From: Candidatus Nomurabacteria bacterium | GTDB taxonomy: Bacteria > Patescibacteriota > Minisyncoccia > Phycocordibacterales > UBA5272 | Length of the DNA stretch: 64,000 nucleotides | Direction of reading: 5' to 3' | Assembly: GCA_040376695.1 (NCBI GenBank) | Contig: JBEIQD010000001.1 | Span: 80,726-144,725, forward strand | Part shown: positions 1 through 64,000 of the stretch, piece after piece | Layout: each line of letters opens with the position of its first letter | Position numbering within the stretch: the stretch's first letter is position 1 | Notes under the pieces: model-generated | Database searches by the model: none | What the model was told of the DNA's origin: nothing | What the model saw: the letters and a program-made list of their open reading frames with translations, nothing else | Translations under genes and position numbers: made by a program

Positions 1-2376
1 AGTTGAATTGTCTGTATCAGGCAATTCACTGCTTTGCAGGAATCGAAGCGGGCTCTTATGGTGGGTAATGTAAAGCGTGTGTCGTGCACGAGTAAGAGCA
101 ACATAGAAGAGTCGTATAAAGTCATCTTCAGTATCCCCTGCACTTCCCAGTGGAATATTAATTGGGAATGTTAGTTTGTTCCCTCGCTTACTGCCCGCCC
201 ATATATCATCATTTACTGCCACGACAAACACATACGCGAATTCAAGTCCTTTAGCGCCATGGGAGGTAAGTAATGATATAGAGTTTTCATTGTGCGCAAA
301 CGGGGTTTTATTAACGAGCGCGATATTGTAGTCCTTGTAGAGTTGAACAAATTTCATTACGTCTCCTGCTTTCAATATTTCATATTCTCTATATTCACGA
401 AGAGCTCGTATGAATTCACCGAGAGAAGAAAGAAAATGTATGTAGGCACTTTTTTTCTCAGCAAGTATTTCTTTACTAAAATAATACTCTTTATATGGAG
501 ATGTGTAGGTTGTTTGTAGCTTTAAGCTATATGGAGCAATTATATTGTCATCTTCCTCAGATTCTTGAATAAGAAGACTCTCCTTGCTCCCTATTAATGT
601 ATCGAGAATGATCTCTAGAGGTGTCGTTTGAGACGCAACACCAACTTCTATCAAAAACTCCGCGATGGTCTGTATTTGTGTGTCATCTGATTTGTGCATC
701 GCTTCTAACCATGAAGAGTGATTATTTTTAGCATCTTCGGCAATGCGCCAAATCGCCACTCTATCAATTCCCCAAAATGGAAAAGCAAGAATCTCTGGAA
801 GGAGATAATCTTTTTCAAACGCGCGTCCTCCTATAGAAGACAAAAGATCACATAAGGTAATGAGTTCTTTAACATGGGGTTCATCAAACACATTTTCTTC
901 TCGCTCGTATGAGTATGGTGCATGAAGTCTGTCTAAATATGGAAGAAGGTTTTTTAGTTGTTTATGCTCACGGGCAATGAGAGCTATTTCTTTCGGGGCC
1001 ACTCCCTCACGTATAAGGCGTGCCACTTCACTAGCTATATATACATATTCTTCTTCTGCGGTTGGAAAGGAGTGTGTATGAATGGTTCCTTTTTCAAGCT
1101 TTATATTTTTTGCTAGCAAGTCTTTACGTATTTCTGGGGACTCAAGACGATTGACTCCTTGCACAACAATTGCTCGTGCAAAATCTAATACCTTTTGTGT
1201 GGAGCGATAATTGTCTGTCAGCACAATAACCTCTACGTCTTTATAAAGCGTGCGGAAGGACAGTATGTTTGATATTTCAGCACCTTGGAATTTATAGATA
1301 GCTTGATCATCATCTCCCACTACACAAACGTTTGGATGTCCTTCATGAACGGGGTTGCTTGAAATAGCTTTTACGAGTGAGAGTTGTGCATTATTAGTAT
1401 CTTGAAACTCGTCCACCATAATATAGTGATACATCTCCTCTAATTCCGTACGAAGAGTGACGTTTTTTTCAAGCGCCTGCACTACTTGTAATATCATGTC
1501 TTCGTAATCAAAGTACCCTTCTTTGTGAAGGGCCGCTTGATACATTTCATATACATCACCTAATGCAAAAAGTTTTGGAAGCGATAGAAAATCTTTAAAT
1601 ACTCGAACTCCATTTTCATCTTTTCCTGTGAATTCTGTTTTCCATACAGATAGCGGTGTCGTCTTTTCTGTTTGATCAACTTCATTAAGTGAGCGTTTGA
1701 TGCTTTGCGCATACATATAACCTAAGTTACTCCCTGTCGCGTTCATTTCAGTGGACATGGCTTCAAAAGAAGCGCCTGAATCCTTACCTATGCGCTCTGG
1801 AAGATGTTTGAGAAGAATAGTATTTAAAGCTACATAGGCTTCTGTGTTTTCGACAAGGAGTTCCTTCCATCGCGTTGGTGTGAGTCCTCCCTTCTTAATA
1901 TCTTTGATACGCCCTTGAGATTCTTTTAGGTATGCGTACCCTCGTTCTGGATGGAAACTCCCAAGAACATGTTTATGAGGAAGCCGTTCAAAAATACTTT
2001 CCAAAATCTCGCTCTGTACAAGGTCACTTGCTGGACGAAAGTGTGTTGCATTAAAAAAGTATTCTGGATAACGTCCAATAATATCAGTACAAAAACTGTG
2101 AAATGTATAAATCGCAACACGGTAGGCATCGCTTCCAATGAGTGATTCCAATCGCTCACGCATGTTTCGTGCAGCAGTTTCTGTAAACGTAAGAAGAAGA
2201 ATGTTCGACGCTCGCGCAGTTCCCTGCTTTAAAATATTTCCTACACGAAGCGCAAGGAGCTCAGTTTTCCCAGACCCAGGTCCTGCAACAACCATCACTG
2301 GACCATCAGTTGTGTCTACTGCTTTTTTTTGAGAAGCATTTAATGTCTTATATCGTGCATTAAAGGTAGGTTCCAT
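1..2376 (-). CDS. pcrA: UvrD/PcrA-family ATP-dependent DNA helicase. Start codon at 2374-2376; C-terminus runs off the window edge (partial).
   Basis: Minus-strand translation from ATG at 2376 gives MEPTFNARYKTLNASQKKAVDTTDGPVMVVAGPGSGKTELLALRVGNILKQ... (Walker A GPGSGKT), then ...MVDEFQDTN... (helicase motif II). The ORF is continuous to position 1. It is absent from the ORF track because there is no in-window stop. Confidence 0.85.
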   Translation of the reverse strand, partial: MEPTFNARYKTLNASQKKAVDTTDGPVMVVAGPGSGKTELLALRVGNILKQGTARASNILLLTFTETAARNMRERLESLIGSDAYRVAIYTFHSFCTDIIGRYPEYFFNATHFRPASDLVQSEILESIFERLPHKHVLGSFHPERGYAYLKESQGRIKDIKKGGLTPTRWKELLVENTEAYVALNTILLKHLPERIGKDSGASFEAMSTEMNATGSNLGYMYAQSIKRSLNEVDQTEKTTPLSVWKTEFTGKDENGVRVFKDFLSLPKLFALGDVYEMYQAALHKEGYFDYEDMILQVVQALEKNVTLRTELEEMYHYIMVDEFQDTNNAQLSLVKAISSNPVHEGHPNVCVVGDDDQAIYKFQGAEISNILSFRTLYKDVEVIVLTDNYRSTQKVLDFARAIVVQGVNRLESPEIRKDLLAKNIKLEKGTIHTHSFPTAEEEYVYIASEVARLIREGVAPKEIALIAREHKQLKNLLPYLDRLHAPYSYEREENVFDEPHVKELITLCDLLSSIGGRAFEKDYLLPEILAFPFWGIDRVAIWRIAEDAKNNHSSWLEAMHKSDDTQIQTIAEFLIEVGVASQTTPLEIILDTLIGSKESLLIQESEEDDNIIAPYSLKLQTTYTSPYKEYYFSKEILAEKKSAYIHFLSSLGEFIRALREYREYEILKAGDVMKFVQLYKDYNIALVNKTPFAHNENSISLLTSHGAKGLEFAYVFVVAVNDDIWAGSKRGNKLTFPINIPLGSAGDTEDDFIRLFYVALTRARHTLYITHHKSPLRFLQSSELPDTDNST

Positions 2377-2459
2377 CTACTGAGTATAGCGCACATTGAC
2401 AAGGACTTATTGTTAATGCAGTATGTTCAGTAAGTTCAACCAATATCTTTGGAGGAAAC

Positions 2460-3002
2460 ATGTTCTCTACAATCGATAACGGAATTATTAGGGTGTTTCA
2501 GTGGGTAATTCAACAAATAGAGCTCTACTCACCTTTCACAAGAAAAACATTGTTTACCCTAGTTTTTCTGACCATTCTCATGTTTAATGTTTTGCGAGTG
2601 TATGTGGCCACAAACCTTATGGGTTTGATTCCGCAAATGGGTGGTGTGGTTGTTTTTGGGTTTTTGATTATGTCACCACACATTATCAATCTCTACTTTC
2701 TTTCAAAAAAACCCCAAAGACAAGATGCTCTTCCCGTAGAAATAGAAACACGAAGATCTCTTCGTATGGGAGGTTTCATTTCTTTGGGTTTGGGGACAGT
2801 TCTTTATTCTTACTGGCTATACACAATAATCCGCGATCGGGAAGATTTTTTAATGGCTTTATTTGCAAGGACTCTTTATTGCGAGGTCTGGCTTGTTTTA
2901 TTGATCGAGTATCTCCTCTGCACCATGTCACTTCCGCCCGGTGAAAAGGAAAGGTTGAAGCAAGAACGTCTGAGCAAAAATGCAGCTGTGAATGCCGCAT
3001 AA
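2460..3002 (+). CDS. hypothetical multi-pass membrane protein
   Basis: 180-aa ORF with several hydrophobic stretches; no recognisable motif. Confidence 0.45.
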   Translation: MFSTIDNGIIRVFQWVIQQIELYSPFTRKTLFTLVFLTILMFNVLRVYVATNLMGLIPQMGGVVVFGFLIMSPHIINLYFLSKKPQRQDALPVEIETRRSLRMGGFISLGLGTVLYSYWLYTIIRDREDFLMALFARTLYCEVWLVLLIEYLLCTMSLPPGEKERLKQERLSKNAAVNAA

Positions 3003-3039
3003 ACAAATTACCGAAGTCTTGGACTTCGGTAATTTTAGT

Positions 3040-3786
3040 TTATCTATGGAGTGCCTTAGTAACTATATTTTTTGTTGCGTAGGCAATATCAACAGGAATA
3101 GCTAGGATATATTGCATGGATTTCAGTACTGGATTTGAAAGACGACGTAACTGTGAACTATGTTCGTAGATGATGGTGAAGACACAAATGAAGAGCACGA
3201 GTGCAAATTTTTGTATTTCTGAGATATGGATATGAGTAAGTGTCTCAATCACAAGTGCTAGCCCAATAAATCCAACGATGGCGTATGCTGCAGCCGGCAT
3301 CCCTTTATATTTCTCTATCAGTTTTGAAAGAATTGGTGTAATGAACAGCATACTAATGATTCCAATACTCACTCCAATCATCACGATGTAAATGTTTTCA
3401 GAGAAGCTTACTGCAGAAATAACATTATCAATTGAAAATACTAGGTCAGCTAATGCGATTTGAGCAATCACACCTCGATAGGTTGGTTTTGCAACTATAT
3501 CTTTACCTTCTTCGTTCACCGGCTTTCCGAGATGGGTAACTGCTAAGTACACAAGATATGCCCCACCTGCAATTTTAAGCCATAGGTTCTCTATAATAAT
3601 AGAAGCAAGCAAGAGTGCCACTATTCTAAATAACGCACCAAGGATGATACCAATTCGAATAGCTCTAACTCTTTGCTTTTCAGGCAATGATTCAGCGAGT
3701 GTTGCGTTTACAAGAGCGTTGTCCACTGAGAGGAGCACTTCAATAATAAATAGTGAAATGATAATGGATACGTATGTTTCGAGCAT
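3040..3786 (-). CDS. terC: TerC/Alx-family integral membrane protein
   Basis: LLSVDNALVNA... and ...LADLVFSIDNVISAVSF repeat signature typical of TerC family; multiple TM segments. Confidence 0.8.
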   Translation of the reverse strand: MLETYVSIIISLFIIEVLLSVDNALVNATLAESLPEKQRVRAIRIGIILGALFRIVALLLASIIIENLWLKIAGGAYLVYLAVTHLGKPVNEEGKDIVAKPTYRGVIAQIALADLVFSIDNVISAVSFSENIYIVMIGVSIGIISMLFITPILSKLIEKYKGMPAAAYAIVGFIGLALVIETLTHIHISEIQKFALVLFICVFTIIYEHSSQLRRLSNPVLKSMQYILAIPVDIAYATKNIVTKALHR

Positions 3787-3790
3787 GAGT

Positions 3791-4438
3791 TTATTGTTGA
3801 GCTAGTTTGTCTATTGTTTTTTGTAATTCTTCTAATTCCGCCTGTAATTCTTCAACGAGAATATGGTCATCGCCTAATCGTTCAATTCCTGTGCGTAGTA
3901 CTTCCATATGGAACCACATGCGTTCATCATTCCCGGCTCCAAAGTTTGCAAGCATTCCTAAGCCTTCAACATTCATGAGTTCTATATAGCTTCTTGTATT
4001 TTGAATTTTATCCGCAAGAGATACCAAAATACTTTCCTCACCTGCTGTCTTAAGATTTTCGAGGTATCGAAGCTTTTCTTCTTTCCAAGAAGGTGGAATT
4101 TCGTTTCGTAGTTTAAATTCTTCGGTTACGCCAAGAACGATATCAAGTACTCGTTTACCAAATGTTTTTTCAAGCATTTCCTCCGTGTAGTCTGGAACAT
4201 CTTCAAGTGCATCATGAAGCAAGCCCGCAATGAGGATATCTTCGTCATGAGTAGATGATGAGAGAAGAATCATTACCCCCACAAGGTGTGTTATGTAAGG
4301 AGTTTTAAGGGAGTCTTTTCTGAACTGATTTCGATGGAGACGTGAGGCTTCATTGATAGCGTGTTGGAGTCGGTGCGTAAGAATCATAATGGTAGCCATT
4401 ATAGCAGACAGAGCGTGATCATAAGAAAATCCCTCCAC
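3791..4438 (-). CDS. HD-domain metal-dependent phosphohydrolase (Rel/SpoT-type HD hydrolase-like)
   Basis: YITHLVGV...ILIAGLLHDALEDV: H..HD...LHDxxED motif of HD superfamily, resembling the (p)ppGpp-hydrolase HD domain. Confidence 0.65.
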   Translation of the reverse strand: MEGFSYDHALSAIMATIMILTHRLQHAINEASRLHRNQFRKDSLKTPYITHLVGVMILLSSSTHDEDILIAGLLHDALEDVPDYTEEMLEKTFGKRVLDIVLGVTEEFKLRNEIPPSWKEEKLRYLENLKTAGEESILVSLADKIQNTRSYIELMNVEGLGMLANFGAGNDERMWFHMEVLRTGIERLGDDHILVEELQAELEELQKTIDKLAQQ

Positions 4439-4618
4439 ATGTTTGATTTATGGAGGGGATTGTTCATTGATTAAAAAACTAAATAGTCTTCGGCACTACC
4501 TTCTTTGGTTTCTTTGCTTCTCGTTTACCGTGTTGTTCTTTTTTTGCCATATGTATACAGTATAACTAGTTTACGTTGCTTGTTGTGTGGATAAACATTG
4601 TTTTTTGTATAAATTTTT

Positions 4619-4648
4619 TTGACAGAAATAACAGATATGTGGTACTGT
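4619..4648 (+). promoter_or_regulatory. sigma70-like promoter, TTGACA-18-TGgTACTGT (extended -10), upstream of candidate sRNA
   Basis: ttgaca at 4619-4624 and tgg-tactgt at 4640-4648, seen directly in the sequence. Confidence 0.35.
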
Positions 4649-4654
4649 GAAATA

Positions 4655-4784
4655 GGTCACCGGCCCTCCCTCCCCCTCCTCGTGTAAAATTGGGCCAAAG
4701 CGAACAAGGATTCTCATCTTTGGTCGTCGACCGTTTACCTCAAACGTCTGTGCATGTGCATAAGCGTTTGAGGTCTTTTTTTTA
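4655..4784 (+). ncRNA. candidate small RNA (~125 nt), unknown family. Locally GC-rich, and ends in a strong intrinsic terminator.
   Basis: Promoter at 4619-4648. GC-rich body ggtcaccggccctccctccccctcct.... Hairpin cctcaaacg-tctgtgcatgtgcataag-cgtttgagg (4738-4773) followed by T8 on the + strand. No + strand ORF. The minus-strand reading of the hairpin is followed by taaacgg, so the polarity fits the + strand only. Confidence 0.25.
4738..4784 (+). terminator. Rho-independent terminator (9-bp stem, T8 tail)
   Basis: cctcaaacg...cgtttgagg tcttttttttac. Confidence 0.6.
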
Positions 4785-5126
4785 CTTCTGACACAACTTT
4801 GAAAGTGTTCGCCCTGCTTTTTCTGCTTCTTGTGAGCTTTTAAAATACACCTTATTTACCTCTTTTGTTTGCCCAGCATTTTGACACCAAGAGAACGTAT
4901 AGGTGGTACCACTCTTACTTCCGAAAGGTTGAGTGTCTTTGGGAGCGGTTTCCGCAGGACCCGAAAAAGCTCTATAGATAACTGGCTTCTGTAAGCTTTC
5001 GCTCTTAATTTGAAGGTAAAAGGTTAGGAATACTAGAAACAAAGCCGTACAAAGTATTGAAAGACAATCAAGGCATGAAAGCTTACTATTGATTTTTTTA
5101 ATGATTTCTTGTATACTGAGCCACAT
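4782..5126 (-). CDS. membrane-anchored protein with degenerate Ada-like metal-binding domain (hypothetical)
   Basis: N-terminal TM helix. C-terminus YTFSWCQNAGQTKEVNKVYFKSSQEAEKAGRTLSKLCQK resembles the Ada Zn-binding fold pattern (xC...N.V.F.S..EAEKAG...C) but retains only 2 Cys. Confidence 0.35.
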   Translation of the reverse strand: MWLSIQEIIKKINSKLSCLDCLSILCTALFLVFLTFYLQIKSESLQKPVIYRAFSGPAETAPKDTQPFGSKSGTTYTFSWCQNAGQTKEVNKVYFKSSQEAEKAGRTLSKLCQK

Positions 5127-5150
5127 ATATAATCATATTTAGTATAGTCT

Positions 5151-5423
5151 ATGGCAACAAGAAAGGCCGCAGGTTCGGCAAAAAACCTAACAGATAGTAA
5201 ACCAAAGTACCTAGGTACTAAGCTTTACGCTGGAGAAACAGCAACAGCAGGAGCAATTATCGTTCGTCAGCGTGGTACAAAAATCATGCCAGGAAAGAAC
5301 GTTGGTCTTGGACGTGACCACACTCTTTTCGCCCTTAAGGCAGGAAAGGTTAACTTTTCAGAACGACGCATGAAGCATCTTGATGGAACTATTAAGCGAA
5401 AGAAGGTAGCAAATATCGACTAA
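5151..5423 (+). CDS. rpmA: 50S ribosomal protein L27
   Basis: [29 protein letters not shown]...[27 protein letters not shown]: canonical L27 sequence. Confidence 0.9.
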
Positions 5424-5431
5424 TACTCAAA

Positions 5432-5466
5432 ACAAAAAACCGACTCTAATGAGTCGGTTTTTTGTT
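5432..5466. terminator. bidirectional intrinsic terminator between rpmA (+) and rplI (-)
   Basis: aaaaaaccgactc-taat-gagtcggttttttgttt: stem with A-tract 5' and T-tract 3'. Confidence 0.65.
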
Positions 5467-5906
5467 TATTTTACTTGGATTGTTATCTTTTCTTTTCGTT
5501 CCCCTTGTTTAAGATGTACATCGTACACTCCGAGAGATTTAATAGGAGATGAGAGCAGTATTTGCTTAGGGTCTACTGACATCTTTGTTGTGCTATAAAT
5601 AGCGTCAGCAATATCAGTTTCTTTTATTGATGCAAAGAGCTGTCCTTTTTGGTCGGCTTTCTTGTTAGAGAGTACAATTTCATTTTTCCGTAATGAATCT
5701 ATAAGTTGTGCAAAGGTATTGGTCGCAATTTCCTTTTTATGGAGCTTCGCGCCCTCTTTTGCTTTCCACTGTGAGAGTACGGCCGGGGTTGCGTGTACGG
5801 CGTCTCCTTTCTTAATAAGGACATTCATTGCGTATCCTTCAGCAACTTCCTTCACTTCGCCTCGTTTACCTAGGTTTGCCATATCTCGAAGAAGAATAAC
5901 TTTCAT
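5466..5906 (-). CDS. rplI: 50S ribosomal protein L9
   Basis: MKVILLRDMANLGKRGEVKEVAEGYAMNVLIKKG...: classic L9 N-terminus. Start chosen at MKVILL (5906), not the upstream in-frame M at 5930. Confidence 0.9.
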   Translation of the reverse strand: MKVILLRDMANLGKRGEVKEVAEGYAMNVLIKKGDAVHATPAVLSQWKAKEGAKLHKKEIATNTFAQLIDSLRKNEIVLSNKKADQKGQLFASIKETDIADAIYSTTKMSVDPKQILLSSPIKSLGVYDVHLKQGERKEKITIQVK

Positions 5907-5959
5907 GTGGTGCATTATACAAAAAAACACTCCCTAAGCCAAATGGGAGTGTTTTTATA

Positions 5960-7192
5960 TTACTTCAGCGCCTTTACTGTTTGTATTGCTTTGAGAAGTT
6001 GTGTGTCGACAGGTTTTCCGTCACTTCCAAGCTTTGGAGTAGAGGTTCCAACGAGAGACTCAACATCAGGCTTAATACCATTCTCAGAGATGTTTACACC
6101 GTTTGGTGTAAACCATTTTGCAATGGTTACTTTCAATGATGATCCATCCGCAAAGTTAACAAGTTCCTGCACTGATCCTTTACCGAATGTTTTTTCTCCA
6201 ACAATGGTCGCCACACCTTGGTCTTTAAGAGCCCCAGCTAGAATTTCTGAAGCAGAAGCTGAGCCTCCGTCTACAAGCACCACCACCTTTGTTCCAGTAG
6301 GAACGCCCGCTAATCCTTGGCTTCTATGATTAACCACAGTTTCATTTTTCCCCTGCTTTTCACTCACCACCACTTTCCCTTCTTGTAGGAAATAACTTGC
6401 CATTGCGACTGAGGCATCAAGATATCCCCCTGGGTTACCTCGAAGGTCAATAATCATGCGTTTGTATCCCGAAACAATGAATTCGTTGAGGGCTCCCCTA
6501 AAAAGTTCTGGTGATTCTGCTGAGAAATTATATAGGTGAATAATAAATACGCCATCTTTCTTTTCTGTATCAATCGTTGGAATTTTTATTTCCTGGCGAG
6601 TAATAGTGATGTTTACAGGAGCTGTTCCTTTTGGGTGGATAACAGTAATAACAACATCCGTACCAATTTTCCCTCGAATAAGATTAACGGCTGCGTCAGA
6701 ATTTACTCCAATCATACTTTTCCCATCAACTGCTGTAATAATATCTCCAGCAAGAATACCTGCTTTCATAGCTGGGCTATCCTTAAGTGGTGCGATTACA
6801 ACAATACTTCCCTCCTTCATGCCAACGTTCATTCCTACTCCACCAAATGATCCTTGCACGTTTTCAGCAAAACTCTTTGCTTCTTGTGGTGGGAAAAACA
6901 CGGTATAAGGGTCTTTGTAGCTATCCACGTAGCCTGCAATCATTCCGTATTCAAGTTCTTTATCAGTCGGAAGCGTAGAAGAAGCTTTCCAGAAAACAAA
7001 CTTATCATTAAGGGCACCTTGTACCTGGCTGAGAAGTGCACTGTCTAACTTTCCGTCCATTTTGTTAGTACGGTCACTCATTGCGGCGCCAACCAAAATA
7101 CCAGCTCCGAAAAGAACTGTTATAAGGAGAATAGTTGCTGCTGGTCGTGCTTTGTTTGTAGGGTGTTTAAAGAAAGAAAGAATAGTATTCAT
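5960..7192 (-). CDS. ctpA: S41-family carboxyl-terminal processing protease with PDZ domain
   Basis: N-terminal TM, PDZ region, DLRGNPGGYLDASVAMASYF and VLVDGGSASASEILAGALKD (S41 catalytic Ser/Lys region). Confidence 0.85.
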   Translation of the reverse strand: MNTILSFFKHPTNKARPAATILLITVLFGAGILVGAAMSDRTNKMDGKLDSALLSQVQGALNDKFVFWKASSTLPTDKELEYGMIAGYVDSYKDPYTVFFPPQEAKSFAENVQGSFGGVGMNVGMKEGSIVVIAPLKDSPAMKAGILAGDIITAVDGKSMIGVNSDAAVNLIRGKIGTDVVITVIHPKGTAPVNITITRQEIKIPTIDTEKKDGVFIIHLYNFSAESPELFRGALNEFIVSGYKRMIIDLRGNPGGYLDASVAMASYFLQEGKVVVSEKQGKNETVVNHRSQGLAGVPTGTKVVVLVDGGSASASEILAGALKDQGVATIVGEKTFGKGSVQELVNFADGSSLKVTIAKWFTPNGVNISENGIKPDVESLVGTSTPKLGSDGKPVDTQLLKAIQTVKALK

Positions 7193-7249
7193 GGGTCTCA
7201 GTATACAGGTTTTGTATGTTAGAATAAAAGGAATAACTTACGACGATAT

Positions 7250-8638
7250 ATGACTCCGAAGATAGAACTATATAACACTAAAAGTCGTGAACTTGAAACG
7301 TTTATACCTGTACTCCCCGGTGTTGTTTCCATCTATTCCTGTGGTCCAACGGTCTATCACTATCAACATATAGGAAATATGCGGGCTGCAGTGTTTGCGG
7401 ACACACTTCACCGTATGTTTGTGCAATCAGGGTATGAGGTTCGTCATATTATTAACATTACGGATGTTGGTCATAACGTTGATGATGGTGACACGGGCGA
7501 AGATAAGATGGAAAAAGGTTCAAAGCGTGAAGGGAAAAGTGTGTGGGATATTGCAAAAATGTACACGGATGCATATTTTAAAGATCTTTCAGCTTTAGGT
7601 ATTCACGTAGACGAGTATCTTTTTCCCCGTGCAACAGACCACATTCAAGAACAAATTGACCTTATCAAAAAGCTAGAAGCTAAGGGTTCAACATACACAA
7701 TCACTGATGGAGTTTATTTCGATACTTCAACCTTTGAACACTACGCAGATTTTGCTCACCTCGATATTGAAGGACTTAAATCAGGGGCTCGAGTAGAAGA
7801 AAATTTAGAAAAGCGAAATATAACAGATTTTGCGCTCTGGAAGTTCTCTCCTACTCATGAACAACGGCAAATGGAGTGGGATTCTCCGTGGGGTAAAGGG
7901 TTTCCGGGCTGGCACGTCGAGTGTTCTGCTATGGCTATGAAGTATCTTGGAGAACATTTTGATATCCATACAGGAGGAATTGAGCATATTCCAGTTCATC
8001 ATACAAATGAAATTGCACAGTCAGAGGCGGCAACGGGTACCCCTTATGTAAATTATTGGATGCATAACAACCACCTTTTAGACACTACAGGCAAGATGTC
8101 AAAATCAACGGGCGATTTTTTAACACTCAACACACTTATTGAAAAAGGATATGACCCTCTTGCATATAGATATTTCTTAATGTCAGCAAACTATCGAAAA
8201 GAACTTCTCTTTTCATTTGAAGCACTCGACGCAGCCGTTGTCGCGTATGAAAAATTACGTACATTTTGTCGACAAGAGAAGGATTCTATTGGTGTTCTTA
8301 ATACGGTATACGCACAGAGTTTTGATGATGCGTTGCGTGCAGATTTGAATACATCGAAAGCTTTATCGGTACTTTGGACGATGCTTAAAGATGACACTCT
8401 TTCAGGTGGAGATAAGTATGCAACACTTATGCATTACAATAAATTCTTTGGTTTTGGTTTGGAAAAAGTAGTAATGGATGTGCTTATAATTCCAGAAGCA
8501 GTGCAGGTTCTTTTGACTGCTCGTTCTCAAGCTCGAAATGAAAAGGATTTTGCTGAATCAGATAGACTGCGTGACGAGATACAAAAACATGGGTTTGTCG
8601 TAAAAGATACCCCAGAAGGTCAGGTGCTTTCTCAATAA
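7250..8638 (+). CDS. cysS: cysteine--tRNA ligase
   Basis: CGPTVYHYQHIGN (HIGH-type motif), KMSKSTGD (KMSKS motif), and Cys-binding Zn ligands near the N-terminus. Confidence 0.9.
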   Translation: MTPKIELYNTKSRELETFIPVLPGVVSIYSCGPTVYHYQHIGNMRAAVFADTLHRMFVQSGYEVRHIINITDVGHNVDDGDTGEDKMEKGSKREGKSVWDIAKMYTDAYFKDLSALGIHVDEYLFPRATDHIQEQIDLIKKLEAKGSTYTITDGVYFDTSTFEHYADFAHLDIEGLKSGARVEENLEKRNITDFALWKFSPTHEQRQMEWDSPWGKGFPGWHVECSAMAMKYLGEHFDIHTGGIEHIPVHHTNEIAQSEAATGTPYVNYWMHNNHLLDTTGKMSKSTGDFLTLNTLIEKGYDPLAYRYFLMSANYRKELLFSFEALDAAVVAYEKLRTFCRQEKDSIGVLNTVYAQSFDDALRADLNTSKALSVLWTMLKDDTLSGGDKYATLMHYNKFFGFGLEKVVMDVLIIPEAVQVLLTARSQARNEKDFAESDRLRDEIQKHGFVVKDTPEGQVLSQ

Positions 8639-8640
8639 GG

Positions 8641-8672
8641 CAAAAAAAGTCCAGACTGGGTAGTCTGGACGA
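8641..8672. terminator. hairpin gtccagac-tgggta-gtctggac preceded by A7. Its polarity suits minus-strand termination better than cysS termination.
   Basis: On the + strand the stem is followed by gagaaactc (no U-tract). On the minus strand it is followed by ttttttt. Confidence 0.3.
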
Positions 8673-8830
8673 GAAACTCTAGAAAGAAATTCACCTCATC
8701 AGGACGGTGAACCAACCTTGCTGAAGGGTTGCCTAAGCTCTAATATCCTATCAAAAGCTATCTTTTGCTGCAAATTGAGTTATCCCCCTTTTTTCCACTA
8801 AAAAACCAGAAATGACACACAATTTCGTTT

Positions 8831-10342
8831 GTGGGAAGCGCAAATAGATTGGTACACTCAGGGGTAATGATACCTCTAGACCAACTCTCAAAAAGCGGAG
8901 ATAAGCGTACGGGTAATTCTCGTCGAAAGTATGGATATGATAGAAGAGAGTCAGATACTGCTGAAGACCCTCTTCGTGGCCCACGTATTCCTCCGCAAGA
9001 TTTGGAATCTGAAAAAGCACTCCTAGGTTCTCTGCTTCTTTCATCGGATGCGCTTTTTGATATTGCTGACTCTGTAAACTCTCAAAGTTTTTATGCAGCC
9101 AAGCATCAGATTATTTATGAAGTAATCGAAGACCTTGTTAACAGAAAGGAACCAGTTGATATTCTTACTGTATCTGCTGCTCTTCGTGGACGAAAAGAAT
9201 TTGATCAGATTGGTGGAGCTCCGTATCTATCAGAGCTTCTCGGTCTTGTTGGTTCTGCTTCGAATGCTAAATACTATGCTCAAATTGTTCGTAAAAAAGA
9301 ACTCCTTCGAAAGCTTATTGAAGCTACCACTCATATTGGAGAGATAGCGTACGGCGAAACAGATTCTCTTGAATCAATTCTAGAAGAGTCTGAAAAAAGT
9401 ATTTATGAAATTACAACTAAAGGAGGATCATCTGATCGTCTTATTGCGTTTAATGAATTGATTGAAGAGACATGGTCTCGTATTGAGAAGATGTCAGAAA
9501 AGGAAGGTGGCATGCGCGGAACACCGAGCGGGTTTCGTGATCTTGATAATAAATTATCTGGGTTCCAGCCATCTGACCTTATTATTCTCGCTGCGCGACC
9601 TTCTGTTGGAAAGACATCTCTTGCGCTCGACTTCGCACGTAACGCAGCCGTAAAACACAACATCCCTGTTGCTATCTTCTCTCTAGAAATGAGTAAGGAG
9701 CAGCTTGTTGACCGTATGCTCTCAGCCCAGTCTCAGGTGGATAGTTGGAAGCTTCGTACGGCAAAGCTTACGCTGGATGAAGAATTCCAGCGCCTCCAAC
9801 AAGGTATGCATGAACTCATGAAGGCTCCAATCTTTGTGGATGATAAGGCCGCGAATACTATTCTTAACATGAGAAGTACACTTCGTCGTCTAAATAGTGA
9901 CAGACCAATTGGACTTATCATTGTGGACTACCTTCAGCTTATGGGGACATCACGTCAGTATGACAACATGGTTAACCAAGTTACGGAAATCTCTCGCTCA
10001 TTGAAAGCGCTTGCTAAAGAGTTTAACGCTCCAGTGATTGCCCTCTCACAGCTTTCGCGTGCGGTTGAATCTCGTGGTGGAAAGCCTCGCCTCTCTGACC
10101 TTCGAGACTCAGGATCTATTGAACAGGATGCGGATGTGGTTATGTTCATTCACCGTGAAGATAAATATGGAGAGAACACAGAAAGAAAGAACATCGTGGA
10201 AATTCTTATTGAAAAGCATCGAAACGGCCCAACGGGTATGGTTGAACTCTACTTTGATGATAAGAAGACGTCATTCCTTTCTGTGGAGAAGTCAGAATTT
10301 GGCGATTTTACAATCCCAAATATGAATGTACCTGAATTCTAA
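8831..10342 (+). CDS. dnaB: replicative DNA helicase DnaB. The start may be an internal M; there is an N-terminal extension of about 50 aa.
   Basis: PPQDLESEKALLGSLLL (DnaB N-terminal domain), ARPSVGKTSLALDFA (Walker A), IIVDYLQLM and SQLSRAVESR motifs. Confidence 0.9.
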   Translation: MGSANRLVHSGVMIPLDQLSKSGDKRTGNSRRKYGYDRRESDTAEDPLRGPRIPPQDLESEKALLGSLLLSSDALFDIADSVNSQSFYAAKHQIIYEVIEDLVNRKEPVDILTVSAALRGRKEFDQIGGAPYLSELLGLVGSASNAKYYAQIVRKKELLRKLIEATTHIGEIAYGETDSLESILEESEKSIYEITTKGGSSDRLIAFNELIEETWSRIEKMSEKEGGMRGTPSGFRDLDNKLSGFQPSDLIILAARPSVGKTSLALDFARNAAVKHNIPVAIFSLEMSKEQLVDRMLSAQSQVDSWKLRTAKLTLDEEFQRLQQGMHELMKAPIFVDDKAANTILNMRSTLRRLNSDRPIGLIIVDYLQLMGTSRQYDNMVNQVTEISRSLKALAKEFNAPVIALSQLSRAVESRGGKPRLSDLRDSGSIEQDADVVMFIHREDKYGENTERKNIVEILIEKHRNGPTGMVELYFDDKKTSFLSVEKSEFGDFTIPNMNVPEF

Positions 10343-10377
10343 GTGTAAAAACTCCTTCTGATATACTCAACTAATAT

Positions 10378-11004
10378 ATGAATGCAACCGATCGATTAGC
10401 AGAACTTTTTATGCGTTTCCCTGGCATTGGACCAAAACAAGCAAAACGCTTCGTGTATTATCTTCTGCGTGAACACTCTCATTTTAAGGAACAGCTTATC
10501 AAAGCTCTCGAGGAACTTAAGTTCACTGGCAAACAATGTGAAATGTGTTTTAGGTATTTTGGTGACAAGAATCCAAATAGTACTAAGACAATGTGCTCTA
10601 TTTGTGAAGATGAGACGCGCGATCGATCCATTCTTATGGTCCTTGAAAAGGAGCTTGATATGGATGCCATTGAAAAAACTGGTTCCTATACAGGGTTGTA
10701 TTTTATTCTAGGAAACCTTGTACCACCTCTTACTGAAAAACCTTCTGAAATTATTCGTATACGGGAACTCACACTACGAATACATTCCACACTTGAAAAA
10801 AACGAGTTAAAGGAGATTATTTTTGCGCTCCCGGTAACTGATTATGGAGATACCACGAAAGAGTATGTTGAAAAGACAATTAAACAGATTGTGGGTATAG
10901 AAAAAGCAAAGCTATCTAATCTCGCTCGAGGTCTTTCAAGCGGATTAGAACTTGAATACGTTGATAGGAATACCTTTGCTTCTGCGTTTGAACACAGAAA
11001 CTAA
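10378..11004 (+). CDS. recR: recombination protein RecR
   Basis: FPGIGPKQAKRFVYYLL (HhH), C-x2-C...C-x2-C zinc finger (CEMC...CSIC), then a Toprim region. Confidence 0.9.
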   Translation: MNATDRLAELFMRFPGIGPKQAKRFVYYLLREHSHFKEQLIKALEELKFTGKQCEMCFRYFGDKNPNSTKTMCSICEDETRDRSILMVLEKELDMDAIEKTGSYTGLYFILGNLVPPLTEKPSEIIRIRELTLRIHSTLEKNELKEIIFALPVTDYGDTTKEYVEKTIKQIVGIEKAKLSNLARGLSSGLELEYVDRNTFASAFEHRN

Positions 11005-11017
11005 GCTGTGTAGGTAA

Positions 11018-11077
11018 AATAAAAACACGCAACATTGTTTTATCTTGGAGAGCTCCAAAAATGTTGCGCGTTTGAGT
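11018..11077. terminator. long inverted repeat / bidirectional terminator between recR (+) and the 11079..11588 gene (-)
   Basis: aaacacgcaacattgtttt ... ccaaaaatgttgcgcgttt: arms complementary over about 12 bp, with flanking A/T runs. Confidence 0.45.
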
Positions 11078-11078
11078 T

Positions 11079-11588
11079 TTATTTCTCTTTCGGCAACACC
11101 TTTCGCTTACAGTAGCTAATGATTGCCAAACACAGGAGGGATAAACATATCGAAACCATAAGTATCCAAGAGGCTTCCCAGAACCTATTCAAAAGAAGCA
11201 AAGCTTCCTCAGGAGGTCTCATCGTTCCTCTTTTTCTGCCTTCGTAAATAATAGATTCGATGCCAATCGGCATTAGGTACACCACGAAGATTAGCAAGAG
11301 AATATTTAGGGGGATATAAGCTTTGTTCGCTTTCCCTTTCAAAAATTCTTCAGGGTTTGTGGCGAAGGTGCACAAAGACGCGGCTGGGTAGAGGAGTATG
11401 AAGCCTGAGAGCCCGCATACCATAAAAAGTATGCCGTTGGATTCTAAGAAAATGTCTGGCGATTTAGGCTCCATAAAATACAGCACTCCAACTGAGCCAA
11501 ACATCATGATAAGACTTAGTCCACCAAAAAAGGCGCCCGCATGCGCAAGCTTAGGGAGCTTTGGTTCTTTATTAATTACAGCACTCAT
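11079..11588 (-). CDS. hypothetical membrane protein
   Basis: 169-aa ORF with four or more hydrophobic segments. Confidence 0.45.
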   Translation of the reverse strand: MSAVINKEPKLPKLAHAGAFFGGLSLIMMFGSVGVLYFMEPKSPDIFLESNGILFMVCGLSGFILLYPAASLCTFATNPEEFLKGKANKAYIPLNILLLIFVVYLMPIGIESIIYEGRKRGTMRPPEEALLLLNRFWEASWILMVSICLSLLCLAIISYCKRKVLPKEK

Positions 11589-11701
11589 AGTGTACCCCTT
11601 AAAGAGTTTTAATGATGAAAAAGAATATCTAGTGAGATTCTAACACAAGCAAAAACCTTAGCAAATAAACAAAAAACACCCTTTCGGATGTTTTGATTGT
11701 T

Positions 11702-12019
11702 TTAGTTGATTGCGTCAATCTTAAGTGACATGAACGGCTGTCGGTGACCGTTACGCTTGTGGTAACGAGACTTAGCTCGGTAACGTACAACCATAACCTT
11801 ATCAAGCTTGCCTGATTCAGTGATAGTAGCCTTTACTGTAGAGCCTGCCACGTATGGAGCTCCAAGAGTAGTAGTAGCACCATCATCCTTAAGGACAACA
11901 GATTCGATAGTGATTGAATCACCTACCTTGTATTCACCCTTGATCTTCTCAACGGCGATTTCGTCCCCTACAGCAACTTTGTACTGCTTTCCCCCTGTTT
12001 GAATAACTGCGAATGTCAT
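11702..12019 (-). CDS. rplU: 50S ribosomal protein L21
   Basis: MTFAVIQTGGKQYKVAVGDEIAVEKI...: canonical L21 N-terminus. Confidence 0.9.
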   Translation of the reverse strand: MTFAVIQTGGKQYKVAVGDEIAVEKIKGEYKVGDSITIESVVLKDDGATTTLGAPYVAGSTVKATITESGKLDKVMVVRYRAKSRYHKRNGHRQPFMSLKIDAIN

Positions 12020-12077
12020 AGTTGAAGAATTATACCTTATTTGCCAATACTATGCAAGGTCTGGGGTTATATAACTA

Positions 12078-12105
12078 TTGACATAGTATGTATACATTGT
12101 ATAAT
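12078..12105 (+). promoter_or_regulatory. near-consensus sigma70 promoter, TTGACA-16-TATAAT
   Basis: ttgaca 12078-12083, tataat 12100-12105, about 30 nt upstream of the 12136 start. Confidence 0.55.
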
Positions 12106-12135
12106 GAGTAAGTTCTTTAACAATGGAGACTTTAT

Positions 12136-12438
12136 ATGAAATTCTGGCATGCTGTGTTCATTGCATTCATGCTCTGTGTCAGCGCTGTTGTGGCCTGGGA
12201 AAACCTTTCTGGTTACTACCGGCTGATGATGGTGCTGGCCCTGATTTTGTGGGTTCTGTTCGTCTTGGCTGCATTCTTGCTCCAGGTGTTCACGGCCGAA
12301 AGAGCCTATCGTCCATATCCGTTGGGAACCCGTTTTCAACGGAAGATGTTCTGGCGGACGGTGGCTCTCGGCCCCCTCATGTTTCTTTTTTTGGACCCTG
12401 TGTTCAAAGGGAAGCCTCTTATCAAACTGCCAGATTAA
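12136..12438 (+). CDS. small (100 aa) membrane protein encoded by a high-GC islet (hypothetical). Likely horizontally acquired.
   Basis: ORF with 2-3 TM helices. Codons are dominated by ctg/gcc/ggc, unlike neighbours. It is flanked by a consensus promoter and a strong terminator. Overlapping ORFs 12067..12465(-) and 12123..12725(+) look like GC-driven shadows. Confidence 0.5.
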   Translation: MKFWHAVFIAFMLCVSAVVAWENLSGYYRLMMVLALILWVLFVLAAFLLQVFTAERAYRPYPLGTRFQRKMFWRTVALGPLMFLFLDPVFKGKPLIKLPD

Positions 12439-12443
12439 ACCCC

Positions 12444-12476
12444 TGGTACCAAAAACGGCGCACATGTGCGCCGTTT
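12444..12476. terminator. bidirectional intrinsic terminator (aacggcgcac-at-gtgcgccgtt + T9)
   Basis: Perfect 10-bp GC-rich stem with A-tract 5' and T-tract 3'. Serves the 12136 gene (+) and rmuC (-). Confidence 0.7.
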
Positions 12477-12486
12477 TTTTTATTTC

Positions 12487-13542
12487 CTATTCTTCTTCGA
12501 ATGTCGGTTTGTCTAGAAGTGTTGGTTCAATCCCTATCTCCTCTCCCGTTATTCGAAGCACATCTTTATCTAACTTCTTCAGTTCCTTGTACGCTGTATT
12601 GTAATGATTCACACTTGTCCCCAATGTCACTCCAAGCTTTCTCATATAATCCTCATACGCCGCTAAGTGGTTACCAAGCTCTTCAACTCGCTTTTGGATA
12701 TGTTTTGCGCTCTCCTCAATCTTGAACGCCTTAAAGCCAAATAACACAGATTGGAGGTATGCATAGAACGTGGTCGGAGAAACAATAATCACCTTCTTTT
12801 TATTGTAAGCGTATTCAATTAAATTTTGCGTGTTAACCGCTCCCTTTGAAACCTGATTAACAAGAAGATCATAGTAGATACCTTCTGCTGGAATAAACAT
12901 AAAAGCGAACGGAAGCGTTCCTTCTTCTGGTTTAATATACTTAGCTGTTTCATCAATTCGTTTCTGAATATCTTTTTTGAATTCATTTTGATAAAAGGCT
13001 GTGTCTTCCTCATCGATAGCATTCATAAGACGCTGGTAGTTATCAAGAGAATACTTCGCATCTACTGGAATAATCCCTTCTTTTGTATGAATAACCGCAT
13101 CCACCGCTTCACCACTTTTAAAGTAATACTGCATTTCATATTGACCTGGGGCGAGCATGTTGGAAAGGATGAGTTCAAGAGACGCTTCGCCTAAATTTCC
13201 TCGTTGCTTCTGATGGGTAAGTACCTTCTCAAGGTTTTGAAGTTGCTCAGTCATTGAGAATACTTGTTTATTTCCTTCTTTCACCTCTGTAAGCTCTCGG
13301 GTGATGTCGGTAATGAGACGGTTGGCTTCTGCTCCTTGACGATGAAGCACTTGATGAAGGTCTGAAGCTGATCGTTCTAGTTTATTTTCTACCGTGTTAC
13401 GTAAACGTTCTAATTGGTCTTGAAGAATGAGAAATGTCTGATCTTCAGTATCATTGTTCTTTGTAGAACCACGAAGTAAGATAATGACGAGCAGTACAGT
13501 GATAATTGTTCCAAAAATGGCGATAAGAATAGTAGGAGTCAT
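12487..13542 (-). CDS. rmuC: DNA recombination protein RmuC
   Basis: N-terminal TM, long coiled-coil, then QKQRGNLGEASLELILSNMLAPGQYEMQYYF...GIIPVDAKY, the RmuC (DUF195) signature region. Confidence 0.8.
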   Translation of the reverse strand: MTPTILIAIFGTIITVLLVIILLRGSTKNNDTEDQTFLILQDQLERLRNTVENKLERSASDLHQVLHRQGAEANRLITDITRELTEVKEGNKQVFSMTEQLQNLEKVLTHQKQRGNLGEASLELILSNMLAPGQYEMQYYFKSGEAVDAVIHTKEGIIPVDAKYSLDNYQRLMNAIDEEDTAFYQNEFKKDIQKRIDETAKYIKPEEGTLPFAFMFIPAEGIYYDLLVNQVSKGAVNTQNLIEYAYNKKKVIIVSPTTFYAYLQSVLFGFKAFKIEESAKHIQKRVEELGNHLAAYEDYMRKLGVTLGTSVNHYNTAYKELKKLDKDVLRITGEEIGIEPTLLDKPTFEEE

Positions 13543-13612
13543 GTGATTTTAGTATAGCAGAGTCATTTAAATCTGACCTGAGGATGCTTACAACATCATA
13601 TCTTGAGAAACT

Positions 13613-13640
13613 TGACAATATTAACATATATGCTATATTG
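13613..13640 (+). promoter_or_regulatory. sigma70-like promoter, TTGACA-16-TATATT, upstream of the 65%-GC islet
   Basis: ttgaca 13613-13618 and tatatt 13635-13640. Confidence 0.4.
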
Positions 13641-13697
13641 ATGATGTCAAGCAATCGTGCTTGTCACGTGTTCATTTCAACTCAAGGAGAAAAGCCA

Positions 13698-13874
13698 ATG
13701 GCTCGCACTCATTCCCCTCCCCACAAAGGCACTGCCGCATTGAGCACCACTTTTACCTTCAAGCACAACGGCCTGGGCGCTGCACCACCCGATCCCGCCG
13801 GCCGCGCTGTTGACACCAAACGCCGTTCCGCCAAGACCCGTTCCCGCGGCGGCGCCGCCGTGACCATGCACTGA
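13698..13874 (+). CDS. 58-aa Arg/Ala/Pro/Gly-rich basic ORF in an islet of about 65% GC. A protein or a structured RNA; unresolved.
   Basis: AAGGAG RBS 8 nt upstream of ATG. MARTHSPPHKGTAALSTTFTFKHNGLGAAPPDPAGRAVDTKRRSAKTRSRGGAAVTMH. All six frames are open here because of GC, so ORF length alone is weak evidence. Confidence 0.3.
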   Translation: MARTHSPPHKGTAALSTTFTFKHNGLGAAPPDPAGRAVDTKRRSAKTRSRGGAAVTMH

Positions 13875-13977
13875 CCCGGCCAAGGGCTGGCCAGGCAGCG
13901 CAAACACTGCGCTGCCGTGCCTCCCAAAAAACCTGACGACTAGCTCGTCATAACGGTGACAAAGGACTCACCAATAA

Positions 13978-14012
13978 ACCATTCTCCAAAAGAGAGTGGT
14001 TTTTTATTTTTT
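13978..14012 (+). terminator. intrinsic terminator ending the high-GC islet transcript
   Basis: ccattctc-caaaa-gagagtgg followed by tttttatttttt. Confidence 0.45.
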
Positions 14013-14044
14013 CCAATTAAGGACCATGGTATAATACCTTTACT

Positions 14045-14491
14045 ATGCAAGAACAAATTAAAGCAGCAATAAAACCAGCGATGATAGCAAAAGATACGGT
14101 GCGCCTCGGCACACTTCGTATGCTTCTCGCTGCATTTACTAATGAACTCGTGACACAGGGACGTCCACCAACAGACCCTCTTTCTGATGAGGATTGTATG
14201 AAGGTTATTAAGCGTCTCGCTAAGCAGCGAAAGGATTCAATCGAACAGTTCGTTTCAGGTGGACGTGAAGATTTAGCAATTGATGAGAAAGCTGAACTTT
14301 CGATCATTGAGGAACTTCTTCCTGCACAAATGACAGAAGAAGAGGTTGAAACTCGTATTAAAGCAAAGCTTGCAGAGTCTCCACTTGACCCTACAAAGAA
14401 AGGGCAGTTTGTTGGAACAATGATGAAGGAGCTTGGTGATACAGCAGACGGCGCAATGGTAAAAGCTGTTATCGATAGACTAACTGCGTAA
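14045..14491 (+). CDS. GatB/YqeY-domain protein
   Basis: Resembles the YqeY/GatB C-terminal domain family throughout (IKAAIKPAMIAKDTVRLGTLRML..., LSDEDCMKVIKRLAKQRKDSIEQF). Confidence 0.8.
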   Translation: MQEQIKAAIKPAMIAKDTVRLGTLRMLLAAFTNELVTQGRPPTDPLSDEDCMKVIKRLAKQRKDSIEQFVSGGREDLAIDEKAELSIIEELLPAQMTEEEVETRIKAKLAESPLDPTKKGQFVGTMMKELGDTADGAMVKAVIDRLTA

Positions 14492-14503
14492 ACAATACTT
14501 ACC

Positions 14504-14812
14504 ATGGAGATGAGACCAAGAGAGATATCAGAAGAACAGGTACAGCCAACTCTTTTTATTGAAAATATCCCTCCCAAGGCTGAAGATATTACTGAGATAC
14601 ACATGAAAGATTTGGATACTTTTCTTTCTTCAAAACTGGTTCTTAATCCTGATAACACAATATCTGGTTATCGATTTGGACTTCTTTCCATCTTTGCTTC
14701 TTCTCATGGAATTTCAGATGAAGTACTAAAAAAGTATCTTTCATACAGAGGGATTGGTCTCGATTCAAAACTCCCACCAGAGGAATCTTCAAGTAACATA
14801 AAGTTTCACTAG
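14504..14812 (+). CDS. hypothetical protein
   Basis: 102-aa ORF followed by a clean terminator. No motif recognised. Confidence 0.4.
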   Translation: MEMRPREISEEQVQPTLFIENIPPKAEDITEIHMKDLDTFLSSKLVLNPDNTISGYRFGLLSIFASSHGISDEVLKKYLSYRGIGLDSKLPPEESSSNIKFH

Positions 14813-14835
14813 GGATATTTTTGGTAACTATTGAC

Positions 14836-14866
14836 AGTATGCGAATCATATCGCATACTGTTTTTA
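14836..14866 (+). terminator. intrinsic terminator (cagtatgcga-atcata-tcgcatactg + T5)
   Basis: Perfect 10-bp inverted repeat followed by ttttt. Confidence 0.6.
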
Positions 14867-14896
14867 GTTGTTGCAATTAATTAAAAGGAGTTTTCC

Positions 14897-15325
14897 GTGG
14901 AAAATGAACCATTTGATAAAGAAACCCAACGAAAAGCCTACGAATTGATTGATACAGGCCGACAGTTTTACGGTCTGTTCTGGAGAAATCGCACACGCAC
15001 TGCAACACAGCTCGGATATGGGGACTGGGAAAATGTTCCTGAAAAGATCCGCAGATGTGTCAACCAGATTGGTCGCGGCGCCAAGCTTCGCCACGCACAA
15101 GAAAGGAGAGAAATAGCCTGCAATCAAAAGCCTCCCGTTCGAAAAAAGATTGAAGGGTTTGTGCTCAGCAAGGACTCTCTCTCTGATATCTTGGATCGGG
15201 CGCTGTTGGTTCCGAAAAGTGCACGGCCAGATCAAATAAAAATAATTCGTGAATATATCACGAGGCAAGCAGGATTTGACCCCACAAGAATCCTCCTCCA
15301 GATACATTCCTACATGGAACACTGA
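14897..15325 (+). CDS. hypothetical protein (GTG start; higher-GC than surroundings)
   Basis: AAGGAG at 14885-14890, 6 nt before GTG 14897. Terminator agacaccgcggtgtct + T10 immediately after the stop. The opposite-strand ORF 14864..15322 lacks these signals. Confidence 0.5.
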   Translation: MENEPFDKETQRKAYELIDTGRQFYGLFWRNRTRTATQLGYGDWENVPEKIRRCVNQIGRGAKLRHAQERREIACNQKPPVRKKIEGFVLSKDSLSDILDRALLVPKSARPDQIKIIREYITRQAGFDPTRILLQIHSYMEH

Positions 15326-15345
15326 CCACAGTGCTCTATCTAATC

Positions 15346-15376
15346 AAAAAGACACCGCGGTGTCTTTTTTTTATTT
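15346..15376. terminator. bidirectional intrinsic terminator
   Basis: aaaaagacaccgcggtgtcttttttttt. Confidence 0.6.
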
Positions 15377-16041
15377 TAATTATTACACTTCACCTGCATT
15401 CCAACACGCACTGGTTGGTTTGCTGAATTAAATACAAGAGAACATACAGTATTTTGAGGAAGTCGTACAGGTACTGTTGCTTGGAAACGTACCCACCCAG
15501 GAGTAGACCATGCACCTGTATTAATGGCATCCATTGCTGTTATAACTCTTCCTTGTGCATCAAGAACAACTATCGGGAACAGTCCATTTTTGAACATAGT
15601 ATCTCGAGCTTCTCCTACAATGGTTAGTCCGTACGAAATAGTTGAACCTTGATATACAGAGAGATTGCGTAGATATGTAGATCTTTCTGCGTTTGATGTT
15701 TCAGTTGTTCCTCCTGTTTTAATAACCTGCGTTCCTGTTGCTGTGTAGTATACCCAATCAACATTTGAGCCACCGTTTGTAGAAGTATTTTGGTATCCAT
15801 TGAAAGGTTCACCTGGTTTATAGACTGTTCCGTATTCTCCGTTAGTATTTTTGTTTCCTAGTAAACCTCCATAATTTTTAGGAGCTGGAAGCCAATCTCG
15901 TTTAAAAACTTCCATTGAAAAAATCTTTGAAACTTTAAATTCAGGATAGAGTGTGCCTACAAGCCATAGAACTAATGCTAATAGAAGTAACCCTAACGCA
16001 AGTTTGATGACGGCACCTAGTAAATAACGAATAGTATCCAT
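15376..16041 (-). CDS. hypothetical secreted/membrane-anchored protein
   Basis: N-terminal TM/signal anchor, then a Gly/Thr/Asn/Tyr-rich beta-type region. Confidence 0.45.
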   Translation of the reverse strand: MDTIRYLLGAVIKLALGLLLLALVLWLVGTLYPEFKVSKIFSMEVFKRDWLPAPKNYGGLLGNKNTNGEYGTVYKPGEPFNGYQNTSTNGGSNVDWVYYTATGTQVIKTGGTTETSNAERSTYLRNLSVYQGSTISYGLTIVGEARDTMFKNGLFPIVVLDAQGRVITAMDAINTGAWSTPGWVRFQATVPVRLPQNTVCSLVFNSANQPVRVGMQVKCNN

Positions 16042-16053
16042 GGTTATAAAAGG

Positions 16054-16623
16054 TTATTTTTTACCATTACAACTATTCTGATTCCATAGTCCGCGACCAG
16101 AGGTTCTAGCAAGATTCTGTAGTTCACGGAACTCAGATTGATAGGCATACGGCGTTAGATAGGTATATTCATACGCGTATCCCTCAGCGACCATTTTCCG
16201 GTTGAGCATTTGCCCATCTTCTAGATATACATATGCAAGTAATCTGCCATACGTGTCACGCATATTTTGACTATCGTCATATTCAAGTGATACGAGCTCG
16301 CCCTCCGCAAGCTCTTTCATTCTTTCTGAGGCTTCTTTACCGAAACACTGTACTTGGGTTCGAGGGTCTACTGTTTCTGGAGTATTAATACCAATAAGGC
16401 GCACTCGCTCATCTACTCCGTCTATATCAACATGAAGCGTGTCCCCGTCGCTTACTTTTGTGACTTCGTAGTATGTCCCAACAGTATTTGTTACTTGGCT
16501 TGTTTGTACTGTGTTAAGAAACGTCCACCCCATCTCTTGATAGAGGAATGAAAATAAAACGAGAATGATACCTCCTATTCCTAGCTGTATAGCTCGCGGT
16601 GGTGTTGTAGATTTAGCAGACAT
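16054..16623 (-). CDS. thermonuclease (staphylococcal-nuclease-like, SNase) family secreted nuclease
   Basis: KVSDGDTLHVDIDG...RVRLIGINTPE...GKEASERMKE...YGRLLAYVY: catalytic pattern of the SNase fold. Start set at internal M (MSAKS) to avoid a 107-nt overlap with the upstream gene; the start is uncertain. Confidence 0.75.
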   Translation of the reverse strand: MSAKSTTPPRAIQLGIGGIILVLFSFLYQEMGWTFLNTVQTSQVTNTVGTYYEVTKVSDGDTLHVDIDGVDERVRLIGINTPETVDPRTQVQCFGKEASERMKELAEGELVSLEYDDSQNMRDTYGRLLAYVYLEDGQMLNRKMVAEGYAYEYTYLTPYAYQSEFRELQNLARTSGRGLWNQNSCNGKK

Positions 16624-16633
16624 GTGTATGAAA

Positions 16634-17173
16634 TTAACACACGTTAGGTGTTTCAACTTTTTGAGCCAACACGTACGTTGCAATAACAAGAATAATAAGA
16701 CCAATATATCCAATCTCTTGTCCTTGGTACGGCAGAACATTTAACATTGCAGAAAATCCAAAGAATCCTAGGATCACAGAAAGAAGCGCAGTTCCACAGG
16801 CAGCACATCCAATACCTAAGAAGGCGAAAAATAGTCCCATGCCGCTATAGAGTCCACTTTTAACAATAACCTCCCCTCGCAGTCTCATGTAGGTATACGC
16901 AAGAGAAAGGTTGATTCCTCCAAGAAAAGATCCTAAGGTTGCAAGGATAAGTGTTGAAGTGGTAAAAGTGCTTGTTACATCAAAAAGTGTGGCAAGCCCA
17001 AGAGTTATTCTTTTACCAAGTGGTAGTACATCGAATCCATAAATTGCGAGCGCGCTTTTTCCGTTCTGCACAAGGAGTAAAAGTGAAATAAATACAAGTG
17101 TCGAAATAATAATAACAAGTCGACTATCTCTTCTTGTAAAAATAAGAGTAAGACTTGAAGTAAGTTGCTTCAT
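16634..17173 (-). CDS. hypothetical polytopic membrane protein
   Basis: 179 aa with five or more hydrophobic helices. Confidence 0.45.
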   Translation of the reverse strand: MKQLTSSLTLIFTRRDSRLVIIISTLVFISLLLLVQNGKSALAIYGFDVLPLGKRITLGLATLFDVTSTFTTSTLILATLGSFLGGINLSLAYTYMRLRGEVIVKSGLYSGMGLFFAFLGIGCAACGTALLSVILGFFGFSAMLNVLPYQGQEIGYIGLIILVIATYVLAQKVETPNVC

Positions 17174-17249
17174 CTATACAGTATATAGCAGTCATTGAAG
17201 GGTGAATAGTGTATAAAAGAAAAGCGCGATACTTTAGTATCACGCTTTT

Positions 17250-17540
17250 TTACATTATTTCGTCCCCAACTCTTCGTTTTGCTAGGAAATCTTCTAGTTG
17301 AACAATTTCTGTCTCAACAGCCTCAAGCCATTCTTCTTTTGTTCCACGAGCTGCTCGTAGCTTTGCTTTAAAGTTTATGTAGAGTGGATAAATAAGTTCA
17401 GGGTCTTCTTTGATGATATTTACGAATTCCGTTTGCTCTTCTTCACTTAACATAACGAGCCCCGCTTCAAAAGCTCTCGCTTCTTCAAAAGTGAGTTCTG
17501 AACTTTCTAGTACTGTTCGAAGTTCTGTGATGAGTGCCAT
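17250..17540 (-). CDS. hypothetical acidic cytoplasmic protein
   Basis: 96-aa ORF with no motif. Confidence 0.4.
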   Translation of the reverse strand: MALITELRTVLESSELTFEEARAFEAGLVMLSEEEQTEFVNIIKEDPELIYPLYINFKAKLRAARGTKEEWLEAVETEIVQLEDFLAKRRVGDEIM

Positions 17541-17668
17541 GGTTATGTAATTTGCCTTGAAAAATAAGCAAATAGTGAAACAAAAAGGAAACTTGTCTAT
17601 GCGCTCACTCTCGCATAAAAAGTAAAAGTCGTCAAGAGTATAACTTGATAAGAAAGAAACGTATAGGA

Positions 17669-17887
17669 TTAGTTCCCTTGTGGCATGGCCGCAGAGCGGA
17701 GAACTGTTTTATCGGTTAATTCGAGTACTGCTTTCATAACTGGAGTCATTTTCTGCCGAAGATCTGCGGAGATTTGCTGATAGTGCTCAAGATGGTCTGG
17801 AAGCTTCATTGATGGCTTAAAAGCATCCTCGTCGCTGTTCTGGTGTGGCACTGAAAAATGTGATGATCCTTCCATAGTTGGTAGCAA
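17669..17887 (-). CDS. hypothetical small protein
   Basis: 72-aa ORF with low support. Confidence 0.25.
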   Translation of the reverse strand: MLPTMEGSSHFSVPHQNSDEDAFKPSMKLPDHLEHYQQISADLRQKMTPVMKAVLELTDKTVLRSAAMPQGN

Positions 17888-18182
17888 TAATTAATAGGTA
17901 AGATGAGTATACTCCCCCTTTTTACCATCGTGCAAGTATAAATTATGTGTTGTTGTAGAAAGTCTTGAAAGTAGTAAAATCTCTTTATTTTAAAGGATAG
18001 AAAATGGTTTTTACAGAAACATAAAAATAACATTTGTCACACCCTTTGAAGCCACTTGTTATATACAGTGAGGGCGGCACTTTTGAAAAGAAATAACGTA
18101 TGTGTATTTTTTGGAGAGTAGTCGTCAAGTCTGTGGCTTGTCCACACTGATTATTATTAATCCTAATAATCGAAAACTATCT

Positions 18183-18959
18183 ATGAAAACATCAAATCTA
18201 AAAACATTATTCAGTGGAATTGCAATTGCAGGTGCGCTTATGGCAATCCCTGTATCAACTTTCGCAGCGAATGCTACAACCACCGCCAATGTCCGAATTA
18301 ACGGAGACGGCATGGTGCATGTGATAAATGCAGAAGTTACATCAATTTCTGGAAATATCATTAATGCAGTAACTCGCTTTAAGAATAGTGTTGTGAATTG
18401 GGCATTTACTACAAATGCGTCTACAACAATTGCTGCAAACAACTCACTTACTGGAACGACAGCTGACATCCGTGTCGGTGATCGTCTTAAGGTAAATGGT
18501 TTAGTATCAGCTTTTGGTTCTACCATTAGCGTACAGGCAGATAAAATTAAAGACATTACATCTATGGCATCATGGAGAGTAAAATCAGGAACGGTACAGA
18601 GTATCAATACAGCCAATGGAACATTTGTTCTTAAGCAGGATGATAAGCTTGTAACGGTACAGACAAATGCTTCAACAACATTTACTCTTGGAAGCACAAC
18701 AGCTTCAACACTTGCTGGGCTTACATTAAATAGCAAGGTGATAGTGTCAGGTGTAACGAGTGCTGATGGTACATCTATGACTGCTTCAAAGGTTAACGTA
18801 AAGGCAACTAACGATAACAAGAGTAAGCATGAATGGAAAAAGGAATGGAAAGATGCTTGGAAAAGCAACAAAGATAACGAGAAGGGAGACAAGGGTCAGT
18901 CACATGATCGTCAGTCATTCCTTAAATCAAACCTCGGAATCTCACTAGGAAACAGATAA
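18183..18959 (+). CDS. secreted protein with repeated beta-rich domains (hypothetical)
   Basis: Start moved to MKTSNLKTLFSGIAIAGALMAIPVSTFA (signal peptide). Repeated ...VNG.V..I.G..I modules, then a Lys/Trp-rich tail. Followed by the terminator at 18994. The antisense ORF 18125..18892 looks like a shadow. Confidence 0.5.
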   Translation: MKTSNLKTLFSGIAIAGALMAIPVSTFAANATTTANVRINGDGMVHVINAEVTSISGNIINAVTRFKNSVVNWAFTTNASTTIAANNSLTGTTADIRVGDRLKVNGLVSAFGSTISVQADKIKDITSMASWRVKSGTVQSINTANGTFVLKQDDKLVTVQTNASTTFTLGSTTASTLAGLTLNSKVIVSGVTSADGTSMTASKVNVKATNDNKSKHEWKKEWKDAWKSNKDNEKGDKGQSHDRQSFLKSNLGISLGNR

Positions 18960-18993
18960 ATTACAAAAGAAACCAGAGAAAACTTATAACAGG

Positions 18994-19020
18994 AAAAGCC
19001 CCCGCAAGGGGGCTTTTCCT
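18994..19020 (+). terminator. intrinsic terminator aagcccccgcaagggggctttt
   Basis: 8-bp GC stem plus T run. Confidence 0.6.
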
Positions 19021-19090
19021 GTGGTTTTGTAAGATTTAAGGCTTTCTCACGTCAGTAGTCATATATAGCAAGTAAACCGTATAAGAAATC

Positions 19091-19504
19091 ATGAAAAAGA
19101 CATATATTAAACTCTCACTTCTCTCTATGACGCTCGTCGCGGGATTTATGATATTCACCCCTCTGGGACATCTTTCAGCACAGAACGAGGTAACTGTTGA
19201 TGAGAAAATAAAGGTTCATAAAGTTACTGTGGAAAGCGCTGATTTTAAAACTAATACGTTCGTTGTTTCGTTTGAGGGTAAAACCATAGAGGTAACAACA
19301 AGCGCAAGTACTACTGTGTTTTTAGGTACTGGTATTGAAACCGAACTACCAGCAATACGTGAAGGTGTAAATCTCTATCTCTTTGGTACGTACAATAAAG
19401 AAACAAATACTATTGCGGCTGAGAAAATGGTGGTACGAAATAAGCGTATTACAGAAAGAACTACACTTAGTCGTGTAGAGCAAAAAGCACAGGAAGTAGA
19501 CTAA
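19091..19504 (+). CDS. secreted protein, paralogous in style to the preceding gene (hypothetical)
   Basis: Signal peptide MKKTYIKLSLLSMTLVAGFMIF. ...VTVESADFKTNTFVVSFEGKTIEVTT... beta-rich domain. Confidence 0.5.
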   Translation: MKKTYIKLSLLSMTLVAGFMIFTPLGHLSAQNEVTVDEKIKVHKVTVESADFKTNTFVVSFEGKTIEVTTSASTTVFLGTGIETELPAIREGVNLYLFGTYNKETNTIAAEKMVVRNKRITERTTLSRVEQKAQEVD

Positions 19505-19752
19505 TTGAGTGAGACTTTTATTAAAGTTAATTTCTCTTCGCGGGTCAGTTTTTTAATCCCAGCCTCTCTTTTCCTTGCTTCTCCAATAGTCCCCACAGGC
19601 TCAGAATAGACCAATGTAACAGGTCTACGTATTTTTGTGTAATGTGCTCCAGATTTTAAATTATTATGCTGGTGCAGCCTTTTTTCGATGTTATTGGTAG
19701 AGCCAATATACAGAGTGTTGTCTGCGCATTGTAGTATATAAATACTGTACAT
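19501..19752 (-). CDS. GIY-YIG nuclease-domain protein (YhbQ/UPF0213-like)
   Basis: MYSIYILQCADNTLYIGSTNNIEKRLHQHN...: GIY-YIG signature. Confidence 0.8.
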   Translation of the reverse strand: MYSIYILQCADNTLYIGSTNNIEKRLHQHNNLKSGAHYTKIRRPVTLVYSEPVGTIGEARKREAGIKKLTREEKLTLIKVSLN

Positions 19753-19809
19753 ACCTACATAATACCACCCTCTATCCTTGAAAGAGAAGTATAAAATAGC
19801 CGGTTAAGA

Positions 19810-20463
19810 CTAAATAGATTCACTACTGCTTCCTGTGATAGGAATTTCTTCACCGAGATATTTAGGTGTTCGATTGAAAATAACATTCATCATGGCTTTT
19901 ACGTTTGCTAGTAATTCTCGCAGATTATTTTTAAGACGATATTCATGCTGATCCGCAGGGAATCCGTGAGCTTCAATATTTAGGTTTCGTGCAAGAAACA
20001 CAGCTCGAGGTAAATGAAATGATTGGGTTACCACTATGGCTGACTTAATCAAAAAAATATCTCGCGCTCGGTACATACTGCTGTAGGTATCAAACCCAGC
20101 ATGATCAAGAAAGATATCTTCACTAGGTATTCCTCGTATAAGTAAATATTCACGAGCTGGATTTACTTCATTATATTCTAGCTGTCCGTCGTCCCCTGAT
20201 ACAAGGATGGTTTTAACCTTACCTGCTCTGTAGAGACTTATGCCACCTTCTATTCTATCTTTGAAGATTGTGGACAGTTCTCCTTTAGAATTAATTCCCG
20301 CACCAAGAACAATTGCAGTGTCAGCTTGCGGAAGATTTGTGATATTGCTTTCAATATATGAACGAGATTGAAAATGAATAATAAGAAATACAAGAACAAT
20401 GAAAGCGAAAATGACAACTGGCCCTTGCCATAAAAATCGTACATAACGCCTCATATTTTTCAT
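19810..20463 (-). CDS. DUF218 (SanA/ElyC/YdcF-like) membrane-anchored protein
   Basis: N-terminal TM. AIVLGAG...ILVSGDDGQLEYNEVNPAREYLLIRGIPSEDIFLDHAGFDTYSS matches the DUF218 pattern. Confidence 0.7.
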   Translation of the reverse strand: MKNMRRYVRFLWQGPVVIFAFIVLVFLIIHFQSRSYIESNITNLPQADTAIVLGAGINSKGELSTIFKDRIEGGISLYRAGKVKTILVSGDDGQLEYNEVNPAREYLLIRGIPSEDIFLDHAGFDTYSSMYRARDIFLIKSAIVVTQSFHLPRAVFLARNLNIEAHGFPADQHEYRLKNNLRELLANVKAMMNVIFNRTPKYLGEEIPITGSSSESI

Positions 20464-21825
20464 TTATATTCCTAAAGCAGTCAACTTAGCTCTCGTGAGA
20501 GGTCCTACATACCCCGCCGCAGGAGAAATTGATTGTGCTAATTGGAATCGAATAACTGCGGCACGAGTTGCGGGACCAAAAAATGTCGTCTCACTTCCTA
20601 ACGACCCCGCTCCAACTGTTGCAACCGTGTATCCACGAGCATTAAGAAACTTCTGAAGTACACGAACATCTTCCCCTACTGAGTTAAGAGTTAGGTCACG
20701 AGTAATAGTGGTTGTAGAAGGTGTTGGTGAGTTTGTAGTAGGTGTGGGGTTAGTCGGTATAGAACTTATTGGATTGGCTTCTATTTTTGCTCGAGTTACT
20801 ACACCGTAGTAACCGTCTGCAGGAGAAATACCTACACTTGCTTGGTATTCAATCAATGCTGACTGTGTCATCGCTCCAAAATTTCCTGTGGCAGACGCTT
20901 GTGCTAATCTGACGGCGTAAGGGCCAGTATTTTTAGCTATGAGATATAGCTGAAGGCGAACTACTTCGTTTCCTTTAGAACCTAACGCCAAATCTCCGGC
21001 AGGGAGTGTATTCACTGAAGGCGATGGTGTTGTGCCTACCGGAATTGAAGACATAAAACTACTAATTATTTGAGGAAGAGTAATGCCTGCCGCGACAGCT
21101 TGAGTAAAGGTAGAGCGGAAATTAACTACAAGAAGTTGAGCTAAAGCATTGGCGTCACTTGTTTGTGTCAGTATTTTAGAAAGATATTGTATTTTTTCTT
21201 GTAGAGACAATGTTGCTGTTGTTCGTGGGTATGGATCTATTGGAGTTCCATTACTATCGTGTATTTCAAAGTGAAGGTGCGCAGCGCCGCCTGAAGCGTT
21301 TCCTGTATTCCCGACATATCCAATAAGGGATCCTTTTTCAAGAACTGTACCAGAAACTACTCCTTCACCTAATTTGTCGAGGTGCATGTATACATATGTT
21401 TCTCCGCCTGGGTTTGCTGTGTATACGTAGATTCCTTCTCCAGAGCCCACCCCAGTGCGCAATACAACAGCTGCTGTTGGAGAAACAATCGGAGTACCTT
21501 TTACGGCCATGATGTCATTTCCTATATGTGTTCGTCCGTTCGAACGAGCGTCTCCGAAATCAGATGACAAGTTACCTAACTCAACACCAAAAAGTACTGG
21601 AATAGGCACAGAAACCGTAATAGAGCTCCCTAAAGCACTTATTTGTTGCTGTAGTCCATTTGATCCCCCGCGCCATCCTCGTATGTATTGTCGACGTTCT
21701 GTCGTTGAGTCATTTGATCCATCAGTTGTTGTAGTGCTTTGAGCGCTTACTGGAATCGTAAAAGTGGCGAGTAAAAAAAACGTGAGAGCACTGAAAGCCG
21801 AAACTTTCTTTAGTGTATGGTTCAT
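20464..21825 (-). CDS. M23-family peptidoglycan endopeptidase with two PG-binding (PG_binding_1-like) domains
   Basis: Signal peptide. HIGNDI...GYVGNTGNASGGAAHLHFEIHD (M23 HxxxD/HxH motifs). Two LG..G..V..LQ.FL...GY repeats typical of PG-binding domain 1. Confidence 0.85.
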   Translation of the reverse strand: MNHTLKKVSAFSALTFFLLATFTIPVSAQSTTTTDGSNDSTTERRQYIRGWRGGSNGLQQQISALGSSITVSVPIPVLFGVELGNLSSDFGDARSNGRTHIGNDIMAVKGTPIVSPTAAVVLRTGVGSGEGIYVYTANPGGETYVYMHLDKLGEGVVSGTVLEKGSLIGYVGNTGNASGGAAHLHFEIHDSNGTPIDPYPRTTATLSLQEKIQYLSKILTQTSDANALAQLLVVNFRSTFTQAVAAGITLPQIISSFMSSIPVGTTPSPSVNTLPAGDLALGSKGNEVVRLQLYLIAKNTGPYAVRLAQASATGNFGAMTQSALIEYQASVGISPADGYYGVVTRAKIEANPISSIPTNPTPTTNSPTPSTTTITRDLTLNSVGEDVRVLQKFLNARGYTVATVGAGSLGSETTFFGPATRAAVIRFQLAQSISPAAGYVGPLTRAKLTALGI

Positions 21826-21942
21826 ATTGTTATAGATAATGACGTTTAAGATACCTCTGTTCTTACAAAATGAGGAAATCTAGTCATCGTATACTGTATA
21901 TAACAGTTAATGTTTCGCTTCGTGACATAACTATCTTTTTAA

Positions 21943-22686
21943 TTAGTTGTATGGTTTAAAAAACAAGAGCACTCCGCGGAGTAGAACTTTGTCGATAAAT
22001 GGAAGTATAAAGTGTGCTTTAGAAATCCTTTGCATGTGAGCTTCTAATGTTTTCTTTGAAAGTTCAGACATGGGAATACCGAGATCTTTTGATTCGCGAG
22101 CAAGGTCCATGGATAACAATGTCGCATGAAAAAGGACACTGCGCTGAAGGCGTATAAGTTTCTTTCTTATTTCTCCGTTAGTGTCCTCCTCTAAAATCCT
22201 TTTTAGTTCTGTAACACCAAATTCTAGATGCCTTATTTCGTCACGAAGAATAATTGTGCTTATTTCACTAAGTGCTCCATCTGTGTGATGTTCCAACTCT
22301 TGCAAAAGAGAAATGTTCAAACCCTCAACGATAAAATTTTGTATGAAGACGCACTGGGTATAGTCTCTTTCTTCTATGGCGCGAGACATAAGCTGATCAA
22401 GTTTTCGCAGATGTGAAGAAACTAGAGCATCTGTACGAAGATGGCTTCCTACATAATCAGTTAAGAGTTCAAGATGAGTATCTTCTTCCCTTTGTTGTTG
22501 TAAAAGAAAATTCTTGGCCTCTGTTGTCGGAGCAAAGGTCGACATAATGCGGCAGTAATCTATAGCAATAGTTTCTCCGTAAACTATTTGAAGAAGATAA
22601 TGATATCGAGCCTTAGCGTATTTTTCTGAATCTACTTGAGGATACGTAAGGATATGAGGTTGCATTCTTACAAGTGTATCATGCAC
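21943..22686 (-). CDS. ferritin-like di-iron carboxylate superfamily protein (hypothetical)
   Basis: Four-helix ligand pattern: E (YGETIAIDY), EEDTH (ExxH), E (VEGLN...ELEHH), DEIRH (ExxH). Confidence 0.45.
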   Translation of the reverse strand: MHDTLVRMQPHILTYPQVDSEKYAKARYHYLLQIVYGETIAIDYCRIMSTFAPTTEAKNFLLQQQREEDTHLELLTDYVGSHLRTDALVSSHLRKLDQLMSRAIEERDYTQCVFIQNFIVEGLNISLLQELEHHTDGALSEISTIILRDEIRHLEFGVTELKRILEEDTNGEIRKKLIRLQRSVLFHATLLSMDLARESKDLGIPMSELSKKTLEAHMQRISKAHFILPFIDKVLLRGVLLFFKPYN

Positions 22687-22693
22687 CTCCCCT

Positions 22694-23179
22694 CTAATTT
22701 TTAGGAGGATAATTGTATTCGTATGAACTTAATGAGTCAGGAGGATAATTATCAAGATACGCACAGGTTCCTTCGCTACGAGTTGTTCTCCCTATCAGCT
22801 TCTCAGATGCAATAAGAACTCCATTTTGCATGTAACAATAATCGAAATATGTATCCGCCCCAGAGGCGGCTACACCGCCTGCAATTCGGTGAACGTAAAA
22901 GGAATTTCCAGCAGTATCCATTCCTTCTACTTCATACTGACTAAACCCCTTACTTGAAGCACATTTGAAATGTGAAATGCTAGAAAATTCAAATGGTGGC
23001 AAATTATATGCACTGTTTGCATATCCATTTTGAACTTGTTCGGTAAATGAATCGAAACAATCAACTCCAACAGGTGGAAATGTTTCTACGGTACGCGGTA
23101 TGGACAAAAAGACCGCAACAACAAGGAGTAAAAGTGTTGATGCTGTAGAAAATTGAAAGACTTGCCTTGAAGAATTCAT
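22694..23179 (-). CDS. hypothetical secreted Cys-containing protein
   Basis: Signal peptide, then 161 aa with no motif. Confidence 0.4.
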   Translation of the reverse strand: MNSSRQVFQFSTASTLLLLVVAVFLSIPRTVETFPPVGVDCFDSFTEQVQNGYANSAYNLPPFEFSSISHFKCASSKGFSQYEVEGMDTAGNSFYVHRIAGGVAASGADTYFDYCYMQNGVLIASEKLIGRTTRSEGTCAYLDNYPPDSLSSYEYNYPPKN

Positions 23180-23188
23180 AGATACAAT

Positions 23189-23782
23189 TTATTTCAACTT
23201 GAACGTATCAACAACTTTCTGGTGAACAGCTTTTGTTTCAACCTCTTCTTCTGCAGTTGTGCCTGATTCTTTGTCGTAATATGCAATGATGTAATATCCA
23301 TTTTTCTCAGCAACCTCCTTTTTGCCTAAGGCGTTTTCAAGATTAAAACAAGACATTTGGTAGATTCCGATTTCCCCGTTCATTCTGTGTCCATCGCCGC
23401 CATCATTTGTGGCTCCATCCCAAATACACCCAGCAACATCTCGTGGGCCTGCCACCATCCAATCAGACGGGACTTGGAAACTATAAGCACTTCTTGAAAT
23501 GGTTTTGAGTTCAGTTTCATCTCCAATAATTCCAACAGCCAATTCCACCCAAACAAATAGGAATATCATGATGATACCTAGGATTACAATAACTCGATGT
23601 ACGGTGCTCTTGATCATCTTGTGAGCCAATTCAAACCCAAGTCCAGCAGTAAAAAGCATTACTGCGGCAAAAATAAAGTCTCCGAGAGTCCAGTTCCAAC
23701 CTTCAACAAAGTAATTTCCAAACAAAGGAATGAGTAATATGAGAGCTACTATTAATAAAAGTCGTGTGATCTTTTTAGTCAT
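23189..23782 (-). CDS. hypothetical membrane protein
   Basis: Four TM helices, then a soluble C-terminal domain. Confidence 0.45.
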   Translation of the reverse strand: MTKKITRLLLIVALILLIPLFGNYFVEGWNWTLGDFIFAAVMLFTAGLGFELAHKMIKSTVHRVIVILGIIMIFLFVWVELAVGIIGDETELKTISRSAYSFQVPSDWMVAGPRDVAGCIWDGATNDGGDGHRMNGEIGIYQMSCFNLENALGKKEVAEKNGYYIIAYYDKESGTTAEEEVETKAVHQKVVDTFKLK

Positions 23783-23846
23783 AGTATAAGTATATCAGTA
23801 AAAGAAGACCCTGTGTTTCGTGGTAAAATAAAGCTCATAAAACACT

Positions 23847-24197
23847 ATGGTACAACCTCGAATCTATACTATGAGTTTTGCAAGCGTGTATCGACTCTAC
23901 ATTGCTAAGGTAGAAAGAAAAGGTCGTACGAAAGCAGAAGTCGATACAATTATTTGCTGGCTAACAGGATACAGCCAAAAAGGCTTGGAGTCACAACTTG
24001 AAAAACAAACTACTTTTGAAGTCTTTTTTGCAAAAGCTCCGAAGTTGAATCCTTTACGAACATTAGTTAAAGGTGTGATTTGTGGCGTTCGAATAGAAGA
24101 TATTCAAGAACCTCTTATGAAAGAAATTCGTTATCTAGATAAATTGATTGATGAGTTGGCAAAAGGGAAAATAATGGAAAAAATATTACGAAAGTAA
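23847..24197 (+). CDS. DUF2200-family protein
   Basis: [37 protein letters not shown] matches the conserved DUF2200 N-terminus as I recall it. Confidence 0.6.
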
Positions 24198-24216
24198 TAA
24201 ATTCACACGATATGTA

Positions 24217-24585
24217 TTAGTTTGCAGAAACCTCTCTTGTTGTCATAAACGCTGGGATAATTAATCCTAAAAGTCCTCCACCTAGAATTGCTAAAATGAG
24301 ATTAATAACTATAAGAATTAGGTATCTAAATTTGGTGTAGAGTTTTCTCTTTATGAGAAGTAAAACAGAAATTATAGCTATGTAGATTATTGCAACCATT
24401 GGACCCACGTTAGACTGTAATCCAGCATTAAAACCCTCCTGAAATGTTTGTGCGTTGGTTGAAGTGCTTAGCAATGCCCCAAAAACACCTCCTAAAATTA
24501 CAGCAAGTAATAGATAAGCTAGATAAAAACCGATAGCTTCCTTCCAGTTTCGTTTATAAGAAAAGTCAGTTAATTTTTTAAACAT
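24217..24585 (-). CDS. hypothetical membrane protein
   Basis: 122 aa, 3 TM. Confidence 0.4.
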   Translation of the reverse strand: MFKKLTDFSYKRNWKEAIGFYLAYLLLAVILGGVFGALLSTSTNAQTFQEGFNAGLQSNVGPMVAIIYIAIISVLLLIKRKLYTKFRYLILIVINLILAILGGGLLGLIIPAFMTTREVSAN

Positions 24586-24600
24586 AATAAAAGTCTAACA

Positions 24601-25224
24601 TTATCTTAGTTTGTTTTGTACAACTCGCTCAAACTTTGATGCAATGATTGCGGTTATTGTAGAAATAAGAAGTATAAAAAGCCCTACAGCGACTCCACCA
24701 GCTATGTCTTCTTCTGGGCGAACTATAAATAAGTAAGCTAATGGTGCGATAACAAAAGCAATAAGAGCTACTGCGCATCGTTTTAGAGTATGTAAAGCTT
24801 TTATCGTCGAAGGTGAAAACATTTTATTTTCTCGTACGTGACCTAGTATTTTCAATATTTGATAGAGTCCAATAAAAAATGCAATTGACGCTGTATACAC
24901 ATATATCAGAAATGGGTCTTTGAAGTAAACTTCGAAAGCTGTGGCATTTATGTTTCTGCCTTCAAAGTGTGGTTCCACAAGCATGAAAGTAAAAGTAATA
25001 ATTCCCAAAAGTATAGTTAGTATCTGAAAAAAGAGTAATGAAACTTTTTTCACCACTTCGTTCTTTTTTGAATATAAATCAAGGAGCGGCAGAATAATAA
25101 TCCAAATACAAGTTATGTAGAGCCATGTGTTTTCGTACTGTGTGTCTTTCAAGATTATCGCTGAAACAACTATTGCTACTGAAACAATGAGTGAAAGTAT
25201 TATTTTAAATATTTCTCTGTTCAT
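24601..25224 (-). CDS. hypothetical membrane protein
   Basis: 207 aa, 6 TM. Confidence 0.45.
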   Translation of the reverse strand: MNREIFKIILSLIVSVAIVVSAIILKDTQYENTWLYITCIWIIILPLLDLYSKKNEVVKKVSLLFFQILTILLGIITFTFMLVEPHFEGRNINATAFEVYFKDPFLIYVYTASIAFFIGLYQILKILGHVRENKMFSPSTIKALHTLKRCAVALIAFVIAPLAYLFIVRPEEDIAGGVAVGLFILLISTITAIIASKFERVVQNKLR

Positions 25225-25246
25225 AGTTCTAGTTTAGTCGTTGAGC

Positions 25247-25405
25247 TTATTTTGATTGAAGAAAATATGATGAGGGAACAGCAATGATGGCAGCAGTAAT
25301 GTATAGCCAAGTGTCGTCATAACCATTCACGGCCCAAACCACAACAAGTACCACAAACGTTGTAAGAACAATTAAAGCCTTTGCTATTTTTGATTTTGAT
25401 GTCAT
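25247..25405 (-). CDS. small (52 aa) membrane peptide, a partial paralog of the upstream membrane protein
   Basis: MTSKSKIAKALIVLTTFVVLVVVWAVNGYDDTWLYITAAIIAVPSSYFLQSK. Shares DTWLYIT with NTWLYITCIW in 24601..25224. Below the ORF-track threshold. Confidence 0.25.
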   Translation of the reverse strand: MTSKSKIAKALIVLTTFVVLVVVWAVNGYDDTWLYITAAIIAVPSSYFLQSK

Positions 25406-25436
25406 GTATAAAGTGTACCACTCTATATAAAACTTG

Positions 25437-25473
25437 CTAGCTGGGGCTGTGGCACGAAGTTGGAACTTTTTTT
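25437..25473 (+). repeat. R1: copy of the tRNA-Gln 3'-end-like direct repeat (gctagCTGGGGCTGTGGCACGAAGTTGGAACttttttt)
   Basis: Shares a core of about 26 nt with R3-R6 and the CTGGGG acceptor segment with the tRNA-Gln 3' end. Confidence 0.6.
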
Positions 25474-26311
25474 AAATAGCTCTTTGTCTATTAACCTCTG
25501 AAAGTACAATTGAAGTTGCAACAGCAACGTTAAGTGAGCTTGCGGAGCCTTGCATAGGAATATTAACCATCACATCAGCTAATTCTTTGTATCCTGCACT
25601 CAGTCCCCACTTTTCATTACCAGCAAGTAGTATTGTTGGAGTTTTGAAATCATGTTCATAAATTGTTTCACTCCCCTTTTCATCTGTACCAACAACTTGA
25701 AGTGTCGAATATTTCTCTCGCATTGAATCGATCCAATCTTCGAGATCTCTTTGCGCTTGAACTCGAACAATAGGTAATGAGAAAAGAGAGCCAGTTGTTG
25801 CGCTAATAGTTTCAGGATCATAGATATCAACCGCGTGTCCTGTAATAACGAGCCCGTCTACACCAAGTGCGTCGCACGAACGAATAATAGTACCAAGATT
25901 CCCTGGACTTGAAGGGCGGTCGAAAATAACAATGAGTGGATTCTCTTTGAGTTGTATCTTCTCGAAATTATCTTGTGGTATTTCACCAAGAGCAAGTAGT
26001 TCGGACGCTTCTTCTTTGTTGCTGAGCTTATTCAGTAACTCAAGAGAAAGATCGTAATGAGTTTCTGCTTTAGAATTCTCTAGAATATTCTTTGCCCAAT
26101 CTGAAAGACCTTTTTCTGATGAATAAAAGAAGGCTTTTATACTCCAGTTATATGCTACTGCGTTATTGATGTTGCGAACACCCTCAAAAATGAACCCTTC
26201 ATGATTCCTTTTCTCTCTGTTTGTTTTAAGTGCGTTTAGTACTTGAAACGTAGCATTCTCTTTTGTTATTGTTAAAATTTTTGCAGTCATCTGTAAACTA
26301 TAGACTAGCAA
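25472..26311 (-). CDS. TrmH/SpoU-family RNA 2'-O-methyltransferase (RlmB-like, with N-terminal substrate-binding extension)
   Basis: IVIFDRPSSPGNLGTIIRSCDALGVDGLVITG...LNVAVATSIVLSEV: SpoU methylase motifs I-III. Confidence 0.8.
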   Translation of the reverse strand: MLVYSLQMTAKILTITKENATFQVLNALKTNREKRNHEGFIFEGVRNINNAVAYNWSIKAFFYSSEKGLSDWAKNILENSKAETHYDLSLELLNKLSNKEEASELLALGEIPQDNFEKIQLKENPLIVIFDRPSSPGNLGTIIRSCDALGVDGLVITGHAVDIYDPETISATTGSLFSLPIVRVQAQRDLEDWIDSMREKYSTLQVVGTDEKGSETIYEHDFKTPTILLAGNEKWGLSAGYKELADVMVNIPMQGSASSLNVAVATSIVLSEVNRQRAI

Positions 26312-26325
26312 AAATTCCTTAAAAA

Positions 26326-26358
26326 CTCGAGCTTGGTTTGTGGGACGAACTTGGAACT
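26326..26358 (+). repeat. R2: diverged copy (ctcgagcttggtttgtgggacgaacttggaac)
   Basis: Keeps the ctcgagc flank seen in the tRNA-Gln 3' trailer (29189-29195) and the tgggacgaa(c/g)ttggaac core. Confidence 0.5.
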
Positions 26359-26359
26359 A

Positions 26360-26506
26360 TTATTTCCTGTTGCGACTAGCATCAAAAACTACACCAATCG
26401 CTATTCCTACGGCAAGACCAATAGCAATATTGTCCAGCGCTATACCAAGCCCTGCTCCGATAGCGACACCTATAGCAATCCACATTCCCTGTGTATTTTT
26501 TTCCAT
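26360..26506 (-). CDS. 48-aa glycine-zipper membrane peptide (hypothetical)
   Basis: MEKNTQGMWIAIGVAIGAGLGIALDNIAIGLAVGIAIGVVFDASRNRK. Located between R2 and R3. Below the ORF-track threshold. Confidence 0.3.
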   Translation of the reverse strand: MEKNTQGMWIAIGVAIGAGLGIALDNIAIGLAVGIAIGVVFDASRNRK

Positions 26507-26524
26507 TTTTTCATTATAGCAAAA

Positions 26525-26560
26525 GTAGCTGGGGGTGTGGGACGAACTTGGAACTTTTTT
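26525..26560 (+). repeat. R3: gtagctgggggtgtgggacgaacttggaactttttt
   Basis: Direct repeat family member. Confidence 0.6.
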
Positions 26561-26584
26561 ATCCGAATAAGCTATACTTAGATC

Positions 26585-26899
26585 ATGAAAAAATACTGGG
26601 AGAACCTAACGGTTATAAAGACTTTCTTCTTTGCTATTTTGCTCCCAGTAATATGGTATCTAATGGCAGTTTTATCTAGTCGTTCAGTTCTAGCTTCTTC
26701 TTTCTTTGGAAGCGGAATAATGAGTATCCCTGTACTAGCTAGTTTTTGTCTTTATATAGTTCTGATGTTTACCTCAGTAGTTATTTTTATAATAAGAAAG
26801 CAATACAAACTTCTTTTTACTGTACTAATAAGTGTGTATCTTGGTTATATATTATTCGTCTTTTCATTGTACGAACTGTTTGGTAATTTAGATTTTTAA
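26585..26899 (+). CDS. hypothetical membrane protein (extremely AT-rich cargo gene)
   Basis: 104 aa, 3 TM. ORF starts about 25 nt after R3. Confidence 0.4.
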   Translation: MKKYWENLTVIKTFFFAILLPVIWYLMAVLSSRSVLASSFFGSGIMSIPVLASFCLYIVLMFTSVVIFIIRKQYKLLFTVLISVYLGYILFVFSLYELFGNLDF

Positions 26900-26904
26900 T
26901 AAAT

Positions 26905-27369
26905 ATGAAGTTTAGTCTTTTGAAACTAAAAAACCTTTACATAAATATTTTATTGGGTGGCTTCTTTGGTTCTCTTTGTGCTACCTTATTACTATCTTTA
27001 GTTAGATTCTTTTTTGGAGGATGGTCTAATCTTTTTGACGGAGTTGTTCCTAAATATGATCTTAGTTATAGCCTTTCTTATCTTGTCGTAGATCTAGGAG
27101 TTTTATTTTATTTACCTATCATCTATTTTTTTACTTTTCTATATAAAATCGTTTTTCGTAGGACTTTCCTAAAAGGAAAAAAAGTAATGATCTCGTCCTT
27201 CTCTTATATTTTATTTCAAACAATCTATATAGATATGTTTGCTAAAATCTCGTCGACTGGACCTGATTACTCTATAAGTACTGTCGATTTTGTTTTAAGA
27301 ATTATTCTTATGTTTATTTATCCAGCTATTTTTTTATATTTAATATCTTCAAAAAAATCTAATATATAA
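26905..27369 (+). CDS. hypothetical membrane protein (extremely AT-rich cargo gene)
   Basis: 154 aa, 4 TM. Stop 5 nt after the previous gene. Confidence 0.4.
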   Translation: MKFSLLKLKNLYINILLGGFFGSLCATLLLSLVRFFFGGWSNLFDGVVPKYDLSYSLSYLVVDLGVLFYLPIIYFFTFLYKIVFRRTFLKGKKVMISSFSYILFQTIYIDMFAKISSTGPDYSISTVDFVLRIILMFIYPAIFLYLISSKKSNI

Positions 27370-27384
27370 GTATTAGCTAAAAAT

Positions 27385-27421
27385 CTCGGCTGGGGCTGTG
27401 GAACGAAGTTGGAATTATTTT
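27385..27421 (+). repeat. R4: ctcggctggggctgtggaacgaagttggaattatttt
   Basis: Direct repeat family member. Confidence 0.6.
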
Positions 27422-27449
27422 AGGTGAAATGGGGTACAATTAACTTATT

Positions 27450-27899
27450 ATGGAAAAAGAAATTAAGTTAAGTGAACATAATCAGAAAACTCTAATGATA
27501 GCAGCTACTCAAGAAATCTTTGAGGCGGCTGATAACACTATTAGAGCTCTTAAAGAAGATAAGATTTCTGAAGAATTATCATACCCTCCTGATAACGGTT
27601 TTAATGATGAGCTAAATACTCAAGAAATCGAAGCGCTCAAAATGTTAAAGGATATTCCTCATTTAGATTCAGCTTTAAAGAAAGTTATCGTAGGATCATC
27701 TGGTTCGGCTTTCTTTCATTTTTTTAATTTCCTAGATGGAACATCAGATCCTGACAAAAATTTTGGAGAGTGGACATGGGCAACCTTAGTTGATCATCCC
27801 CACGGTGAAAATGACCCCTATACCGATATGCTACATGATTCATTCTATGATGCATATCTCGATTGGAAAGAATTGAAAAACTCTCAAGAAACTAATTAG
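27450..27899 (+). CDS. hypothetical acidic cytoplasmic protein (island cargo)
   Basis: 149 aa. No motif recognised. Stop abuts R5. Confidence 0.45.
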   Translation: MEKEIKLSEHNQKTLMIAATQEIFEAADNTIRALKEDKISEELSYPPDNGFNDELNTQEIEALKMLKDIPHLDSALKKVIVGSSGSAFFHFFNFLDGTSDPDKNFGEWTWATLVDHPHGENDPYTDMLHDSFYDAYLDWKELKNSQETN

Positions 27900-27931
27900 C
27901 TGGGGCTGTGGGACGAAGTTAGAACTTTTTT
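27896..27931 (+). repeat. R5: ttagctggggctgtgggacgaagttagaactttttt
   Basis: Sits between convergent genes 27450..27899 and 27934..28377. Confidence 0.6.
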
Positions 27932-27933
27932 AA

Positions 27934-28377
27934 CTATTCCAACTCAACATTCTCAAACGAATGTATAGCCTTTTCTAGCATTTCATACTTGTTGCCCTCA
28001 ATATCAGTTACAGTTGCTTTTGCATAAAAAGTCTTCTCAGCTTCCCAATTTTCAGGATAGAAAGTCCCCGCTGGCAATGTGGGATCATAATTGATCTCGA
28101 TTATCGCTTCAGAAATATAATCTGAAGGGAAGCCGTTTGCCTTCAGTTCATTTTCAATAACATGTTGCACACTTCTTAAATTTGAAAGAATCGGCTTGAT
28201 TGCTAGATGAGGAGGTGTCGCTTCCACCTTCATAACATCTAATTTTGCTTCTCGAAGATCATGTTTTTTCATTACGCTGACCACCCAGTCGTCTACATAC
28301 CCTTTATCCTCATATCGGAGAGTGCTAAATAGACTGTCAATTATATTGTTTGGTATACCGTTAAGTTTTCTAGACAT
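27934..28377 (-). CDS. hypothetical protein (island cargo)
   Basis: 147 aa. No motif recognised. Confidence 0.45.
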   Translation of the reverse strand: MSRKLNGIPNNIIDSLFSTLRYEDKGYVDDWVVSVMKKHDLREAKLDVMKVEATPPHLAIKPILSNLRSVQHVIENELKANGFPSDYISEAIIEINYDPTLPAGTFYPENWEAEKTFYAKATVTDIEGNKYEMLEKAIHSFENVELE

Positions 28378-28407
28378 TTTATTTAGTATATCAACTACAC
28401 TAAAAAC

Positions 28408-28444
28408 TACGAGCTGGGGCTCTGGGACGAAGTTAGAACAATTT
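28408..28444 (+). repeat. R6: ctacgagctggggctctgggacgaagttagaacaatttt
   Basis: Shares cgagctgggg with the tRNA-Gln 3' end plus trailer (29191-29202). Confidence 0.6.
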
Positions 28445-28508
28445 TGAGTATTGACTACATTGGTTTTTCATTGTAGTTTTATAGATATTGTTCGTTTAGG
28501 AGAAAATA

Positions 28509-29126
28509 ATGCACCTGATTACAACGGAAGAGGCTCAGAAACTCGTAGTAAGTCTTAAAGATCGGCTAGGCCGGCCAATTGACCCCGCGATAGCTGAAAT
28601 ACTTGCTGAGTTCATCCGCGTATCCCAAGCACTCGGATTCAAAACAATTGGAAGCTGCGAAGGTCATATTGATTGGGGCCTTCCCTTCCCTTGGATTGAC
28701 TTTGAGGTTAGCGCTGAGCGAGTTCCTCTGCCTTCCCTTTGGAAGCTTTGGAAATTTTCAAAACGGCGGCGTGCCATAAAGGAAAGCAAAAAACATGCTC
28801 AGAACGCGGAAGAAAAAACAGACCAGCTGTGCGCAATGTTGACACGTTTCCTTGTCCAGCACGACAAGGTGCACGGAGTTCAGCCTGAAGCTTTTCTTGT
28901 GATTGACCGTTGGCAACGGTTTCTGTTCAGACTTATGCCGGCACGAACACTGCTTTCTGATAGTTACAAGGTGTCCGGTGACATTTCGGCCCTTAACTCC
29001 TTACTTGAAGAGCAGCGTCGCGTCTTTAAATCTTTTGCCTCTTTTTGCGTCGCCACGCTTGAGCGAGAGCAAAATCTCGCTGGTGTCCCCGACGAAGGAT
29101 GTAAAGGATGCATGGGGCGTGGTTGA
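28509..29126 (+). CDS. hypothetical protein, about 50% GC (distinct from host composition), adjacent to tRNA-Gln
   Basis: 205-aa ORF. C-terminal CKGCMGRG. Followed by a ccgc...gcggttttgttttt terminator (29140-29176). Confidence 0.45.
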   Translation: MHLITTEEAQKLVVSLKDRLGRPIDPAIAEILAEFIRVSQALGFKTIGSCEGHIDWGLPFPWIDFEVSAERVPLPSLWKLWKFSKRRRAIKESKKHAQNAEEKTDQLCAMLTRFLVQHDKVHGVQPEAFLVIDRWQRFLFRLMPARTLLSDSYKVSGDISALNSLLEEQRRVFKSFASFCVATLEREQNLAGVPDEGCKGCMGRG

Positions 29127-29139
29127 GCCTCATCTACAA

Positions 29140-29176
29140 AAGCCGCATGGTTTCGCCCAGCGGTTTTGTTTTTGTA
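29140..29176 (+). terminator. intrinsic terminator of the recurring ccgc...gcgg-ttttgttttt family
   Basis: aagccgcatggtttcgcccagcggttttgttttt. Same module as at 59688 and 61143. Confidence 0.4.
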
Positions 29177-29195
29177 AATTCTCGAGCTGGGGTAC

Positions 29196-29266
29196 AAGGA
29201 CTCGAACCTCGATACTCAGGACCAAAACCTGATGTCCTACCATTAGACGATACCCCAATGTTTATT
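29196..29266 (-). tRNA. tRNA-Gln (anticodon UUG); CCA not encoded
   Basis: Minus-strand sequence: TGGGGTA TC GTC TAATGGTAG GAC A TCAGG TTTTGGT CCTGA GTAT CGAGG TTCGAGT CCTTG TACCCCA G. 7-bp acceptor, perfect 5-bp anticodon stem, 7-nt loop with U33 and A37, T-loop TTCGAGT. Closely resembles E. coli tRNA-Gln ends (TGGGGTA...TACCCCAG). Confidence 0.85.
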
Positions 29267-29622
29267 TTGTTTGTGACCCACGTTTCGTAACTTACTTGTT
29301 CTTTCTTGACCTGAAGTGTCATTTGGTTAGAAACTGTGGTCAGGTCTCTAACTCTTCGCGGCCGAGCCGTCTCGACCCATTTTTATTTTCTTACCCGTCA
29401 CCTTTTATCTGCCCTTAATCGATCTTGATGCTTGAGAGTTATTTGGTTCCTTCGCTTGCTAGCTACGGAACTCTTCGTCGCTCTTCGCTCCTTGACTCAA
29501 TTTCGGTGCTGTAATACTATCATTTTTCTACCGATTTTTCCACACATGGTTTCATTGTAAGCTTTATAGATATAGGGATAACTTGCTAGCCCTCCTGACC
29601 ATGTTCGGTATACTTTAGTTGT

Positions 29623-30012
29623 ATGGAAACAACAATTTTACTTTCAAAGGTTCTTGGGCTTTATTTAATAATATCGGGTCTTATCGTTATGCTTCGTAAG
29701 GAGTATTTTCTCCCAGTGTTTTCTGTTTTCGTAAAGGAAAAAATGACGAGAATTATTCTTGCGTTTATTGAGCTTCTCGCTGGATTGTTCCTTGTGGTCG
29801 CGCATTTTAACTTCTCAAACCTCCCTGCTTCGATTATTTCAATTCTTGGAGTAACGGCGGTGTTTGAAAGTATTATGTACTCAGTACTTCCAGATAGATC
29901 ATTTACAAAGATGCTTGCGTACGTAAATCGTCCAGGTGTCTATGTCCTTGGAGGTGTGTTTTCAATTGCTATAGGATTGTATTTGGCAGCCTATGGTTTT
30001 GGAATTATTTAG
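29623..30012 (+). CDS. hypothetical membrane protein
   Basis: 129 aa, 4 TM. Promoter-like TTGACT-17-TACTAT at about 29492-29520. Confidence 0.45.
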   Translation: METTILLSKVLGLYLIISGLIVMLRKEYFLPVFSVFVKEKMTRIILAFIELLAGLFLVVAHFNFSNLPASIISILGVTAVFESIMYSVLPDRSFTKMLAYVNRPGVYVLGGVFSIAIGLYLAAYGFGII

Positions 30013-30026
30013 TAACCTATAAGCAA

Positions 30027-30059
30027 AATAAAACCACCCGTTTGGGTGGTTTTATTTTT
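30027..30059. terminator. bidirectional intrinsic terminator aaaaccacccgtttgggtggttttatttt
   Basis: Identical module recurs at 34055-34088. Confidence 0.65.
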
Positions 30060-30068
30060 ATCTAACTA

Positions 30069-31745
30069 TTAGTTACTGTAATCATACATGTTTTCAAATT
30101 TTGACGAAGGGTCAATATTTTTTATGATCGTTGGCATACCCATATATTCAATGTGGCTCGCATTCAGCGCTGTAGCATTTAGTGTCCCAGTTACGTATAT
30201 AGAAACATGAGAACCATTCGTTGCTTTGATTACTGCGTTTGCTACTTCGGTTTTATCAGCGTCAAAACGAGATGAATTTCCGTTCGTGGTCGTGAGATTC
30301 TTTATGGTTCCACTTAGGTACGCACGAGATGAATCCTCAAGGGTTGCTGTGAGCGTTGTAGCCTTTATATTCATTTCAACGGAACTAGAATTATCTAGAG
30401 CAACAGCCAGTGAGGCAACTTCGATATCACCCGTTACTCTAGAAGAATCTGTGAGAGTAATAGAAGAGAGAGTTGGTACAGTAAGTACAATGTTTGCATA
30501 TCCGTGATCACAGAGGATACAAGAAGCAGGTTCTTCACTTTCTATTTCTCCAAGAGTAAGTGTTCCGTCTTCTTGTGCGTAGGTTACTTTTGTAATATCT
30601 TCAGCGCGTCCTTTTATTTCAAGACTATAGGTGTCTCCTTGTACGATTCGTACTGTTTGATCATTAGTAACCACTAGTTTAGTAAAAGATTCCAGTGGAA
30701 TTACCTGTGATTGAGTTTTGTAGTACGGGTCTGTGCGAACAGTATTTGCTACGTTCATCCCTACTTTAGTTCCACTTACCCCTGCAGCGACAATTGCCAC
30801 AAACCATACGCTTAAAAGTATAAGTATTGCTGTTTTTGATAATCCATTTTTCTTACGGATAAGAAACATACCCAAAGATCCGATAAATATCAATGGAATA
30901 AGGGCTACAAGGTAAAGGGACACAGCTAATATTTTTGCAGCACCACTCATCGCAATTGTCATAAACGGGGCTTCAACTAAATCTGGAGGAAGCACAAAGA
31001 GAGCTAGCATGAGTCCAACACTAGCAAGAGCCGCAAAGAATACTCCTTCGAAAAGAAATACAGCACCTATAACTACACGAATTGCTGGGAAAATAGTTGT
31101 TTTTATCCAGTATGCAACGGAACGCAATGCTTCAAATGGTAGATTTATTGCTTTCATAAAGTTGTTTTTATGCTCAGGTGTATTCACTTCTTCTATTTTG
31201 TCTCTCATCATTTCTGCCATGGCGGCCACAGTCACAGGGCTTCCTTTCATAGAGAGTTTTTGTGACGTTGTTCGTGCTTCAGGTACCACTATCCAAAGAA
31301 TGATGTAGGCAATAACACCTGTTCCACCCAAGAACACAGAAACCAGGAAAATGGCACGGAAGATAATTGGATCAACTCCGAAGAAGTGTCCAAGTCCTGA
31401 AGAAACTCCACCTATGATGGCATTCTCTGGGTCACGATAGAGTTGTTTAATTGTTTGTGAAGATTCTTTTGTGGATTGTTCGTTTTCTTCTTGTCCATCA
31501 AATTGTTCAACAGTGCCCATAATCTCCATTACCATCTCTACATCTTTTTGAGTGATTACTTTGTTTCCTTTTTCTGTAAATTTTTCTGCAATACGAGCTT
31601 CAATATCTTCAAGAATTTCATCCTTATTAACATCATCTTTAAAGTGGAGCTTAATTTGAGCAAGATAGTGTTCAAGTTTTTCAAAAGCATCTTCTTCTAC
31701 ATGAAAGAGTGCGTTTCCTATGCTGAGATTATATGTCTTTTTCAT
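30069..31745 (-). CDS. HAAS-domain (DUF1700-like) / PspC-domain membrane sensor protein with C-terminal beta-rich (DUF4097-like) domain
   Basis: N-terminus LFHVEEDAFEKLEHYLAQIKLHF...ILEDIEARIAEKF...MGTVEQF (HAAS-type helical domain). IIGGVSSGLGHFFGVDPIIFRAIFLVSVFLGGTGVIAYIILWIVVPEA (PspC domain). Multiple TM segments, then a Thr/Ser-rich beta-strand C-terminus. Confidence 0.7.
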   Translation of the reverse strand: MKKTYNLSIGNALFHVEEDAFEKLEHYLAQIKLHFKDDVNKDEILEDIEARIAEKFTEKGNKVITQKDVEMVMEIMGTVEQFDGQEENEQSTKESSQTIKQLYRDPENAIIGGVSSGLGHFFGVDPIIFRAIFLVSVFLGGTGVIAYIILWIVVPEARTTSQKLSMKGSPVTVAAMAEMMRDKIEEVNTPEHKNNFMKAINLPFEALRSVAYWIKTTIFPAIRVVIGAVFLFEGVFFAALASVGLMLALFVLPPDLVEAPFMTIAMSGAAKILAVSLYLVALIPLIFIGSLGMFLIRKKNGLSKTAILILLSVWFVAIVAAGVSGTKVGMNVANTVRTDPYYKTQSQVIPLESFTKLVVTNDQTVRIVQGDTYSLEIKGRAEDITKVTYAQEDGTLTLGEIESEEPASCILCDHGYANIVLTVPTLSSITLTDSSRVTGDIEVASLAVALDNSSSVEMNIKATTLTATLEDSSRAYLSGTIKNLTTTNGNSSRFDADKTEVANAVIKATNGSHVSIYVTGTLNATALNASHIEYMGMPTIIKNIDPSSKFENMYDYSN

Positions 31746-31751
31746 AATGGA

Positions 31752-32084
31752 TTATTTAATAAGTGAATTAATTGATTGAATAAGTTCTTTCCAGATTTTT
31801 TTGAGATTTTCTAATGTTTTTTTGCCTTCATCGGTGAGTTCATAGTATTTTCGTGGCGGACCTGATTTTGATTCCTCCCAGCTGTATTCAAGGAGTCCTT
31901 GTGACTTCAGTCGAGAGAGTAATGGATATAATGTTCCTTCTACTATGAGTAAATCTGCTAATTTGAGTTGAGTAATGATTTTTGAAGCGTACGCTTTGTC
32001 TTTTTCAATAATGAGAAGCGTGCAGAATTCGAGCATTCCTTTTCTCATTTGGTTCTTATGGGATTCTTGTAATTCTTCTTTCAT
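31752..32084 (-). CDS. PadR-family transcriptional regulator
   Basis: MLEFCTLLIIEKDKAYASKII...EGTLYPLLSRLKSQGLLEYSWEE...RKYYELTDEGKK: PadR winged-helix signature. Confidence 0.85.
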   Translation of the reverse strand: MKEELQESHKNQMRKGMLEFCTLLIIEKDKAYASKIITQLKLADLLIVEGTLYPLLSRLKSQGLLEYSWEESKSGPPRKYYELTDEGKKTLENLKKIWKELIQSINSLIK

Positions 32085-32443
32085 GGTTAAAGTATTACAT
32101 ACGGTACTATGTCTTGCAAGGTACTATGTATATAAGTTATCCACAGGTATTCTATTTTATCAAAATGTATGTGTAAGATTATATAAAGAGTGTCGTCTCT
32201 ATATACAGACTGTACATCGAAGACAGAAATCCCATCATCAGCGCCATCTGATTGCGTTGTGTCTAGTAATAGATATATGGTCTCTTGGTTTCAGTTGATG
32301 CTGGGGTCTCTGTCTTCAAACAAAATAATAAAGCGATATAGGGATAAAGAGACGCCTGCTGGGTGTCTCTTTATTTTTTTAACAACTCCTCTTCTGTGAG
32401 TTATCTACTTGCGGATAACAGAACATAGTACATACTTATATAT

Positions 32444-32932
32444 ATGAGAAATCTTTATATCGCCGCCTTCGTTGGCCTTGTTATCATTGCAAGTAGTATT
32501 GTCTACGCCAACAAAAATACAACCCCTGTTTCTGTGGAAGAAAAACCTGAAGTAACTGAAGAAGTTATTCCAATTGGAACAATGCCCGCCAACCTCCCTC
32601 TTATTGGAACTGAATGGGTATGGCTTCACACAGAACTTCCGAATGACAAAATGGTTTCAACTCCAGAACGAGAAAAGTATGTACTCACACTTGATGCGAC
32701 AAAAAGAGTAATGAGTACCACAGACTGTAATACCTTTATCGGTAAGTATGAAATTAATGGAGAAGTGCTCTCATTTGGCCCGTTTACTTCTACAAAGAAA
32801 GCCTGTTCAGGTTCGATAGAATCTATTTATGCTAAAGATCTAATGTTAACAACTTCTTATCAGATTGTAGGAGAGCGTATGTATATCAATCTTAATCGTG
32901 ATGCTGGAAGAATGGTTTTTGAAAAGAAATAA
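32444..32932 (+). CDS. META/HslJ-domain (DUF306) secreted protein
   Basis: Signal peptide. CNTFIGKYEINGEVLSFGPFTSTKKAC...: META-domain Cys pair pattern. Confidence 0.65.
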   Translation: MRNLYIAAFVGLVIIASSIVYANKNTTPVSVEEKPEVTEEVIPIGTMPANLPLIGTEWVWLHTELPNDKMVSTPEREKYVLTLDATKRVMSTTDCNTFIGKYEINGEVLSFGPFTSTKKACSGSIESIYAKDLMLTTSYQIVGERMYINLNRDAGRMVFEKK

Positions 32933-32956
32933 ATCTCAATTCATTTAATAAAGATT

Positions 32957-32989
32957 TAAAAAAGACCCTGTAATAAAAGGGTCTTTTTT
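32957..32989 (+). terminator. intrinsic terminator aaagaccct-gtaataaa-agggtcttttttaa
   Basis: 9-bp stem plus T6. Confidence 0.6.
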
Positions 32990-33083
32990 AATGAAAGAAA
33001 ACACCTTCTGCCACGTCATAGTATGCAGACAGCAACGCAATAACTCTCAGTTGTCTGTATTACTATAAAATATTTACACTACT

Positions 33084-33236
33084 ATGCTTACAACTATAGC
33101 AACAATACTCGTTATCCTTTGGTTACTTGGATTCCTAGGCTTCCATGTACTCGGAAGTTTTATTCACGTGCTTTTGGTGATAGCAATTATCATCTTCCTT
33201 ATCCGTATTATCCAAGGAAGAAACCCAATCTCGTAA
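33084..33236 (+). CDS. lmo0937-family small membrane protein (50 aa)
   Basis: MLTTIATILVILWLLGFLGFHVLGSFIHVLLVIAIIIFLIRIIQGRNPIS: characteristic WLLGFLG...LLVIA pattern. Below the ORF-track threshold. Confidence 0.5.
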   Translation: MLTTIATILVILWLLGFLGFHVLGSFIHVLLVIAIIIFLIRIIQGRNPIS

Positions 33237-33297
33237 TATACTAATACTTGGAATCTACCAAGAAACTATTTATTAGATATTTATAATTTATAACAAT

Positions 33298-34032
33298 ATG
33301 AAAAGATCTACTATGATTATTTCGGCTATTGTTGCAGTGATTGTCATCGGCTTAATTGCTTGGACATTTACTCGTGATGCCGACGTTGTTGTGCCTATTG
33401 AAAATGGTACAGCAACAACAACTCCGACTGAAGGAGGAAACACTACAGGTGGAAATACTTCTACAGGTGGTACAGCAAACTCAACATCAGGACTTGGCGA
33501 GACATATGCAAATGCAACTCATGGATTTACTATTAGTTACCCACGAGAACTTACTACTGAGAACTTCGGAGTATTCCATGCACTCAATAACAATGACTGG
33601 CGTATTGGTGCAACAGCCGCAAAGCGCGGAACTCCTGTTATAGCAATCCCTGTTATTAAAATTGATAACACAGGATCTACAAAGAAGAACTACCCCCTCT
33701 TTTTCGCAGCTGAAGTTCGTGTCGGTGTAAGTACTGACGTAGCTCAGTGTTATGCAAAAGACGACGGATACACATCTCAGACAGTTACAGACGTAACAAT
33801 CAACGGTGTGGCGTTCAAGAAGTTTGTTTTCGCAGATGCAGCTATGCAACAGTACCTAAACGGTGCTAGTTACCGAACAATCAGAAACAATAAGTGTTAT
33901 GTTATCGAACAGATTCGAAATGGATCAAGTTACCGAGACGAAACGCTTGTTGGAGGTTACACTGATGTTGATCTAGATACTTTCTACGCACGAACGACAC
34001 CAATTGTGATGTCATTCAAGTTTAGTAAGTAA
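33298..34032 (+). CDS. hypothetical secreted protein
   Basis: Signal anchor, Thr/Gly-rich linker, 244 aa. Confidence 0.45.
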   Translation: MKRSTMIISAIVAVIVIGLIAWTFTRDADVVVPIENGTATTTPTEGGNTTGGNTSTGGTANSTSGLGETYANATHGFTISYPRELTTENFGVFHALNNNDWRIGATAAKRGTPVIAIPVIKIDNTGSTKKNYPLFFAAEVRVGVSTDVAQCYAKDDGYTSQTVTDVTINGVAFKKFVFADAAMQQYLNGASYRTIRNNKCYVIEQIRNGSSYRDETLVGGYTDVDLDTFYARTTPIVMSFKFSK

Positions 34033-34054
34033 TTTCTTCACTACTCAGATAAAA

Positions 34055-34088
34055 TAAAACCACCCGTTTGGGTGGTTTTATTTTATCT
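34055..34088. terminator. bidirectional intrinsic terminator, identical to the 30027-30059 module
   Basis: aaaaccacccgtttgggtggttttattttatc. Confidence 0.65.
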
Positions 34089-34090
34089 TT

Positions 34091-35164
34091 CTATAGCTGC
34101 TTTTCTTTCACTTCTACGCTTTTACCTGTTTCAATGTAGAATCGTATACGTCCAACGATACGATTATCATCTACCTTTACGGTAATTCTCCACATGCCAG
34201 GTGTTACATTTTCTTTTTGTGAGTAAGCTCTGTAGCCATTATCTCGCCCTCCCGTTAGATCAAATGAGATTGTTGTTGAAGGTATCCATTTCTCTGTAGT
34301 TTTATCATAATATTCCCATACGTGAGTAATTGGTGCAGAAAGCTTTGCAGGGGCGCCCACCGAACTAAAGAAATAGACGCCAGCATCAGCATCGGTCATA
34401 TGATACACAGGGCGCCGATATTTGCCCAAAAAACGCGTATCAGTCTCAACTAGTCCAATATATTCCCCCGTTTCGGTGCGCGTTACTTTGTGATAGATAC
34501 CACTGTCTTTTAAAGAAAGAGGGACAGCTGGGATTACATTTAGTATGTAGAGCATTCCCACAAACATAGGAATTCCTATCGCAAGAGCAAAGCCTCTTCC
34601 ACGCTCATCTTCTGCAACTTCAGAGGTTTTACGGAGTAATGTTATGAAGAGAAAACCGACAACGGTAGCAATTGCAATTGCTATGAGGAAGACAACATCA
34701 TTTACTTTATTGAAAACGATAGGAACATTGAAAATTGAATAGAACACAAGTGCAATGAAGAAGACGGCAATGTCTAAAGTAAATCGATACTGGTGAGTTG
34801 AAATAAATTCATTCGCCACCATACACAATAAAAGAATAACGAAGAGTGGCCAAGAAACGATAAAAGCTGCACTTCTCATTGCATATACGAACACAAAGGA
34901 AAGCGCTGAACCTGAGAAAAAGGAAACACCGAATGTGAGAAGTGAAAATAATCGCTGCTCAGCAGTACTTGCTGTATTTCTAGATACAACCCATTCACGG
35001 AATAAAATAATCGCAGCTAAAATAAGAAGGTATGAAAGGCCTAGATACTTTGTCATTGGATTATCAACATCCGGGAGAAGGAAAGCATCCGTGATAAACC
35101 CAGCAAGAAAAACAATAGTACTTGCATGTTTCCACCCTTGAGAAAGAATAGCTTGTAGTGCCAT
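34091..35164 (-). CDS. polytopic membrane protein with C-terminal DUF2914-like beta domain (hypothetical)
   Basis: About 8 TM helices, then ...YRRPVYHMTDADAGVYFFSS...WRITVKVDDNRIVGRIRFYIE. Start set at internal M (MALQAILS) to avoid overlap with the divergent cyt-b5 gene. Confidence 0.45.
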   Translation of the reverse strand: MALQAILSQGWKHASTIVFLAGFITDAFLLPDVDNPMTKYLGLSYLLILAAIILFREWVVSRNTASTAEQRLFSLLTFGVSFFSGSALSFVFVYAMRSAAFIVSWPLFVILLLCMVANEFISTHQYRFTLDIAVFFIALVFYSIFNVPIVFNKVNDVVFLIAIAIATVVGFLFITLLRKTSEVAEDERGRGFALAIGIPMFVGMLYILNVIPAVPLSLKDSGIYHKVTRTETGEYIGLVETDTRFLGKYRRPVYHMTDADAGVYFFSSVGAPAKLSAPITHVWEYYDKTTEKWIPSTTISFDLTGGRDNGYRAYSQKENVTPGMWRITVKVDDNRIVGRIRFYIETGKSVEVKEKQL

Positions 35165-35215
35165 GATGTTAGCAGTGTAACATTTAGGTGCTCTATCTTG
35201 TATACTAAAGCACAT

Positions 35216-35620
35216 ATGAAAAAAACATCTATTATAGTACTTTCGTTACTCGGGCTTATTGTTATTGGTGGAATTGTGTGGGCTTATTCAAATTACAAAG
35301 CTTACGCCCCAACTACATACATAGTAGAGACTGAAACTGGAACAACAACTATTGATACGACAACTAAGACTGAAACCCCTGGATCTCCGACATACACCAT
35401 GACAGATGTGGCTGCGCATAACAATGCAACAAGTTGCTACACGGTGATAAGTGGCAAGGTATACGATCTTACTATGTGGGTTGCTATGCACCCTGGAGGA
35501 AAGACTGCAATTCTTTCATTGTGTGGAGTGGATGGTACAGAAAGATTTAACAAAAAGCACGGATCGGATTCAAAACCAAATACTACACTTACTCGTTTTA
35601 AGATTGGCGTACTCAACTAA
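35216..35620 (+). CDS. membrane-anchored cytochrome b5-like heme-binding domain protein
   Basis: YTMTDVAAHNNATSCYTVISGKVYDLTMWVAMHPGGKTAILSLCG: cyt-b5 fold with HPGG heme-ligand motif. N-terminal TM. Confidence 0.7.
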   Translation: MKKTSIIVLSLLGLIVIGGIVWAYSNYKAYAPTTYIVETETGTTTIDTTTKTETPGSPTYTMTDVAAHNNATSCYTVISGKVYDLTMWVAMHPGGKTAILSLCGVDGTERFNKKHGSDSKPNTTLTRFKIGVLN

Positions 35621-35629
35621 TTCATTTTT

Positions 35630-36058
35630 ATGAGCGATATTCTTTTACCTCTTCACCTGATTACATTAGGTTTCATTTTTTGGACGATTATTCACGCTGA
35701 TCATCTTGCTTTTAATTGGATACGTGGAAAAGTCGCCACTCTTCCAAAAGAAAAAGTACAAAAATACCATCGCAATACTTGGATGGGGCTCGGTGGAATG
35801 ATTCTTACTGGTTTTCTTTTGTTCTGGCCTATGCGTGAGTTCTTACTTGGCCGACCGCAGTTCTACGCAAAAATGGCTTTTGTTGTAACCCTCGTCGCTA
35901 ACGGATTTGTTATCGGACATTTACAGAAGATCGCACTCCTCAAATCATTTAAGCAGTTAACTTTCAAAGAAAAAATACCACTCTTCATTTCTGGTGGTGT
36001 TTCAACACTTGCCTGGATTGGCGCTGCTCTCGGTGGCCTTTTCCTGATTCCTGATTAA
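35630..36058 (+). CDS. hypothetical membrane protein, co-transcribed with the cyt b5-like gene
   Basis: 142 aa, 4 TM, with several conserved-looking His (HADH, YHRN, IGHLQK). No family recognised. Confidence 0.45.
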   Translation: MSDILLPLHLITLGFIFWTIIHADHLAFNWIRGKVATLPKEKVQKYHRNTWMGLGGMILTGFLLFWPMREFLLGRPQFYAKMAFVVTLVANGFVIGHLQKIALLKSFKQLTFKEKIPLFISGGVSTLAWIGAALGGLFLIPD

Positions 36059-37050
36059 AGCTCTATTTGTTCTAGTAAAATTGCCTCAAAGGCCGTCCAA
36101 GCATGCGCATCTGATACTTCGAGAAGGCGGCGCTTTTCAAGGAGCCCTAAGATCAATTTTGAGCCTAGAATGAGAGGGAATTCATTCGCAAGTTTTGCTA
36201 TCTCTTTATTTTCTACATCTTCACCAACGCGAGAAAGTAGACCTTGTCTGATTAATTCAATCAGATCGTCATAGGTTCGAATAGCGTTCTTGTCTCTGGC
36301 GGACGTCAGAAGATTTACAATACTTTTTGGGTTTTTCTTGCACATCGCTTCCACAAGAGAAACCAGTAGTTCTGCTTCTGATGAACCCAACATAGCGCGA
36401 ACTTTTTCGTGATCTATTTTCTTATCTGACACAGCAAGAATCTGTTCAAGTATTCCAAGTGCGTCACGGTACGACCCTTTCCCGTGAATGGCGACAAGTC
36501 CTGCAGAATCAGTGTGTAGTACAAAACCTTCCTGTTGAGCTACGTGAGTAAGCTGCTGAGATAAAATTTCGTTTGTCGGATTTTTAAAGACCACTTTCTG
36601 ACAACGGGAAACAATAGTTGCTGGAAGTTTTTCTGGATCAGTTGTGGCAAGAATGAAAACAACATGACTTGGTGGCTCCTCAAGTGTTTTAAGTAATGCA
36701 TTGGACGCTTCTTTTGTAAGCATGTGTGCCTCATCAATAATATATATTTTATATTTACTAGAAAAAGGTGCCGTTCTAACAGCTTCACGAAGCTCACGTA
36801 TTTCATCGATACCACGATTACTTGCAGCGTCTATTTCAACAATATCTTCGGGGTTACATCCAATTTCTCTCGCAACGATTCTCGCCACACTTGTCTTCCC
36901 CGTCCCTCTTCCTCCACAAAAAAGGTACGCATGAGAGATTTTATTTTGCTTGATTGAGTTAACAAGAAGATCAACTACTTGCTCTTGTCCAACAACATCT
37001 TTAAATGTATGAGGGCGATATTTACGATACAGAGCTACGTAAGATGTCAT
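36055..37050 (-). CDS. dnaX: DNA polymerase III subunit gamma/tau, short form (AAA+ clamp-loader domains I-III only)
   Basis: YRKYRPHTFKDVVGQEQVV...HAYLFCGGRGTGKTSVARIVA (Walker A), IYIIDEAHML (Walker B), TLEEPP, SRCQ (sensor). Confidence 0.75.
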   Translation of the reverse strand: MTSYVALYRKYRPHTFKDVVGQEQVVDLLVNSIKQNKISHAYLFCGGRGTGKTSVARIVAREIGCNPEDIVEIDAASNRGIDEIRELREAVRTAPFSSKYKIYIIDEAHMLTKEASNALLKTLEEPPSHVVFILATTDPEKLPATIVSRCQKVVFKNPTNEILSQQLTHVAQQEGFVLHTDSAGLVAIHGKGSYRDALGILEQILAVSDKKIDHEKVRAMLGSSEAELLVSLVEAMCKKNPKSIVNLLTSARDKNAIRTYDDLIELIRQGLLSRVGEDVENKEIAKLANEFPLILGSKLILGLLEKRRLLEVSDAHAWTAFEAILLEQIEL

Positions 37051-37055
37051 ATGCT

Positions 37056-38150
37056 CTACAGTGTAACAGATTGTGTACGTGATAAAAACATGTGTATTTT
37101 TTCTTCAATTTCGGCTGCATTTTTGCAGTCCATAAGCTCCATTCGTAGTTCTTTAGCGCCATCAAAACCATGCACATAGGCTTTATAATGTTTTTTCATA
37201 ATAGCGAAACTCTTAATATCCCCTAGTTTTTCTTCGTAAAGCTTTGTGTGCTCTACGCAAATCTTGAGGCGTTCTTCAAGTGATTTACCTTGATTGAACT
37301 CCTTCTCATCAAAAAACCACGGCGTTCCAAAAATTCCTCGTCCCACCATTACCCCGTTTGCTCCAGATTCTTTCGCTTTTTCTTTTCCTTCAGTTACTGA
37401 TTTAATGTCTCCGTTTCCTAAAATAACAGTTCCGCCTTCAGATAATTCACCAGTTATGTCTCTTACAAGTTTAACGACGTCTTTCATGACATCCCAATGA
37501 GCGTCCACGAGAGACATTTCTTTTCGTGTCCTAAGATGAACGGTGAGTGCTGGAATATTGCATTCAAGAATCTTTGGTAACCACTCCATATATTCAATTT
37601 TGTTATATCCGAGACGTGTTTTTACGGATACAGGAAGATGTTCCGCTCCTTCCTGTGCTGCACGGATAATCGCTTGCGCTGTCTTCCAATCTTTAATATG
37701 CGCCGCTCCAGCACCTTGTTTTTCAATACTCTTATCTGGACAACCCATATTAATATCAATTCCATCAAAGCCAAGTTCACGACAAAGAGCTGCTGATTTC
37801 TTCATGTTTTCCGGGGTTGAGGTAAACAATTGTGCAACAACAGGACGTTCGATGTCAGTAATTTCAAGATCACGTTTTAAAATTTCCCTTCCAGGGCTGT
37901 TTAAACCATCTGCAGATACGAATTCTGTCCACATAACATCAGGGCCGTGTGGTTTCGAATACTTAGCAATCATTGTTCTAAAGGCGATATCTGTTACATC
38001 TGCCATGGGAGCAACAACTGAAAGAGTTTCTCCCTGAGAAAGTTTTGTGTCGATAAGTATTTGCCAAAATCCTCGTGTGGGGCTTTGTTGTATACGTCGA
38101 ATCGCAGATAGACCAAATAGTTTATTGAGTTGTGGTGGTAGCCATTTCAT
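37056..38150 (-). CDS. dus: tRNA-dihydrouridine synthase
   Basis: VAPMADVTD...GFDGIDINMGCP (catalytic Cys)...VSVKTRLG: Dus TIM-barrel motifs. Confidence 0.85.
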   Translation of the reverse strand: MKWLPPQLNKLFGLSAIRRIQQSPTRGFWQILIDTKLSQGETLSVVAPMADVTDIAFRTMIAKYSKPHGPDVMWTEFVSADGLNSPGREILKRDLEITDIERPVVAQLFTSTPENMKKSAALCRELGFDGIDINMGCPDKSIEKQGAGAAHIKDWKTAQAIIRAAQEGAEHLPVSVKTRLGYNKIEYMEWLPKILECNIPALTVHLRTRKEMSLVDAHWDVMKDVVKLVRDITGELSEGGTVILGNGDIKSVTEGKEKAKESGANGVMVGRGIFGTPWFFDEKEFNQGKSLEERLKICVEHTKLYEEKLGDIKSFAIMKKHYKAYVHGFDGAKELRMELMDCKNAAEIEEKIHMFLSRTQSVTL

Positions 38151-38922
38151 GTGGAGGGATTATAACGGGAACTGAAGCGTTTGTAAATTTATAAAAAACC
38201 TTATTTCCAAAACGGGTATCTATGTATTCCAGGAGCTCTGATTTTTCAAGAATCTTTTTCTTCAATGGATCAGTGTCTATGGCACTTAATATATTCGACC
38301 ACACACGATTCATATCAGCATCTGAAGATACAACTACATTTGTTTTCTTTGATTCATCAAAAAACCTAATGTCATTAAATTCATCAATTGTTATATAGCG
38401 AACTTTAAAGAGCACGGTATCTATATTAGATGCCAATGTTTCCATGGAACGTAAAAGATTCTGAGAAACTTCCGTTGAGGTTGATATTGATAATTGAGCA
38501 AATGTATCAAGTGGTACTATTTCTTTATATACAACTCCGTTCTCTGAAATGGCGTGCGTCTCACTCACTGCAAATATAGGAGTGTATGATTGAATCTTAA
38601 CAGTAAGTGTATGTAAACCGCTTGGGTACAGAATGATATCACTAGTGTTCGGAAGAGTTTCTGTTATAAGTGTACGTATCTCGTTATCGTGGTAACTAAG
38701 CACTCGATTTCCAGGAAGTATTTTCATTACTTTCTGATCTGCGAGAAATCCAAACTGTCTTTTTAATTCTGTGGCCTGTTCCTCTGTTGTTCCAGATATA
38801 TGGTAATCATGGATAGTGAACGTTCCTGTTCGGAAATATACGTATATTGCCCCAATACAACAAATAAGTATTGTAGATCTGATCACTAATCTCTTTAAAA
38901 GAACATATGTCCTTTTTCTCAT
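38122..38922 (-). CDS. hypothetical membrane-anchored protein (possibly an FtsQ/DivIB-like POTRA protein)
   Basis: N-terminal TM, then an alpha/beta region. Sits in an operon with serS/dus/dnaX. Assignment weak. Confidence 0.35.
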   Translation of the reverse strand: MRKRTYVLLKRLVIRSTILICCIGAIYVYFRTGTFTIHDYHISGTTEEQATELKRQFGFLADQKVMKILPGNRVLSYHDNEIRTLITETLPNTSDIILYPSGLHTLTVKIQSYTPIFAVSETHAISENGVVYKEIVPLDTFAQLSISTSTEVSQNLLRSMETLASNIDTVLFKVRYITIDEFNDIRFFDESKKTNVVVSSDADMNRVWSNILSAIDTDPLKKKILEKSELLEYIDTRFGNKVFYKFTNASVPVIIPPHEMATTTTQ

Positions 38923-38925
38923 AAA

Positions 38926-40200
38926 CTAATTACGAAAGGGTTTACCGATAACTGTTTTACCTCCCATAAACGGTACCAACACATCAGGAACCTTAATTGT
39001 TCCGTCTGCCTGCTGATAATTTTCAATAATTACAGTTACAAGACGAGGTGTAGCTGCAGCGGTGTTGTTAAGTGAATGAGCGTAGCGAAGTTTCCCTTCA
39101 GTGTCTTTGTAACGAATATTAAGTCGACGAGTTTGGAAATCATGGAAATAACTTGCTGAATGAGTTTCTCTGTACTTGCTCTGTGACGGCATCCAAGCTT
39201 CAATGTCATACTTCTTCACTTGTCCGAGTCCAAGATCTCCTCCGCAATTAATAACTGTATGGTACGGGAGATTAAGTTCTTCCATCATAGATTCAGCAAG
39301 TGTTCTGATTTCTTCATGCAAAGCAACCGATGTCTCGTGGCTAGCTTCACAGAGAATAACTTGTTCACATTTATAAAACTCATGAACACGCACCAGACCG
39401 TTAACATCTTTTCCGTGGCTTCCTGCTTCTTTTCTGAAACACGGACTCCATACAATATATTTCTTAGGTTCAGCTAATCCATCAAGTATCTCATCTGAGT
39501 GATAAAACATTGTTGCAACCTCCCCTGTTCCTGCTAAATAATCATTTCCATCTTTATAGAGATCATCCTCTCCCTGTGGAAGATAGCCTGTTCCTAGGAG
39601 AGTCTCACGCTTAACAAGAGATGGCACAAGCATAGGAGTGAACCCTTTCCCTTGCCAACGTTGCATTACATAATTCCAAATAGCCATTTCAAGCATCGCC
39701 CCGTCATTTTTCAAGAAGTATCCTCTGAAGCCTGATGTCTTTGTTCCACGTTCAAAATCAACAAGGTCACTTTGTACCATGAGTTCAATATGATCAAGCG
39801 GAGTAAAAGAAAAATCTTTAATTTCCCCCCATGTTTTTACTTCCACATTATCTTCGTCTGACTTTCCTTCTGGAACTGTCATGTCTGGAATGTTTGGAAC
39901 AGACAACATAAGCGTTCTCCAAGTCTTCATTACCTCCTCAAGCTCATCTTCTTGTGTTTTAAGTTCATCCTTTACCTTCTTCATGGCATCAATAAGTTCC
40001 TGGCGGGTGTGAGCGTCTGCCTTTGAAATAGCCTCGCTGGCAGCGTTTTGTTCAGCTCGGAGACTTTCAACTACTTTCAAGATTTCAAGGCGTTTTGTAT
40101 CTGAAGCAATAAGATCGTCAACATTAAATGACAAGTGTTTTTTAGAAGCGGCGGCACGAATAAGGTCACTTTGTTCACGGATGAATTTAATGTCTAACAT
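38926..40200 (-). CDS. serS: serine--tRNA ligase
   Basis: N-terminal coiled-coil arm. Class II motifs ...FRKEAGSHGKDVNGLVRVHEF... and ...TAAATPRLVTVIIENYQ. Confidence 0.9.
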   Translation of the reverse strand: MLDIKFIREQSDLIRAAASKKHLSFNVDDLIASDTKRLEILKVVESLRAEQNAASEAISKADAHTRQELIDAMKKVKDELKTQEDELEEVMKTWRTLMLSVPNIPDMTVPEGKSDEDNVEVKTWGEIKDFSFTPLDHIELMVQSDLVDFERGTKTSGFRGYFLKNDGAMLEMAIWNYVMQRWQGKGFTPMLVPSLVKRETLLGTGYLPQGEDDLYKDGNDYLAGTGEVATMFYHSDEILDGLAEPKKYIVWSPCFRKEAGSHGKDVNGLVRVHEFYKCEQVILCEASHETSVALHEEIRTLAESMMEELNLPYHTVINCGGDLGLGQVKKYDIEAWMPSQSKYRETHSASYFHDFQTRRLNIRYKDTEGKLRYAHSLNNTAAATPRLVTVIIENYQQADGTIKVPDVLVPFMGGKTVIGKPFRN

Positions 40201-40238
40201 GTCCTTTATTCTAACAGATAGTAGCTCCTTTATGAAGC

Positions 40239-40970
40239 TTGTTTATAAGGATATCTAGGAAAACAGATTTACAGGATATACTGGTCATAATGACAGAGCG
40301 AGACACCTTAGAGGAAGATATTAAGAGCTCCACGCCTCATATCGTTACCCACCAGGAAAAGTATAGTAAACACCCTAAAGGATTTTCAGATTTTATAGCA
40401 AAATCAACCGTACACCTCTCAGCAGGTATAGCCGATTTTTTATTCCAAGAGCGCTATTGTCACCGCGCTGTAGTTCTGGAAACGGTTGCGGCTGTTCCAG
40501 GTATGGTAGGAGGACTTCTTCAACATTTAAAATCGTTACGCTTCATACGGGATGACCGCGGATGGATTCACACCCTCTTAGCTGAAGCAGAAAATGAGCG
40601 AATGCATCTACTGATTTATAGCGAGATAGCAAAACCCTCTACGTTAGAAAGAATTCTTATTATGGTGGTTCAGTTTTTCTTTTATCATTTGTATTTTCTC
40701 CTGTATCTTATCAGTGCGAAAACAGCTCATCGTGTTGTTGGATACTTTGAGGAAGAAGCAATTCATAGCTATAAACACTATCTACAACTGGTAGAAGAAG
40801 GTAAACACGAAAACATACCAGCTCCAATAAGTGCTATTACGTATTGGGAACTTCCTGAAGATGCACGTCTTATGGATGTCATCAAAGCAACCATCAAGGA
40901 TGAAATGTACCACCGAGACACCAACCATGCCTTTGCTGACGATGTTGCAGGAACAAAACTCTGGAGTTAG
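40239..40970 (+). CDS. aox: alternative oxidase (AOX; di-iron carboxylate ubiquinol oxidase family)
   Basis: HRAVVLETVAAVPGMVGGLLQHLKSLR...GWIHTLLAEAENERMHLL...YLISAKTAHRVVGYFEEEAIHSY...DEMYHRDTNHAFAD: all four AOX iron-ligand motifs (LET, NERMHL, EEEA.H, DE..HRD.NH). Confidence 0.8.
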   Translation: MFIRISRKTDLQDILVIMTERDTLEEDIKSSTPHIVTHQEKYSKHPKGFSDFIAKSTVHLSAGIADFLFQERYCHRAVVLETVAAVPGMVGGLLQHLKSLRFIRDDRGWIHTLLAEAENERMHLLIYSEIAKPSTLERILIMVVQFFFYHLYFLLYLISAKTAHRVVGYFEEEAIHSYKHYLQLVEEGKHENIPAPISAITYWELPEDARLMDVIKATIKDEMYHRDTNHAFADDVAGTKLWS

Positions 40971-40971
40971 A

Positions 40972-41010
40972 AACAAAAATCACCATCGAAAGATGGTGAT
41001 TACTTTGTTT
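40972..41010. terminator. bidirectional intrinsic terminator aatcaccatc-gaaa-gatggtgatt
   Basis: 10-bp stem with flanking A/T tracts. Confidence 0.6.
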
Positions 41011-41018
41011 CTCTAAGA

Positions 41019-41177
41019 CTAGAGAGCTGCTGGAGTAACTTCTGCGGCTACAACTTCTTCTTCCGCTACTGGTGTAGTTTCAGTTGATTCTGTAGGAATT
41101 GCAGTTTCCTCAACTACTGGAGTGTCTGTTGCTGGAACTTCTTCAGTAATAGGAGTTGTGATGATTTCGTCTGACAT
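41019..41177 (-). CDS. 52-aa acidic Thr/Glu/Pro/Val-rich low-complexity peptide (doubtful)
   Basis: MSDEIITTPITEEVPATDTPVVEETAIPTESTETTPVAEEEVVAAEVTPAAL. No RBS seen. May be non-coding. Confidence 0.15.
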   Translation of the reverse strand: MSDEIITTPITEEVPATDTPVVEETAIPTESTETTPVAEEEVVAAEVTPAAL

Positions 41178-41254
41178 AGATTTGTTTTGAAAATGGGTAA
41201 AGTCGAGCGCGTATCATAGCACTTCTAGGACTCTAAAGCAATTAGAGCTCTAAG

Positions 41255-42307
41255 CTAGAACGCCTGATTGATGAGCAAACAAAGTGTGATTACAAGCAAT
41301 AGCGCGAGTCCGTACGTTATATGTTTCCAGTGCTGTTTTCGAATCTCAATAAAAATCATAGTAAGTAAAGCAACAAACGTTAGTGCAAGTAACCCCTTTA
41401 AAAGGATATCTACATAATAAGAGCCACCAAACAGCAGACGCCCGTACCACGTTGAGTATTTTTCAGGAGCACTTGGCGTAGAAGTGCTTACAGCAACTTC
41501 CTCTGCTTCATTGTTTCTAACAACAGCTAACTCTTCAGTCGTAATAACTGATTCATATTCAGGCTTTGTTTCTACTGATTCACCTTTAATTTCAGGCGTA
41601 CCGACAGCTAGAACAGGATTGGTTTGAGGAGTTATAGTTTCTATTGGTGCCACTTTTTGTGGTTCAAGGGTTTCTTTTTCAACACTAGGAGAAGTCTCTA
41701 CGACAGGAATTTCTTTTGCTACTGCTGGAGTACCGAACATTTGCACTACATAAATTGTTGGGCCATTCTTATATACACCACTTACTGTTGCCATACCAAT
41801 TTCCTTAAACTTTACATCCAAAAGATTGGCTCTGTGCAGCGGAGAAGCGAGCCATGCATTACGAACCTCTTCAGCATCTACGAAATTGATAGCAAGATTT
41901 TCTCCTGCATATAAAAACGTGTACCCAGCTTGCTTGAACCAGTGCCATGGAGTTACTCCTTCTGGACTATCATGTGCAAAATATCCCTCCTTAGCCATAT
42001 CTTCGGCTTTAAGGGTTGCTGCGCGATCTAAAACGGGATTGCGCACAAGAGGAGCTTCATTGTACGCCAGACGACTTTCGTTAGTTAAATCAACAAGAAC
42101 AGAAGCGGTAACGCTTGCCCCTAGTACTGTTTTCTTAATAAGGAATGAGCTGCCTGCAGAAAAACCAAGAAGGAAAATACTTCCAATAACAATAATTGCA
42201 ACTGAGACTTCTCGGAAAAAGTGTGGCTTGTAATCATTGTGCTCGTGCGGAATGAATACATGCTTTAAAAAGGAGTGGGGTTTCACTTGTACAGTATAAC
42301 GTAGCAC
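41255..42307 (-). CDS. CAP/SCP (PR-1-like, YkwD-type) domain protein with N- and C-terminal membrane anchors
   Basis: LDRAATLKAEDMAKEGYFAHDSPEGVTPWHWF...YAGENLAINFVDAEEVRNAWLASPLHRANLL: CAP domain motifs. Confidence 0.8.
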   Translation of the reverse strand: MLRYTVQVKPHSFLKHVFIPHEHNDYKPHFFREVSVAIIVIGSIFLLGFSAGSSFLIKKTVLGASVTASVLVDLTNESRLAYNEAPLVRNPVLDRAATLKAEDMAKEGYFAHDSPEGVTPWHWFKQAGYTFLYAGENLAINFVDAEEVRNAWLASPLHRANLLDVKFKEIGMATVSGVYKNGPTIYVVQMFGTPAVAKEIPVVETSPSVEKETLEPQKVAPIETITPQTNPVLAVGTPEIKGESVETKPEYESVITTEELAVVRNNEAEEVAVSTSTPSAPEKYSTWYGRLLFGGSYYVDILLKGLLALTFVALLTMIFIEIRKQHWKHITYGLALLLVITLCLLINQAF

Positions 42308-42312
42308 TATGT

Positions 42313-42346
42313 AAAAACAACTCCCGTTTGGGAGTTGTTTTTATTG
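42313..42346. terminator. intrinsic terminator aacaactcccgtttgggagttgtttttatt
   Basis: Related in loop (cccgtttggg) to the 30027 and 34055 modules. Confidence 0.55.
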
Positions 42347-42367
42347 TTTAGCTGCTTAGTTTGTTAT

Positions 42368-45313
42368 TTACTTAGCCACGAATCCTCGAGAAATTGTTCC
42401 GAAGAATCCTGTAGCTGGAATACCATTCTTTGCTTGCCACTTAATGAGGGCTGACTTTGTGAGTGGGCCAAACCATTTTGTAGCAACATTAATCTTTAGA
42501 TAACCGTTAGTCATGAGCATCTTCTGAAGTTCTGTTACATCATCTCCATTTGCCCCATATCCTAGGTTGCGTGAAAAGTTAACTGCAGTAGCTCCAAGAA
42601 CCATTCCTGGTGTTGTTGGTACAGCGGTAACGATGATACCAGGAGTTGTTGTCGCAACGGTAACTGTTGTTGTAGAAGCTCCAAGTACTGAACCTCCTGT
42701 ACTTCCTGATCCACTTGAATAACCACCTCCACCTCCGTAAGGGATAGCAGCTTCAGTGTAGGTAATGAATGTTGTAGCGTGCTTTGTCCAAACAACGAGG
42801 TCTGCACCTACGTCAATCTTACAATCTGTTCCTGCTGTAAGTGTTGGGTTTGTAGCACTATCACATGTTGTTGAAATCTTCGCAAACACACCATTCTGTG
42901 ACCATCCTGCAAGCTTACCTGCCTGTCCTGCGAATGTCAGCTTGATTGCCTGATCAAACGTAAGATGTGTATCTCCAGCTCCAATTGCAACTGCTCCAGT
43001 TGGAGTAAGGTAAGATCCGTTACTTTCTGAAGGGATTGTATATGTAGTTGTAGCTGTCGGTAGATCAAATGTTCCATCCCATGTTGTAGGACCAGAAATA
43101 ACTGTACCTTCTGAGATAAGAACAGAGATTGTTCCTTGAGTAGTTGAAGCTGTTAACTGTGTATCTGACTCAATTGTTGCAGTTTTAGCTTCTGGTGTTG
43201 TCTGTACTGTTGCTGGAACTTCTGAGTAACCCTTAAGAAGGATTGTATCCGTTGAAGATGCATTACTCTTTGTCCAAGCGAGATCACCACTGATACTTCG
43301 TACATTTGTGTAAGGAGTATATGAGTACTCACGAACAGTGAATGTATCTAGATCAGAAAGTGCCATTGAACCTTTAATAAAGGTATTGTTCTCCCAAATA
43401 GACTTCCAATTGAACTGTGCGTTAGCGTAATCGCCACGAGCGCGGATGTGCCACTTGTTCTCTCCTTCAAACGTGTTTCCTGTGATCACTGCACCTCCAA
43501 CTGGATAAAGGAACCATCCTTGTCCTCCTGTACCAGTAAAGCTAATACGAGCAGCGTTAACGGTTGAAGACTTAAATGTGTTTCCTGTGATAACACGATC
43601 AGTATTAGGTGAAGAAGCTGCTGAGCCGGCCCCACTAGCGATACTGATTGTTGATGCATTATCAAACACGTTATTAGTGATAGTGAACTTGTTAACAAGG
43701 TTAACTGCAGTAAAGTCACTGATATACACTGATCCGTTTGTTTCTGAGATCTTTGAATTAGTAAGTGTGAAATTATCTCCGATTACCTCAATTGTCTTAT
43801 TAGTTCCTGGAATGTTCTCAGCAAATTCAATACCTGAAATAGTAATGTTGTCTGCTGCTACGAATGTCCCACTCTTTCCAAAACTGTTAGTTGCGTTTGT
43901 CTTCACGATAACACCTGTTGATGCCGCCTGAAGCGTAACTGTTGAAGTTCCGAAGAAAAGTCCGAACTGGTATGATCCACCGTTTACTGATCGGTTCATA
44001 GCAGTTTCGTTGTATGTACCTGGATATACGATAACAGTATCACCTGACTCTGCTGCATCGATAGCTGCCTGGATTGTTGTGTATCCAGTAGTTACGCCTG
44101 CCTTAGTGATAGTAGCGAGGTTAACAATGTTGTTTGACCATACAACTACATTTGTTCCAGCCTTTGTGTACTGTGTGTACCCTGAAGCGCTCACAGTAAC
44201 TGAAGCTGTTGGAGTAACATGTGCTCCATCAGACCAAATCTGTGTTGTAGTTGTTGCTAGTGTTCCACTGTTAAGTGTAAATACAGAAGGAGAAAGAACT
44301 CCTGATCCTGGGTCAACGTTAACACTTCCCCACACGTTTCCTTCTGTTGTTAGGTTAGTAGCTACTACTGTTGAACCGTTAACAGTAAGACCAGCTCCTT
44401 TACTGTTCTTCATAGTTACGTTTGAAAAACGTACGTCTGCTGGATCTGTTGTTGTGTATGCATGTACACCGTACGCCTTAGCGTCACTGTTAAGAGTTAG
44501 GTTGCTGAATGAAACTGTCCCTGTTGGCACACCTTGCACACCAACGAGATGCTTTGAACCGTTTGTTGATCCAAAGTCTGTTGTTGCTACAAGTCCTGCA
44601 TTACTTCCAAGTCCAACGAATTCAACCGCACGGTTAATAGTAAGCTGTGCAGTGAGTCCAATAGTACCCATGATATTAATTGTAGAAACAGCAGCATCTG
44701 ACAAGAGCGCCTGGAGGTATGCTGATGTGGTCACTGTTGTAAGTGAACTTGTATTGAGGTAGTACTGAATCTGGGTTGTGCTTGCTGGAGTGCTTGTTGC
44801 TCCTACAAAACCAACAACAGTGTTTCCTGTCATTCCATCTTCCCAAGCTGTTGGCAAGCGATATGATTCTGTACTATTAGTAAGAGTTGCGCCTGATACC
44901 GTAAGAACTGAACCGTTAGATGATTCAATTCCTCCGAATTCATTTCCTGATACATCAATTGAACCAGTAAGAGTTACTGTTGAATTGTTAACAAGAAGTC
45001 CAGCGTCTCCTGCTGTAAGCTTGATGTCACTAATAGTTACATCTGATGTTCCGTATACATGGAACACGTAGTTTCCATTCCACCCTGCATTACTAGGTGA
45101 GAAAGAAACAGTGTGACCTCCACCGATGATTGTGAGAGGGCGATTAATGAGGAGTTTCTCTGGTGTTGAGATATCCGTTGTGATAGTAATAGTCGTTGTT
45201 GAAACGTCTGAGAGGGCTGCCTTGAGCTCGTCAAACGTAGCCACGTCTGCTGCACTTGCAAATGTCGGTAATGACAAAAAAGCAAATGATAGTATGAATA
45301 ATGTTTTTTTCAT
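42368..45313 (-). CDS. large (981 aa) secreted surface protein with right-handed beta-helix-like repeats and a C-terminal peptidoglycan-binding domain
   Basis: Signal peptide MKKTLFILSFAFLSLPTFASA. Repeated N.V.DN/T.SG...I. beta-helix-like modules. C-terminus ELQKMLMTNGYL...WFGPLTKSALIKWQAKNGIPATG (PG_binding_1). Confidence 0.75.
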   Translation of the reverse strand: MKKTLFILSFAFLSLPTFASAADVATFDELKAALSDVSTTTITITTDISTPEKLLINRPLTIIGGGHTVSFSPSNAGWNGNYVFHVYGTSDVTISDIKLTAGDAGLLVNNSTVTLTGSIDVSGNEFGGIESSNGSVLTVSGATLTNSTESYRLPTAWEDGMTGNTVVGFVGATSTPASTTQIQYYLNTSSLTTVTTSAYLQALLSDAAVSTINIMGTIGLTAQLTINRAVEFVGLGSNAGLVATTDFGSTNGSKHLVGVQGVPTGTVSFSNLTLNSDAKAYGVHAYTTTDPADVRFSNVTMKNSKGAGLTVNGSTVVATNLTTEGNVWGSVNVDPGSGVLSPSVFTLNSGTLATTTTQIWSDGAHVTPTASVTVSASGYTQYTKAGTNVVVWSNNIVNLATITKAGVTTGYTTIQAAIDAAESGDTVIVYPGTYNETAMNRSVNGGSYQFGLFFGTSTVTLQAASTGVIVKTNATNSFGKSGTFVAADNITISGIEFAENIPGTNKTIEVIGDNFTLTNSKISETNGSVYISDFTAVNLVNKFTITNNVFDNASTISIASGAGSAASSPNTDRVITGNTFKSSTVNAARISFTGTGGQGWFLYPVGGAVITGNTFEGENKWHIRARGDYANAQFNWKSIWENNTFIKGSMALSDLDTFTVREYSYTPYTNVRSISGDLAWTKSNASSTDTILLKGYSEVPATVQTTPEAKTATIESDTQLTASTTQGTISVLISEGTVISGPTTWDGTFDLPTATTTYTIPSESNGSYLTPTGAVAIGAGDTHLTFDQAIKLTFAGQAGKLAGWSQNGVFAKISTTCDSATNPTLTAGTDCKIDVGADLVVWTKHATTFITYTEAAIPYGGGGGYSSGSGSTGGSVLGASTTTVTVATTTPGIIVTAVPTTPGMVLGATAVNFSRNLGYGANGDDVTELQKMLMTNGYLKINVATKWFGPLTKSALIKWQAKNGIPATGFFGTISRGFVAK

Positions 45314-45545
45314 TGTAAAAGTATCTAAAAACCCTTAATAATTAACCCTCAAAGCGCTCTTTTTAGCTTTGTCACTCAATCCTACACTTCTGTAGTGGTA
45401 AAAGCAATGAAATATACCACACTAAAGCTGTTGAGGAAGTGGATAACTTTTTAGTCGTTTTTAGAAGGTTATTACCTATCCCCTCTTTTCCAAAGGATTG
45501 AAATGTGGTAGTATTATTGTCATCGTTAGTTACACAAACGAATAA

Positions 45546-45618
45546 GGGCCCTTAGCTCATTTGGTAGAGCGCCGGTTTTGCACTCCGGAGGTGAGGAGTT
45601 CGATTCTCCTAGGGTCCA
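45546..45618 (+). tRNA. tRNA-Ala (anticodon UGC); CCA not encoded
   Basis: GGGCCCT TA GCTC ATTTGGTA GAGC G CCGGT TTTGCAC TCCGG AGGTG AGGAG TTCGATT CTCCT AGGGTCC A. The G3:U70 alanine identity pair is present. U31-U39 mismatch. Confidence 0.85.
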
Positions 45619-45622
45619 CAGT

Positions 45623-45662
45623 AAACAAAAAGACCAGTCCAATTGACTGGTCTTTTTGTTTG
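45623..45662 (+). terminator. intrinsic terminator aaagaccagtc-caattg-actggtcttttt
   Basis: 11-bp stem plus T5. Confidence 0.6.
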
Positions 45663-45717
45663 TCTTGTTTTATAGAAAGGAGTATCCTTTTATATAGACC
45701 AACACAAGGAGTACAGA

Positions 45718-46209
45718 ATGGACGCAATAAATACGGAAGTTGGGCTGTGGGTAGATCTTTTAAAAGAAGGACAAGCACGGGCATGCGTAACTCTTTCGGA
45801 AACAGAAGAAGCTTATACCGTTCACATGTTGCAACGATTCATACTTGACCCAGAGCTAACCAACACAACGCTTGCTTTGGGGTATCTCGAAAACCAAAAC
45901 GAAAGTAACGCTAAAAAGTATGGCAACCTCTGGCACACAGCTGATGCTGGGCTGCTCATGGCAGGACTGTTCCCCGAGCGTGCTCGGAGGAAGAATGTAC
46001 CCGTCTCGTACCTTACAGGCATGAGCCAGGTTTGTTTTCTGAGTCTCGCTCAGCTCTGTGACAAAATAAAACGCCCACTTGAAGCTAAAGAATACCGAGA
46101 AATTGCTACCGGTGTTGAACGTGTTGCCTGTGTGCTTTATTGCTCACGAAGAAAGAACTCTACTGTCCATGAACTCTTACAGCTTCCTATGGGAAGTTTC
46201 CTTCATTGA
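45718..46209 (+). CDS. hypothetical protein (higher GC than neighbours), immediately downstream of tRNA-Ala
   Basis: 163-aa ORF. No motif recognised. Confidence 0.4.
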   Translation: MDAINTEVGLWVDLLKEGQARACVTLSETEEAYTVHMLQRFILDPELTNTTLALGYLENQNESNAKKYGNLWHTADAGLLMAGLFPERARRKNVPVSYLTGMSQVCFLSLAQLCDKIKRPLEAKEYREIATGVERVACVLYCSRRKNSTVHELLQLPMGSFLH

Positions 46210-46226
46210 AGCCCTCTCGGGCTTTT

Positions 46227-47885
46227 TTATTTTGTATCAATATGACTCCAAGCAAACTTCTTATCTCCATACACTTTCTTTCCTGGATTTAATATATGAA
46301 GTGGGTCAAAAATATCTTTTGTCTTTTCAAACAACTTAATTACCTCAGATGAAAACATTTGAGAAAGATACGCTGTACGAAGTAGCCCGTCGTTGTGCTC
46401 TCCAGACATTGATCCATCATACTCGAATACAAGTGCGTATACTTCATCCATAAGCTTGTGAAGCGTGTCTACAATTCCCTCTTTATGAATATCAATGAGC
46501 GGAATGATGTGGAAGTTTGCGTCTCCCATATGCCCTGCCACTGTGTAGATGAGATCATATTTTGAAAAAATAACTTCGAGTTTAGGAAGAAACTCTGGAA
46601 GATCTTTCGTGTGTACAACAATATCATCGATAGTTGGAGCTGTTCTGTATCCTTGGAGTTTTTGACGAAGGAGATTAAAGCTCTCACGGCGAAACGTCCA
46701 ATATTTCTTCGACTCACTTTGAGAATGCGTCATTTTAATAGGAAGATTAAATTTCTGCATATCTTCGTACGCAGCTTTTACTTGTTGTTCAACTGATTCT
46801 TCGGTATCCCCTGCAAATTCTGCCATAAGAATTATCTTTGGAACTCCACCAGTAAGCGCCATCCAAAACTCTGGTAGAAATTGTAATCCAAGTGTAAACA
46901 TATTGCCGCCCATACGAATAGCGATGTCTTTAAAGAATTTGATAGCTATTTTAAACGTGTGATCATCATAGGACTCAAGTGTTTCAGGTTTATGTTCCAG
47001 TAACTTTGGAATTATTTCTCCTAGTTGTGTCGTAGATGGCACAAACATCACAAGCATTCTTGAATGTGTCTGCGGTTTAACACCGGTTAAGGTAGCAGAG
47101 CTGACACAGGCAAGTGTGCTCTGACTTCCAACAACTAACTTTGAAAGATCTAGGGTTTCTGTGGCCTTATCATACACATTCCATAAATAATACCCTGAAG
47201 AATTTTTTGTTACGGTTGGTTTTGCCTTCTGTAGTAGGTCATAGTTTTCTTTAACAAGCGCCAAAACTTCTCTGTGAATGCGCCCACTTTCGGTTTGTTC
47301 TTCTAGTTTTGCTGCGAGCTTTTCCTCACGAAGCGCCATCAAGGTATCTTCTTCTCCGTTCGCAAAGACAACTGAGAGAGATTGAACGTATTTTTCTGTC
47401 TTTCCATACGTAAGCGTTTTTTCTCCTCCTGAGTTATTGGAGACAATACCTCCAATTGCAGCAAGTTCGCGAGACGCTGGATAGCTTGGCATAAGCCAGC
47501 CCTTAGCTAGGGTTTCTTTTTCAAAATCTCTGTAATATACCCCAGGTTCTGCTACAGCTTCTGTTTCTGTGGTAGAAAGTACATGGTTCATGTACTTAGT
47601 AGTGTCGACCACAATTGATTCTGAGAGTGGCCCACCGGTCATACAGGTTCCCGCGGCGCGCATAGTAACTGATATGTCTATGCCTTCAGATTTTTTTATA
47701 TGCACATATGTAACAAGCTTTACTATATCTTCTTTATTTTGTGGATACACAACGATTTGAGGTTTGAGATAAAAAAGACTCGTATCTCGCGCTACTTTTT
47801 CACGATCAACATCCAATACTGAAACATCCCCTGTAATTCTTGTTCGTAAGTCTTTAGCAATATCCGTGTAGAGAGTGTCATTCAT
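46227..47885 (-). CDS. FAD-linked oxidase (GlcD / D-lactate dehydrogenase-like; FAD_binding_4 plus FAD-oxidase C-terminal domain)
   Basis: ...PQIVVYPQNKEDIVKLVTYV...RAAGTCMTGGPLSESIVVD (FAD-binding), C-terminal ...HNDGLLRTAYL...FDPLHILNPGK. Confidence 0.75.
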   Translation of the reverse strand: MNDTLYTDIAKDLRTRITGDVSVLDVDREKVARDTSLFYLKPQIVVYPQNKEDIVKLVTYVHIKKSEGIDISVTMRAAGTCMTGGPLSESIVVDTTKYMNHVLSTTETEAVAEPGVYYRDFEKETLAKGWLMPSYPASRELAAIGGIVSNNSGGEKTLTYGKTEKYVQSLSVVFANGEEDTLMALREEKLAAKLEEQTESGRIHREVLALVKENYDLLQKAKPTVTKNSSGYYLWNVYDKATETLDLSKLVVGSQSTLACVSSATLTGVKPQTHSRMLVMFVPSTTQLGEIIPKLLEHKPETLESYDDHTFKIAIKFFKDIAIRMGGNMFTLGLQFLPEFWMALTGGVPKIILMAEFAGDTEESVEQQVKAAYEDMQKFNLPIKMTHSQSESKKYWTFRRESFNLLRQKLQGYRTAPTIDDIVVHTKDLPEFLPKLEVIFSKYDLIYTVAGHMGDANFHIIPLIDIHKEGIVDTLHKLMDEVYALVFEYDGSMSGEHNDGLLRTAYLSQMFSSEVIKLFEKTKDIFDPLHILNPGKKVYGDKKFAWSHIDTK

Positions 47886-47900
47886 ACAAAAAGTATAACA

Positions 47901-48509
47901 TTAGTTGCCTTTGGAAATACTTGCTGCTTTTCGCTCAAGCTCAGTAGCTGTGCGTATATATCTTTCATTTCCTTGTGGAACAGTAGAAGTATGTTTACTG
48001 TCATATATATCTTCTGCGATATCCCACAAATCTCTTTCTTCTGTTATCCATTTTTCACCAAATTTCTTCATAGAAATGATTTTAGAATACCCTTGCATAG
48101 TTTTCTTTCCATTTTTAACAAGAAAATATTCATTAAAATAGGACATAGCTAATTCACGTACTGTTAAGTAGACAGGGTCACGATACTGCAACACAGCATG
48201 ATTTGTTTTGCTGATTGCTCCCCAATAGCCATTTTCTTTAAACAAAGCAACTATATGATCATCATCTTCTTTATCTACTTTAAGATTCAGAAGTAGAGGT
48301 TTTCTTCCTTGTAACATAAGCGCTGTTGCCGCAAACATTGCCCCTTCTATACAATGAGCCTTCTTCTCCTGAAGTACACGTCGCGGAGACATGCATGTTT
48401 CACCCCTCTTTTCAAAATTAAAAGAAATTGAATCTAAGTAATCTTGTATCTTAGATGGGGTATTTAATTTTTTAAAGAAATCTTCCTCAGATTTCGTAAG
48501 TCGCAACAT
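47901..48509 (-). CDS. hypothetical protein with papain/transglutaminase-like Cys-His arrangement
   Basis: KAHCIEGAMFAATALML...DDDHIVALF...: candidate catalytic Cys and His in the spacing typical of transglutaminase-like cysteine peptidases. Weak. Confidence 0.35.
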   Translation of the reverse strand: MLRLTKSEEDFFKKLNTPSKIQDYLDSISFNFEKRGETCMSPRRVLQEKKAHCIEGAMFAATALMLQGRKPLLLNLKVDKEDDDHIVALFKENGYWGAISKTNHAVLQYRDPVYLTVRELAMSYFNEYFLVKNGKKTMQGYSKIISMKKFGEKWITEERDLWDIAEDIYDSKHTSTVPQGNERYIRTATELERKAASISKGN

Positions 48510-48543
48510 ACAAGAAGTATATCAAGACTTACTATGTTCTTGG

Positions 48544-49089
48544 TTATCTTTTAGATACTCGAAAGATAAACCTGTAATCAGACTCAGAAATAGTTTTCTT
48601 AGATTCTCGTTCTGGACGTACAGCAACAAGCGTAATTGCTTCTGTTTCTGTCGTAATAGTTCCACCAAGTGCAATTGTTTCAGTAGCTGTGCCCATACCG
48701 CTTTCAATCTTTATCTTAACTTTTACAGTTCCTGCCTGGATACACTGCACATCTATCGGACAACGACTATCTTCTACAATTGATAGCACGGTAATCTTTT
48801 CCGCCACTGGAATAATTTGTATATTTAATTTTGCCTCAATAGTTACAGCGTCCTTTGGTGTAGACGTTGAGGTTGGAATTGGGCATACAAATTGACAATT
48901 AGGTCCAGATCTCCCTACCCATGATCCATCAGAGCACTGTTTAGCATCCATAGTACACATCACTTCTCCTGTAGGTTCACCTTTTACAACTGAAGAAGCT
49001 TTTTGTGAAAAGTTCCAAGCTCCGTATGCAAGAAGAGCTAACACTGCCACACCTATAATTGCTAACACTATGTTTTTATTTGAGTTCAT
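48544..49089 (-). CDS. hypothetical secreted protein
   Basis: Signal peptide, Cys-containing, 181 aa. Confidence 0.4.
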   Translation of the reverse strand: MNSNKNIVLAIIGVAVLALLAYGAWNFSQKASSVVKGEPTGEVMCTMDAKQCSDGSWVGRSGPNCQFVCPIPTSTSTPKDAVTIEAKLNIQIIPVAEKITVLSIVEDSRCPIDVQCIQAGTVKVKIKIESGMGTATETIALGGTITTETEAITLVAVRPERESKKTISESDYRFIFRVSKR

Positions 49090-49182
49090 GGTTTTTAGTT
49101 ATTAGTAATGACGTTATAGATAAAGTATATCTTACACATATAAAATTCCCCACATGTGGGGAATTTTATAACCAAGGGGTTG

Positions 49183-49734
49183 CTAGTTCATGTTGTAATG
49201 ACGCACATCCACTGCTCCATGGTTCATAAACACATCTTCAGTGCTTGTAGGAGTTCCTCGTGCAATGACGAGCACATCTCCGCGTCGTACATGGTCTTCA
49301 TAGAGTTGCACGTCCTGCTTTTCGATACCAAGATTAGTAAGTGCTCCGATTAGTCCACCAGCAGCAGCTCCTGTGGCCGCTCCAGCAACCGCAGTTGCGG
49401 CTACTCCAGTAAAACCAAGTGCGGCAGCCAAAGGCCCTGCAACTATTAGTGTCCCAAGTCCTGGAAGCACTCCATTCGCAACAACGAGACCTGCGATACC
49501 TCCGATAATAGCCCCAGTTGTTGCTCCAGTAGCTGCACCTTGACCGATCTTATCTCCAGACTGTCCATCTGTAATGGTACCTTTATCATTTATATATACA
49601 TATGATAGGTCAGATTCGTTTACACCAAACTGGCGAAGTTCATTAAGGGCACTTTCCGCAGAAGCGTGAGTTGTAAATACTCCAATTGTTGTAATCATAG
49701 TGTGTATAGTTAGTTTGTCCGTTAATTCCCACAT
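49183..49734 (-). CDS. general-stress-protein-like (YflT/DUF1269-type N-domain plus glycine-zipper C-domain)
   Basis: MITTIGVFTTHASAESALNELRQFGVNESDLSYVY..., then GAATGATTGAIIGGIAGLVVANG... Gly-zipper. Confidence 0.45.
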   Translation of the reverse strand: MWELTDKLTIHTMITTIGVFTTHASAESALNELRQFGVNESDLSYVYINDKGTITDGQSGDKIGQGAATGATTGAIIGGIAGLVVANGVLPGLGTLIVAGPLAAALGFTGVAATAVAGAATGAAAGGLIGALTNLGIEKQDVQLYEDHVRRGDVLVIARGTPTSTEDVFMNHGAVDVRHYNMN

Positions 49735-49776
49735 ACGTGAGGTATATCTATGTAGACGTTCCTTCTATACTTTTAC

Positions 49777-50373
49777 TTACACCGCATTTGAGACATTTGT
49801 TAAAAGAAGCGCCATAGTAAGATCCCCAAGAAGCAGGAAAACAGCAAATTGCCGATATGAATATCCACTCACCGCAAGTAGGGCGAGAATAATATCATTT
49901 GGGAATGGAGCAAAAGCGGTGTATGAAAAAATCATTACATACACAATCCAACTCGGCGTGACGTACAGCCATTTCCAAATTTTTCTAAACACATGCTCCC
50001 ATTTTTTTGTAATATCCACCAATATGTGTCGTACTTTTGTTATAACAAAATAAAATAATGAGTCACTTATAAAAAGACCAATTCCTCCTATTACACCTAG
50101 AACAAGTGGATTAACCCCGCCGTGCGCCAAAGCAACAAGAGCGGCATACAGCGATGTTCCCGTGATAGAAGAAAAACCTCCTATAACAGCCAACATAAAT
50201 GCTGCGAAATATGTATTCTCTATTCCAATGTCATTCACCAATTCATCTACGGGATAAAAATGAAAGAATAGTGCCCATCCAATCAAAACAAGAAGAACAA
50301 GAGCGATAACGCCATAGAATTTTTTCTTTTTATCCAGCTTGTACATGTCTATACTGACGCCAGCGAAAGACAA
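49777..50373 (-). CDS. hypothetical polytopic membrane protein
   Basis: 198 aa, 5-6 TM. Confidence 0.4.
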   Translation of the reverse strand: MSFAGVSIDMYKLDKKKKFYGVIALVLLVLIGWALFFHFYPVDELVNDIGIENTYFAAFMLAVIGGFSSITGTSLYAALVALAHGGVNPLVLGVIGGIGLFISDSLFYFVITKVRHILVDITKKWEHVFRKIWKWLYVTPSWIVYVMIFSYTAFAPFPNDIILALLAVSGYSYRQFAVFLLLGDLTMALLLTNVSNAV

Positions 50374-50376
50374 TAC

Positions 50377-50883
50377 TTACAGAGATGATTTTTCTGCTGC
50401 TTCAATTTTTCTATTTTCAGCTGTCCAACCAATCATGTTCACAAGTATCTGCACTGCAGTAGCAACTCCTGAAATCGCGAGAATAAGAATTGGTAGCCAT
50501 AGTAACTCAGTTGCGATAAAGTACCCGTAGGTTACAAAAAGCGCAGCCCAAATGCTGAAACACCAAGGACAGATGAGAAGCTCATATGCAGTACGTAGCG
50601 GACCACTGGTTCGTTCTACTTTTGTGAAGTACGTAATTCCTTCCTGAGAATAACTTTCTTCTGCATGCTGAAACATGTCACGCAAGAATCGAGTTATCTT
50701 GTCATATACAAATAGTCGAGTAAGGCGAAATGTAGCAAGCACAATAAGAATAAGATCAAACAAAGGAATAGCTGTGGGTAATTGTCCGTTTACACGATGA
50801 AGCGAATAAATCATTCCAACTGCAACAACTAAAAAGAACCCCGAGAACATAACATTCCAAAAATTTTGATCATCTTTTTTCAT
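50377..50883 (-). CDS. DUF1360-family membrane protein
   Basis: LFDLILIVLATFRLTRLFVYDKITRFLR...LICPWCFSIWAAL matches the DUF1360 pattern. Confidence 0.6.
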   Translation of the reverse strand: MKKDDQNFWNVMFSGFFLVVAVGMIYSLHRVNGQLPTAIPLFDLILIVLATFRLTRLFVYDKITRFLRDMFQHAEESYSQEGITYFTKVERTSGPLRTAYELLICPWCFSIWAALFVTYGYFIATELLWLPILILAISGVATAVQILVNMIGWTAENRKIEAAEKSSL

Positions 50884-50938
50884 ACCTCAAGTATATCATT
50901 TCTCCACTATCCAAAAAAAACACACCCCGAAAGGTGTG

Positions 50939-52063
50939 TTATCTATTTTCTTCATTTCGCTTCTCTTTCAAAGCTTCCAAAACTGAATGAACTTTCTGCA
51001 GTGCTACAATCCGAGCTTTACGCTCATGTTTAACCACATACATAGCGGTATCGGCGCGCTTAATCAGATCACCATAATCCTGCAAAGCAAGATCAATTTC
51101 AGACTGAACATCAACCCCACTTACAATGCCTGATAGTTCCGTAACCACAATTTCGTCCTTGGTTTTTTCAGGTACAGCTCTTAAGTCTTCTGACTCAAGA
51201 ACAGCAACACCTAAAGAAGCTGACGGAACAATAGTTACCCCTTCTGCGGGAGTAAACACTACCTTGCTAAGGAAAAGTTCAATCCTAGAAGCAATCTCAA
51301 AAGCCTCTTTTTCCGTTGTTTCAGGCAGCACCACAATAAACTCATCCCCTAAGCGAACGATGAAGTCTACTGTACGTATAGCGTGACGGATTGCTTTTTC
51401 AATTTTGCCTAACAGGATATCAGCCACAGGGTGCCCGAAGTTGGTGTTAACAAGCTTGAAACCATCCAGGTCTGCAAAGATACACGCTGTGGGAGTTTTG
51501 TGTCTTTTGGCACGATTCCACACGGGAACCCACAAATTATTCCCACCTCGACGTGTATGTGCGTCAGTAATGGTGTCAGTGTCTGTTTCTTCCATTCCTC
51601 TCAATCTTCGTTCGGCTCCTGCGATGTGCTCAATAAATAATCCAGTCAGGTTGTAATGATTTTTTGTAGCTTCTGCTTTCTTAACAGGGGCTCCTTTTTT
51701 CGCTTTTTTAACCCCTTTTCCTTTCGTGAAATAAGTAGCGCCCATGCGGACAGCTCGTGTAAGTAAGCAGTGATCGTTGTCAGCAGTAACCAACATAAAC
51801 TCAATTGGAAACCGTGTAATTTCCTTTAGCTCAACTATCAGCTGCAGCCCAGTGATTTTTGGTAAATACTGTTCAACGAGGAAGATCGCTGGGCCCAACA
51901 AATCATTAACAATATCTCTTGCCTCACGTTGTGAACTTGCTATCAGTACAGCATATCCTTCACTTTCAATGAGTGGTTTTGCTAACTGCAGGTAGTCGTC
52001 ATTGGTATCAACCAGGACGACTGTGGGTTTGACCCACTTCCTCATCCTTGTCGACATAATCAT
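50939..52063 (-). CDS. response-regulator-like protein: pseudo-receiver (Asp to Glu at phospho-acceptor) plus degenerate GGDEF domain retaining the RxxD I-site
   Basis: REC: VVLVDTNDD...PAIFLVEQYLP (E where D54 is expected), ...FMLVTADND...YFTKG. GGDEF region: ...FADLDGFKLVNTNFGHPVADILL...RTVDFIVRLGDEF-IVVLP (RYGGDEF reduced to RLGDEF; RTVD matches RxxD). Confidence 0.7.
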   Translation of the reverse strand: MIMSTRMRKWVKPTVVLVDTNDDYLQLAKPLIESEGYAVLIASSQREARDIVNDLLGPAIFLVEQYLPKITGLQLIVELKEITRFPIEFMLVTADNDHCLLTRAVRMGATYFTKGKGVKKAKKGAPVKKAEATKNHYNLTGLFIEHIAGAERRLRGMEETDTDTITDAHTRRGGNNLWVPVWNRAKRHKTPTACIFADLDGFKLVNTNFGHPVADILLGKIEKAIRHAIRTVDFIVRLGDEFIVVLPETTEKEAFEIASRIELFLSKVVFTPAEGVTIVPSASLGVAVLESEDLRAVPEKTKDEIVVTELSGIVSGVDVQSEIDLALQDYGDLIKRADTAMYVVKHERKARIVALQKVHSVLEALKEKRNEENR

Positions 52064-52156
52064 GACGTACTCCTTTGATGTGTATGAAATTCAATGAACA
52101 GCGTATGACCCATTTCTACAACAAAATAGCGCTAATGTCAATCATTGCTACTATGC

Positions 52157-52957
52157 CTACACTTGTAGAGCCGGATTATTTACAAAATAGTTACACCACT
52201 CTTTATATTCTTTACTTGGAAGCGCATGAGTGAAATAAAATCCTTGTACCACTTGGCACTCCATTTCTTTTAGTAATGCAAGCTGCTCTTCTGTTTCAAC
52301 CCCTTCTGCCACAATATCAATATCAAGCGCTCGAGCAAGGAGAATAATCGAATACATAATCTTCGTGTCTCGCTCGCTCTTCAAACTTTGCTGAATAAAC
52401 TGCCCATCAATCTTAAGTCCGTCCACAGGAAACTGTCGTAGATGGCTTAAATTCGCAAATCCTGCACCGAAGTCATCAATAATAATCCGCACACCAAGTT
52501 CTTTTAGTTCTAAAAGTGTTTTCCTTGTTGCTTCTGGGTCGTCCAGCGCCATGCTTTCAGTAATCTCAAGCTCCAAATCATGTGGATCTAAACCCGACTC
52601 AACCAACACGTGTGCAACCTTCTTTGAAAAATCTCTGTCCGTTAATTGCACAAGTGAAAGGTTCACCGTCACCTTGAAAAAGGCATACCCTTCATCTTTC
52701 CATTTCTTACTCTGCATACAGCTTTCACGCAAAACAAAATAACCGAGCTGGACAATTGCTCCTGTTTTTTCTGCAGTTGTTATAAAACTATTTGGATGAA
52801 GAAGCCCCAACTGCGGATGATTCCACCGCACGAGCGCTTCGCCTGAAATAATTGTATTCTTTTCTTTGTCTATAATTGGTTGGTAATAGACTTCAAATTG
52901 TCTCAACTCTACAGCTTGTAATATATCTTTCTTAGAAAAAGTATCTTTTGACTTCAT
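52157..52957 (-). CDS. EAL-domain c-di-GMP phosphodiesterase
   Basis: YYQPII...EALVRW..., ELEITES, DDFGAGFANLSHL, GLKIDGQFIQ, IVAEGVETEEQ: full complement of EAL catalytic motifs. Confidence 0.85.
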   Translation of the reverse strand: MKSKDTFSKKDILQAVELRQFEVYYQPIIDKEKNTIISGEALVRWNHPQLGLLHPNSFITTAEKTGAIVQLGYFVLRESCMQSKKWKDEGYAFFKVTVNLSLVQLTDRDFSKKVAHVLVESGLDPHDLELEITESMALDDPEATRKTLLELKELGVRIIIDDFGAGFANLSHLRQFPVDGLKIDGQFIQQSLKSERDTKIMYSIILLARALDIDIVAEGVETEEQLALLKEMECQVVQGFYFTHALPSKEYKEWCNYFVNNPALQV

Positions 52958-53082
52958 GTGTATTGTTAACTAAATAAGGGCATTAAGAAAACTCCGGTTC
53001 GCAAATTTCCTTGTTTTCTCTGTTCTATATATAGCATGACGCGCCATAAACATAATTCTTACTAATCTATAAAGAAAATTCC

Positions 53083-53817
53083 TTAAATAATATCCTTGTG
53101 CAAAAGAGCATCCTCTTTTGGGTGAGTTCTATTATCTCGAGTAAAGCTTTTCTTAAAGTGCTGCCAAAAGACCCCTCTGTGTTCAATTATTTCAAATACA
53201 AGGACAATACCCAAAGCAAGCACCGCTCCCACAGCAGCAACCGCAAGGTCTTTAGTGGTATCGAACGGATCATTTCCTCCAATAAATAAATATCCCGCCG
53301 CTTCACCATACTGAAGCACAGTCACCCATTCGAATACTTCATAGAGCGCACCAAGTGCAAGAATCATACTAAATGGCATACTGTATGCCCAAAATCCTTT
53401 CATCTTTGCTATACGGAGACAGAGTTCTCGCAATGGATACACAATAAGAAAGCCAAATGAAAAGTGAACCAACTTATCATACATGTTGCCGCCGAGACCA
53501 GAAACTTCACTTAAGGTGAACCCAAATGGTACTGACCCGTAGTTATAGTGCGCCCCCATCAGATGAAGAATAAAGAATAGAGTAATAAGAGATAGTGAAA
53601 GTTTTGAAAAGCGAATATAGCGAATTAGTAAAAGGTAAATAATAGGAATAAACAAAAGCACCATCTTATTTTCTAAAAACCAATTAGTAGGACTTGCAGG
53701 GTCCCATACTGACCACGCCCATACACCTAAAAATAACGTGAGCAAAAAGTGCACATAGTACTTACCAACATATACAGATACCTCTTTCATATTTCTTATA
53801 GACGAATTAGAAACCAC
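53083..53817 (-). CDS. YjdF/DUF2238-like membrane protein
   Basis: ...NMYDKLVHFSFGFLIVYPL...YEVFEWVTVL... motifs and 6 TM, as I recall for DUF2238. Confidence 0.45.
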   Translation of the reverse strand: MVSNSSIRNMKEVSVYVGKYYVHFLLTLFLGVWAWSVWDPASPTNWFLENKMVLLFIPIIYLLLIRYIRFSKLSLSLITLFFILHLMGAHYNYGSVPFGFTLSEVSGLGGNMYDKLVHFSFGFLIVYPLRELCLRIAKMKGFWAYSMPFSMILALGALYEVFEWVTVLQYGEAAGYLFIGGNDPFDTTKDLAVAAVGAVLALGIVLVFEIIEHRGVFWQHFKKSFTRDNRTHPKEDALLHKDII

Positions 53818-53821
53818 TATA

Positions 53822-54079
53822 TTACAAGGCTCTCCTTCTAGGCCTACTCATTGTTGCTATGTAGAGTTCTTCTACCTTTTGTCGCGCCCATGGTGTTTTC
53901 CTGAGAAAAGCCAAACTAGAAGAAATGCTCGGGTTGTTCAAGAAGCACTTAATCTTGATCTCTGCACCAAGTTCTGCCCATCCATACTCTTCTACCAAAA
54001 ACTCAACGACAGACTGGAGAGTCTTTCCGTACAACGGGTCGTTAGGATGTTCATTCATGCATCTCAGTATATCAGACAC
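53822..54079 (-). CDS. VF530-family (DUF2132) protein
   Basis: PLYGKTLQSVVEFLVEEYGWAELGAEIKIKCF..NPSISSSLAFLRKTPWARQKVEELY: strong match to the VF530 pattern. Confidence 0.7.
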   Translation of the reverse strand: MSDILRCMNEHPNDPLYGKTLQSVVEFLVEEYGWAELGAEIKIKCFLNNPSISSSLAFLRKTPWARQKVEELYIATMSRPRRRAL

Positions 54080-54124
54080 GGTTAACCCATAGACGATTCT
54101 TCTTGTAAGGAATATACTTTATAT

Positions 54125-54580
54125 ATGAACACAACAACTACTATCACCGGAGAATTAGCTTCAATTAACCAACCCCTTGGAGTCGTTAGTACAAATAACA
54201 AGGATGGTAATCCGCAATCAGCAAGCGTGTACTACATTAACGATGAGAACCTTAACATCTTTTTTGTTACTCGTTCAGAAAGTCGTAAGTATAAAAATAT
54301 ACAAAACAATCCTCATGTTGCTTTCACTATCACAAGTGAACACCCTCCTAAGACAATTCAACTTGAAGGCACAGCCGCTGAAGTGATGGACCCAACCGAA
54401 CAAAGTAATTATTTCGACAAACTCGTTGCAAAAGCAACTGAAAGTAATTTTATGCCTCCAGTGAGCCAGATGGTAACTGGCGAAATGGTATTTATGAAAA
54501 TTACCACAACGTGGGCACGCTGTGGTAATTTCGAAGTAATGAAGGAAGGAGAAAAGTTTGTAGAAACTACCCTACAGTAA
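54125..54580 (+). CDS. pyridoxamine 5'-phosphate oxidase-like FMN-binding split-barrel protein
   Basis: ...LGVVSTNNKDGNPQSASVYYINDENLNIFFVTRSESRKYKNIQNNPHVAF: PNPOx-like family pattern. Confidence 0.65.
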   Translation: MNTTTTITGELASINQPLGVVSTNNKDGNPQSASVYYINDENLNIFFVTRSESRKYKNIQNNPHVAFTITSEHPPKTIQLEGTAAEVMDPTEQSNYFDKLVAKATESNFMPPVSQMVTGEMVFMKITTTWARCGNFEVMKEGEKFVETTLQ

Positions 54581-54584
54581 TTCT

Positions 54585-55505
54585 CTATCTAAACGTAACG
54601 TTTCCACTATCGAACTTAAGATCAAAAATAAGTTCTCCTTTGCTTGTGAAGTGGAAAGCCGATGTATCACGAATCAGTTCTGAGAACACTTTTTCCTGTG
54701 AATCTTCACAGAACATAAGCGTAGAAGCTATTGGACCAAATGTAATACGTTCTTCTTCGCGCGCATACTTTCCACTCAAACCGTTACAATCAGTTGTAGC
54801 AAAAAATGTTCCGTCAGTTTTGAATGTAATCGTGAACGCTCCAGCTTTCTTAGGAGTAACTGTTCGCTCGTCATTATAGAGCGTGCTAATCCATACCCAC
54901 GGCTTCATTTCAAGACTCATACGTGCTGGATCCGCTTCTCCCTCGAAATCCTGAACCACCTCCCCAAATTGCATTGAAGGAATATCAAGAATCAATCGAA
55001 TACTTTTACCTACTGAAGGCTGCACGACAAAACTATCTGTAGGTCTACGATCTGCATAATTAACTATCACAGACTTTCCTGGACCCGATTCTGTTGTTTG
55101 TGGAGCAATACGATCTCCAAGTAACACTCCTTCAGAGCCAACATACCCGCTCTCAGTGTTAAGAGCAGCGACAACATAGTAAAACGTTCCGCTTCCTCCT
55201 GTTGTTTGAGTGAGGAGAAAAACATTATCTTCTCTCCCGTCATCATTTAGATCCTTACGAACCTCATTACCAAAATAACGAGTGCTTACAACTGACGCAG
55301 AGTCAGCTACAGCCACTTCAGATACACCATTAATCAATCGAACGCGCTTTCCGTCGATAATGTACTCTGCATTCTTATAATCAGTAGCAACGTATGCTTG
55401 CTTTTCATTATAAATATACTTATTAAAAGCAAAAAATCCTGCAACAAGCGCAGCAATCACAATTAAACCAACCACTAAGCCTATAAATACTTTATTTGAT
55501 GTCAT
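54585..55505 (-). CDS. secreted protein with C-terminal META/HslJ domain (paralog class of 32444..32932)
   Basis: N-terminal anchor. C-terminus ...FTITFKTDGTFFATTDCNGLSGKYAREEERITFGPIASTLMFC. Confidence 0.55.
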   Translation of the reverse strand: MTSNKVFIGLVVGLIVIAALVAGFFAFNKYIYNEKQAYVATDYKNAEYIIDGKRVRLINGVSEVAVADSASVVSTRYFGNEVRKDLNDDGREDNVFLLTQTTGGSGTFYYVVAALNTESGYVGSEGVLLGDRIAPQTTESGPGKSVIVNYADRRPTDSFVVQPSVGKSIRLILDIPSMQFGEVVQDFEGEADPARMSLEMKPWVWISTLYNDERTVTPKKAGAFTITFKTDGTFFATTDCNGLSGKYAREEERITFGPIASTLMFCEDSQEKVFSELIRDTSAFHFTSKGELIFDLKFDSGNVTFR

Positions 55506-55549
55506 GTGTATATGATATCACACAGAAAGAGCTGTTCTGGGCTCCTCAA

Positions 55550-55999
55550 CTATTTCAAACTACCACTTTCAGATAATGCTTTGTAAACAGAGTTACTCCA
55601 TTTTTTCACATTTTCAACATAACTTTCTAAACCTCCTTCCACTACGTCCTGCGCCGTCACCGCCCACACAGGCGCTGTGTCATAGCTTCCGTGGTCCTCT
55701 GATGTTCCAGTTATTTTCCAATCACGAACGTTTGAAGCCAGACGAGCTCTATTTCTTTCATCATGTTCTTTAAAAGAAAATCCTTCTTCCAAAAACTCCA
55801 CAAGAAACCCCTTAGCATCTTCAAGTCCTTTTTGAGAATACACACTTGGATGCTGTAAATTATAATTCACAACAGTAAGATGATGAATCTGTCCCACACC
55901 GAGGAAGTCTTCGAAATCCCAGGCAATCATTATGTTGAGGTAATCCCTACACGTTACCCCTTCTGGTAATGAAACTCCACACTCGGAACATGCAGACAT
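55550..55999 (-). CDS. hypothetical protein with N-terminal CxxC pair
   Basis: MSACSECGVSLPEGVTC.... 149 aa. Confidence 0.4.
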   Translation of the reverse strand: MSACSECGVSLPEGVTCRDYLNIMIAWDFEDFLGVGQIHHLTVVNYNLQHPSVYSQKGLEDAKGFLVEFLEEGFSFKEHDERNRARLASNVRDWKITGTSEDHGSYDTAPVWAVTAQDVVEGGLESYVENVKKWSNSVYKALSESGSLK

Positions 56000-56006
56000 A
56001 TACTAA

Positions 56007-56423
56007 TTAAAACTTACTCGCTTCTACATGCTTCTTGAAATTATCAAGAATTGCCTGCCATCCAGCCTGCTGAAGTTCACGAGTATTCTCATTCTCTGGA
56101 TCAAATGACTGAACAATTTCTACACCAGCTTCTGTTGGTGTAAATCTGATGCTCGATTTCCTACCATCACCCATAGTGTATTCAATGAGCTCATGCGGAA
56201 TAACATTTGTATACACCCCTCCAAAATCAAACGAAGCGCTTCCATCTTTAGCAGCCATTGTGCTTGAAAAAGCCCCACCTGTTCGTATATCGTTTTCTGC
56301 ACGTGGACACTCCCAATCATCCGATGCAAAAGCCCACTGTGTAATATGTGTTGGGTCAGTCCAAAATTCCCATACGGTAGCAATGTCAGCGTTCACAACG
56401 GTAGAAATAGTAATAGGATTCAT
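56007..56423 (-). CDS. SRPBCC-superfamily protein (AHSA1/Aha1-like)
   Basis: ISTVVNADIATVWEFWTDPTHITQWAF...: AHSA1-type START/Bet-v1 fold signature. Confidence 0.7.
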   Translation of the reverse strand: MNPITISTVVNADIATVWEFWTDPTHITQWAFASDDWECPRAENDIRTGGAFSSTMAAKDGSASFDFGGVYTNVIPHELIEYTMGDGRKSSIRFTPTEAGVEIVQSFDPENENTRELQQAGWQAILDNFKKHVEASKF

Positions 56424-56432
56424 AAATACTGT

Positions 56433-56891
56433 TTACTTCTCTGATAATTCCTTCAAAATCTGTAGTGCTTTTGGCCACATCTCTTCAAACATAGCCTTAT
56501 ATTCGTCATTAATGTCAATTTCAACAGAAACTTTTGTTCCACCTTCATTTTCTTCAAACGTATAGTTTTCAAATGCTGGTGCCCATTTCTTTACTTCATC
56601 ACTCGTTGTATCGATTGTGCCATCTTCTTTAATCATTCCTATGTGTTCGATAGAAATGAATTCATGCGGTTTATTTTCTTTGATGCGACTATACATACCA
56701 CCTGGTAGAGGCTTCCCTTGTTCATCACAGCCTAAAAATCTAATCTCAGAACCTTCTTCCCAAGTACCCTGATAGTATGATCCAGGATTAAATGGCACCG
56801 TCCACTGACGATATGTAGCGTCTTGTAGCATGGTATCCCAAACCTTTTCCTTCGGTGCTTGTATCTGAATTGAAGAATGTATTTTTTGCAT
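56433..56891 (-). CDS. SRPBCC-superfamily protein (second copy)
   Basis: Start set at MQKIHSSIQIQAPKEKVWDTMLQDATYRQW... (SRPBCC N-terminus), not the upstream M at 57017. Confidence 0.6.
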   Translation of the reverse strand: MQKIHSSIQIQAPKEKVWDTMLQDATYRQWTVPFNPGSYYQGTWEEGSEIRFLGCDEQGKPLPGGMYSRIKENKPHEFISIEHIGMIKEDGTIDTTSDEVKKWAPAFENYTFEENEGGTKVSVEIDINDEYKAMFEEMWPKALQILKELSEK

Positions 56892-56922
56892 AAGTATATT
56901 TGTAGTATATCTAGGCAATATA

Positions 56923-57426
56923 CTATTTTGAAAGCGCGAATTCCCCAACCACTTCATAGGCAGATACAGGAGGAGTGTAATCTGGCGACGCTTCTTCAAA
57001 CTTCTTTCTTTGTACAAGGTATGATGTTTCCCCTTTTGTTACTTTGTAATGATACCCAAGCCCCGCAGCGTAACATTGTGCATCATGTGAAATTGCCACG
57101 CTATCTGCGTCAGAATCTGGCAAATCATTACATCCACCATCTCTCGTATCAATTAATTTACGATCAATCGATCCATTAGGATACACCGCTTCAAGAAAAA
57201 CATTTGTTTTAGGAAGCCCGTCTGAGTTTAATGTAGACGCTTTTTCATATCTCCAAATAAAAGCCAATGGTTCAACCTGCGTCGTATTTCCTTGTGTAGG
57301 CACTTCTGTATTCACAGGAGTAGTGAAGTACGTTTTATACACAAACACACCTAAACCTAGCGCAAGTAATATACTAACGACTACCGCTCTCCCTACAAAG
57401 AATTTTGTTAATGTCATATATTCCAT
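56923..57426 (-). CDS. hypothetical secreted protein
   Basis: Signal anchor, 167 aa. Confidence 0.4.
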   Translation of the reverse strand: MEYMTLTKFFVGRAVVVSILLALGLGVFVYKTYFTTPVNTEVPTQGNTTQVEPLAFIWRYEKASTLNSDGLPKTNVFLEAVYPNGSIDRKLIDTRDGGCNDLPDSDADSVAISHDAQCYAAGLGYHYKVTKGETSYLVQRKKFEEASPDYTPPVSAYEVVGEFALSK

Positions 57427-57441
57427 TGTAGCAGACTATCT

Positions 57442-57855
57442 TTAAGGCTGCTTCTTTCCTTTGGCAAGCATTGCACACACTTCTTCGATTCGGATTCCTT
57501 TCATTGCGGAGTTTTTTGCTTCATCCACCCAGGCCACAAAATCTCTTCGCTCATCTGGTGATAAATCCTTCCATGTAGCTTTTGCTTTCAGGTTAGCACC
57601 GAGCGCCTTGTATAGATTCATTGGCACCACCGCATAACAACAAGGCCTACGCTCTCCAGCTAAAAGCTTAGAGGATGTTACTTCAATTCTACGAAGACGA
57701 GTCTCTTCTTGTTTTGCTCCTTCAATCCATGTAACAAAATCTCTTCGCGCAATTGGAGTAAGTCCTTCCCACGCTGTGGCAACTTTAGGTTTTGTTAAAA
57801 GAATCTTACGAAGTTCGATTGGTACCTTTAGCTCTAAACCTTTTGATGTCTTCAT
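57442..57855 (-). CDS. YdeI/OmpD-associated family protein (internally duplicated)
   Basis: Two copies of ATW(E/K)(G/D)L(T/S)P..RRDFV.W(I/V)..AK. Confidence 0.65.
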   Translation of the reverse strand: MKTSKGLELKVPIELRKILLTKPKVATAWEGLTPIARRDFVTWIEGAKQEETRLRRIEVTSSKLLAGERRPCCYAVVPMNLYKALGANLKAKATWKDLSPDERRDFVAWVDEAKNSAMKGIRIEEVCAMLAKGKKQP

Positions 57856-57881
57856 ATAAAAGATAGTACCACAATCCTTAT

Positions 57882-58283
57882 CTACCCTTTAGGAGTACAC
57901 GTAACTAAATTAATATCTGCTGCTGGCCCTTCACCATTAAAGAACCCATTCTCAAGCACAGCGCCTGTTTTAGTCACTACGAAACAATCCGCTGAAAGTA
58001 TTCCCGGCAAACCACTCCCCATTACATACATCCCTACACGCCAACCTTCCTCAGATTCCGCGACCTCTATTGTTTTTATTGGAAGATTGTCTGACGGATA
58101 GTCTTCATACTTTGGGTACGTTTCTTTAACTGCGGCAACAGCTTGATCTCCAGTTGTTATTTCTGAACTAGCAAGGTAGTTAGCCATTACTTTATCTCTG
58201 TTATAGCTATAAAGAACAAACACAACACAGAGAATAACTGCTGATGCAACAATCACAAGCGCAATACGTTTTTCTTTACTCAT
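57882..58283 (-). CDS. hypothetical secreted protein
   Basis: Signal anchor, 133 aa. Confidence 0.4.
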   Translation of the reverse strand: MSKEKRIALVIVASAVILCVVFVLYSYNRDKVMANYLASSEITTGDQAVAAVKETYPKYEDYPSDNLPIKTIEVAESEEGWRVGMYVMGSGLPGILSADCFVVTKTGAVLENGFFNGEGPAADINLVTCTPKG

Positions 58284-58332
58284 GTGATAAGTATAGACAT
58301 AAAAATGGCTAAAGTGTAAAGTAAATCACACA

Positions 58333-58361
58333 TTGACAAAACACTTAATTAATGCTATAAT
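58333..58361 (+). promoter_or_regulatory. consensus sigma70 promoter TTGACA-17-TATAAT upstream of the L,D-transpeptidase gene
   Basis: ttgaca 58333-58338, tataat 58356-58361. Confidence 0.55.
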
Positions 58362-58428
58362 TATAGTATAGTTAATTTCAGTTTTTGTTCGCCAAATTGA
58401 AATAAATCTCTTCCCCTTTCACACATAT

Positions 58429-59256
58429 ATGACACTAACCAGAAAACAATACATTCTTCTGCTCACCACACTTTGTATCATGGTGTGTTTTCTGGTAATA
58501 AAGAACCCTTCTACTGTTATCGCCCAATCAACTACACAGTCTTCATTCGCTCCTGTAGTAATTACTTCATCTAATTCACAGAAGCAATATGAATACCTCG
58601 AAATCACAGAAGGTTGTGATACGTATGCTGAAATGGTTTGTGTATCTGTGCATGCGGGCCCTGGTGCGGAATATGAAAAAATATACGAGCTCCGTAAAGG
58701 AATGCTTCTTAAAATAAAAAGTACTGAACTACGAAATGGTCAGGTATGGTATCAGGTATATTTTGATGAATGGCTCAGATTTCCTGGCCGAGTAGAAGGA
58801 AATTGGTACATACCGGCTGTTGCAGGAAAAGTTATTACAGCTGGCGGAGAAGAACTCCTTACACCGTCAACGCCGACAACTTCTAAAAGAATTGTCATAG
58901 ACCTTTCTGATCACATGTTATATGCATATGATGGGAATACAGAATTCATGAGAACAAAAATCTCTACTGGAGTTGAAGCAACCCCAACGCCAGCCGGTAC
59001 GTTCACTGTGTACAAGAAAACTCCAAGCAGGTACATGCAAGGTCCGCTTGAAGGAGTAACTGAAATCCCTTTTGACTTACCTGGTGTACCGTGGAACTTA
59101 TACTTCACCCAAGATGGTGCGGTTATTCATGGTACTTATTGGCATGATCGTTACGGAACAGATCAATCAAGTGGATGTATCAATCTTCCAGCAGAACTTT
59201 CAAAAATTATCTACGACTGGGCGCCACTTGGGACTACGGTAACAATACAGAGATAA
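58429..59256 (+). CDS. L,D-transpeptidase (YkuD-family catalytic domain)
   Basis: ...TGVEATPTPAGTFTVYKK...GAVIHGTYWHDRYGTDQSSGCINLP: conserved H...S.GC catalytic motif. Confidence 0.8.
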   Translation: MTLTRKQYILLLTTLCIMVCFLVIKNPSTVIAQSTTQSSFAPVVITSSNSQKQYEYLEITEGCDTYAEMVCVSVHAGPGAEYEKIYELRKGMLLKIKSTELRNGQVWYQVYFDEWLRFPGRVEGNWYIPAVAGKVITAGGEELLTPSTPTTSKRIVIDLSDHMLYAYDGNTEFMRTKISTGVEATPTPAGTFTVYKKTPSRYMQGPLEGVTEIPFDLPGVPWNLYFTQDGAVIHGTYWHDRYGTDQSSGCINLPAELSKIIYDWAPLGTTVTIQR

Positions 59257-59316
59257 TCAGTAAAACGTTGACTTAACCTTGAAAAGGTTTACTATACTAC
59301 CAGCTCATTAACCCGT

Positions 59317-59682
59317 TTGGAGAAGAATGTGGAAACCTCAACCAAAGTCCTGCTGCTTTTGGCACTGTTTGTGCTGATTGCTGCGTATTTGTTTATAAAC
59401 CTTATACGACAACAAAAAGCCGATAAGGAAATACAGCAATGCGAAGACTCATACCAAAAAGAGGTCGATTGTCTGGGAATCAGTTTTCAACGAGTAACCC
59501 ATGACAGGGAACCAACCCCTGGAACCAGTGACATCACGTTTAATTTCAAAGGTTTGCGAATCGATGCAGAGCTTACACCTCTGCAGGCATTGTATTTTTT
59601 GAAAAGCGTGCGAAAAGGAACTCCAGATATAGCTTTTCTCAAGAAGAAATCGTACTGGAAACTTCCTCAGCTTTCAAGCTGA
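59317..59682 (+). CDS. hypothetical membrane-anchored protein
   Basis: 121 aa, 1 TM. Confidence 0.4.
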   Translation: MEKNVETSTKVLLLLALFVLIAAYLFINLIRQQKADKEIQQCEDSYQKEVDCLGISFQRVTHDREPTPGTSDITFNFKGLRIDAELTPLQALYFLKSVRKGTPDIAFLKKKSYWKLPQLSS

Positions 59683-59687
59683 TATCC

Positions 59688-59726
59688 AACCGCCCTAGCA
59701 GGACTGCTTCGGCGGTTTTGTTTTTA
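59688..59726 (+). terminator. intrinsic terminator ccgccctagcaggactgcttcggcggttttgttttta
   Basis: Paralogous to the 61143 and 29140 modules. Confidence 0.55.
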
Positions 59727-59777
59727 TAATACAAAACTTATTTATCAACATACGGTAATCAATATATACTCTCTAGT

Positions 59778-60554
59778 ATGGTTATTTACTCGTGGAACAT
59801 GTTTTATGAAAATAAGACACTCGACCAAGCTTTTGAGTTTATTAAGAACTCACCTTTTGATGTTTTTTGTTTGCAAGAAGTTCCCGAGGCGTTTCTTTCC
59901 AAACTTAAGACACTTCCATACGAGATGGCGTATGTGAAAGAAATAGAGCTCACAACTTCTTCAACGCATTTTGCTGTCTACAGCGTTACGCTTTCAAAAG
60001 CACCCATCTTAGAGCAAGGTGAAGTTTCTTACGCAAATACAAAACCAAATCTTGGAACCCTTATTATTCGCTCTATCATTGATTTACCCCGTGCTGAGCG
60101 CGTCACTAAATGGGAGAATAGAAAATCCTTTTTCATAATCACACAACACGGCTCTGAAATGTTTCAAGTTTTCAATCTTCATTTACCACTCTCATTTCCT
60201 GCCCAACGAATACGAGAACTGAATGAAACCATGTCACACCACCAATCTGGAAAACAATTGATTGTGTGCGGAGATTTTAATATTTTAGAAACATTCTATA
60301 TCGCAAGTTTAAATTGGTTGTTCGGAGGAAAACTATCAGACTGGTTCTTCTATAAACGAGAACGTACATCTATGCAAAAATACTTTGAGAAACTTTCTCT
60401 TTCAAATCCGCTTAAGGGGCGCTCCACTCATCCTGTCTCACAATCACAGCTCGATCACATTCTTGTGCCACAACATTCAAAGGTACGCAAAGCCACAGTA
60501 ATCAAAAACCGCTTTGGATCAGACCACAATCCAATCATGGTTGAGATTTCGTAG
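59778..60554 (+). CDS. endonuclease/exonuclease/phosphatase (EEP) family protein
   Basis: FDVFCLQEV, ...VCGDFNILE..., ...GSDHNPIMVEI: EEP catalytic motifs. Confidence 0.8.
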   Translation: MVIYSWNMFYENKTLDQAFEFIKNSPFDVFCLQEVPEAFLSKLKTLPYEMAYVKEIELTTSSTHFAVYSVTLSKAPILEQGEVSYANTKPNLGTLIIRSIIDLPRAERVTKWENRKSFFIITQHGSEMFQVFNLHLPLSFPAQRIRELNETMSHHQSGKQLIVCGDFNILETFYIASLNWLFGGKLSDWFFYKRERTSMQKYFEKLSLSNPLKGRSTHPVSQSQLDHILVPQHSKVRKATVIKNRFGSDHNPIMVEIS

Positions 60555-60608
60555 TATATTGACTTTATTACAATAAATGTTATTATAATAAAGTTCTAAC
60601 TATCGAAA

Positions 60609-61142
60609 GTGTATATGCTTCTCTACCACGGAGTCCCCAAAAGGATGATGGGTACGAAGTTGTACCCTCTCAATGAGTTAAAAAATGTTCATTTCGAACT
60701 TTCTGCCGAGCACTATGAAAAGTACTTGGGGAGAGAAGAGGTAACCAGACAAGTCATTCCGATTCTTAACTGTTTGTGGAACGACGTTATCTTTTTCATT
60801 CCCATTCCGCCAGACGCAATTAATTTTGCGCGCGAAAGCCACGGACTCCTTCCGATTGAACAAGAGTGGTTCGTTGTTGATTCGAAAACTCTTGATCAAA
60901 GTAACCTCCTATTATTTCGACATCGCCCGCAGTGGACTATCGATGCCGAACTTGAGAAGGATGAGTACGCCAGATTGGATGACCTCTCAGTAATCCAAGA
61001 AGCTGATGTGCAAATGGTTCCTGAATGCGCTATCTGGGCGATGAAGAAATTCGGAAGAAAATCCATGCTCTTCAGTTATATGCCACACGTTCTTTTCCGT
61101 GGGACCATAGAGACTAAAAATCTTAAAAGAATCCACACCTGA
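60609..61142 (+). CDS. hypothetical protein
   Basis: 177 aa. No motif recognised. Confidence 0.4.
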   Translation: MYMLLYHGVPKRMMGTKLYPLNELKNVHFELSAEHYEKYLGREEVTRQVIPILNCLWNDVIFFIPIPPDAINFARESHGLLPIEQEWFVVDSKTLDQSNLLLFRHRPQWTIDAELEKDEYARLDDLSVIQEADVQMVPECAIWAMKKFGRKSMLFSYMPHVLFRGTIETKNLKRIHT

Positions 61143-61180
61143 AACCGCCTTAGCAAAACTGCTCTGGCGGTTTTGTTTTT
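61143..61180. terminator. bidirectional intrinsic terminator aaccgccttagcaaaactgctctggcggttttgttttta
   Basis: Same family as 59688. Confidence 0.55.
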
Positions 61181-61205
61181 AGTAGACCTATAAAAATAAT
61201 CCTGT

Positions 61206-61823
61206 TTAATGGTTGTGCTGCGATTGTTTAAAGAAATGAGCTTCCGTTGCAGGAGAATCTTCAGAAAGTAACAGAACCTCACAATTTCCAAAATGGAACG
61301 AGGTTAATACACTTTCCCAGTCTAAATTGTAGTAAGCGGCGTATATCATCTTTCCAATATCTCCATGGGTCACCAATAGGATAGATCCTTCAGAGTGACT
61401 CGCTTGAACATATTCAATAACCTTCTTCGCTCTTTCTAATAACTGTGGAAATGTTTCAGCTCCTTCAGGTGAAAGAAAATACGTTATCGTATTTGTTTTA
61501 ATAATGTCTGGCGCACACATCTCTTCAATTTTTGATACAGGGTTGCCAGACATGATACCAAAATCCCTTTCGATTAAATCCTGTTCTATTTCTGGTTGAG
61601 CAAGCCCTAGTTCATGGGCAAGTATCTCTGCTGTTCTATACGCACGCTTTAGTGGAGAGCTATATATTTTATCAAACTCTAATCCCGCTTCTTTAATATA
61701 CTTTGCAGTTGTGTGTGCCTGTTCTTCACCAAGAGGAGTTAATGGTTCATCTCGATGACCATTTAAAATACCATGTAGATTGTCTAGATTCTGCCCGTGT
61801 CGTGCGAGATAGATTTTTAACAT
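61206..61823 (-). CDS. histidine phosphatase superfamily (phosphoglycerate-mutase-like) protein
   Basis: IYLARHGQ...RDEPLTPLG...SSPLKRAYRTA...LLVTHG: RHG / H catalytic motifs. Confidence 0.8.
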   Translation of the reverse strand: MLKIYLARHGQNLDNLHGILNGHRDEPLTPLGEEQAHTTAKYIKEAGLEFDKIYSSPLKRAYRTAEILAHELGLAQPEIEQDLIERDFGIMSGNPVSKIEEMCAPDIIKTNTITYFLSPEGAETFPQLLERAKKVIEYVQASHSEGSILLVTHGDIGKMIYAAYYNLDWESVLTSFHFGNCEVLLLSEDSPATEAHFFKQSQHNH

Positions 61824-61858
61824 TACTTAATTCTACCATGGGTGCAATTTATATAGAT

Positions 61859-62611
61859 TTAGAGTTGTTTCTTCACTTTCGCAAACCATAATTTATACCC
61901 TTCCGAAGATGGATGGAACATATCTTCCGCAAAATACACTTCGGGTTGGAGAATAAACGGATCTACTTCAGGTTCATCGTAGAGGTTCACATACGTAACC
62001 CCAAGTTTATCTCCAAGTGCTTGGAACTTTTCATGGTAACTAATCGTAAGGTTTCTGTAGTATGAACGAAATGGAAATGGAATAGCAGGAGCTCCACCCA
62101 CGTCCCCAGCGGTAACCAAAACAACACGTCCAGATAATGTTTGAATGTCTTTCAATATTAGTTCTAGTTTCTTTGACGATTCATCAACATTGTCTCGAGC
62201 AACAATATTATTTGCCCCAATCTGAAGAAGGATCAAATCATATTTATCTCTTTTTATGTTCTTTCGCTGTGATGCAATATCCTCAATCTTCGCTCCAGAG
62301 ATACTATAGTTCTCTGTATATGTTGCTCCAACAAATGATGCTACAAGAGCTGGTAATGAATCTTCAGATTTTGAAGCTCCAACGCCGTATGCCGTACTAT
62401 CACCCAATACTAGAAGTGTTTTCTTGGTGTCAGCTGATTCATTAGTAAATTTAACTGTATCTTCGATAAGAGCTTTACTAATATGGGCGTAGTAGCGAAC
62501 TTGGATAAAGAAAAGAAAGGCTGCGATGAGTAAGATTCCAATAAATATAAAAAGGTATTTCATGATGTTGATGTAGGACTTATGACGCCAAACGAGAAGA
62601 GAATCTGACAA
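61859..62611 (-). CDS. SGNH/GDSL-family hydrolase (membrane-anchored)
   Basis: LLVLGDSTAYG (block I, Ser), IGANN (block III), DMFHPS (block V, Asp/His). Confidence 0.75.
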   Translation of the reverse strand: MSDSLLVWRHKSYINIMKYLFIFIGILLIAAFLFFIQVRYYAHISKALIEDTVKFTNESADTKKTLLVLGDSTAYGVGASKSEDSLPALVASFVGATYTENYSISGAKIEDIASQRKNIKRDKYDLILLQIGANNIVARDNVDESSKKLELILKDIQTLSGRVVLVTAGDVGGAPAIPFPFRSYYRNLTISYHEKFQALGDKLGVTYVNLYDEPEVDPFILQPEVYFAEDMFHPSSEGYKLWFAKVKKQL

Positions 62612-62614
62612 GCG

Positions 62615-63448
62615 CTATTCACACTGTTTAATATCCATTGGACTACACAACTTTGGATTTCCTGTAGGAACAATTTCCCCACAATTTTTATACACGTGAT
62701 TCTTGTCCACCGAGTACGTTCCCGCAACATACATTCCATCAGGTCCACTATCAAAGCCTGCAACAATCTTAAAGGTATTTCTATCCGCACCTACTAGTAA
62801 TTTGTCTCCAGCAATAATAGATTTTGCGTCCCATGCGTAATAAGCACGAGATACTTCAACTGCTGCACACTGACCAAGAACTGCAAACGTCTGCCCGTCA
62901 GACCCTTCAATCTTCTTCACTTCAAATGGAAGATCGAGATAGTATGCATTCTTCTTATCTGTTGCATACGGAAAACCTTCTACCATAGCAAACGTTACTG
63001 GATCAGCTTCAGGAATAGCTTTGTATGACCAACCAGTTTGGTTTGGAGAAACTACATACACCGCGTTCTTATCTTTTCCTAGGCCGCTCGTTTTTTCAAT
63101 TAACGCAAATGAAGGAAGATCAATGAGAGGAGTATTTGTTTCAGGAACCACCGTCTGCCCCATGTAGAAAAGTGTGTCTTCATCTTTAGCCCAATACGCA
63201 TCAAGCATCACAAATGCTTTCGCCTCCGCATCTTTCATTTCGGAATCATACACCTGATCAGTTCCATTCTCACCAACCTGCATAGTGGTACGGTAATATA
63301 CTTTGTTTCCTTTGATCACATACCCCTGCTCTGGTTCTAGTTGTGTGGGTGTTGTATAACGACTAACCATATGCGCACCCAATACAATCCCAAAGAAAAG
63401 AAGGATACATACTGCAATAATGGTGAGTAGTGAAGGACGATATTTCAT
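62615..63448 (-). CDS. DKNYY-repeat family protein
   Basis: DKNAVYVV, DKKNAYYL, DKNHVYKN repeats after an N-terminal anchor. Confidence 0.65.
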   Translation of the reverse strand: MKYRPSLLTIIAVCILLFFGIVLGAHMVSRYTTPTQLEPEQGYVIKGNKVYYRTTMQVGENGTDQVYDSEMKDAEAKAFVMLDAYWAKDEDTLFYMGQTVVPETNTPLIDLPSFALIEKTSGLGKDKNAVYVVSPNQTGWSYKAIPEADPVTFAMVEGFPYATDKKNAYYLDLPFEVKKIEGSDGQTFAVLGQCAAVEVSRAYYAWDAKSIIAGDKLLVGADRNTFKIVAGFDSGPDGMYVAGTYSVDKNHVYKNCGEIVPTGNPKLCSPMDIKQCE

Positions 63449-63452
63449 TTAT

Positions 63453-63992
63453 TTATATGTTTGTTGGTTCGCGATTTATTTCAAGAAACTCTGTGTATGG
63501 AGCGAGTGCCTCTTTAGCTTTCGCTCTAGAAATCTGGAATGATGGCCATCCTCTTTCATCAATGAATCGTTCACCGGATCGGTACCGTGCCCATGAGAGT
63601 TCCTTTCCGAACTTCAACGCAATCTCAGAACTTGGATCACTTAGTAGCTCAACCGTATGCGGAACAGCATCAGTAGAAAGATTTGCTAGATAGTCAGTAT
63701 CAATATTTCCTGTCTGGTGATATCGTACGAGATTTTTCTTAGCGATGAATGCGTCTGGGTTGATAAGGTTCATCGAAGTCAGAAGAAGTATGATGCACAC
63801 AAAAACCTGCATAGTGAACCGCGATCTTTGTTCTCCTGTAAAGATATGACGCGCCAGAAGGAAAAGTATGACGGCGAGCCACACCATAAATGCATGACTG
63901 TACAAACGAATCGTAGTGAATCCGTACGCATCCTCATAGAGAGCTAGTCGTGTAAACGCAGACACAAGAATAACGACCACCTGCGTGACCAA
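63453..63992 (-). CDS. hypothetical membrane protein (may extend beyond the window edge)
   Basis: 179 aa, 4 TM. Only 8 nt of upstream sequence are available. Confidence 0.35.
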   Translation of the reverse strand: MVTQVVVILVSAFTRLALYEDAYGFTTIRLYSHAFMVWLAVILFLLARHIFTGEQRSRFTMQVFVCIILLLTSMNLINPDAFIAKKNLVRYHQTGNIDTDYLANLSTDAVPHTVELLSDPSSEIALKFGKELSWARYRSGERFIDERGWPSFQISRAKAKEALAPYTEFLEINREPTNI

Positions 63993-64000
63993 GACAACAC

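What the first reader, a model, noticed from the sequence alone, without database searches (positions are those of the whole stretch)
12078..12476. High-GC small membrane protein gene with consensus promoter and strong terminator
A 100-aa, 2-3 TM ORF (12136..12438) uses GC-rich codons (about 52% GC by eye), unlike all neighbouring genes. It is driven by a near-perfect TTGACA-16-TATAAT promoter and closed by a 10-bp GC hairpin plus T9. Together with the 13.7 kb islet, it brackets rmuC.

The composition suggests recent horizontal acquisition of a highly expressed small membrane protein. Possible roles include a toxin, an immunity protein or a stress peptide.
Basis: seen in the sequence. Interest (0 to 1): 0.5.

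Follow-up and report, generated by a model that had tools for sequence, protein, structure and literature searches.

The report
Old lineage-specific small membrane protein gene
This is a real, self-contained gene for a 100-residue, three-helix membrane protein of unknown function, found only in one small group of uncultured Patescibacteria (CPR bacteria); it has sat in the same spot for a long time, so its odd GC-rich codon usage is an old, stable trait and not a sign of recent gene transfer.

Summary
There is a perfect TTGACA-16-TATAAT promoter, a GGAG ribosome-binding site, a 100-codon ORF (12136..12438) and a bidirectional terminator shared with rmuC. The ORF is 50.5% GC with GC3 0.62, against a window mean GC3 of 0.33 (z about +4.9).

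The gene is protein-coding. dN/dS is 0.14-0.35, all indels are in frame, and only this frame stays open in every homolog.

"Recent horizontal acquisition" is not supported. Every homolog with readable context sits in the same rplU/rmuC slot in Paceibacteria-type CPR genomes. These relatives differ by dS of about 0.7-2, similar to RecR and RmuC, yet all keep GC3 0.50-0.71, the promoter and the terminator. More distant relatives carry remote homologs in the same slot (hhalign 92%) with ordinary GC3.

The slot itself is an old insertion. In distant Paceibacteria rmuC and rplU lie 28-83 bp apart.

The family is tiny, about 17 clusters in 5.8 billion proteins. It has no Pfam, NCBIfam, PADLOC, PHROG, PDB or viral match, so function is unknown. 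My inference is a membrane-anchored accessory protein that works through a conserved loop and helix-3 motif (RPxPxGTRxQ+xxFW…GP).

ORF100 is the extreme member of a minority class of SD-led, GC3-elevated genes in a largely SD-less, leaderless-looking genome.

The parts
12078..12105 (+). Sigma-70-type promoter: -35 TTGACA (12078-12083), 16-nt spacer, -10 TATAAT (12100-12105). The inferred TSS is near 12112.
   Evidence: a perfect 12/12 match, 2 in 64 kb against 0.08 expected. The -35 is invariant and the -10 is TATAAT, TAGAAT or TACAAT in L003, L004, L005, L007, L087 and L091. The ATTGACAT -35 sits in the same position relative to the rplU promoter in the remote relatives L018 and L022. The TSS is inferred.
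12106..12135 (+). Short 5' UTR with the Shine-Dalgarno site GGAG (12125-12128) 7 nt before the ATG. A weak conserved hairpin (UCUUUA/UGGAGA) could occlude the SD.
   Evidence: the UTR is nearly invariant in 5 homologs but shows no covariation; only about 9-16 of 85 genes in the window have an SD-like motif.
12136..12438 (+). CDS for a 100-aa protein with three hydrophobic helices (about 3-21, 30-52 and 66/75-90). A conserved Arg-rich loop and helix-3 motif reads ERAYRPYPLGTRFQRKMFWRTVALGP. GC is 50.5%, GC3 0.62 and A3 0.12.
   Evidence: dN/dS is 0.14-0.35. Differences by codon position run pos3 > pos1 > pos2. All indels are multiples of 3. Only this frame is open in all homologs. Invariant residues are W21, W39, P60, G64, T65, Q68, F72, G79 and P80.
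12451..12481 (.). Bidirectional intrinsic terminator shared by the convergent ORF100 (+) and rmuC (-): A5, a perfect palindrome CGGCGCACA/TGTGCGCCG, then T8.
   Evidence: It is conserved in L003, L004, L005, L007 and L087, and a different hairpin plus T-run sits at the same place in L091, L010, L011, L016, L019, L020 and L022.
12029..12057 (-). Context: the inferred back-to-back rplU promoter (-35 TTGCAT, 17-nt spacer, -10 TATAAT). The -10 box ends 9 nt before the rplU ATG, so the mRNA looks leaderless. It lies 20 nt from the ORF100 -35.
   Evidence: the sequence is identical in L003 and L004; the same TATAAT-plus-9-nt-plus-ATG layout occurs at yqeY, and similar boxes at 24 or more of 85 genes. 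This is inferred, not demonstrated.

Best explanation
ORF100 is a monocistronic transcription unit: a consensus sigma-70 promoter, an SD-led 5' UTR, a 100-codon CDS and a bidirectional terminator. It encodes a lineage-specific three-helix integral membrane protein. It is an old, vertically inherited resident of the rmuC/rplU spacer in one genus- to family-level clade of Paceibacteria-type Patescibacteria (CPR).

A small-gene slot arose there by insertion between the ancestrally adjacent rmuC and rplU, on the opposite strand and back-to-back with the rplU promoter. Since then the gene has evolved under moderate purifying selection. The helix-1 and helix-2 sequences drift fast. The loop-2/helix-3 motif (RPxPxGTRxQ[RK]xxFW-x5-GP; GPxNPFGxxxERxxFW-x5-GP in remote members) is held fixed.

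The GC-rich, A-poor, rare-codon usage is a stable property of the gene in this subclade. It has persisted across saturated synonymous divergence, so it is not a footprint of recent transfer.

Functional inference (not shown): the protein is an abundantly made membrane-anchored accessory or adaptor protein. The positive-inside rule suggests N-in/C-out topology. Its conserved juxtamembrane loop would be the working surface, contacting a partner or lipid headgroups, while the helices serve mainly as anchors.
For: Real coding gene:
- dN/dS is 0.14-0.35 in all 10 pairwise comparisons.
- Differences by codon position run pos3 > pos1 > pos2, and indels are in frame.
- Alternative frames are interrupted in L003, L004 and L007.

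Vertical and old:
- Every homolog with readable context is in the same recR-[variable TM gene]-rplU<- ->X-> <-rmuC ... yqeY arrangement.
- ORF100 dS of 0.66-2.2 is comparable to RecR and RmuC dS of 0.7-1.3.
- GC3 is 0.50-0.71 and A3 0.12-0.23 in all close members, against 0.29-0.45 in flanking genes. The promoter is conserved in all but L089, where none was detected and no downstream terminator could be read; the terminator is conserved in the others.

Family extends to GC-normal relatives in the same slot:
- hhalign probability is 91.7% with E = 7.7e-7 over TM2-loop-TM3.
- An untrained member in L008 is hit at 1.4e-7.
- The back-to-back promoter layout is shared with L018 and L022.

The slot is an insertion: the rmuC-rplU gap is 28-83 bp in 11 more distant Paceibacteria and in L009, but 340-1570 bp in this clade.

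The codon usage does not reflect translational optimisation. It favours CTG, TTG, GTG, GCC, ACG and CGG, which are rare both in bulk genes and in the r-protein genes of the window.

Structure: three confident helices, pLDDT 77. Loop 2 has net charge +5.

No mobile-element signs: there are no flanking repeats and no viral-contig or PHROG match.
Against: - Function is entirely inferred. There are no Pfam, NCBIfam, PADLOC, PHROG or PDB sequence matches and no informative fold match (54/59, 74, 77, 79).
- Topology is ambiguous. Remote members have a neutral or acidic loop 2 and Lys/Arg-rich C-tails.
- Expression level is unmeasured.
- An ancient foreign origin is not excluded. With about 0.5-1 synonymous substitutions per site per lineage, a gene imported with GC3 of about 0.9 could still sit near 0.55-0.65.
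- The polarised-substitution test had too few sites (3 AT>GC against 2 GC>AT).
- The force that keeps GC3 high is unidentified.
- The gene also shares SD-led initiation with other GC3-elevated orphan genes, which fits a foreign-origin class.
Confidence: 0.6

Rival explanations
1. Ancient horizontal acquisition. A GC-rich, SD-using donor gene, or a cassette, was inserted between rmuC and rplU at or near the base of the clade. Today's GC3 of 0.5-0.7 is residual and incompletely ameliorated. The GC-normal remote homologs are the more fully ameliorated copies.
For: - The slot is an insertion relative to the 28-83 bp rmuC-rplU spacing of distant Paceibacteria.
- Codon usage is unlike both bulk and r-protein genes.
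- The gene is SD-led in a genome where most genes lack an SD, and strong-SD genes as a class have higher GC3 (0.446 against 0.328, p = 0.0016).
- A second GC-rich SD-led small gene (ORF58) fills the other rmuC spacer in the same subclade.
- RmuC itself shows two deeply diverged allele classes uncoupled from L21 identity, so gene flow does occur at this locus.
Against: - No homolog exists outside this clade or this slot in 5.8-15 billion proteins, so there is no candidate donor.
- There are no mobility genes or flanking repeats.
- Sister clades of equal age would have to ameliorate very differently (0.31-0.43 against 0.50-0.71).
- The few polarisable synonymous changes show no GC>AT excess (underpowered).
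Confidence: 0.25
2. Recent horizontal acquisition of a toxin, immunity or stress peptide gene.
For: The composition is an outlier (GC3 z = +4.9). The gene has its own strong promoter and terminator. It encodes a small hydrophobic product.
Against: - The gene is present in the same slot with the same composition and signals in all close relatives, which are separated by dS of about 1.
- It is under purifying selection.
- PADLOC, PHROG and viral-contig searches are negative.
- There is no partner gene (bacteriocin, endolysin, antitoxin or antisense promoter) nearby.
- At 100 aa with 3 helices it does not fit type I toxins.
Confidence: 0.03
3. The GC-richness serves the RNA. The transcript is a structured or dual-function RNA, or a deliberately stable, highly structured mRNA, and synonymous G/C is selected for folding.
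For: CDS-only folding z-scores are negative in all five close homologs (-3.3, -1.5, -1.3, -2.4, -2.0). The background from 40 gene segments of the window is -0.05 +/- 1.2. The full transcript has z = -5.1. The 5' UTR is nearly invariant.
Against: - The RNAalifold covariation term is only -0.76 kcal/mol, with few compensatory pairs.
- There is no Rfam match beyond the terminator.
- The coding signature is clear.
- The homologs are not independent samples.
Confidence: 0.07
4. De novo birth. The gene, like the unrelated small TM genes found in the same slot in other lineages, arose from T-rich, A-poor spacer sequence on the strand opposite rmuC/rplU and was later refined by selection.
For: - The family is confined to one clade and one slot.
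- At least two or three unrelated small-TM families occupy the same spacer in sister lineages.
- The A-poor strand leaves several frames open.
- The product is simple helices with no fold relatives.
Against: - No non-coding precursor sequence has been identified.
- The consensus promoter, SD site and a well-conserved 25-residue motif indicate a mature gene.
- The model cannot be distinguished from divergence beyond recognition.
Confidence: 0.05

Closest known systems
Bacterial small membrane proteins that act as accessory or regulatory subunits of larger membrane complexes (e.g. AcrZ, KdpF, MgtS, CydX; from general knowledge, not tested here)
   Same: It is a short, almost entirely helical hydrophobic product with its own small transcription unit. 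It is lineage-restricted and fast-evolving, and has no enzymatic motif.
   Different: Those proteins are mostly under 50 aa with one TM helix, and are usually encoded next to or co-regulated with their partner. ORF100 is 100 aa with three helices, and no partner gene is evident. There is no sequence or fold similarity.
Phage holins and type I toxins (small hydrophobic lethal peptides)
   Same: Size class, multiple TM helices, a strong promoter and a short charged C-terminus.
   Different: There is no endolysin, prophage or antisense RNA context. PHROG, PADLOC and viral-contig searches gave no match. The gene is conserved next to housekeeping genes over long divergence, with dN/dS of about 0.2.
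Compositionally atypical genomic islets acquired by HGT
   Same: It is a GC3 outlier with atypical codon usage. It is inserted between genes that are adjacent in other members of the class.
   Different: It is fixed, syntenic and equally atypical in all close relatives across dS of about 1. There are no integrase, tRNA or repeat boundaries. Remote homologs in situ have normal composition.
De novo emerged transmembrane ORFs from thymine-rich sequence (described in yeast; from general knowledge)
   Same: The coding strand is T-rich and A-poor (33% T, 16% A). The product is simple TM helices. The distribution is orphan-like, and the slot repeatedly hosts unrelated small TM ORFs.
   Different: This is a bacterial gene with mature expression signals and a conserved motif, and no ancestral non-coding state has been observed.

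Membership tests
Any curated protein family (Pfam-A, NCBIfam) | Score above the family's gathering or curated cut-off | tested here: not met
   The best hit for ORF100 is Toddler at E = 0.032 (15 bits against a cut-off of 27). No family is shared by more than 2 of 19 members.
Anti-phage defence or toxin systems (PADLOC) | Match to a defence-system protein model, and partner genes nearby | tested here: not met
   0 hits for ORF100. The neighbours are rplU, rmuC, recR, dnaB and yqeY.
Phage holin | Phage or prophage context with an adjacent endolysin, and membership of a PHROG holin family | tested here: not met
   one member gave one weak hit to an unannotated PHROG; no relative in 2.9 M viral contigs. 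All loci show housekeeping context.
Type I toxin-antitoxin toxin | Peptide under about 60 aa with a single TM helix, and an overlapping or adjacent antisense RNA gene | tested here: not met
   The product is 100 aa with 3 helices. The only minus-strand promoter-like site nearby (12123..12096, 9/12) is at chance level and points towards rplU. The antisense frame is not conserved.
Recently acquired genomic islet | Presence/absence polymorphism among close relatives | tested here: not met
   The gene is present in the same slot in all 8 distinct close lineages with readable context. Absence or replacement is seen only in more distant species (L009, L010, L012-14, L063).
Recently acquired genomic islet | Atypical composition relative to the host genome | tested here: met
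   GC3 is 0.62 against 0.33 +/- 0.06, and the gene uses rare codons. The same atypicality is seen in all close homologs, so it does not date the event as recent.
Recently acquired genomic islet | Mobility signatures: an integrase or transposase, a tRNA target, or flanking direct or inverted repeats | tested here: not met
   None was found apart from the terminator palindrome and a promoter-region similarity between the rplU and yqeY starts.
Structured non-coding or dual-function RNA | Rfam match or conserved secondary structure with covariation | tested here: inconclusive
   Rfam finds nothing except terminator look-alikes. The covariation term is -0.76 kcal/mol. CDS fold z-scores are consistently negative, with a mean of about -2.1.
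Independent sigma-70 / intrinsic-terminator transcription unit | Consensus -35/-10 with 16-18 nt spacing, an SD site, and a hairpin plus U-tract, all conserved in orthologs | tested here: met
   Activity in vivo is not testable with these tools.

The most novel reading that the evidence does not exclude
In one Paceibacteria subclade, both spacers flanking rmuC have been colonised by small, SD-led, strongly promoted, GC-rich genes (ORF100 and the 58-aa ORF of the 13.7-kb islet). The rest of the genome is AT-rich, largely SD-less and apparently leaderless.

On this reading the high synonymous GC is actively maintained, by selection on mRNA structure or stability, by the SD-dependent translation mode, or by GC-biased conversion at a recombination-prone locus. 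It would then mark a distinct expression class of lineage-specific small proteins, possibly born de novo in these spacers, and not foreign DNA.
Probability: 0.15. Interest if true: 0.6.

Novelty: new member of a known kind. Interest (0 to 1): 0.3.

Why it matters
On its own this is one more uncharacterised small membrane protein in a CPR genome.

Its value is as a cautionary and tractable case. A strong compositional anomaly that looks like fresh HGT is in fact an old, fixed, selected trait. It also points to a genome-wide split between two gene classes: leaderless, SD-less, AT-rich core genes and SD-led, GC3-elevated, lineage-specific small genes. That split could inform how translation initiation and gene origination work in Patescibacteria.

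If the protein is as abundant as its signals suggest, it is a candidate envelope component of an episymbiotic lineage for which almost no membrane biology is known.

Tried and rejected
- **Hypervariable or diversifying gene.** ORF100 is 53-59% aa identical where DnaB, RecR and L21 are 97-100%. I rejected this reading because neighbour dS is already about 1 and ORF100 dN/dS is 0.14-0.35. This is relaxed constraint, not positive selection or a DGR target.
- **Translational optimisation as the cause of high GC3.** Rejected because the preferred codons are rare in the r-protein genes.
- **A general membrane-protein effect.** Rejected because 11 other TM genes in the window have GC3 of about 0.30.
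- **An overlapping antisense gene (132-aa ORF at 12067..12465, minus strand) or the alternative plus-frame ORF at 12123..12725.** Rejected because both frames carry stops in L003, L004 and L007.
- **A known ncRNA in the ORF or islet.** Rfam at gathering and at E <= 10, plus ARAGORN, found nothing.
- **MazF-type ACA avoidance.** There are 0-1 ACA triplets against 2-3 expected, which is too weak to claim.
- **Metagenome and viral pattern scans with the family motif.** No confirmed relatives.
- **Polarising synonymous changes to test amelioration.** Only 6 informative sites.
- **Literature searches.** No paper in the searchable library links Patescibacteria with codon usage and GC3; a second search returned nothing relevant.
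- **Flanking-repeat search for mobile-element scars.** Nothing found.

Full report
**What is in the sequence**

At 12078..12105 (+) there is a perfect TTGACA-16-TATAAT promoter. Only two such sites occur in the 64-kb window against 0.08 expected, and 0 of 100 dinucleotide shuffles reached two. GGAG (12125-12128) lies 7 nt before the ATG at 12136. The ORF runs to the TAA at 12436-12438 and encodes 100 aa.

Twelve nucleotides further on is AAAAACGGCGCACA/TGTGCGCCGTTTTT (12451..12478), a 14-nt perfect palindrome followed by a run of 8 T. With A5 upstream and T8 downstream, it also terminates the convergent rmuC (12487..13542, minus strand). So this is a bidirectional terminator.

The ORF is 50.5% GC, with GC by codon position 0.53/0.36/0.62. 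The window is 39.9% GC. GC3 of 76 ORFs of at least 80 aa averages 0.326 +/- 0.06 with a maximum of 0.49, so ORF100 lies at z = +4.9.

**Is it a protein-coding gene?**

Yes, on several grounds.
- Five homologs at 50-100% identity were found among 5.8 billion proteins, and six more in an exhaustive profile search of 1.84 billion representatives.
- Codon alignments give dN/dS of 0.14-0.35 for all pairs. Differences run pos3 > pos1 > pos2, and every indel is a multiple of three.
- The other sense frame and the antisense frame that happen to be open in the window are interrupted in L003, L004 and L007. They are by-products of the A-poor composition.
- Rfam finds only terminator look-alikes.
- The CDS folds somewhat better than shuffled controls in all five homologs (z = -1.3 to -3.3, background -0.05 +/- 1.2). 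RNAalifold finds almost no covariation (-0.76 kcal/mol). An RNA-level role is therefore not excluded, but it is unsupported.

**Where the gene comes from**

The window belongs to a Patescibacteria (CPR) genome of the Paceibacteria/'Nomurabacteria' type. The closest species representative is MAG nzgw467, with L21 98% identical.

Every homolog whose contig could be read sits in the same place: cysS-dnaB-recR-[variable TM gene]-rplU(<-) (->)ORF100 (<-)rmuC ... yqeY.

At first sight the gene looks hypervariable. It is 53-59% aa identical where DnaB, RecR and L21 are 97-100%. However, RecR and RmuC already differ by dS of about 1.0-1.3 between these genomes, and ORF100's dS (0.7-2.2) is in the same range. 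The relatives are simply old, and ORF100 is less constrained than its housekeeping neighbours.

All close homologs keep GC3 of 0.50-0.71 (flanking genes 0.29-0.45). Most keep a TTGACA-16/17-TAnAAT promoter, none being detected upstream of the L089 copy. All keep the SD, and all that could be read keep the terminator.

**Deeper history**

In species whose L21 is 69-83% identical, the same slot holds 108-160-aa membrane proteins. They share TM2-loop-TM3 with ORF100: GPxNPFGxxxERxxFW-x5-GP against RPxPxGTRxQ[RK]xxFW-x5-GP. Three results support homology.
- Profile-profile comparison gives 91.7% probability with E = 7.7e-7.
- A combined HMM recovers an untrained member in L008 at 1.4e-7.
- L018 and L022 share the back-to-back promoter layout with rplU.

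These remote members have ordinary GC3 of 0.31-0.43.

In 11 more distant Paceibacteria, and in L009, rmuC and rplU are only 28-83 bp apart. The slot is therefore an old insertion on the opposite strand that split an ancestral rmuC-rplU pair. Within the clade the slot is labile. It is empty in L009 and holds unrelated small TM genes in L010, L012, L013 and L063.

No repeats, integrase or tRNA mark the boundaries. No relative exists on viral contigs.

**The composition puzzle**

The codon bias is not translational optimisation. ORF100 prefers CTG, TTG, GTG, GCC, ACG and CGG, which are rare in bulk genes and in the window's r-protein genes. It is not a membrane-protein effect either, because other TM genes have GC3 of about 0.30.

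Two further observations put the gene in context.
- The other rmuC spacer (rmuC-yqeY) is 45-220 bp in most Paceibacteria. It is expanded and GC-rich in the same subclade. There it encodes a conserved SD-led 58-60-aa ORF with 66% GC, its own TTGACA promoter and a terminator.
- The genome is largely SD-less. Only 9 of 85 genes have GGAG or GAGG at the right distance, while 24 or more have a TATAAT/TATACT box ending 5-10 nt before the start codon, which looks leaderless. These include rplU, yqeY, rmuC and recR. The strong-SD genes have higher GC3: 0.446 against 0.328, Mann-Whitney p = 0.0016, and p = 0.016 without ORF100 and ORF58. Most have no Pfam family.

ORF100 is thus the extreme member of a minority class of SD-led, GC3-elevated, lineage-specific genes.

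I could not decide whether that class reflects ancient foreign origin or a distinct, selected expression mode. The polarised-substitution test had only six informative sites. A back-of-envelope amelioration argument does not exclude an import with very high initial GC3.

**What the protein looks like and may do**

AlphaFold2 with the 11-sequence alignment gives three helices, at residues 2-23, 26-53 and 66-82. Mean pLDDT is 77 and the C-terminus is disordered. Loop 2 carries net charge +5, which by the positive-inside rule suggests N-in/C-out topology. Remote members have different charge patterns, so this is tentative.

Invariant residues cluster at the loop-2/helix-3 junction (P60, G64, T65, Q68, F72, G79, P80) plus W21 and W39. 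The rest of helices 1 and 2 drifts.

My committed but inferred reading is a strongly transcribed, membrane-anchored accessory or adaptor protein whose conserved juxtamembrane loop is the functional surface. Toxin, holin and immunity roles have no positive support.

**Verdict**

The feature is real and the description accurate. The headline interpretation of recent HGT is not supported. The gene is an old, fixed, purifying-selected, clade-specific small membrane protein gene in an anciently inserted and evolutionarily labile slot.

It is a new, uncharacterised member of a familiar kind of thing. The persistent GC-rich codon usage and its association with SD-led initiation in a leaderless-looking CPR genome are the only aspects of wider interest.

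Noticed in passing
window 13612-14010 (+); also L001, L004, L007, L087/88: The '13.7-kb GC islet' is a separate small transcription unit. It has a TTGACA-16-TATATT promoter (13612..13639), an AAGGAG SD, and a conserved 58-60-aa ORF at 13698..13874 (MARTH[SP]PPHKGT...KRR...MH; 66% GC, GC3 0.68-0.78). A hairpin-rich 3' UTR (e.g. 13889-13921) and a terminator at 13976..14002 follow. It has no Pfam or Rfam match. The rmuC-yqeY spacer is 45-220 bp in most Paceibacteria and is expanded and GC-rich only in the subclade that also has GC-rich ORF100.
   Followed up: partly
whole window, e.g. rplU (TATAAT 12034->12029, ATG 12019), yqeY (TATAAT 14030-14035, ATG 14045), rmuC, recR: Most genes lack a Shine-Dalgarno motif. 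At 24 or more of 85 genes a TATAAT/TATACT box ends 5-10 nt upstream of the start codon, suggesting widespread leaderless mRNAs. The 9 strong-SD genes have significantly higher GC3 (0.446 against 0.328, p = 0.0016) and are mostly family-less.
   Followed up: partly
window 12487-13542 (-) rmuC; L003, L008, L010, L016, L019 against the others: RmuC identity to the window copy is bimodal, 85-99% or 58-71%, and is uncoupled from L21 identity. L003 has 65% RmuC identity but 97-99% for DnaB, RecR and L21. L002, which carries the same ORF100 protein, is a 87-100% nt mosaic within rmuC. This suggests allelic replacement or recombination at this locus.
   Followed up: partly
window 11702-12019 (-) rplU: rplU has dS of only 0.07-0.20 between genomes whose RecR and RmuC dS is about 1.0-1.3. 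This implies very strong synonymous constraint or recent homogenisation.
   Followed up: no
window 11079-11588 (-): A 169-aa, roughly 4-TM gene on the other side of rplU has GC3 of 0.49. It is only 27% identical to the gene in the same slot in L004 and is absent in L003. This is a second labile small-membrane-protein slot flanking rplU.
   Followed up: partly
L012:2339-2728, L013:1907-2182, L063:5606-5854 (all on the strand opposite L21): A different small TM protein family (motif EDIQxxPxPxxxG[YF]xxxFxxSW) occupies the rmuC-rplU slot in these sister species. L010 carries yet another GC-rich 113-aa TM ORF there.
   Followed up: no
window 14831-15369 (+): This is another SD-led (AAGGAG), GC-elevated (GC3 0.45) gene, at 14897..15325 (142 aa, no Pfam). 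It has a TTGACA-17-CATACT promoter-like site at 14831 and a terminator at 15346..15369. It is absent from the same position in L003, and L087 has a different 124-aa gene there.
   Followed up: no
window 58333-58361 (+): This is the only other perfect TTGACA-17-TATAAT promoter in the window. It lies about 70 nt upstream of the 275-aa ORF at 58429..59256, which has normal GC3 of 0.31.
   Followed up: no

What the first reader, a model, noticed from the sequence alone, without database searches (positions are those of the whole stretch)
13600..14015. Islet of about 65% GC with its own promoter, RBS and terminator
A stretch of about 250 bp (13680-13930) is far more GC-rich than anything else in the window. 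On its 5' side sits a TTGACA-16-TATATT promoter (13613-13640) and an AAGGAG RBS. Its 3' side carries a perfect 9-bp hairpin (ggcagcgca-aacac-tgcgctgcc, about 13893-13915) and a terminator (about 13978-14012).

It could encode a 58-aa Arg/Ala/Pro/Gly-rich basic peptide (MARTHSPPHKG...RRSAKTRSRGGAAVTMH) with no recognisable family. Alternatively, in AT-rich genomes a GC-rich block like this is usually a structured RNA. I see none of the tmRNA, RNase P, SRP or 6S motifs I can recall. The element is thus either a foreign peptide gene (possibly a RiPP-like or nucleic-acid-binding peptide) or an unclassified structured RNA.
Basis: seen in the sequence. Interest (0 to 1): 0.65.

Follow-up and report, generated by a model that had tools for sequence, protein, structure and literature searches.

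The report
GC-rich orphan small-protein gene cassette
The GC-rich islet is a real, self-contained gene for a 58-residue orphan peptide in a Paceibacteria (CPR) genome, built from codons the genome otherwise avoids and followed by a conserved, strongly folded 3' RNA tail; it is not a known structured RNA and not an assembly artefact.

Summary
Positions 13680-13930 are 64.5% GC against a window mean of 40%, the clearest outlier in 64 kb. The promoter, Shine-Dalgarno (SD) site, 58-codon ORF, hairpin and terminator are all present, within a base or two of the stated coordinates.

Rfam and ARAGORN find no known RNA. Three further independent assemblies carry the same element between rmuC and yqeY. 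Comparing them supports coding:
- Start and stop are conserved.
- All six indels in the ORF are multiples of three; indels in the UTRs are not.
- The first 12 codons differ by six synonymous changes and one replacement.
- The annotated frame has the lowest pN/pS.

The ORF RNA folds worse than shuffled sequence (z +1.9). The 3' UTR folds far better (z -7.2).

The peptide is an orphan: only two relatives among 1.84 billion representative proteins, no Pfam, NCBIfam or PADLOC match, and a disordered prediction. Its codon usage is alien (GC3 0.69, C3 0.57, against 0.32 and 0.15 for the genome).

In related genomes this spacer is either about 45 bp or holds diverse inserts. Several of these share the 5' and 3' RNA modules but carry unrelated C-rich ORFs.

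Function and the cause of the composition remain unresolved.

The parts
13612..13639 (+). Sigma-70-type promoter: -35 TTGACA (13612-13617), 16-nt spacer, TG extension (13631-13632), -10 TATATT (13634-13639)
   Evidence: 11 of 12, TG present. One of four matches of at least 11/12 in the 64-kb window. Conserved in all four orthologous copies. TTGACA is also perfect in the cassettes of related genomes.
13646..13665 (+). Hairpin at the predicted 5' end of the transcript (stem CAAGCA 13648-13653 / TGCTTG 13658-13663)
   Evidence: A stem at the same place is kept in L067 (loop change) and in L001 (shorter stem CAGC/GCTG). Analogous 5' hairpins occur in other cassettes. The transcription start is inferred, not mapped.
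13684..13689 (+). Shine-Dalgarno sequence AAGGAG, 8 nt upstream of the ATG
   Evidence: Invariant in the four orthologues, with spacing of 6-8 nt. SD-led genes are a minority in this genome (9 of 70 ORFs).
13698..13874 (+). ORF of 58 codons plus TGA: MARTHSPPHKGTAALSTTFTFKHNGLGAAPPDPAGRAVDTKRRSAKTRSRGGAAVTMH. The RNA is C-rich (42% C, 23% G), U-poor and unstructured
   Evidence: coding signature. (GC3 0.69, C3 0.57, against genome 0.318 and 0.154). (folding z +1.9 and +1.7). (two homologues only). (AF2 pLDDT 61, no secondary structure).
13884..13925 (+). GC-rich hairpin just after the stop codon (perfect 9-bp core 13894-13902 / 13908-13916, loop AACAC)
   Evidence: Kept in L067 and L001, with one compensatory A-U to G-C pair. 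A GC-rich hairpin of different sequence stands at this place in L021 and L023 (by eye).
13934..13950 (+). Hairpin A, TGACGA-CTAGC-TCGTCA. Its stem sequence is conserved across cassettes
   Evidence: The pattern occurs once in the window (0.06 expected). Among the 73 loci fetched by that point it occurs only in cassette 3' UTRs (L021, L023, L066).
13955..13972 (+). Hairpin B, GGTGA-CAAAGGAC-TCACC, showing an SD-like AAGGA in its loop
   Evidence: Identical in the four orthologues. Present with altered stems in L023, L002 and L021.
13976..14012 (+). Intrinsic terminator (11-pair stem 13976-14002, then TTTTTTATTTTTT)
   Evidence: L067 and L001 have a terminator hairpin of different sequence at the same place.
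13623..13650 (-). Possible second promoter on the opposite strand (TTGACA-16-TATGTT), interleaved with the + promoter inside the palindrome 13611-13651 and pointing towards rmuC
   Evidence: inverted repeat I1. Its -35 is 5 of 6 in L067 and L001 (read). Function is not shown.
13551..13559 (-). Left boundary of the insert: TGCTATACT extended -10 of rmuC, 8 nt before its ATG (leaderless type)
   Evidence: In relatives with an 'empty' spacer this element is about 20-30 bp from the yqeY -10.
14027..14035 (+). Right boundary of the insert: TGGTATAAT extended -10 of yqeY, 9 nt before its ATG at 14045 (leaderless type). yqeY therefore does not depend on the cassette transcript

Best explanation
The islet is an independent, leadered transcription unit of about 365 nt. 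It has a near-consensus promoter, a 5' hairpin, a strong SD, a 58-codon ORF, four 3' hairpins and a terminator.

It sits between the back-to-back leaderless promoters of rmuC and yqeY in a Paceibacteria (CPR) genome.

Shown:
- The ORF is under selection as a reading frame and, in part, as an amino-acid sequence.
- The encoded protein is a lineage-restricted orphan.
- Its coding RNA is C-rich, U-poor and unstructured.
- The 3' UTR is strongly folded and is conserved beyond the ORF.

Inferred:
- The unit is built for abundant, stable expression.
- Its main product is a small, basic, intrinsically disordered peptide. Its conserved N-terminal dodecapeptide (MARTHxPPHKGT) and C-terminal D.KRR....R.RG..V.MH motif suggest binding to a polyanionic partner, such as nucleic acid or the ribosome.
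- The 3' hairpins protect the mRNA and may also act as an RNA domain in their own right.

The alien codon usage is a property of the whole cassette class. It probably reflects selection on the mRNA (C-ending codons, little G and U) rather than on translation speed.
For: Real and reproducible. The same element lies at the same locus in four independent assemblies.

Coding:
- ATG, SD and TGA are conserved.
- In a codon-blind MAFFT nucleotide alignment, the six indels inside the ORF are 3, 12, 3, 3, 3 and 6 nt. UTR indels include 1, 2 and 5 nt.
- Codons 1-12 differ by six synonymous third-position changes and one replacement.
- pN is below pS in every diverged pair: 0.25/0.54, 0.32/0.41 and 0.18/0.29.
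- The annotated frame has the lowest pN/pS in two of the three diverged pairs (0.38, 0.55) and 0.57 in the third, where the antisense frame that shares its wobble positions scores 0.52. That antisense frame scores 0.46-0.61; the other four frames score 0.71-1.62.

Not a structured RNA. The ORF has z +1.88 and the orthologues +1.3 to +1.7. Rfam finds nothing at gathering or relaxed thresholds. No tmRNA is found.

Structured, conserved tail:
- The 3' UTR has z -7.2.
- nhmmer and a covariance model find the 3' module in L002, L021 and L023 at 52-73 bits. They find the 5' module in L021 and L033. The ORFs of these cassettes are unrelated.

Strong expression signals. The promoter is one of four matches of at least 11/12 in 64 kb.

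Orphan status:
- Two homologues among 1.84 billion representatives, and the same two among 5.8 billion 90% clusters.
- No Pfam, NCBIfam or PADLOC hit.
- AF2 gives pLDDT 61 with no secondary structure.

Composition:
- GC3 is 0.69, against 0.318 +/- 0.057 (maximum 0.49) for 54 long ORFs.
- The peptide would be 52.6% GC with genome codon usage; it is 66.1%.
- Ribosomal-protein genes have GC3 0.33-0.42.
Against: - Only three effectively independent lineages are available, so the coding statistics rest on small counts.
- Overall constraint on the peptide is weak. pN is 25-50 times that of rmuC.
- Cassettes with homologous UTRs in genomes whose RmuC is 85-90% identical carry ORFs with no demonstrable similarity. 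Long-term conservation therefore lies in the RNA modules, the presence of an ORF and its composition, not in the peptide sequence.
- No expression, ribosome-profiling or proteomic data were available.
- The proposed binding partner is a guess from charge alone. Peptides of other cassettes are not basic.
Confidence: 0.6

Rival explanations
1. Dual-function or mainly regulatory RNA. The conserved functional core is the RNA: the 5' module, the 3' hairpins A and B with the AAGGA loop, and the terminator. The ORF is there to be translated, for example to keep Rho off a C-rich, unstructured, rut-like stretch or to sense translation capacity. Its peptide is secondary. This resembles SgrS/SgrT, where the base-pairing 3' part is conserved and the ORF is variable.
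For: - The 3' and 5' modules are conserved among cassettes whose ORFs are unalignable and 31-66 codons long.
- Hairpin A is conserved in sequence and occurs nowhere else in about 760 kb.
- The ORF RNA is C-rich, G-poor and less folded than shuffles. By general knowledge this is the make-up of Rho loading sites.
- Between the window and L066 the whole cassette is 1.4% diverged, against 3.8-4.3% for the flanking genes. There are no synonymous changes in the ORF where about 7 would be expected from the rmuC pS.
Against: - The amino-acid sequence of the N-terminus is kept while synonymous sites change. Translation alone would not require this.
- No target, seed or partner can be named.
- C:G skew is weak in several other cassettes (L003, L009, L017).
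- Presence of Rho in this genome was not tested.
- Low window-L066 divergence could equally reflect a recent recombinational transfer.
Confidence: 0.22
2. Recently acquired foreign gene. The ORF came by horizontal transfer from a bacterium of about 65% GC, possibly the host of this episymbiont. It landed in a recombination hot spot, and its composition is simply the donor's.
For: - Codon usage (C3 > G3 >> T3 > A3) resembles that of high-GC bacteria (the comparison is from general knowledge).
- The unit uses -35 plus SD signals in a genome where 24 of 69 ORFs have a -10 ending 6-10 nt before the start codon (a leaderless-type arrangement), and only 9 of 70 have an SD.
- In relatives the rmuC-yqeY spacer is either 37-62 bp or filled with diverse inserts.
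- Ten of the 18 GC islets found in 752 kb lie in this spacer, which makes up about 3% of the sequence.
Against: - No donor was found. Exhaustive HMMER finds only the two orthologues, and the 157-aa GC-rich ORF of L006 is an orphan too. There is no plasmid, phage or viral match.
- The GC-rich zone starts at the ATG and ends about 50 nt after the stop. The promoter, UTRs and terminator are of native composition and are shared between cassettes.
- GC3 stays at 0.69-0.79 in lineages separated by pS 0.4-0.5.
- No mobility gene lies nearby.
Confidence: 0.12
3. Unclassified structured non-coding RNA. The GC-rich block is an RNA fold and the ORF is an accident of low stop-codon density.
For: - GC-rich sequence is open in several frames.
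- The whole transcript has z -2.97.
- Other relatives hold apparently non-coding transcripts in the same spacer.
Against: - The negative z comes only from the UTR hairpins. The ORF alone has z +1.88.
- There are only 2 compensatory pairs among 63 predicted, and both lie outside the ORF-internal helices.
- Substitutions show 3-nt periodicity and indels are in frame.
- Rfam finds nothing.
Confidence: 0.04
4. Assembly chimera or contaminant fragment.
For: A composition break of about 25 percentage points over 250 bp.
Against: The same insert with the same junctions is found in four independent assemblies from different samples. They have diverged in step with the flanks.
Confidence: 0.01

Closest known systems
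Orphan (taxonomically restricted) bacterial small-protein genes (sORFs under 60 aa)
   Same: A short ORF with its own promoter, SD and terminator. No family assignment, a disordered prediction, narrow distribution and fast evolution.
   Different: Orphan and acquired genes in bacteria are, from general knowledge, usually AT-richer than their genome. This one is 25 points GC-richer and uses the genome's rarest codons. It also sits in a cassette whose non-coding ends outlast the ORF.
Dual-function sRNAs such as SgrS/SgrT, RNAIII/hld and SR1/SR1P (recalled from the literature, not tested)
   Same: One transcript of a few hundred nt with a small ORF in the 5' half and a conserved, structured 3' part ending in the terminator. 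The ORF is less conserved than the 3' part.
   Different: No base-pairing target or chaperone is known here. The ORF occupies half of the transcript and shows amino-acid-level constraint in its clade. The extreme C-rich composition has no counterpart in those RNAs.
Hypervariable pheromone or bacteriocin precursor loci (agrD, comX, RiPP precursors)
   Same: A small ORF that diversifies quickly between close relatives within conserved flanks.
   Different: No processing, modifying or export gene lies next to it (rmuC, yqeY, rplU, recR). There is no signal or leader motif, and Pfam and NCBIfam give no hit.
Rho-dependent, translation-coupled leader ORFs (for example tnaC; recalled)
   Same: A translated short ORF on C-rich, unstructured RNA, containing Pro-Pro motifs.
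   Different: The unit ends in its own intrinsic terminator. The downstream gene yqeY has its own leaderless promoter and exists unchanged in relatives without the cassette.

Membership tests
Known structured RNA families (tmRNA, RNase P, SRP, 6S, riboswitches and the rest of Rfam 15) | Match to the family covariance model at or near the gathering score | tested here: not met
   At gathering thresholds the whole window yields only two tRNAs. A relaxed search of 13400-14200 gives a best hit of 19 bits with E about 1, on the terminator only. ARAGORN finds no tmRNA.
Structured non-coding RNA in general | Folds better than composition-matched shuffles and shows covarying pairs | tested here: not met
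   For the GC-rich block (the ORF), z is +1.88 and the orthologues give +1.3 to +1.7. No compensatory pair lies within the ORF-internal helices. The criterion is met only by the 3' UTR, with z -7.2.
Protein-coding gene | Conserved start and stop, SD at the proper distance, reading frame preserved across indels | tested here: met
   Six of six ORF indels are multiples of 3. The ATG, the TGA and AAGGAG (6-8 nt spacing) are invariant in four copies.
Protein-coding gene | Excess of synonymous over non-synonymous change in the annotated frame only | tested here: met
   pN/pS is 0.38, 0.57 and 0.55 in frame +0. Other frames give 0.71-1.62, except the antisense frame that shares the wobble positions. 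Codons 1-12 show 6 synonymous changes and 1 replacement. The counts are small.
RiPP or bacteriocin precursor | Adjacent modifying, processing or export genes, and a recognisable leader or core motif | tested here: not met
   The neighbours are rplU, rmuC, yqeY, recR, dnaB, cysS and small orphan ORFs without Pfam, NCBIfam or PADLOC hits. The peptide matches no family.
Dual-function sRNA (SgrS-like) | The 3' RNA part is conserved beyond the ORF and ends in the terminator | tested here: met
   The 3' module is found at 52-73 bits in L002, L021 and L023, which carry unrelated ORFs.
Dual-function sRNA (SgrS-like) | A demonstrable base-pairing target or regulatory effect of the RNA | not testable with these tools
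   This needs the complete genome plus expression or genetic data.
Leader peptide or transcription attenuator | The regulated gene lies downstream in the same transcription unit | tested here: not met
   An intrinsic terminator at 13976-14012 is followed by yqeY's own extended -10, 9 nt before its ATG. yqeY keeps that promoter in relatives with a spacer of 37-62 bp.
Type I toxin | A small hydrophobic or membrane peptide with an overlapping antisense RNA | tested here: not met
   The peptide has no hydrophobic segment and is Arg, Ala, Pro, Gly and Thr rich. On the minus strand the scan found only a promoter-like site (13650-13623) that points away from the ORF and two weak terminator-like hairpins; none forms an antisense unit over the ORF.
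Diversity-generating retroelement variable region | A near-identical template repeat and a reverse transcriptase nearby | tested here: not met
   nhmmer with the cassette finds no second copy in the 64-kb window. No repeat family was found. Reverse-transcriptase genes across the whole window were not systematically searched.
Horizontally acquired island | Atypical composition and codon usage | tested here: met
Horizontally acquired island | An identifiable donor lineage or mobility genes | tested here: not met
   Searches find no relatives outside the clade. No integrase or transposase lies next to it.

The most novel reading that the evidence does not exclude
The islet is one member of an undescribed class of Paceibacteria expression cassettes. 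A constant 5' module (consensus promoter, 5' hairpin, SD) and a constant 3' RNA module (hairpins A and B, terminator) flank an ORF whose sequence and length turn over completely. The ORF's C-rich, U-poor, unstructured character and C-ending codon usage are nevertheless maintained against an AT-rich background. This would be either a translation-coupled riboregulator or a locus for rapidly diversifying effector peptides of an episymbiont. In either case the alien composition would be selected, not inherited from a donor.
Probability: 0.25. Interest if true: 0.7.

Novelty: new variant of a known kind. Interest (0 to 1): 0.5.

Why it matters
CPR (Patescibacteria) genomes are small, and a large share of their genes are unassigned small ORFs that gene callers often miss. 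The L001 copy came to light only through DNA and tblastn comparison, not through the protein searches.

This case shows a small gene that differs from its genome in three ways: composition, codon usage and expression signals.

If the composition is actively maintained, that points to selection acting on mRNA make-up. Candidates are resistance to RNases, Rho loading or a C-specific RNA-binding factor. It could also point to repeated capture of foreign DNA in organisms that live on other cells.

The rmuC-yqeY spacer would be a convenient, syntenic marker locus for studying how such small genes are born, swapped and lost.

If the gene is merely a fast-evolving orphan peptide, the finding is modest. 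It still corrects the rule of thumb that a GC island in an AT-rich genome is a structured RNA.

Tried and rejected
Searches that found nothing:
- Rfam at gathering and relaxed thresholds on the window, and at gathering thresholds on 12 related loci, gave only tRNAs.
- ARAGORN found no tmRNA.
- Exact look-ups of window proteins in the contig index found nothing on record.
- Pfam, NCBIfam and PADLOC gave no hit for the peptide or for eight peptides of other cassettes.
- JGI metagenome contigs: the peptide-pattern scan confirmed no relatives. The 19-nt hairpin-B pattern gave six hits, all in unrelated contexts, so chance matches.
- Viral contigs: no peptide relatives. The 61 hits to the hairpin-A-plus-B pattern all failed the covariance model.
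- Plasmid and phage blastn found no match.
- One literature search returned no title or abstract on such elements; no paper was opened.

Hypotheses tested and not supported:
- Peptide-level homology between cassettes of different genomes, through an apparent (S/A)PP ... TF.G[LV]GA motif. A profile of the short peptides scores shuffled sequences as high as real ones. Pairwise scores are inconsistent among orthologues. This is not claimed.
- Translational optimisation as the cause of C-ending codons. Rejected because the rplU, rpmA and rplI genes have GC3 0.33-0.42 and C3 0.17-0.22.
- GC-biased gene conversion alone. Disfavoured because fourfold sites show C 26 against G 2.
- The second GC peak at 49256-49500. 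It is an ordinary Gly/Ala-rich membrane protein.

Not pursued:
- Fold search was not run, because the model is low-confidence.
Full report
1. THE OBSERVATION

The window averages 39.9% GC. In 250-nt windows the sd is 0.042. The maximum is 0.66 at 13700 and the runner-up is 0.544. In 100-nt windows the peak is 0.75 at 13766. Positions 13680-13930 hold C101 G61 A55 T34, so the block is rich in C rather than in GC generally.

- TTGACA-16-TATATT with a TG extension at 13612-13639.
- AAGGAG at 13684-13689.
- ATG at 13698 and TGA at 13872-13874.
- A perfect 9-bp hairpin at 13894-13916.
- A terminator at 13976-14012.

Only four promoter matches of at least 11/12 exist in the whole window on both strands, and this is one of them.

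2. CONTEXT AND REALITY

The neighbours are housekeeping genes:
- recR (10378-11004)
- rplU (11702-12019, minus strand)
- rmuC (12487-13542, minus strand)
- yqeY (14045-14491)
- dnaB, cysS, rplI and rpmA further out

A scan of one genome per species with RmuC returned 65 loci, all from Paceibacterota, Nomurabacteria or 'Patescibacteria' MAGs.

The same element lies between rmuC and yqeY in three other assemblies:
- L001, a GenBank groundwater MAG, about 84% nucleotide identity over the region.
- L066, a Logan assembly.
- L067, a second Logan assembly.

Four independent assemblies with the same junctions exclude a chimera.

3. RNA OR PEPTIDE?

Known RNA families. Rfam gives only two tRNAs in the window and nothing credible at relaxed thresholds. 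ARAGORN finds no tmRNA.

Evidence for coding from the four copies:
- The ATG, the SD and the TGA are invariant.
- A codon-blind nucleotide alignment places six indels in the ORF, of 3, 12, 3, 3, 3 and 6 nt. UTR indels include 1, 2 and 5 nt.
- The first twelve codons (MARTHSPPHKGT) differ by six synonymous third-position changes and one replacement.
- pN is below pS in all diverged pairs.
- Of the six frames, the annotated one has pN/pS of 0.38, 0.57 and 0.55, the lowest in two of the three diverged pairs. The antisense frame with coincident wobble positions scores 0.46-0.61 and edges it in the third pair (0.52 against 0.57). The other four frames lie at 0.71-1.62.
- Promoter, SD and terminator orientation choose the + frame.

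Evidence from folding:
- The ORF RNA alone folds worse than 198 of 200 dinucleotide shuffles, z +1.88. The orthologues give +1.3 to +1.7.
- The 138-nt 3' UTR folds into four hairpins with z -7.2, and 0 of 200 shuffles fold as well.

The GC-rich block is therefore coding and unstructured. The structured part is the less GC-rich tail.

4. THE PEPTIDE

An exhaustive HMMER search of 1.84 billion representatives finds two relatives: P0001 at 97% identity and P0002 at 62%. A third hit is a low-complexity match to a 958-aa repeat protein. A profile search of the 5.8-billion-cluster set finds the same two.

Pfam, NCBIfam and PADLOC give nothing. AlphaFold gives pLDDT 61 and no secondary structure.

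Twenty-seven of the 58 positions are invariant. They are concentrated in three places:
- the N-terminal dodecapeptide;
- N.LG..PPD in the middle;
- D.KRR....R.RG..V.MH at the C-terminus.

Constraint is weak overall. pN is 0.18-0.32, against 0.002-0.01 for rmuC. pS is 0.29-0.54, against 0.60-0.65.

5. COMPOSITION AND SIGNALS ARE ALIEN TO THE GENOME

Codon usage:
- GC3 is 0.69 and C3 is 0.57.
- For 54 long ORFs of the window, GC3 is 0.318 +/- 0.057 with a maximum of 0.49, and C3 is 0.154.
- With genome codon usage the peptide would be 52.6% GC; it is 66.1%.
- The preferred codons (GGC, GCC, ACC, CCC, TCC, CGC) are the genome's rarest in their families.
- Ribosomal-protein genes do not share this usage (GC3 0.33-0.42), so it is not the local optimal set.
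- At fourfold sites C outnumbers G by 26 to 2. This argues for a strand-specific (mRNA-level) cause rather than GC-biased gene conversion.

Expression signals:
- 24 of 69 ORFs in the window have a -10 hexamer ending 6-10 nt before the start codon, which indicates leaderless mRNAs.
- Only 9 of 70 ORFs have an SD-like motif.
- The islet's -35 element, 50-nt leader and strong SD are therefore atypical as well.

6. THE LOCUS IN RELATIVES

The divergent rmuC/yqeY pair is kept in 52 of the 65 loci. The spacer falls into two classes:
- In about 17 genomes it is 37-62 bp. It then consists of just two back-to-back leaderless -10 elements.
- In the others it is 91-2068 bp, with very diverse contents.

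Ten of the 18 strong GC islets found in 752 kb lie in this spacer, which makes up about 3% of the sequence.

Many filled spacers carry the same layout:
- a perfect TTGACA promoter;
- a 5' hairpin;
- AGGAG;
- a C-rich ORF of 31-157 codons, with GC3 0.65-0.87 in most and about 0.5 in the AT-richest genomes;
- 3' hairpins and a terminator.

All of these ORFs show C3 > G3 and A3 of at most 0.12, except in the AT-richest genomes, L043, L044 and L050.

Module homology:
- nhmmer with the four-copy alignment finds the 5' module in L021 (E 3e-6) and L033.
- It finds the 3' module in L023, L002 and L021.
- A covariance model of the 3' module scores these at 52-73 bits.
- Elsewhere in 760 kb the best score is 25 bits (E 0.002), with no confident match.

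Hairpin A (TGACGAG..CTCGTCA) is conserved in sequence. Hairpin B keeps an AGGA/AGGT loop on changing stems.

The ORFs inside these homologous frames (58, 37, 31 and 66 codons) show no demonstrable similarity. The 157-aa GC-rich ORF of L006 is itself an orphan. In the long run the RNA modules, the presence of an ORF and its composition persist. The peptide sequence does not.

7. INTERPRETATION

Shown:
- An independent, conserved transcription-unit architecture.
- A reading frame under selection.
- An orphan, disordered, basic product.
- An unstructured C-rich coding RNA.
- A structured 3' tail that is conserved beyond the ORF.

Inferred:
- High and stable expression, from the consensus promoter and the 5' and 3' hairpins.
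- The peptide as the main product in this clade.
- A polyanion-binding role, from charge alone.

The strongest rival is a dual-function or mainly RNA-based role, on the SgrS/SgrT pattern. In that view translation of a rut-like C-rich stretch and the 3' domain matter more than the peptide. It explains the long-term pattern. It also explains why the whole cassette is less diverged between the window and L066 than the flanking genes: 1.4% against 3.8-4.3%, binomial p 8e-4, with no synonymous change in the ORF. It does not explain why the N-terminal amino acids are kept while synonymous sites change.

Horizontal origin is compatible with the composition and the signals. It lacks any donor. It also fits poorly with a GC boundary that coincides with the ORF inside native, shared UTRs.

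8. VERDICT

The finding is real. The peptide reading is supported. The structured-RNA reading of the GC block is not.

The element belongs to no known family. It is best described as an orphan small-protein gene in a conserved expression cassette at a hypervariable spacer, and possibly a dual-function RNA.

Its function and the reason for its composition are open.

Interest is moderate. It would rise if more genomes and expression data show that the composition is actively maintained.

Noticed in passing
window, all long ORFs; examples 13551-13559 (-) before rmuC and 14027-14035 (+) before yqeY: Leaderless arrangement is common. 24 of 69 ORFs of at least 120 aa have a hexamer matching TATAAT or TATACT at 5 of 6 positions or better, ending 6-10 nt before the start codon (12 at exactly 6 nt). 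Other offsets mostly give 0-2 (at most 3). Only 9 of 70 ORFs have an SD-like motif.
   Followed up: partly
window 12078-12478 (+): A second self-contained unit lies on the other side of rmuC. It has a perfect TTGACA-16-TATAAT promoter (12078-12105), then GTTCTTTAACAA (12112-12123). That motif resembles the E. coli rrn boxA GCTCTTTAACAA, a recollection. Next come a 100-aa membrane-like ORF without family (12136-12438; GC3 0.63, also far above the genome) and a terminator at 12451-12478.
   Followed up: partly
window 12136-12438 and 14504-14812, compared with L066: Between the window and L066, rmuC and yqeY differ by about 4% in nucleotides. The two flanking orphan ORFs differ by 37-38% in nucleotides and are only 45% and 51% identical as proteins. 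This is a mosaic of conserved housekeeping genes and hyperdivergent small orphan genes. It suggests allele replacement by recombination or strong diversifying selection.
   Followed up: partly
L011, L018, L024, L038, L039 (and L014, L017): rmuC-yqeY spacer: In these relatives the spacer holds what looks like a non-coding transcript of about 250-300 nt. It starts with a hairpin followed by (G)CTCTTTAACAA or GTTCTTTAACAA, an rrn-boxA-like motif, and ends in a terminator. No Rfam family matches at gathering thresholds. L017 carries both this element and a GC-rich ORF cassette.
   Followed up: partly
L017, L020, L043, L044, L050: 3' part of their cassettes: A second mini-ORF of 8-10 codons is present (MKVRNNGPG, MKNKKRSSAG, MKLRITAG, MKNKLRSLAP). 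Its stop codon lies in the loop U(G/U)AAA(A/G) of a hairpin. The hairpin stem covaries: CCGGC/GCTGG, CCGGT/ACTGG, GCCGG/CCGGC, GCTCC/GGAGC. L017 and L020 differ by three synonymous and no non-synonymous changes (read by eye). The window's cassette lacks this mini-ORF.
   Followed up: no
window 13611-13651: The cassette promoter lies in an 18-nt inverted repeat that also forms a promoter-like site on the minus strand (TTGACA-16-TATGTT, 13650-13623) pointing at rmuC. The two sites interleave, so RNA polymerase binding to them would be mutually exclusive.
   Followed up: no
L037, spacer positions about 230-330: A run of N replaces most of the small ORF of the cassette in this record. It starts about 60 nt after the ATG. 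The flanks are 91-98% identical to L033, which has a 93-codon GC-rich ORF there. This is either a scaffold gap or masking.
   Followed up: no
L057 7870-8080: This is another GC-rich (66%) stretch outside the rmuC-yqeY spacer, downstream of rmuC in the locus orientation and just after the end of a coding frame and a terminator-like hairpin. It has a -10-like TACTAT, no convincing ORF and a terminator-like end. It may be an unclassified RNA. L057 was among the loci with no Rfam hit.
   Followed up: no
window 49183-49734 (-): The second-highest GC peak of the window (0.56 at about 49350) is simply the Gly/Ala-rich hydrophobic core of a 183-aa protein. It is not an RNA or a foreign insert.
   Followed up: yes

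Follow-up and report, generated by a model that had tools for sequence, protein, structure and literature searches.

What has placed six copies of one short sequence along the 3′ side of a tRNA-Gln gene, each separated from the next by small orphan genes? We analysed a 64 kb stretch of DNA (the window), in which the tRNA-Gln(UUG) gene lies on the minus strand at 29186..29257, its 3′ end reading GCTG on the plus strand (29186-29189). A first-pass annotation had described six direct repeats on the 3′ side of this gene. Repeat finding and mismatch searches across the 64 kb confirmed that a 33-nt element, GCTGGGGNTNTGGGACGAAGTTRGAAC-NNN-TTT, occurs six times in the same orientation, always on the plus strand and within 25440-28445, and found no further copy on either strand of the window; in shuffled sequences, the 27-mer is expected 0.00 times and the 17-mer 0.15 times. 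On the plus strand, the repeat comprises a 4-nt core, GCTG (tRNA positions 71-74), and an element-borne arm of about 29 nt, GGGNTNTGGGACGAAGTTRGAAC-NNN-TTT, referred to here as P′. The cores begin at 25440, 26331, 26528, 27389, 27899 and 28413, with start-to-start spacings of 891, 197, 861, 510 and 514 bp. The copies first annotated were retained, but their exact starts moved 3-5 nt to the right, as the A-rich left flank had been included.

Site r1 (25440..25472), with the GCTG core and P′ arm (GCTGGGGCTGTGGCACGAAGTTGGAAC ttt ttt), is the outermost copy and marks the left edge of the array, while r2 (26331..26363) is the most diverged (GCTTGGTTTGTGGGACGAACTTGGAAC). Repeat and mismatch searches also defined r3 (26528..26560) and r4 (27389..27421). 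Over 35 nt, site r5 (27899..27931) and a site in a close relative (L092) show 100% identity, and r6 (28413..28445) has the left flank AAAAACTACGA. In the window, the copies are always intergenic, with an A-run on one side and a T-run on the other, and a gene start abuts five of the six. It had been proposed that the repeat reproduces the trailer and acceptor strand of the tRNA 3′ end. GCTGGGG is indeed common to all copies and the tRNA 3′ end, but it is the only such sequence; the CTCGA trailer is shared by r2 alone, whose left flank, AAAAACTCGA, matches the tRNA trailer, and r6 has an ACGA version. No copy was more stable than its own shuffles (z from -0.8 to +1.0), no hairpin or palindrome was predicted in the six, and the repeats matched no tRNA or Rfam family. 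This agrees with the earlier view that they are not attC-like, and a hairpin-free site fits a protein-bound duplex.

The six units between the sites are 0.2-0.9 kb long and carry one or two orphan genes each. Unit A (25472..26330, 858 bp, minus strand) encodes a SpoU/TrmH-family RNA 2′-O-methyltransferase (25472-26290), as first annotated, that matches PF00588 in Pfam (E 5.9e-37) and scores under the cut-offs of the RlmB, TrmH and NshR equivalogs. A distant SpoU homologue occupies the same position in another locus (L036), adjoining a P′ site. Unit B (26360..26527, about 165 bp, minus strand) encodes a 48-aa glycine-rich membrane peptide (26360-26506), and unit C (26561..27388, 828 bp, 28% GC, plus strand) two orphan membrane proteins (26585-26899 and 26905-27369). 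Units D (27422..27898, plus strand) and E (27932..28412, minus strand) hold the convergent pair already noted, an orphan 149-aa protein (27450-27899) whose stop codon extends by one base into r5, and an orphan 147-aa protein (27934-28377). The sole database relative of the latter, P0133, is a shorter entry with 100% identity, presumably the same gene with a later start called. Unit F (u205; 28446..29185, 47% GC, plus strand) encodes a 205-aa orphan protein (28509-29126), has its own promoter-like boxes (TTGACT/TAGTTT) and terminator hairpin, and has homologues in the tRNA-Gln arrays of L051, L053 and L092. The GC content, estimated by eye as under 30% for 26585-27369 and about 50% for 28509-29126, was measured at 28.0% and 49.5%, against 39.9% for the window. 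The small membrane peptides of the first annotation were likewise confirmed. Gene orientation is mixed across the units, a promoter and terminator of its own belong to each unit examined, and every window unit is apparently a compact, intact expression unit. As the first reading had it, the window holds no recombinase: a Pfam scan of 40 window ORFs returned no recombinase, three large serine recombinases (LSRs) used as tblastn queries gave no match better than E 0.4, and neither a Rep nor a pseudogene trace of an LSR or Rep was seen in the window.

Judged from sequence matches, the phenomenon is found across Patescibacteria, beyond this genome. The element is present in about 45 other Patescibacteria loci, with copies co-oriented within each. 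A degenerate 26-mer matched 13 genome loci and 26 metagenome loci; the named genome records among these are all Patescibacteria, from several classes, and two of the metagenome loci (L028 and L030) look like chance matches. Scanning 44 sequences yielded 76 copies where 3 were expected by chance, with no copy in the opposite orientation within a locus. Wherever a tRNA comes within reach in the direction in which the copies point, it is tRNA-Gln on the other strand; such a gene occurs in 13 of the first 40 sequences, and the only other tRNA in those 40 is a single tRNA-Arg. Copies are confined to the tRNA-Gln side in every other genome examined, in keeping with a locus-specific repeat. The element has a sharp left edge at G0 and a right edge at +32, and its flanks are unconserved. 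The array in the window is best read as a hypervariable mini-island of orphan genes, the work of a small mobile-element family widespread among these ultra-small bacteria.

Complete elements at related loci link the site to a recombinase. The autonomous element is 4.8-6.8 kb long and comprises cargo, an unknown protein of roughly 300 aa, a small ORF, a rolling-circle Rep (PF23343) and an LSR with Resolvase and Recombinase domains and, in most, Zn_ribbon_recom. In L024, L040-42 and L044-48, REP_ORF2-G2P is followed by the LSR, which ends 13-60 nt inside tRNA-Gln, and a P′ site lies 4.8-6.8 kb upstream in the same orientation. The LSR is physically linked to the site in L024, L037 and L040-L050 and absent inside the window. 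Its reading frame runs across the recombination core into the tRNA; in L037 and L049, which are in an attP-like state with no tRNA present, the frame passes through the core and P′ (...LLGVWDEVGT...). A joint scan of 125 locus proteins listed 25 families, none of them a tyrosine recombinase; scans of 10 individual proteins showed none either, and no directionality factor was identified. The same element thus marks the far boundary of complete elements whose LSR gene abuts tRNA-Gln, which upholds the earlier reading of the repeats as att-type footprints of integration, but not as the classical tyrosine type, as the linked recombinase is a serine recombinase.

Closer examination of the junctions shows where the site is divided. 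LSR relatives at tRNA-Tyr (L043 and L050) have distal sites in which GTGCGC(C), GTGCGC being the tRNA-Tyr 3′ end, is followed by the same TGG(G/T)ACGAAGTTGGAAC arm. The site is therefore a hybrid, its left part following the target (GCTG(GGG) for tRNA-Gln, GTGCGC for tRNA-Tyr) and its right arm constant. Since the tRNA-Tyr loci carry the same right arm, the repeat is a tRNA-side core plus the element arm P′, and the diverged T-arm suggested by the first-pass annotation falls away. Distal sites with GCTGGCC or GCTGGCT occur in L040 and L044, like the attP-like site of L049, whereas the tRNA there has GCTGCGG or GCTGCCG, which places the exchange point within GCTG. Identity between attL and attR is limited to GCTG in L024, L040 and L044, and extends to GCTGGG in L048 and GTGCGCCG in L050. 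For the window, we infer that GCTG at the tRNA-Gln 3′ end (29186-29189) is the recombination core and insertion point.

Comparison with relatives places whole-unit differences at this core. L092 matches window positions 28456-29178 with 91.6% identity, and the match stops 8 nt short of the core; in place of the tRNA present in the window, L092 then has GCTGGGG with a P′-type site, a unit with a 186-aa ORF, and another P′ site. The two thus differ by presence or absence of whole units, with the breakpoint at the GCTG core. L012 shares the DUF2200 flank and has a tRNA-Gln that is 100% identical, with entirely different units between, and gene content from the conserved DUF2200 flank to tRNA-Gln varies among relatives. 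Neither of the two patterns that the first reading had named as counter-evidence, a repeat at many unrelated loci or an identical gene order in distant relatives, was seen in the genomes examined. These differences, with the recombinase-free window, bear out the suggested integrase-less, cassette-like accretion zone. The u205 unit is tRNA-proximal in the window and one or two units away from the tRNA in L051, L053 and L092, which needs later insertions in those loci or rearrangement.

From these comparisons of sequence, we consider it likely that the repeats are attL-type junction scars of LSR-driven integration at the tRNA-Gln 3′ end, by a small-element family found Patescibacteria-wide. The link between the LSR family and the site comes from adjacency and junction anatomy. 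An LSR carried by small integrative elements would integrate at the tRNA-Gln 3′ end and leave an attL-type junction; each new unit would enter at the tRNA junction and push older units outward, and serial entry would give [core-P′-unit]n-tRNA, with one site orientation whatever the gene direction. Canonical LSRs recombine attP with attB only. For insertion to recur beside a tRNA already occupied, the attR-type junction would have to remain usable as a target, which departs from textbook behaviour. The recombinase for the window units would be encoded elsewhere or lost.

As the window units have neither Rep nor LSR, they would be either mini-units captured by an LSR acting in trans or remnants of larger insertions. 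The second course starts from six full-length Rep-LSR elements of 5-7 kb that decayed to the present units as deletions removed the Rep-LSR module and most cargo from each, without any mini-cassette mobility. The LSR-bearing unit is the tRNA-proximal one in all seven cases with both in view, an LSR pseudogene fragment lies in one array (L029), and degenerate tRNA islands with fragmented integrases are known from tycheposons (10.1101/2020.12.28.424599), all of which would suit decay. However, unit sizes across the arrays fall mainly at 0.1-2.4 kb, around a median of about 520 bp, the P′ arms are intact (mostly ≤2 mismatches in 18), and a neutral process able to remove 3 kb of genes would be expected to leave the 30-nt sites eroded as well. 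The L029 fragment is also the only one among roughly 45 LSR-less units, with almost no remnants of Rep, LSR or X in the arrays and none in the window, where the units appear to be intact expression units. We regard decay as a possible but rather unlikely account; given units far below autonomous-element size and that single fragment, it is not obviously a sufficient origin of the small LSR-less units. Capture in trans is itself a tentative proposal: a form of integron-like capture in Patescibacteria, in which an LSR serially captures mini-units of 0.1-2.4 kb at tRNA-Gln, each one promoter-gene-terminator module with a single P′ arm and no recombinase, and the tRNA-side junction remains open to later insertions. 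As the LSR ORF spans attP, its C-terminal tail would be exchanged at integration and could serve as a built-in state switch.

That the repeats are instead pseudo-tRNA fragments, diverged tRNA-Gln 3′ halves arising by local duplication or from tyrosine-integrase islands displacing the tRNA 3′ end, is very unlikely, although this is the commonest source of such repeats at tRNA genes and GCTGGGG plus a loose GGAC..CGAA likeness recall the tRNA 3′ end. As read from the sequence, TTCCA and CCCAC, which would form the two sides of a T-stem, are unable to pair, and the element is nearly identical across Patescibacteria classes that have different tRNA-Gln 3′ ends. Moreover, copies in L024, L040 and L044 mismatch the 5′ acceptor strand of the resident tRNA, the same arm is joined to tRNA-Tyr ends, and the locus proteins scanned (125 together, 10 individually) include no tyrosine recombinase.

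A generic intergenic element, whether regulatory or structural (a REP/BIME-like repeat, a promoter, an operator or a bidirectional terminator), with a fortuitous tRNA likeness might account for intergenic copies with A-run and T-run flanks, five of six abutting a gene start. It is highly improbable, however, given the single orientation regardless of gene direction, the position of r5 between convergent stop codons, the lack of stability above shuffles or of an Rfam match, the confinement of copies elsewhere to the tRNA-Gln side, and a left end of 6-8 nt that changes with the target tRNA. A dispersed REP/BIME repeat was rejected because the remaining 60 kb of the window has 0 copies, no palindrome is predicted, and copies in other genomes cluster beside tRNA-Gln. 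An integron-type or CRISPR-type array, to which small promoter-independent units punctuated by repeats next to a fixed anchor bear some likeness, can practically be dismissed, as the 40 window ORFs include no IntI-type tyrosine recombinase, the sites have no attC-like imperfect palindrome, gene orientation is mixed, spacing is an irregular 0.2-0.9 kb with ORFs within, and cas genes were not seen among the scanned proteins.

In CPR/Patescibacteria, genomes measure roughly 1 Mb, recognised mobile elements are few and genetic tools are almost lacking. A phylum-wide, sequence-defined integration system, with an LSR and a site of roughly 40 bp at tRNA-Gln or tRNA-Tyr, would explain the location of hypervariable, orphan and defence genes; the 27-mer would offer a simple marker for such islands in fragmentary metagenome bins, and the LSRs, whose natural att sites are known, would be candidate serine integrases for use in engineering Patescibacteria. 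If mini-units are captured in trans, serine integrases could work iteratively in an integron-like manner, which would change the view of directionality control.

Among known systems, integron cassette arrays likewise have a fixed insertion point at which new units enter proximally, short and mostly single-gene units between recombination sites, many orphan genes, and possibly no nearby integrase (CALIN-like). They differ in having IntI, attI and the attC hairpin, all absent here, and in sites conserved in structure, whereas those here are conserved in sequence; here, gene orientation is also mixed, with a promoter and terminator per unit examined. The att sites of phiC31, Bxb1 and A118/LI-type LSRs share with this system the Resolvase, Recombinase and zinc ribbon architecture, very short identity between partner sites with hybrid junctions, and an element-side site about 40-50 bp long whose arm measures about 25-30 bp, with accessory arm sites not evident. 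The phiC31/Bxb1/A118-type integrases usually target protein-coding genes, whereas the target here is a tRNA gene 3′ end; the tandem arrays here imply repeated use of an occupied site, and the integrase ORF includes attP in its 3′ end, such that the last 4-40 residues are swapped on integration.

A further comparison is with the tycheposons and tRNA-anchored genomic islands of Prochlorococcus (Hackl et al.; 10.1101/2020.12.28.424599). Tycheposons are small integrative elements that target tRNA 3′ ends and bring both cargo and a replication gene of their own; 27 of 937 carry a large serine recombinase (10.1101/2020.12.28.424599). Both occur in streamlined genomes, where successive integrations at one tRNA displace older elements outward, leave islands punctuated by partial att/tRNA repeats and degenerate units, and bring cargo that includes defence and niche genes. 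The tRNA-proximal addition proposed here and the whole-unit differences observed at the site are of this tycheposon-like kind. In place of a tyrosine integrase with partial tRNA copies, however, the recombinase here is of the serine type and 4-7 nt are shared with the tRNA: the repeat is mostly element arm with a shared core of only about 4 nt, whereas the tycheposon repeat is a partial tRNA copy. Further differences are an LSR throughout, its ORF spanning the site, a rolling-circle Rep (PF23343), units that are mostly <1 kb and recombinase-less, and Patescibacteria as hosts. Accretion islands at tRNA genes, of the tycheposon-like kind, are already known, and the LSR-based form in Patescibacteria is new.

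Reading of the window sequence at 25000–29700, together with repeat detection, recovered six direct repeats, all on the + strand, starting at 25440, 26331, 26528, 27389, 27899 and 28413 (sites r1 to r6; start-to-start distances of 891, 197, 861, 510 and 514 bp). The array described in the first-pass annotation is therefore real. The gene for tRNA-Gln(UUG) lies on the minus strand at 29186–29257, beginning 773 bp after the start of the last repeat. A 27-mer consensus, GCTGGGGCTGTGGGACGAAGTTGGAAC, fits five of the six copies with at most 3 mismatches and a 17-mer fits all six, and neither has a further match on either strand of the whole 64 kb (shuffle expectation 0.00 matches for the 27-mer and 0.15 for the 17-mer).

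The repeats delimit six units (A to F) of 0.2–0.9 kb each. The gene content reported earlier is all present, namely a SpoU methyltransferase, small membrane peptides, a convergent orphan pair and a 205-aa orphan, and the reported contrast in GC content also holds (28.0% at 26585–27369 and 49.5% at 28509–29126, against 39.9% overall). Searches of Pfam, PHROGs, NCBIfam and PADLOC gave no family match for five of the seven array genes and a weak, sub-threshold match for the sixth, a 48-aa peptide; by function they returned the SpoU methyltransferase, weak sub-threshold matches for two small peptides, and nothing else. The sole database relative of the 147-aa protein of unit E (27934–28377) is a shorter entry (P0133) that is 100% identical to it. 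Unit F, which carries the 205-aa orphan, is a self-contained promoter–ORF–terminator module, with promoter boxes and terminator kept in its homologues. No recombinase domain was found among the 40 window ORFs scanned, in line with the earlier description of the island as integrase-less.

Several other features of the region were observed. The SpoU-family methyltransferase (25472–26290) lies directly to the right of a repeat on the opposite strand, an arrangement that recurs at an unrelated locus (L036, 6405–7193; 25% identity); it may represent a kind of cargo that recurs, with, for instance, an rRNA- or tRNA-modifying resistance or immunity function. Directly upstream of tRNA-Gln is an ORF-free stretch of 365 nt (29258–29622, 41.6% GC), unusually long for this compact genome, which neither matches Rfam nor resembles the equivalent region of the related locus L012. 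The left flank holds a weak, sub-threshold TrbC/VirB2 pilin-like match (24217–24585), and L044/L045 have a run of five T4SS_pilin genes at 13463–15877, about 2 kb from tRNA-Gln, so that pilin-like genes may be recurrent around this locus. Further away, the window encodes a full-length alternative oxidase (40239–40970; PF01786, E 3.6e-71), a respiratory-type enzyme that is unexpected in a CPR organism; the genome around it looks Saccharibacteria-like.

We searched a one-genome-per-species collection, metagenomes and IMG/VR with a degenerate 26-mer (21 specified bases). The first gave 13 loci, in which every named record is from Patescibacteria, spread over different classes (Saccharibacteria, Moranbacteria, Paceibacteria, Nomurabacteria and Minisyncoccota), and the metagenomes gave 26 loci. 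Altogether 76 copies were found in 44 non-redundant sequences (3 expected by chance), co-oriented in each locus with none opposite. A column tally of 53 unique copies bounded the element sharply on the left, at the first G, and at +32 on the right (GGAAC-NNN-TTT), with positions 7 and 9 variable and flanks without conservation. Among the first 40 sequences, 13 contain tRNA-Gln, in each case on the strand opposite to the copies and at the end towards which they point, the only other tRNA being one tRNA-Arg. The association with tRNA-Gln thus belongs to the element throughout Patescibacteria and is not peculiar to this genome; the repeat is locus-specific within the window, with 0 extra copies in 64 kb, and its related loci show the same tRNA-Gln side.

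Other identities for the repeat were tried and rejected: the array failed the defining tests for an integron, a REP element, a CRISPR array and a tRNA pseudogene. A viral origin found no match to the 26-mer pattern in IMG/VR. Against a structured RNA, single-sequence folding of the six copies, on either strand, did no better than dinucleotide shuffles (z −0.8 to +1.0), and Rfam at gathering and permissive thresholds matched the tRNA alone. A promoter or terminator role was dismissed because the copies keep a single orientation while neighbouring genes face either way, and r5 sits between two stop codons. The proposal of a diverged T-arm did not survive, since the would-be stem halves TTCCA and CCCAC (tRNA strand) are not complementary and GCTGGGG alone is common to all copies and the tRNA 3′ end.

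All-vs-all clustering of 370 locus ORFs yielded no family in more than 4 loci and no common neighbour. Large serine recombinases (LSRs) came to light when 125 locus proteins were scanned with Pfam; in L024 the LSR stop codon falls within the 3′ end of tRNA-Gln, and in L037 the LSR frame runs through the repeat itself. For the L024 LSR, a threshold of E ≤ 1e-20 gave more than 2,870 homologues, the named ones being annotated from Patescibacteria, Parcubacteria or Paceibacterota. A protein search with the LSR in IMG/VR found no relative, and a profile search there found distant relatives only (≤34% identity). The contexts of seven homologues define a conserved, co-oriented module comprising a ∼280–320-aa unknown protein, a 54–82-aa ORF, a REP_ORF2-G2P rolling-circle replication protein (Rep) and the LSR. 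The LSR terminus lies 30–60 nt inside an opposite-strand tRNA gene, tRNA-Gln in L040–42 and L044–48 and tRNA-Tyr in L043 and L050, with a repeat-type copy in the same orientation 4.8–6.8 kb upstream.

The 7-kb contig L048 shows a whole unit, from site through tRNA. In L046, on the contig of L011 (a Saccharibacteria record), six sites are followed by a Rep–LSR unit and then tRNA-Gln, and its right flank holds dnaX, dus and serS, which in the window also lie to the right of tRNA-Gln, from about 7 kb away. In all seven cases with both the LSR unit and the tRNA in view, the LSR-bearing unit is tRNA-proximal. The LSR/Rep element family is physically tied to the site and to tRNA-Gln or tRNA-Tyr, in arrays that are co-oriented and tRNA-anchored. 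Defence and addiction genes dominate the cargo of the complete element in L040 and the DNA just outside it (1–9003; ThsB-like TIR, 8xMP, a LexA/S24–N6_N4 methyltransferase fusion, RE_BsaWI, Mrr_cat–nSTAND, DpnI and a zeta toxin), and PIN and HicAB pairs are present in L049; in some genomes these tRNA-Gln islands function as defence islands.

A closer comparison of the junctions separates element from target. Distal sites at tRNA-Tyr read GTGCGCC-GTC-TGGTACGAAGTTGGAAC, in which the left 6–8 nt are the tRNA-Tyr 3′ end and the remainder is the arm seen at tRNA-Gln; since the same arm occurs at both tRNAs, it belongs to the element (P′), and the target supplies the left end. The distal sites of L040 and L044 have GCTGGCC or GCTGGCT, exactly like the attP-like site of L049, with GCTGCGG or GCTGCCG in the resident tRNA, and the distal copy of L024 would not pair properly with the 5′ acceptor strand of the tRNA. 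It follows that the element contributed all of the repeat beyond GCTG on the right, and that the point of exchange is inside GCTG (tRNA positions 71–74). About 4 nt common to both junctions of one element is typical for serine integrases. A test for hybrid sites agreed, with the left end following the target tRNA and the right arm constant. An alternative crossover at the dyad symmetry of repeat positions 7–9 (TTCAACT/AGTTGRA) was dropped, because the L040, L044 and L049 junctions put the exchange within GCTG. In the tRNA-Tyr lineage, L043 has P′ sites at 4554 and 5481 (tRNA-Tyr c[11455-11538]) and L050 at 138 and 863 (c[6912-6995]); as this sister LSR/Rep lineage leaves two tandem P′ sites, array building is not specific to tRNA-Gln.

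The phase in which the LSR frame passes through the core was the same in 9 of 9 cases (integrated, including L024, L040, L044, L046 and L048; attP-like, L037 and L049). Integrated LSRs end in tRNA-antisense residues (LRDLDSNQ.., MLGDRESNPN) and attP-like LSRs in P′-encoded residues (LLGVWDEVGT.., QLAFLDDVRT..). Integration therefore replaces the last 4–40 integrase residues (..LGVWDEVGT.. to, for example, ..LRDLDSNQ..), a swap that is a possible built-in switch between episomal and integrated states. The window contains no LSR, Rep or module remnant; its repeats are weakly detected by tblastn with LSRs because they still encode the LSR tail (LGLWDEV..).

Close relatives differ by whole units. 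L012, L051 and L053 have the conserved left flank (DUF2200, DUF2975) or the tRNA in common with the window and different units between, so a uniformly conserved gene order is not borne out. L092 is 91.6% identical to window 28456–29178, spanning unit F through its terminator; after GCTGGGG it continues with a P′-type site, a unit with a 186-aa ORF and a second P′ site identical to r5, whereas the window has the tRNA body there. Between close relatives, the core is therefore the exact point at which units are gained or lost, the kind of presence/absence polymorphism that the first-pass annotation suggested looking for in the tRNA-Gln neighbourhood.

We consider it probable that the window repeats are att junctions of LSR elements at tRNA-Gln, and with LSR-bearing units abutting tRNA-Gln in related loci, the first-pass reading of an att footprint was correct in outline. 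The LSR would recombine attP (P-left/GCTG/P′) with the tRNA 3′ end, and every insertion would restore a usable tRNA and target on which later arrivals could stack. Given such junctions, the recombinase-less units could have more than one explanation. Pure decay of complete elements seems rather unlikely; the small units (median ∼520 bp), the well-kept P′ arms and the near absence of Rep/LSR debris (one fragment, L029) all speak against it. The same three observations favour mini-units captured in trans, or else a function of the sites. An active, integron-like capture platform is nonetheless similarly doubtful: textbook serine integrases do not target attR-type junctions, and the same mini-unit was not seen at two different places. 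Were a serine integrase shown to capture units in trans, the array would be of greater interest.

Two further structures occur in related arrays. A ∼155-nt repeated unit bounded by GCTG cores (blockA), not present in the window, was found in L005 (914–1071, 4095–4248 and 4491–4646), L004 (5798–5953), L006 (2932–3037), L001 (1796–1954), and also L002 and L034 (several). On the tRNA strand, its start is the 5′ acceptor sequence of tRNA-Gln, and the 19 nt at its other end are the final ones of that tRNA. Its predicted fold has an acceptor-like closing stem and two hairpins (41 pairs, 10 with compensatory changes) with a conserved CUGC loop, and it has no Rfam match; possible roles are those of an RNA that mimics tRNA or of a structured single-strand origin for the rolling-circle elements. 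One or two additional tRNA-Gln 5′ halves (29–30 nt, up to and including the anticodon stem) sit immediately upstream of the genuine tRNA-Gln (L001 3684–3764 and 3814–3886; L006 3161–3251; L005 4787–4867). After each half come an unrelated insert of 30 nt and a GGTCCTGA hairpin, and none is called as a tRNA; these halves may be footprints of a second integrase cutting in the anticodon loop.

Searches of open-access literature on tRNA-Gln, serine recombinases, cassettes or mobile elements in Patescibacteria/CPR turned up no account of such a system. Among described systems, the tycheposons and tRNA islands of Prochlorococcus come closest: elements integrate one after another at a single tRNA, repeats are partial tRNA copies, some units are degenerate, and an LSR is present in 27 of 937 elements (10.1101/2020.12.28.424599). 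The Patescibacteria system differs in its recombinase class, its rolling-circle Rep, a repeat that is almost wholly element arm, an attP within the integrase ORF, its small units and its host phylum. It is an LSR-based form of tRNA-anchored accretion island, found across Patescibacteria; in the window it takes the form of an array of six units with orphan genes and no recombinase.
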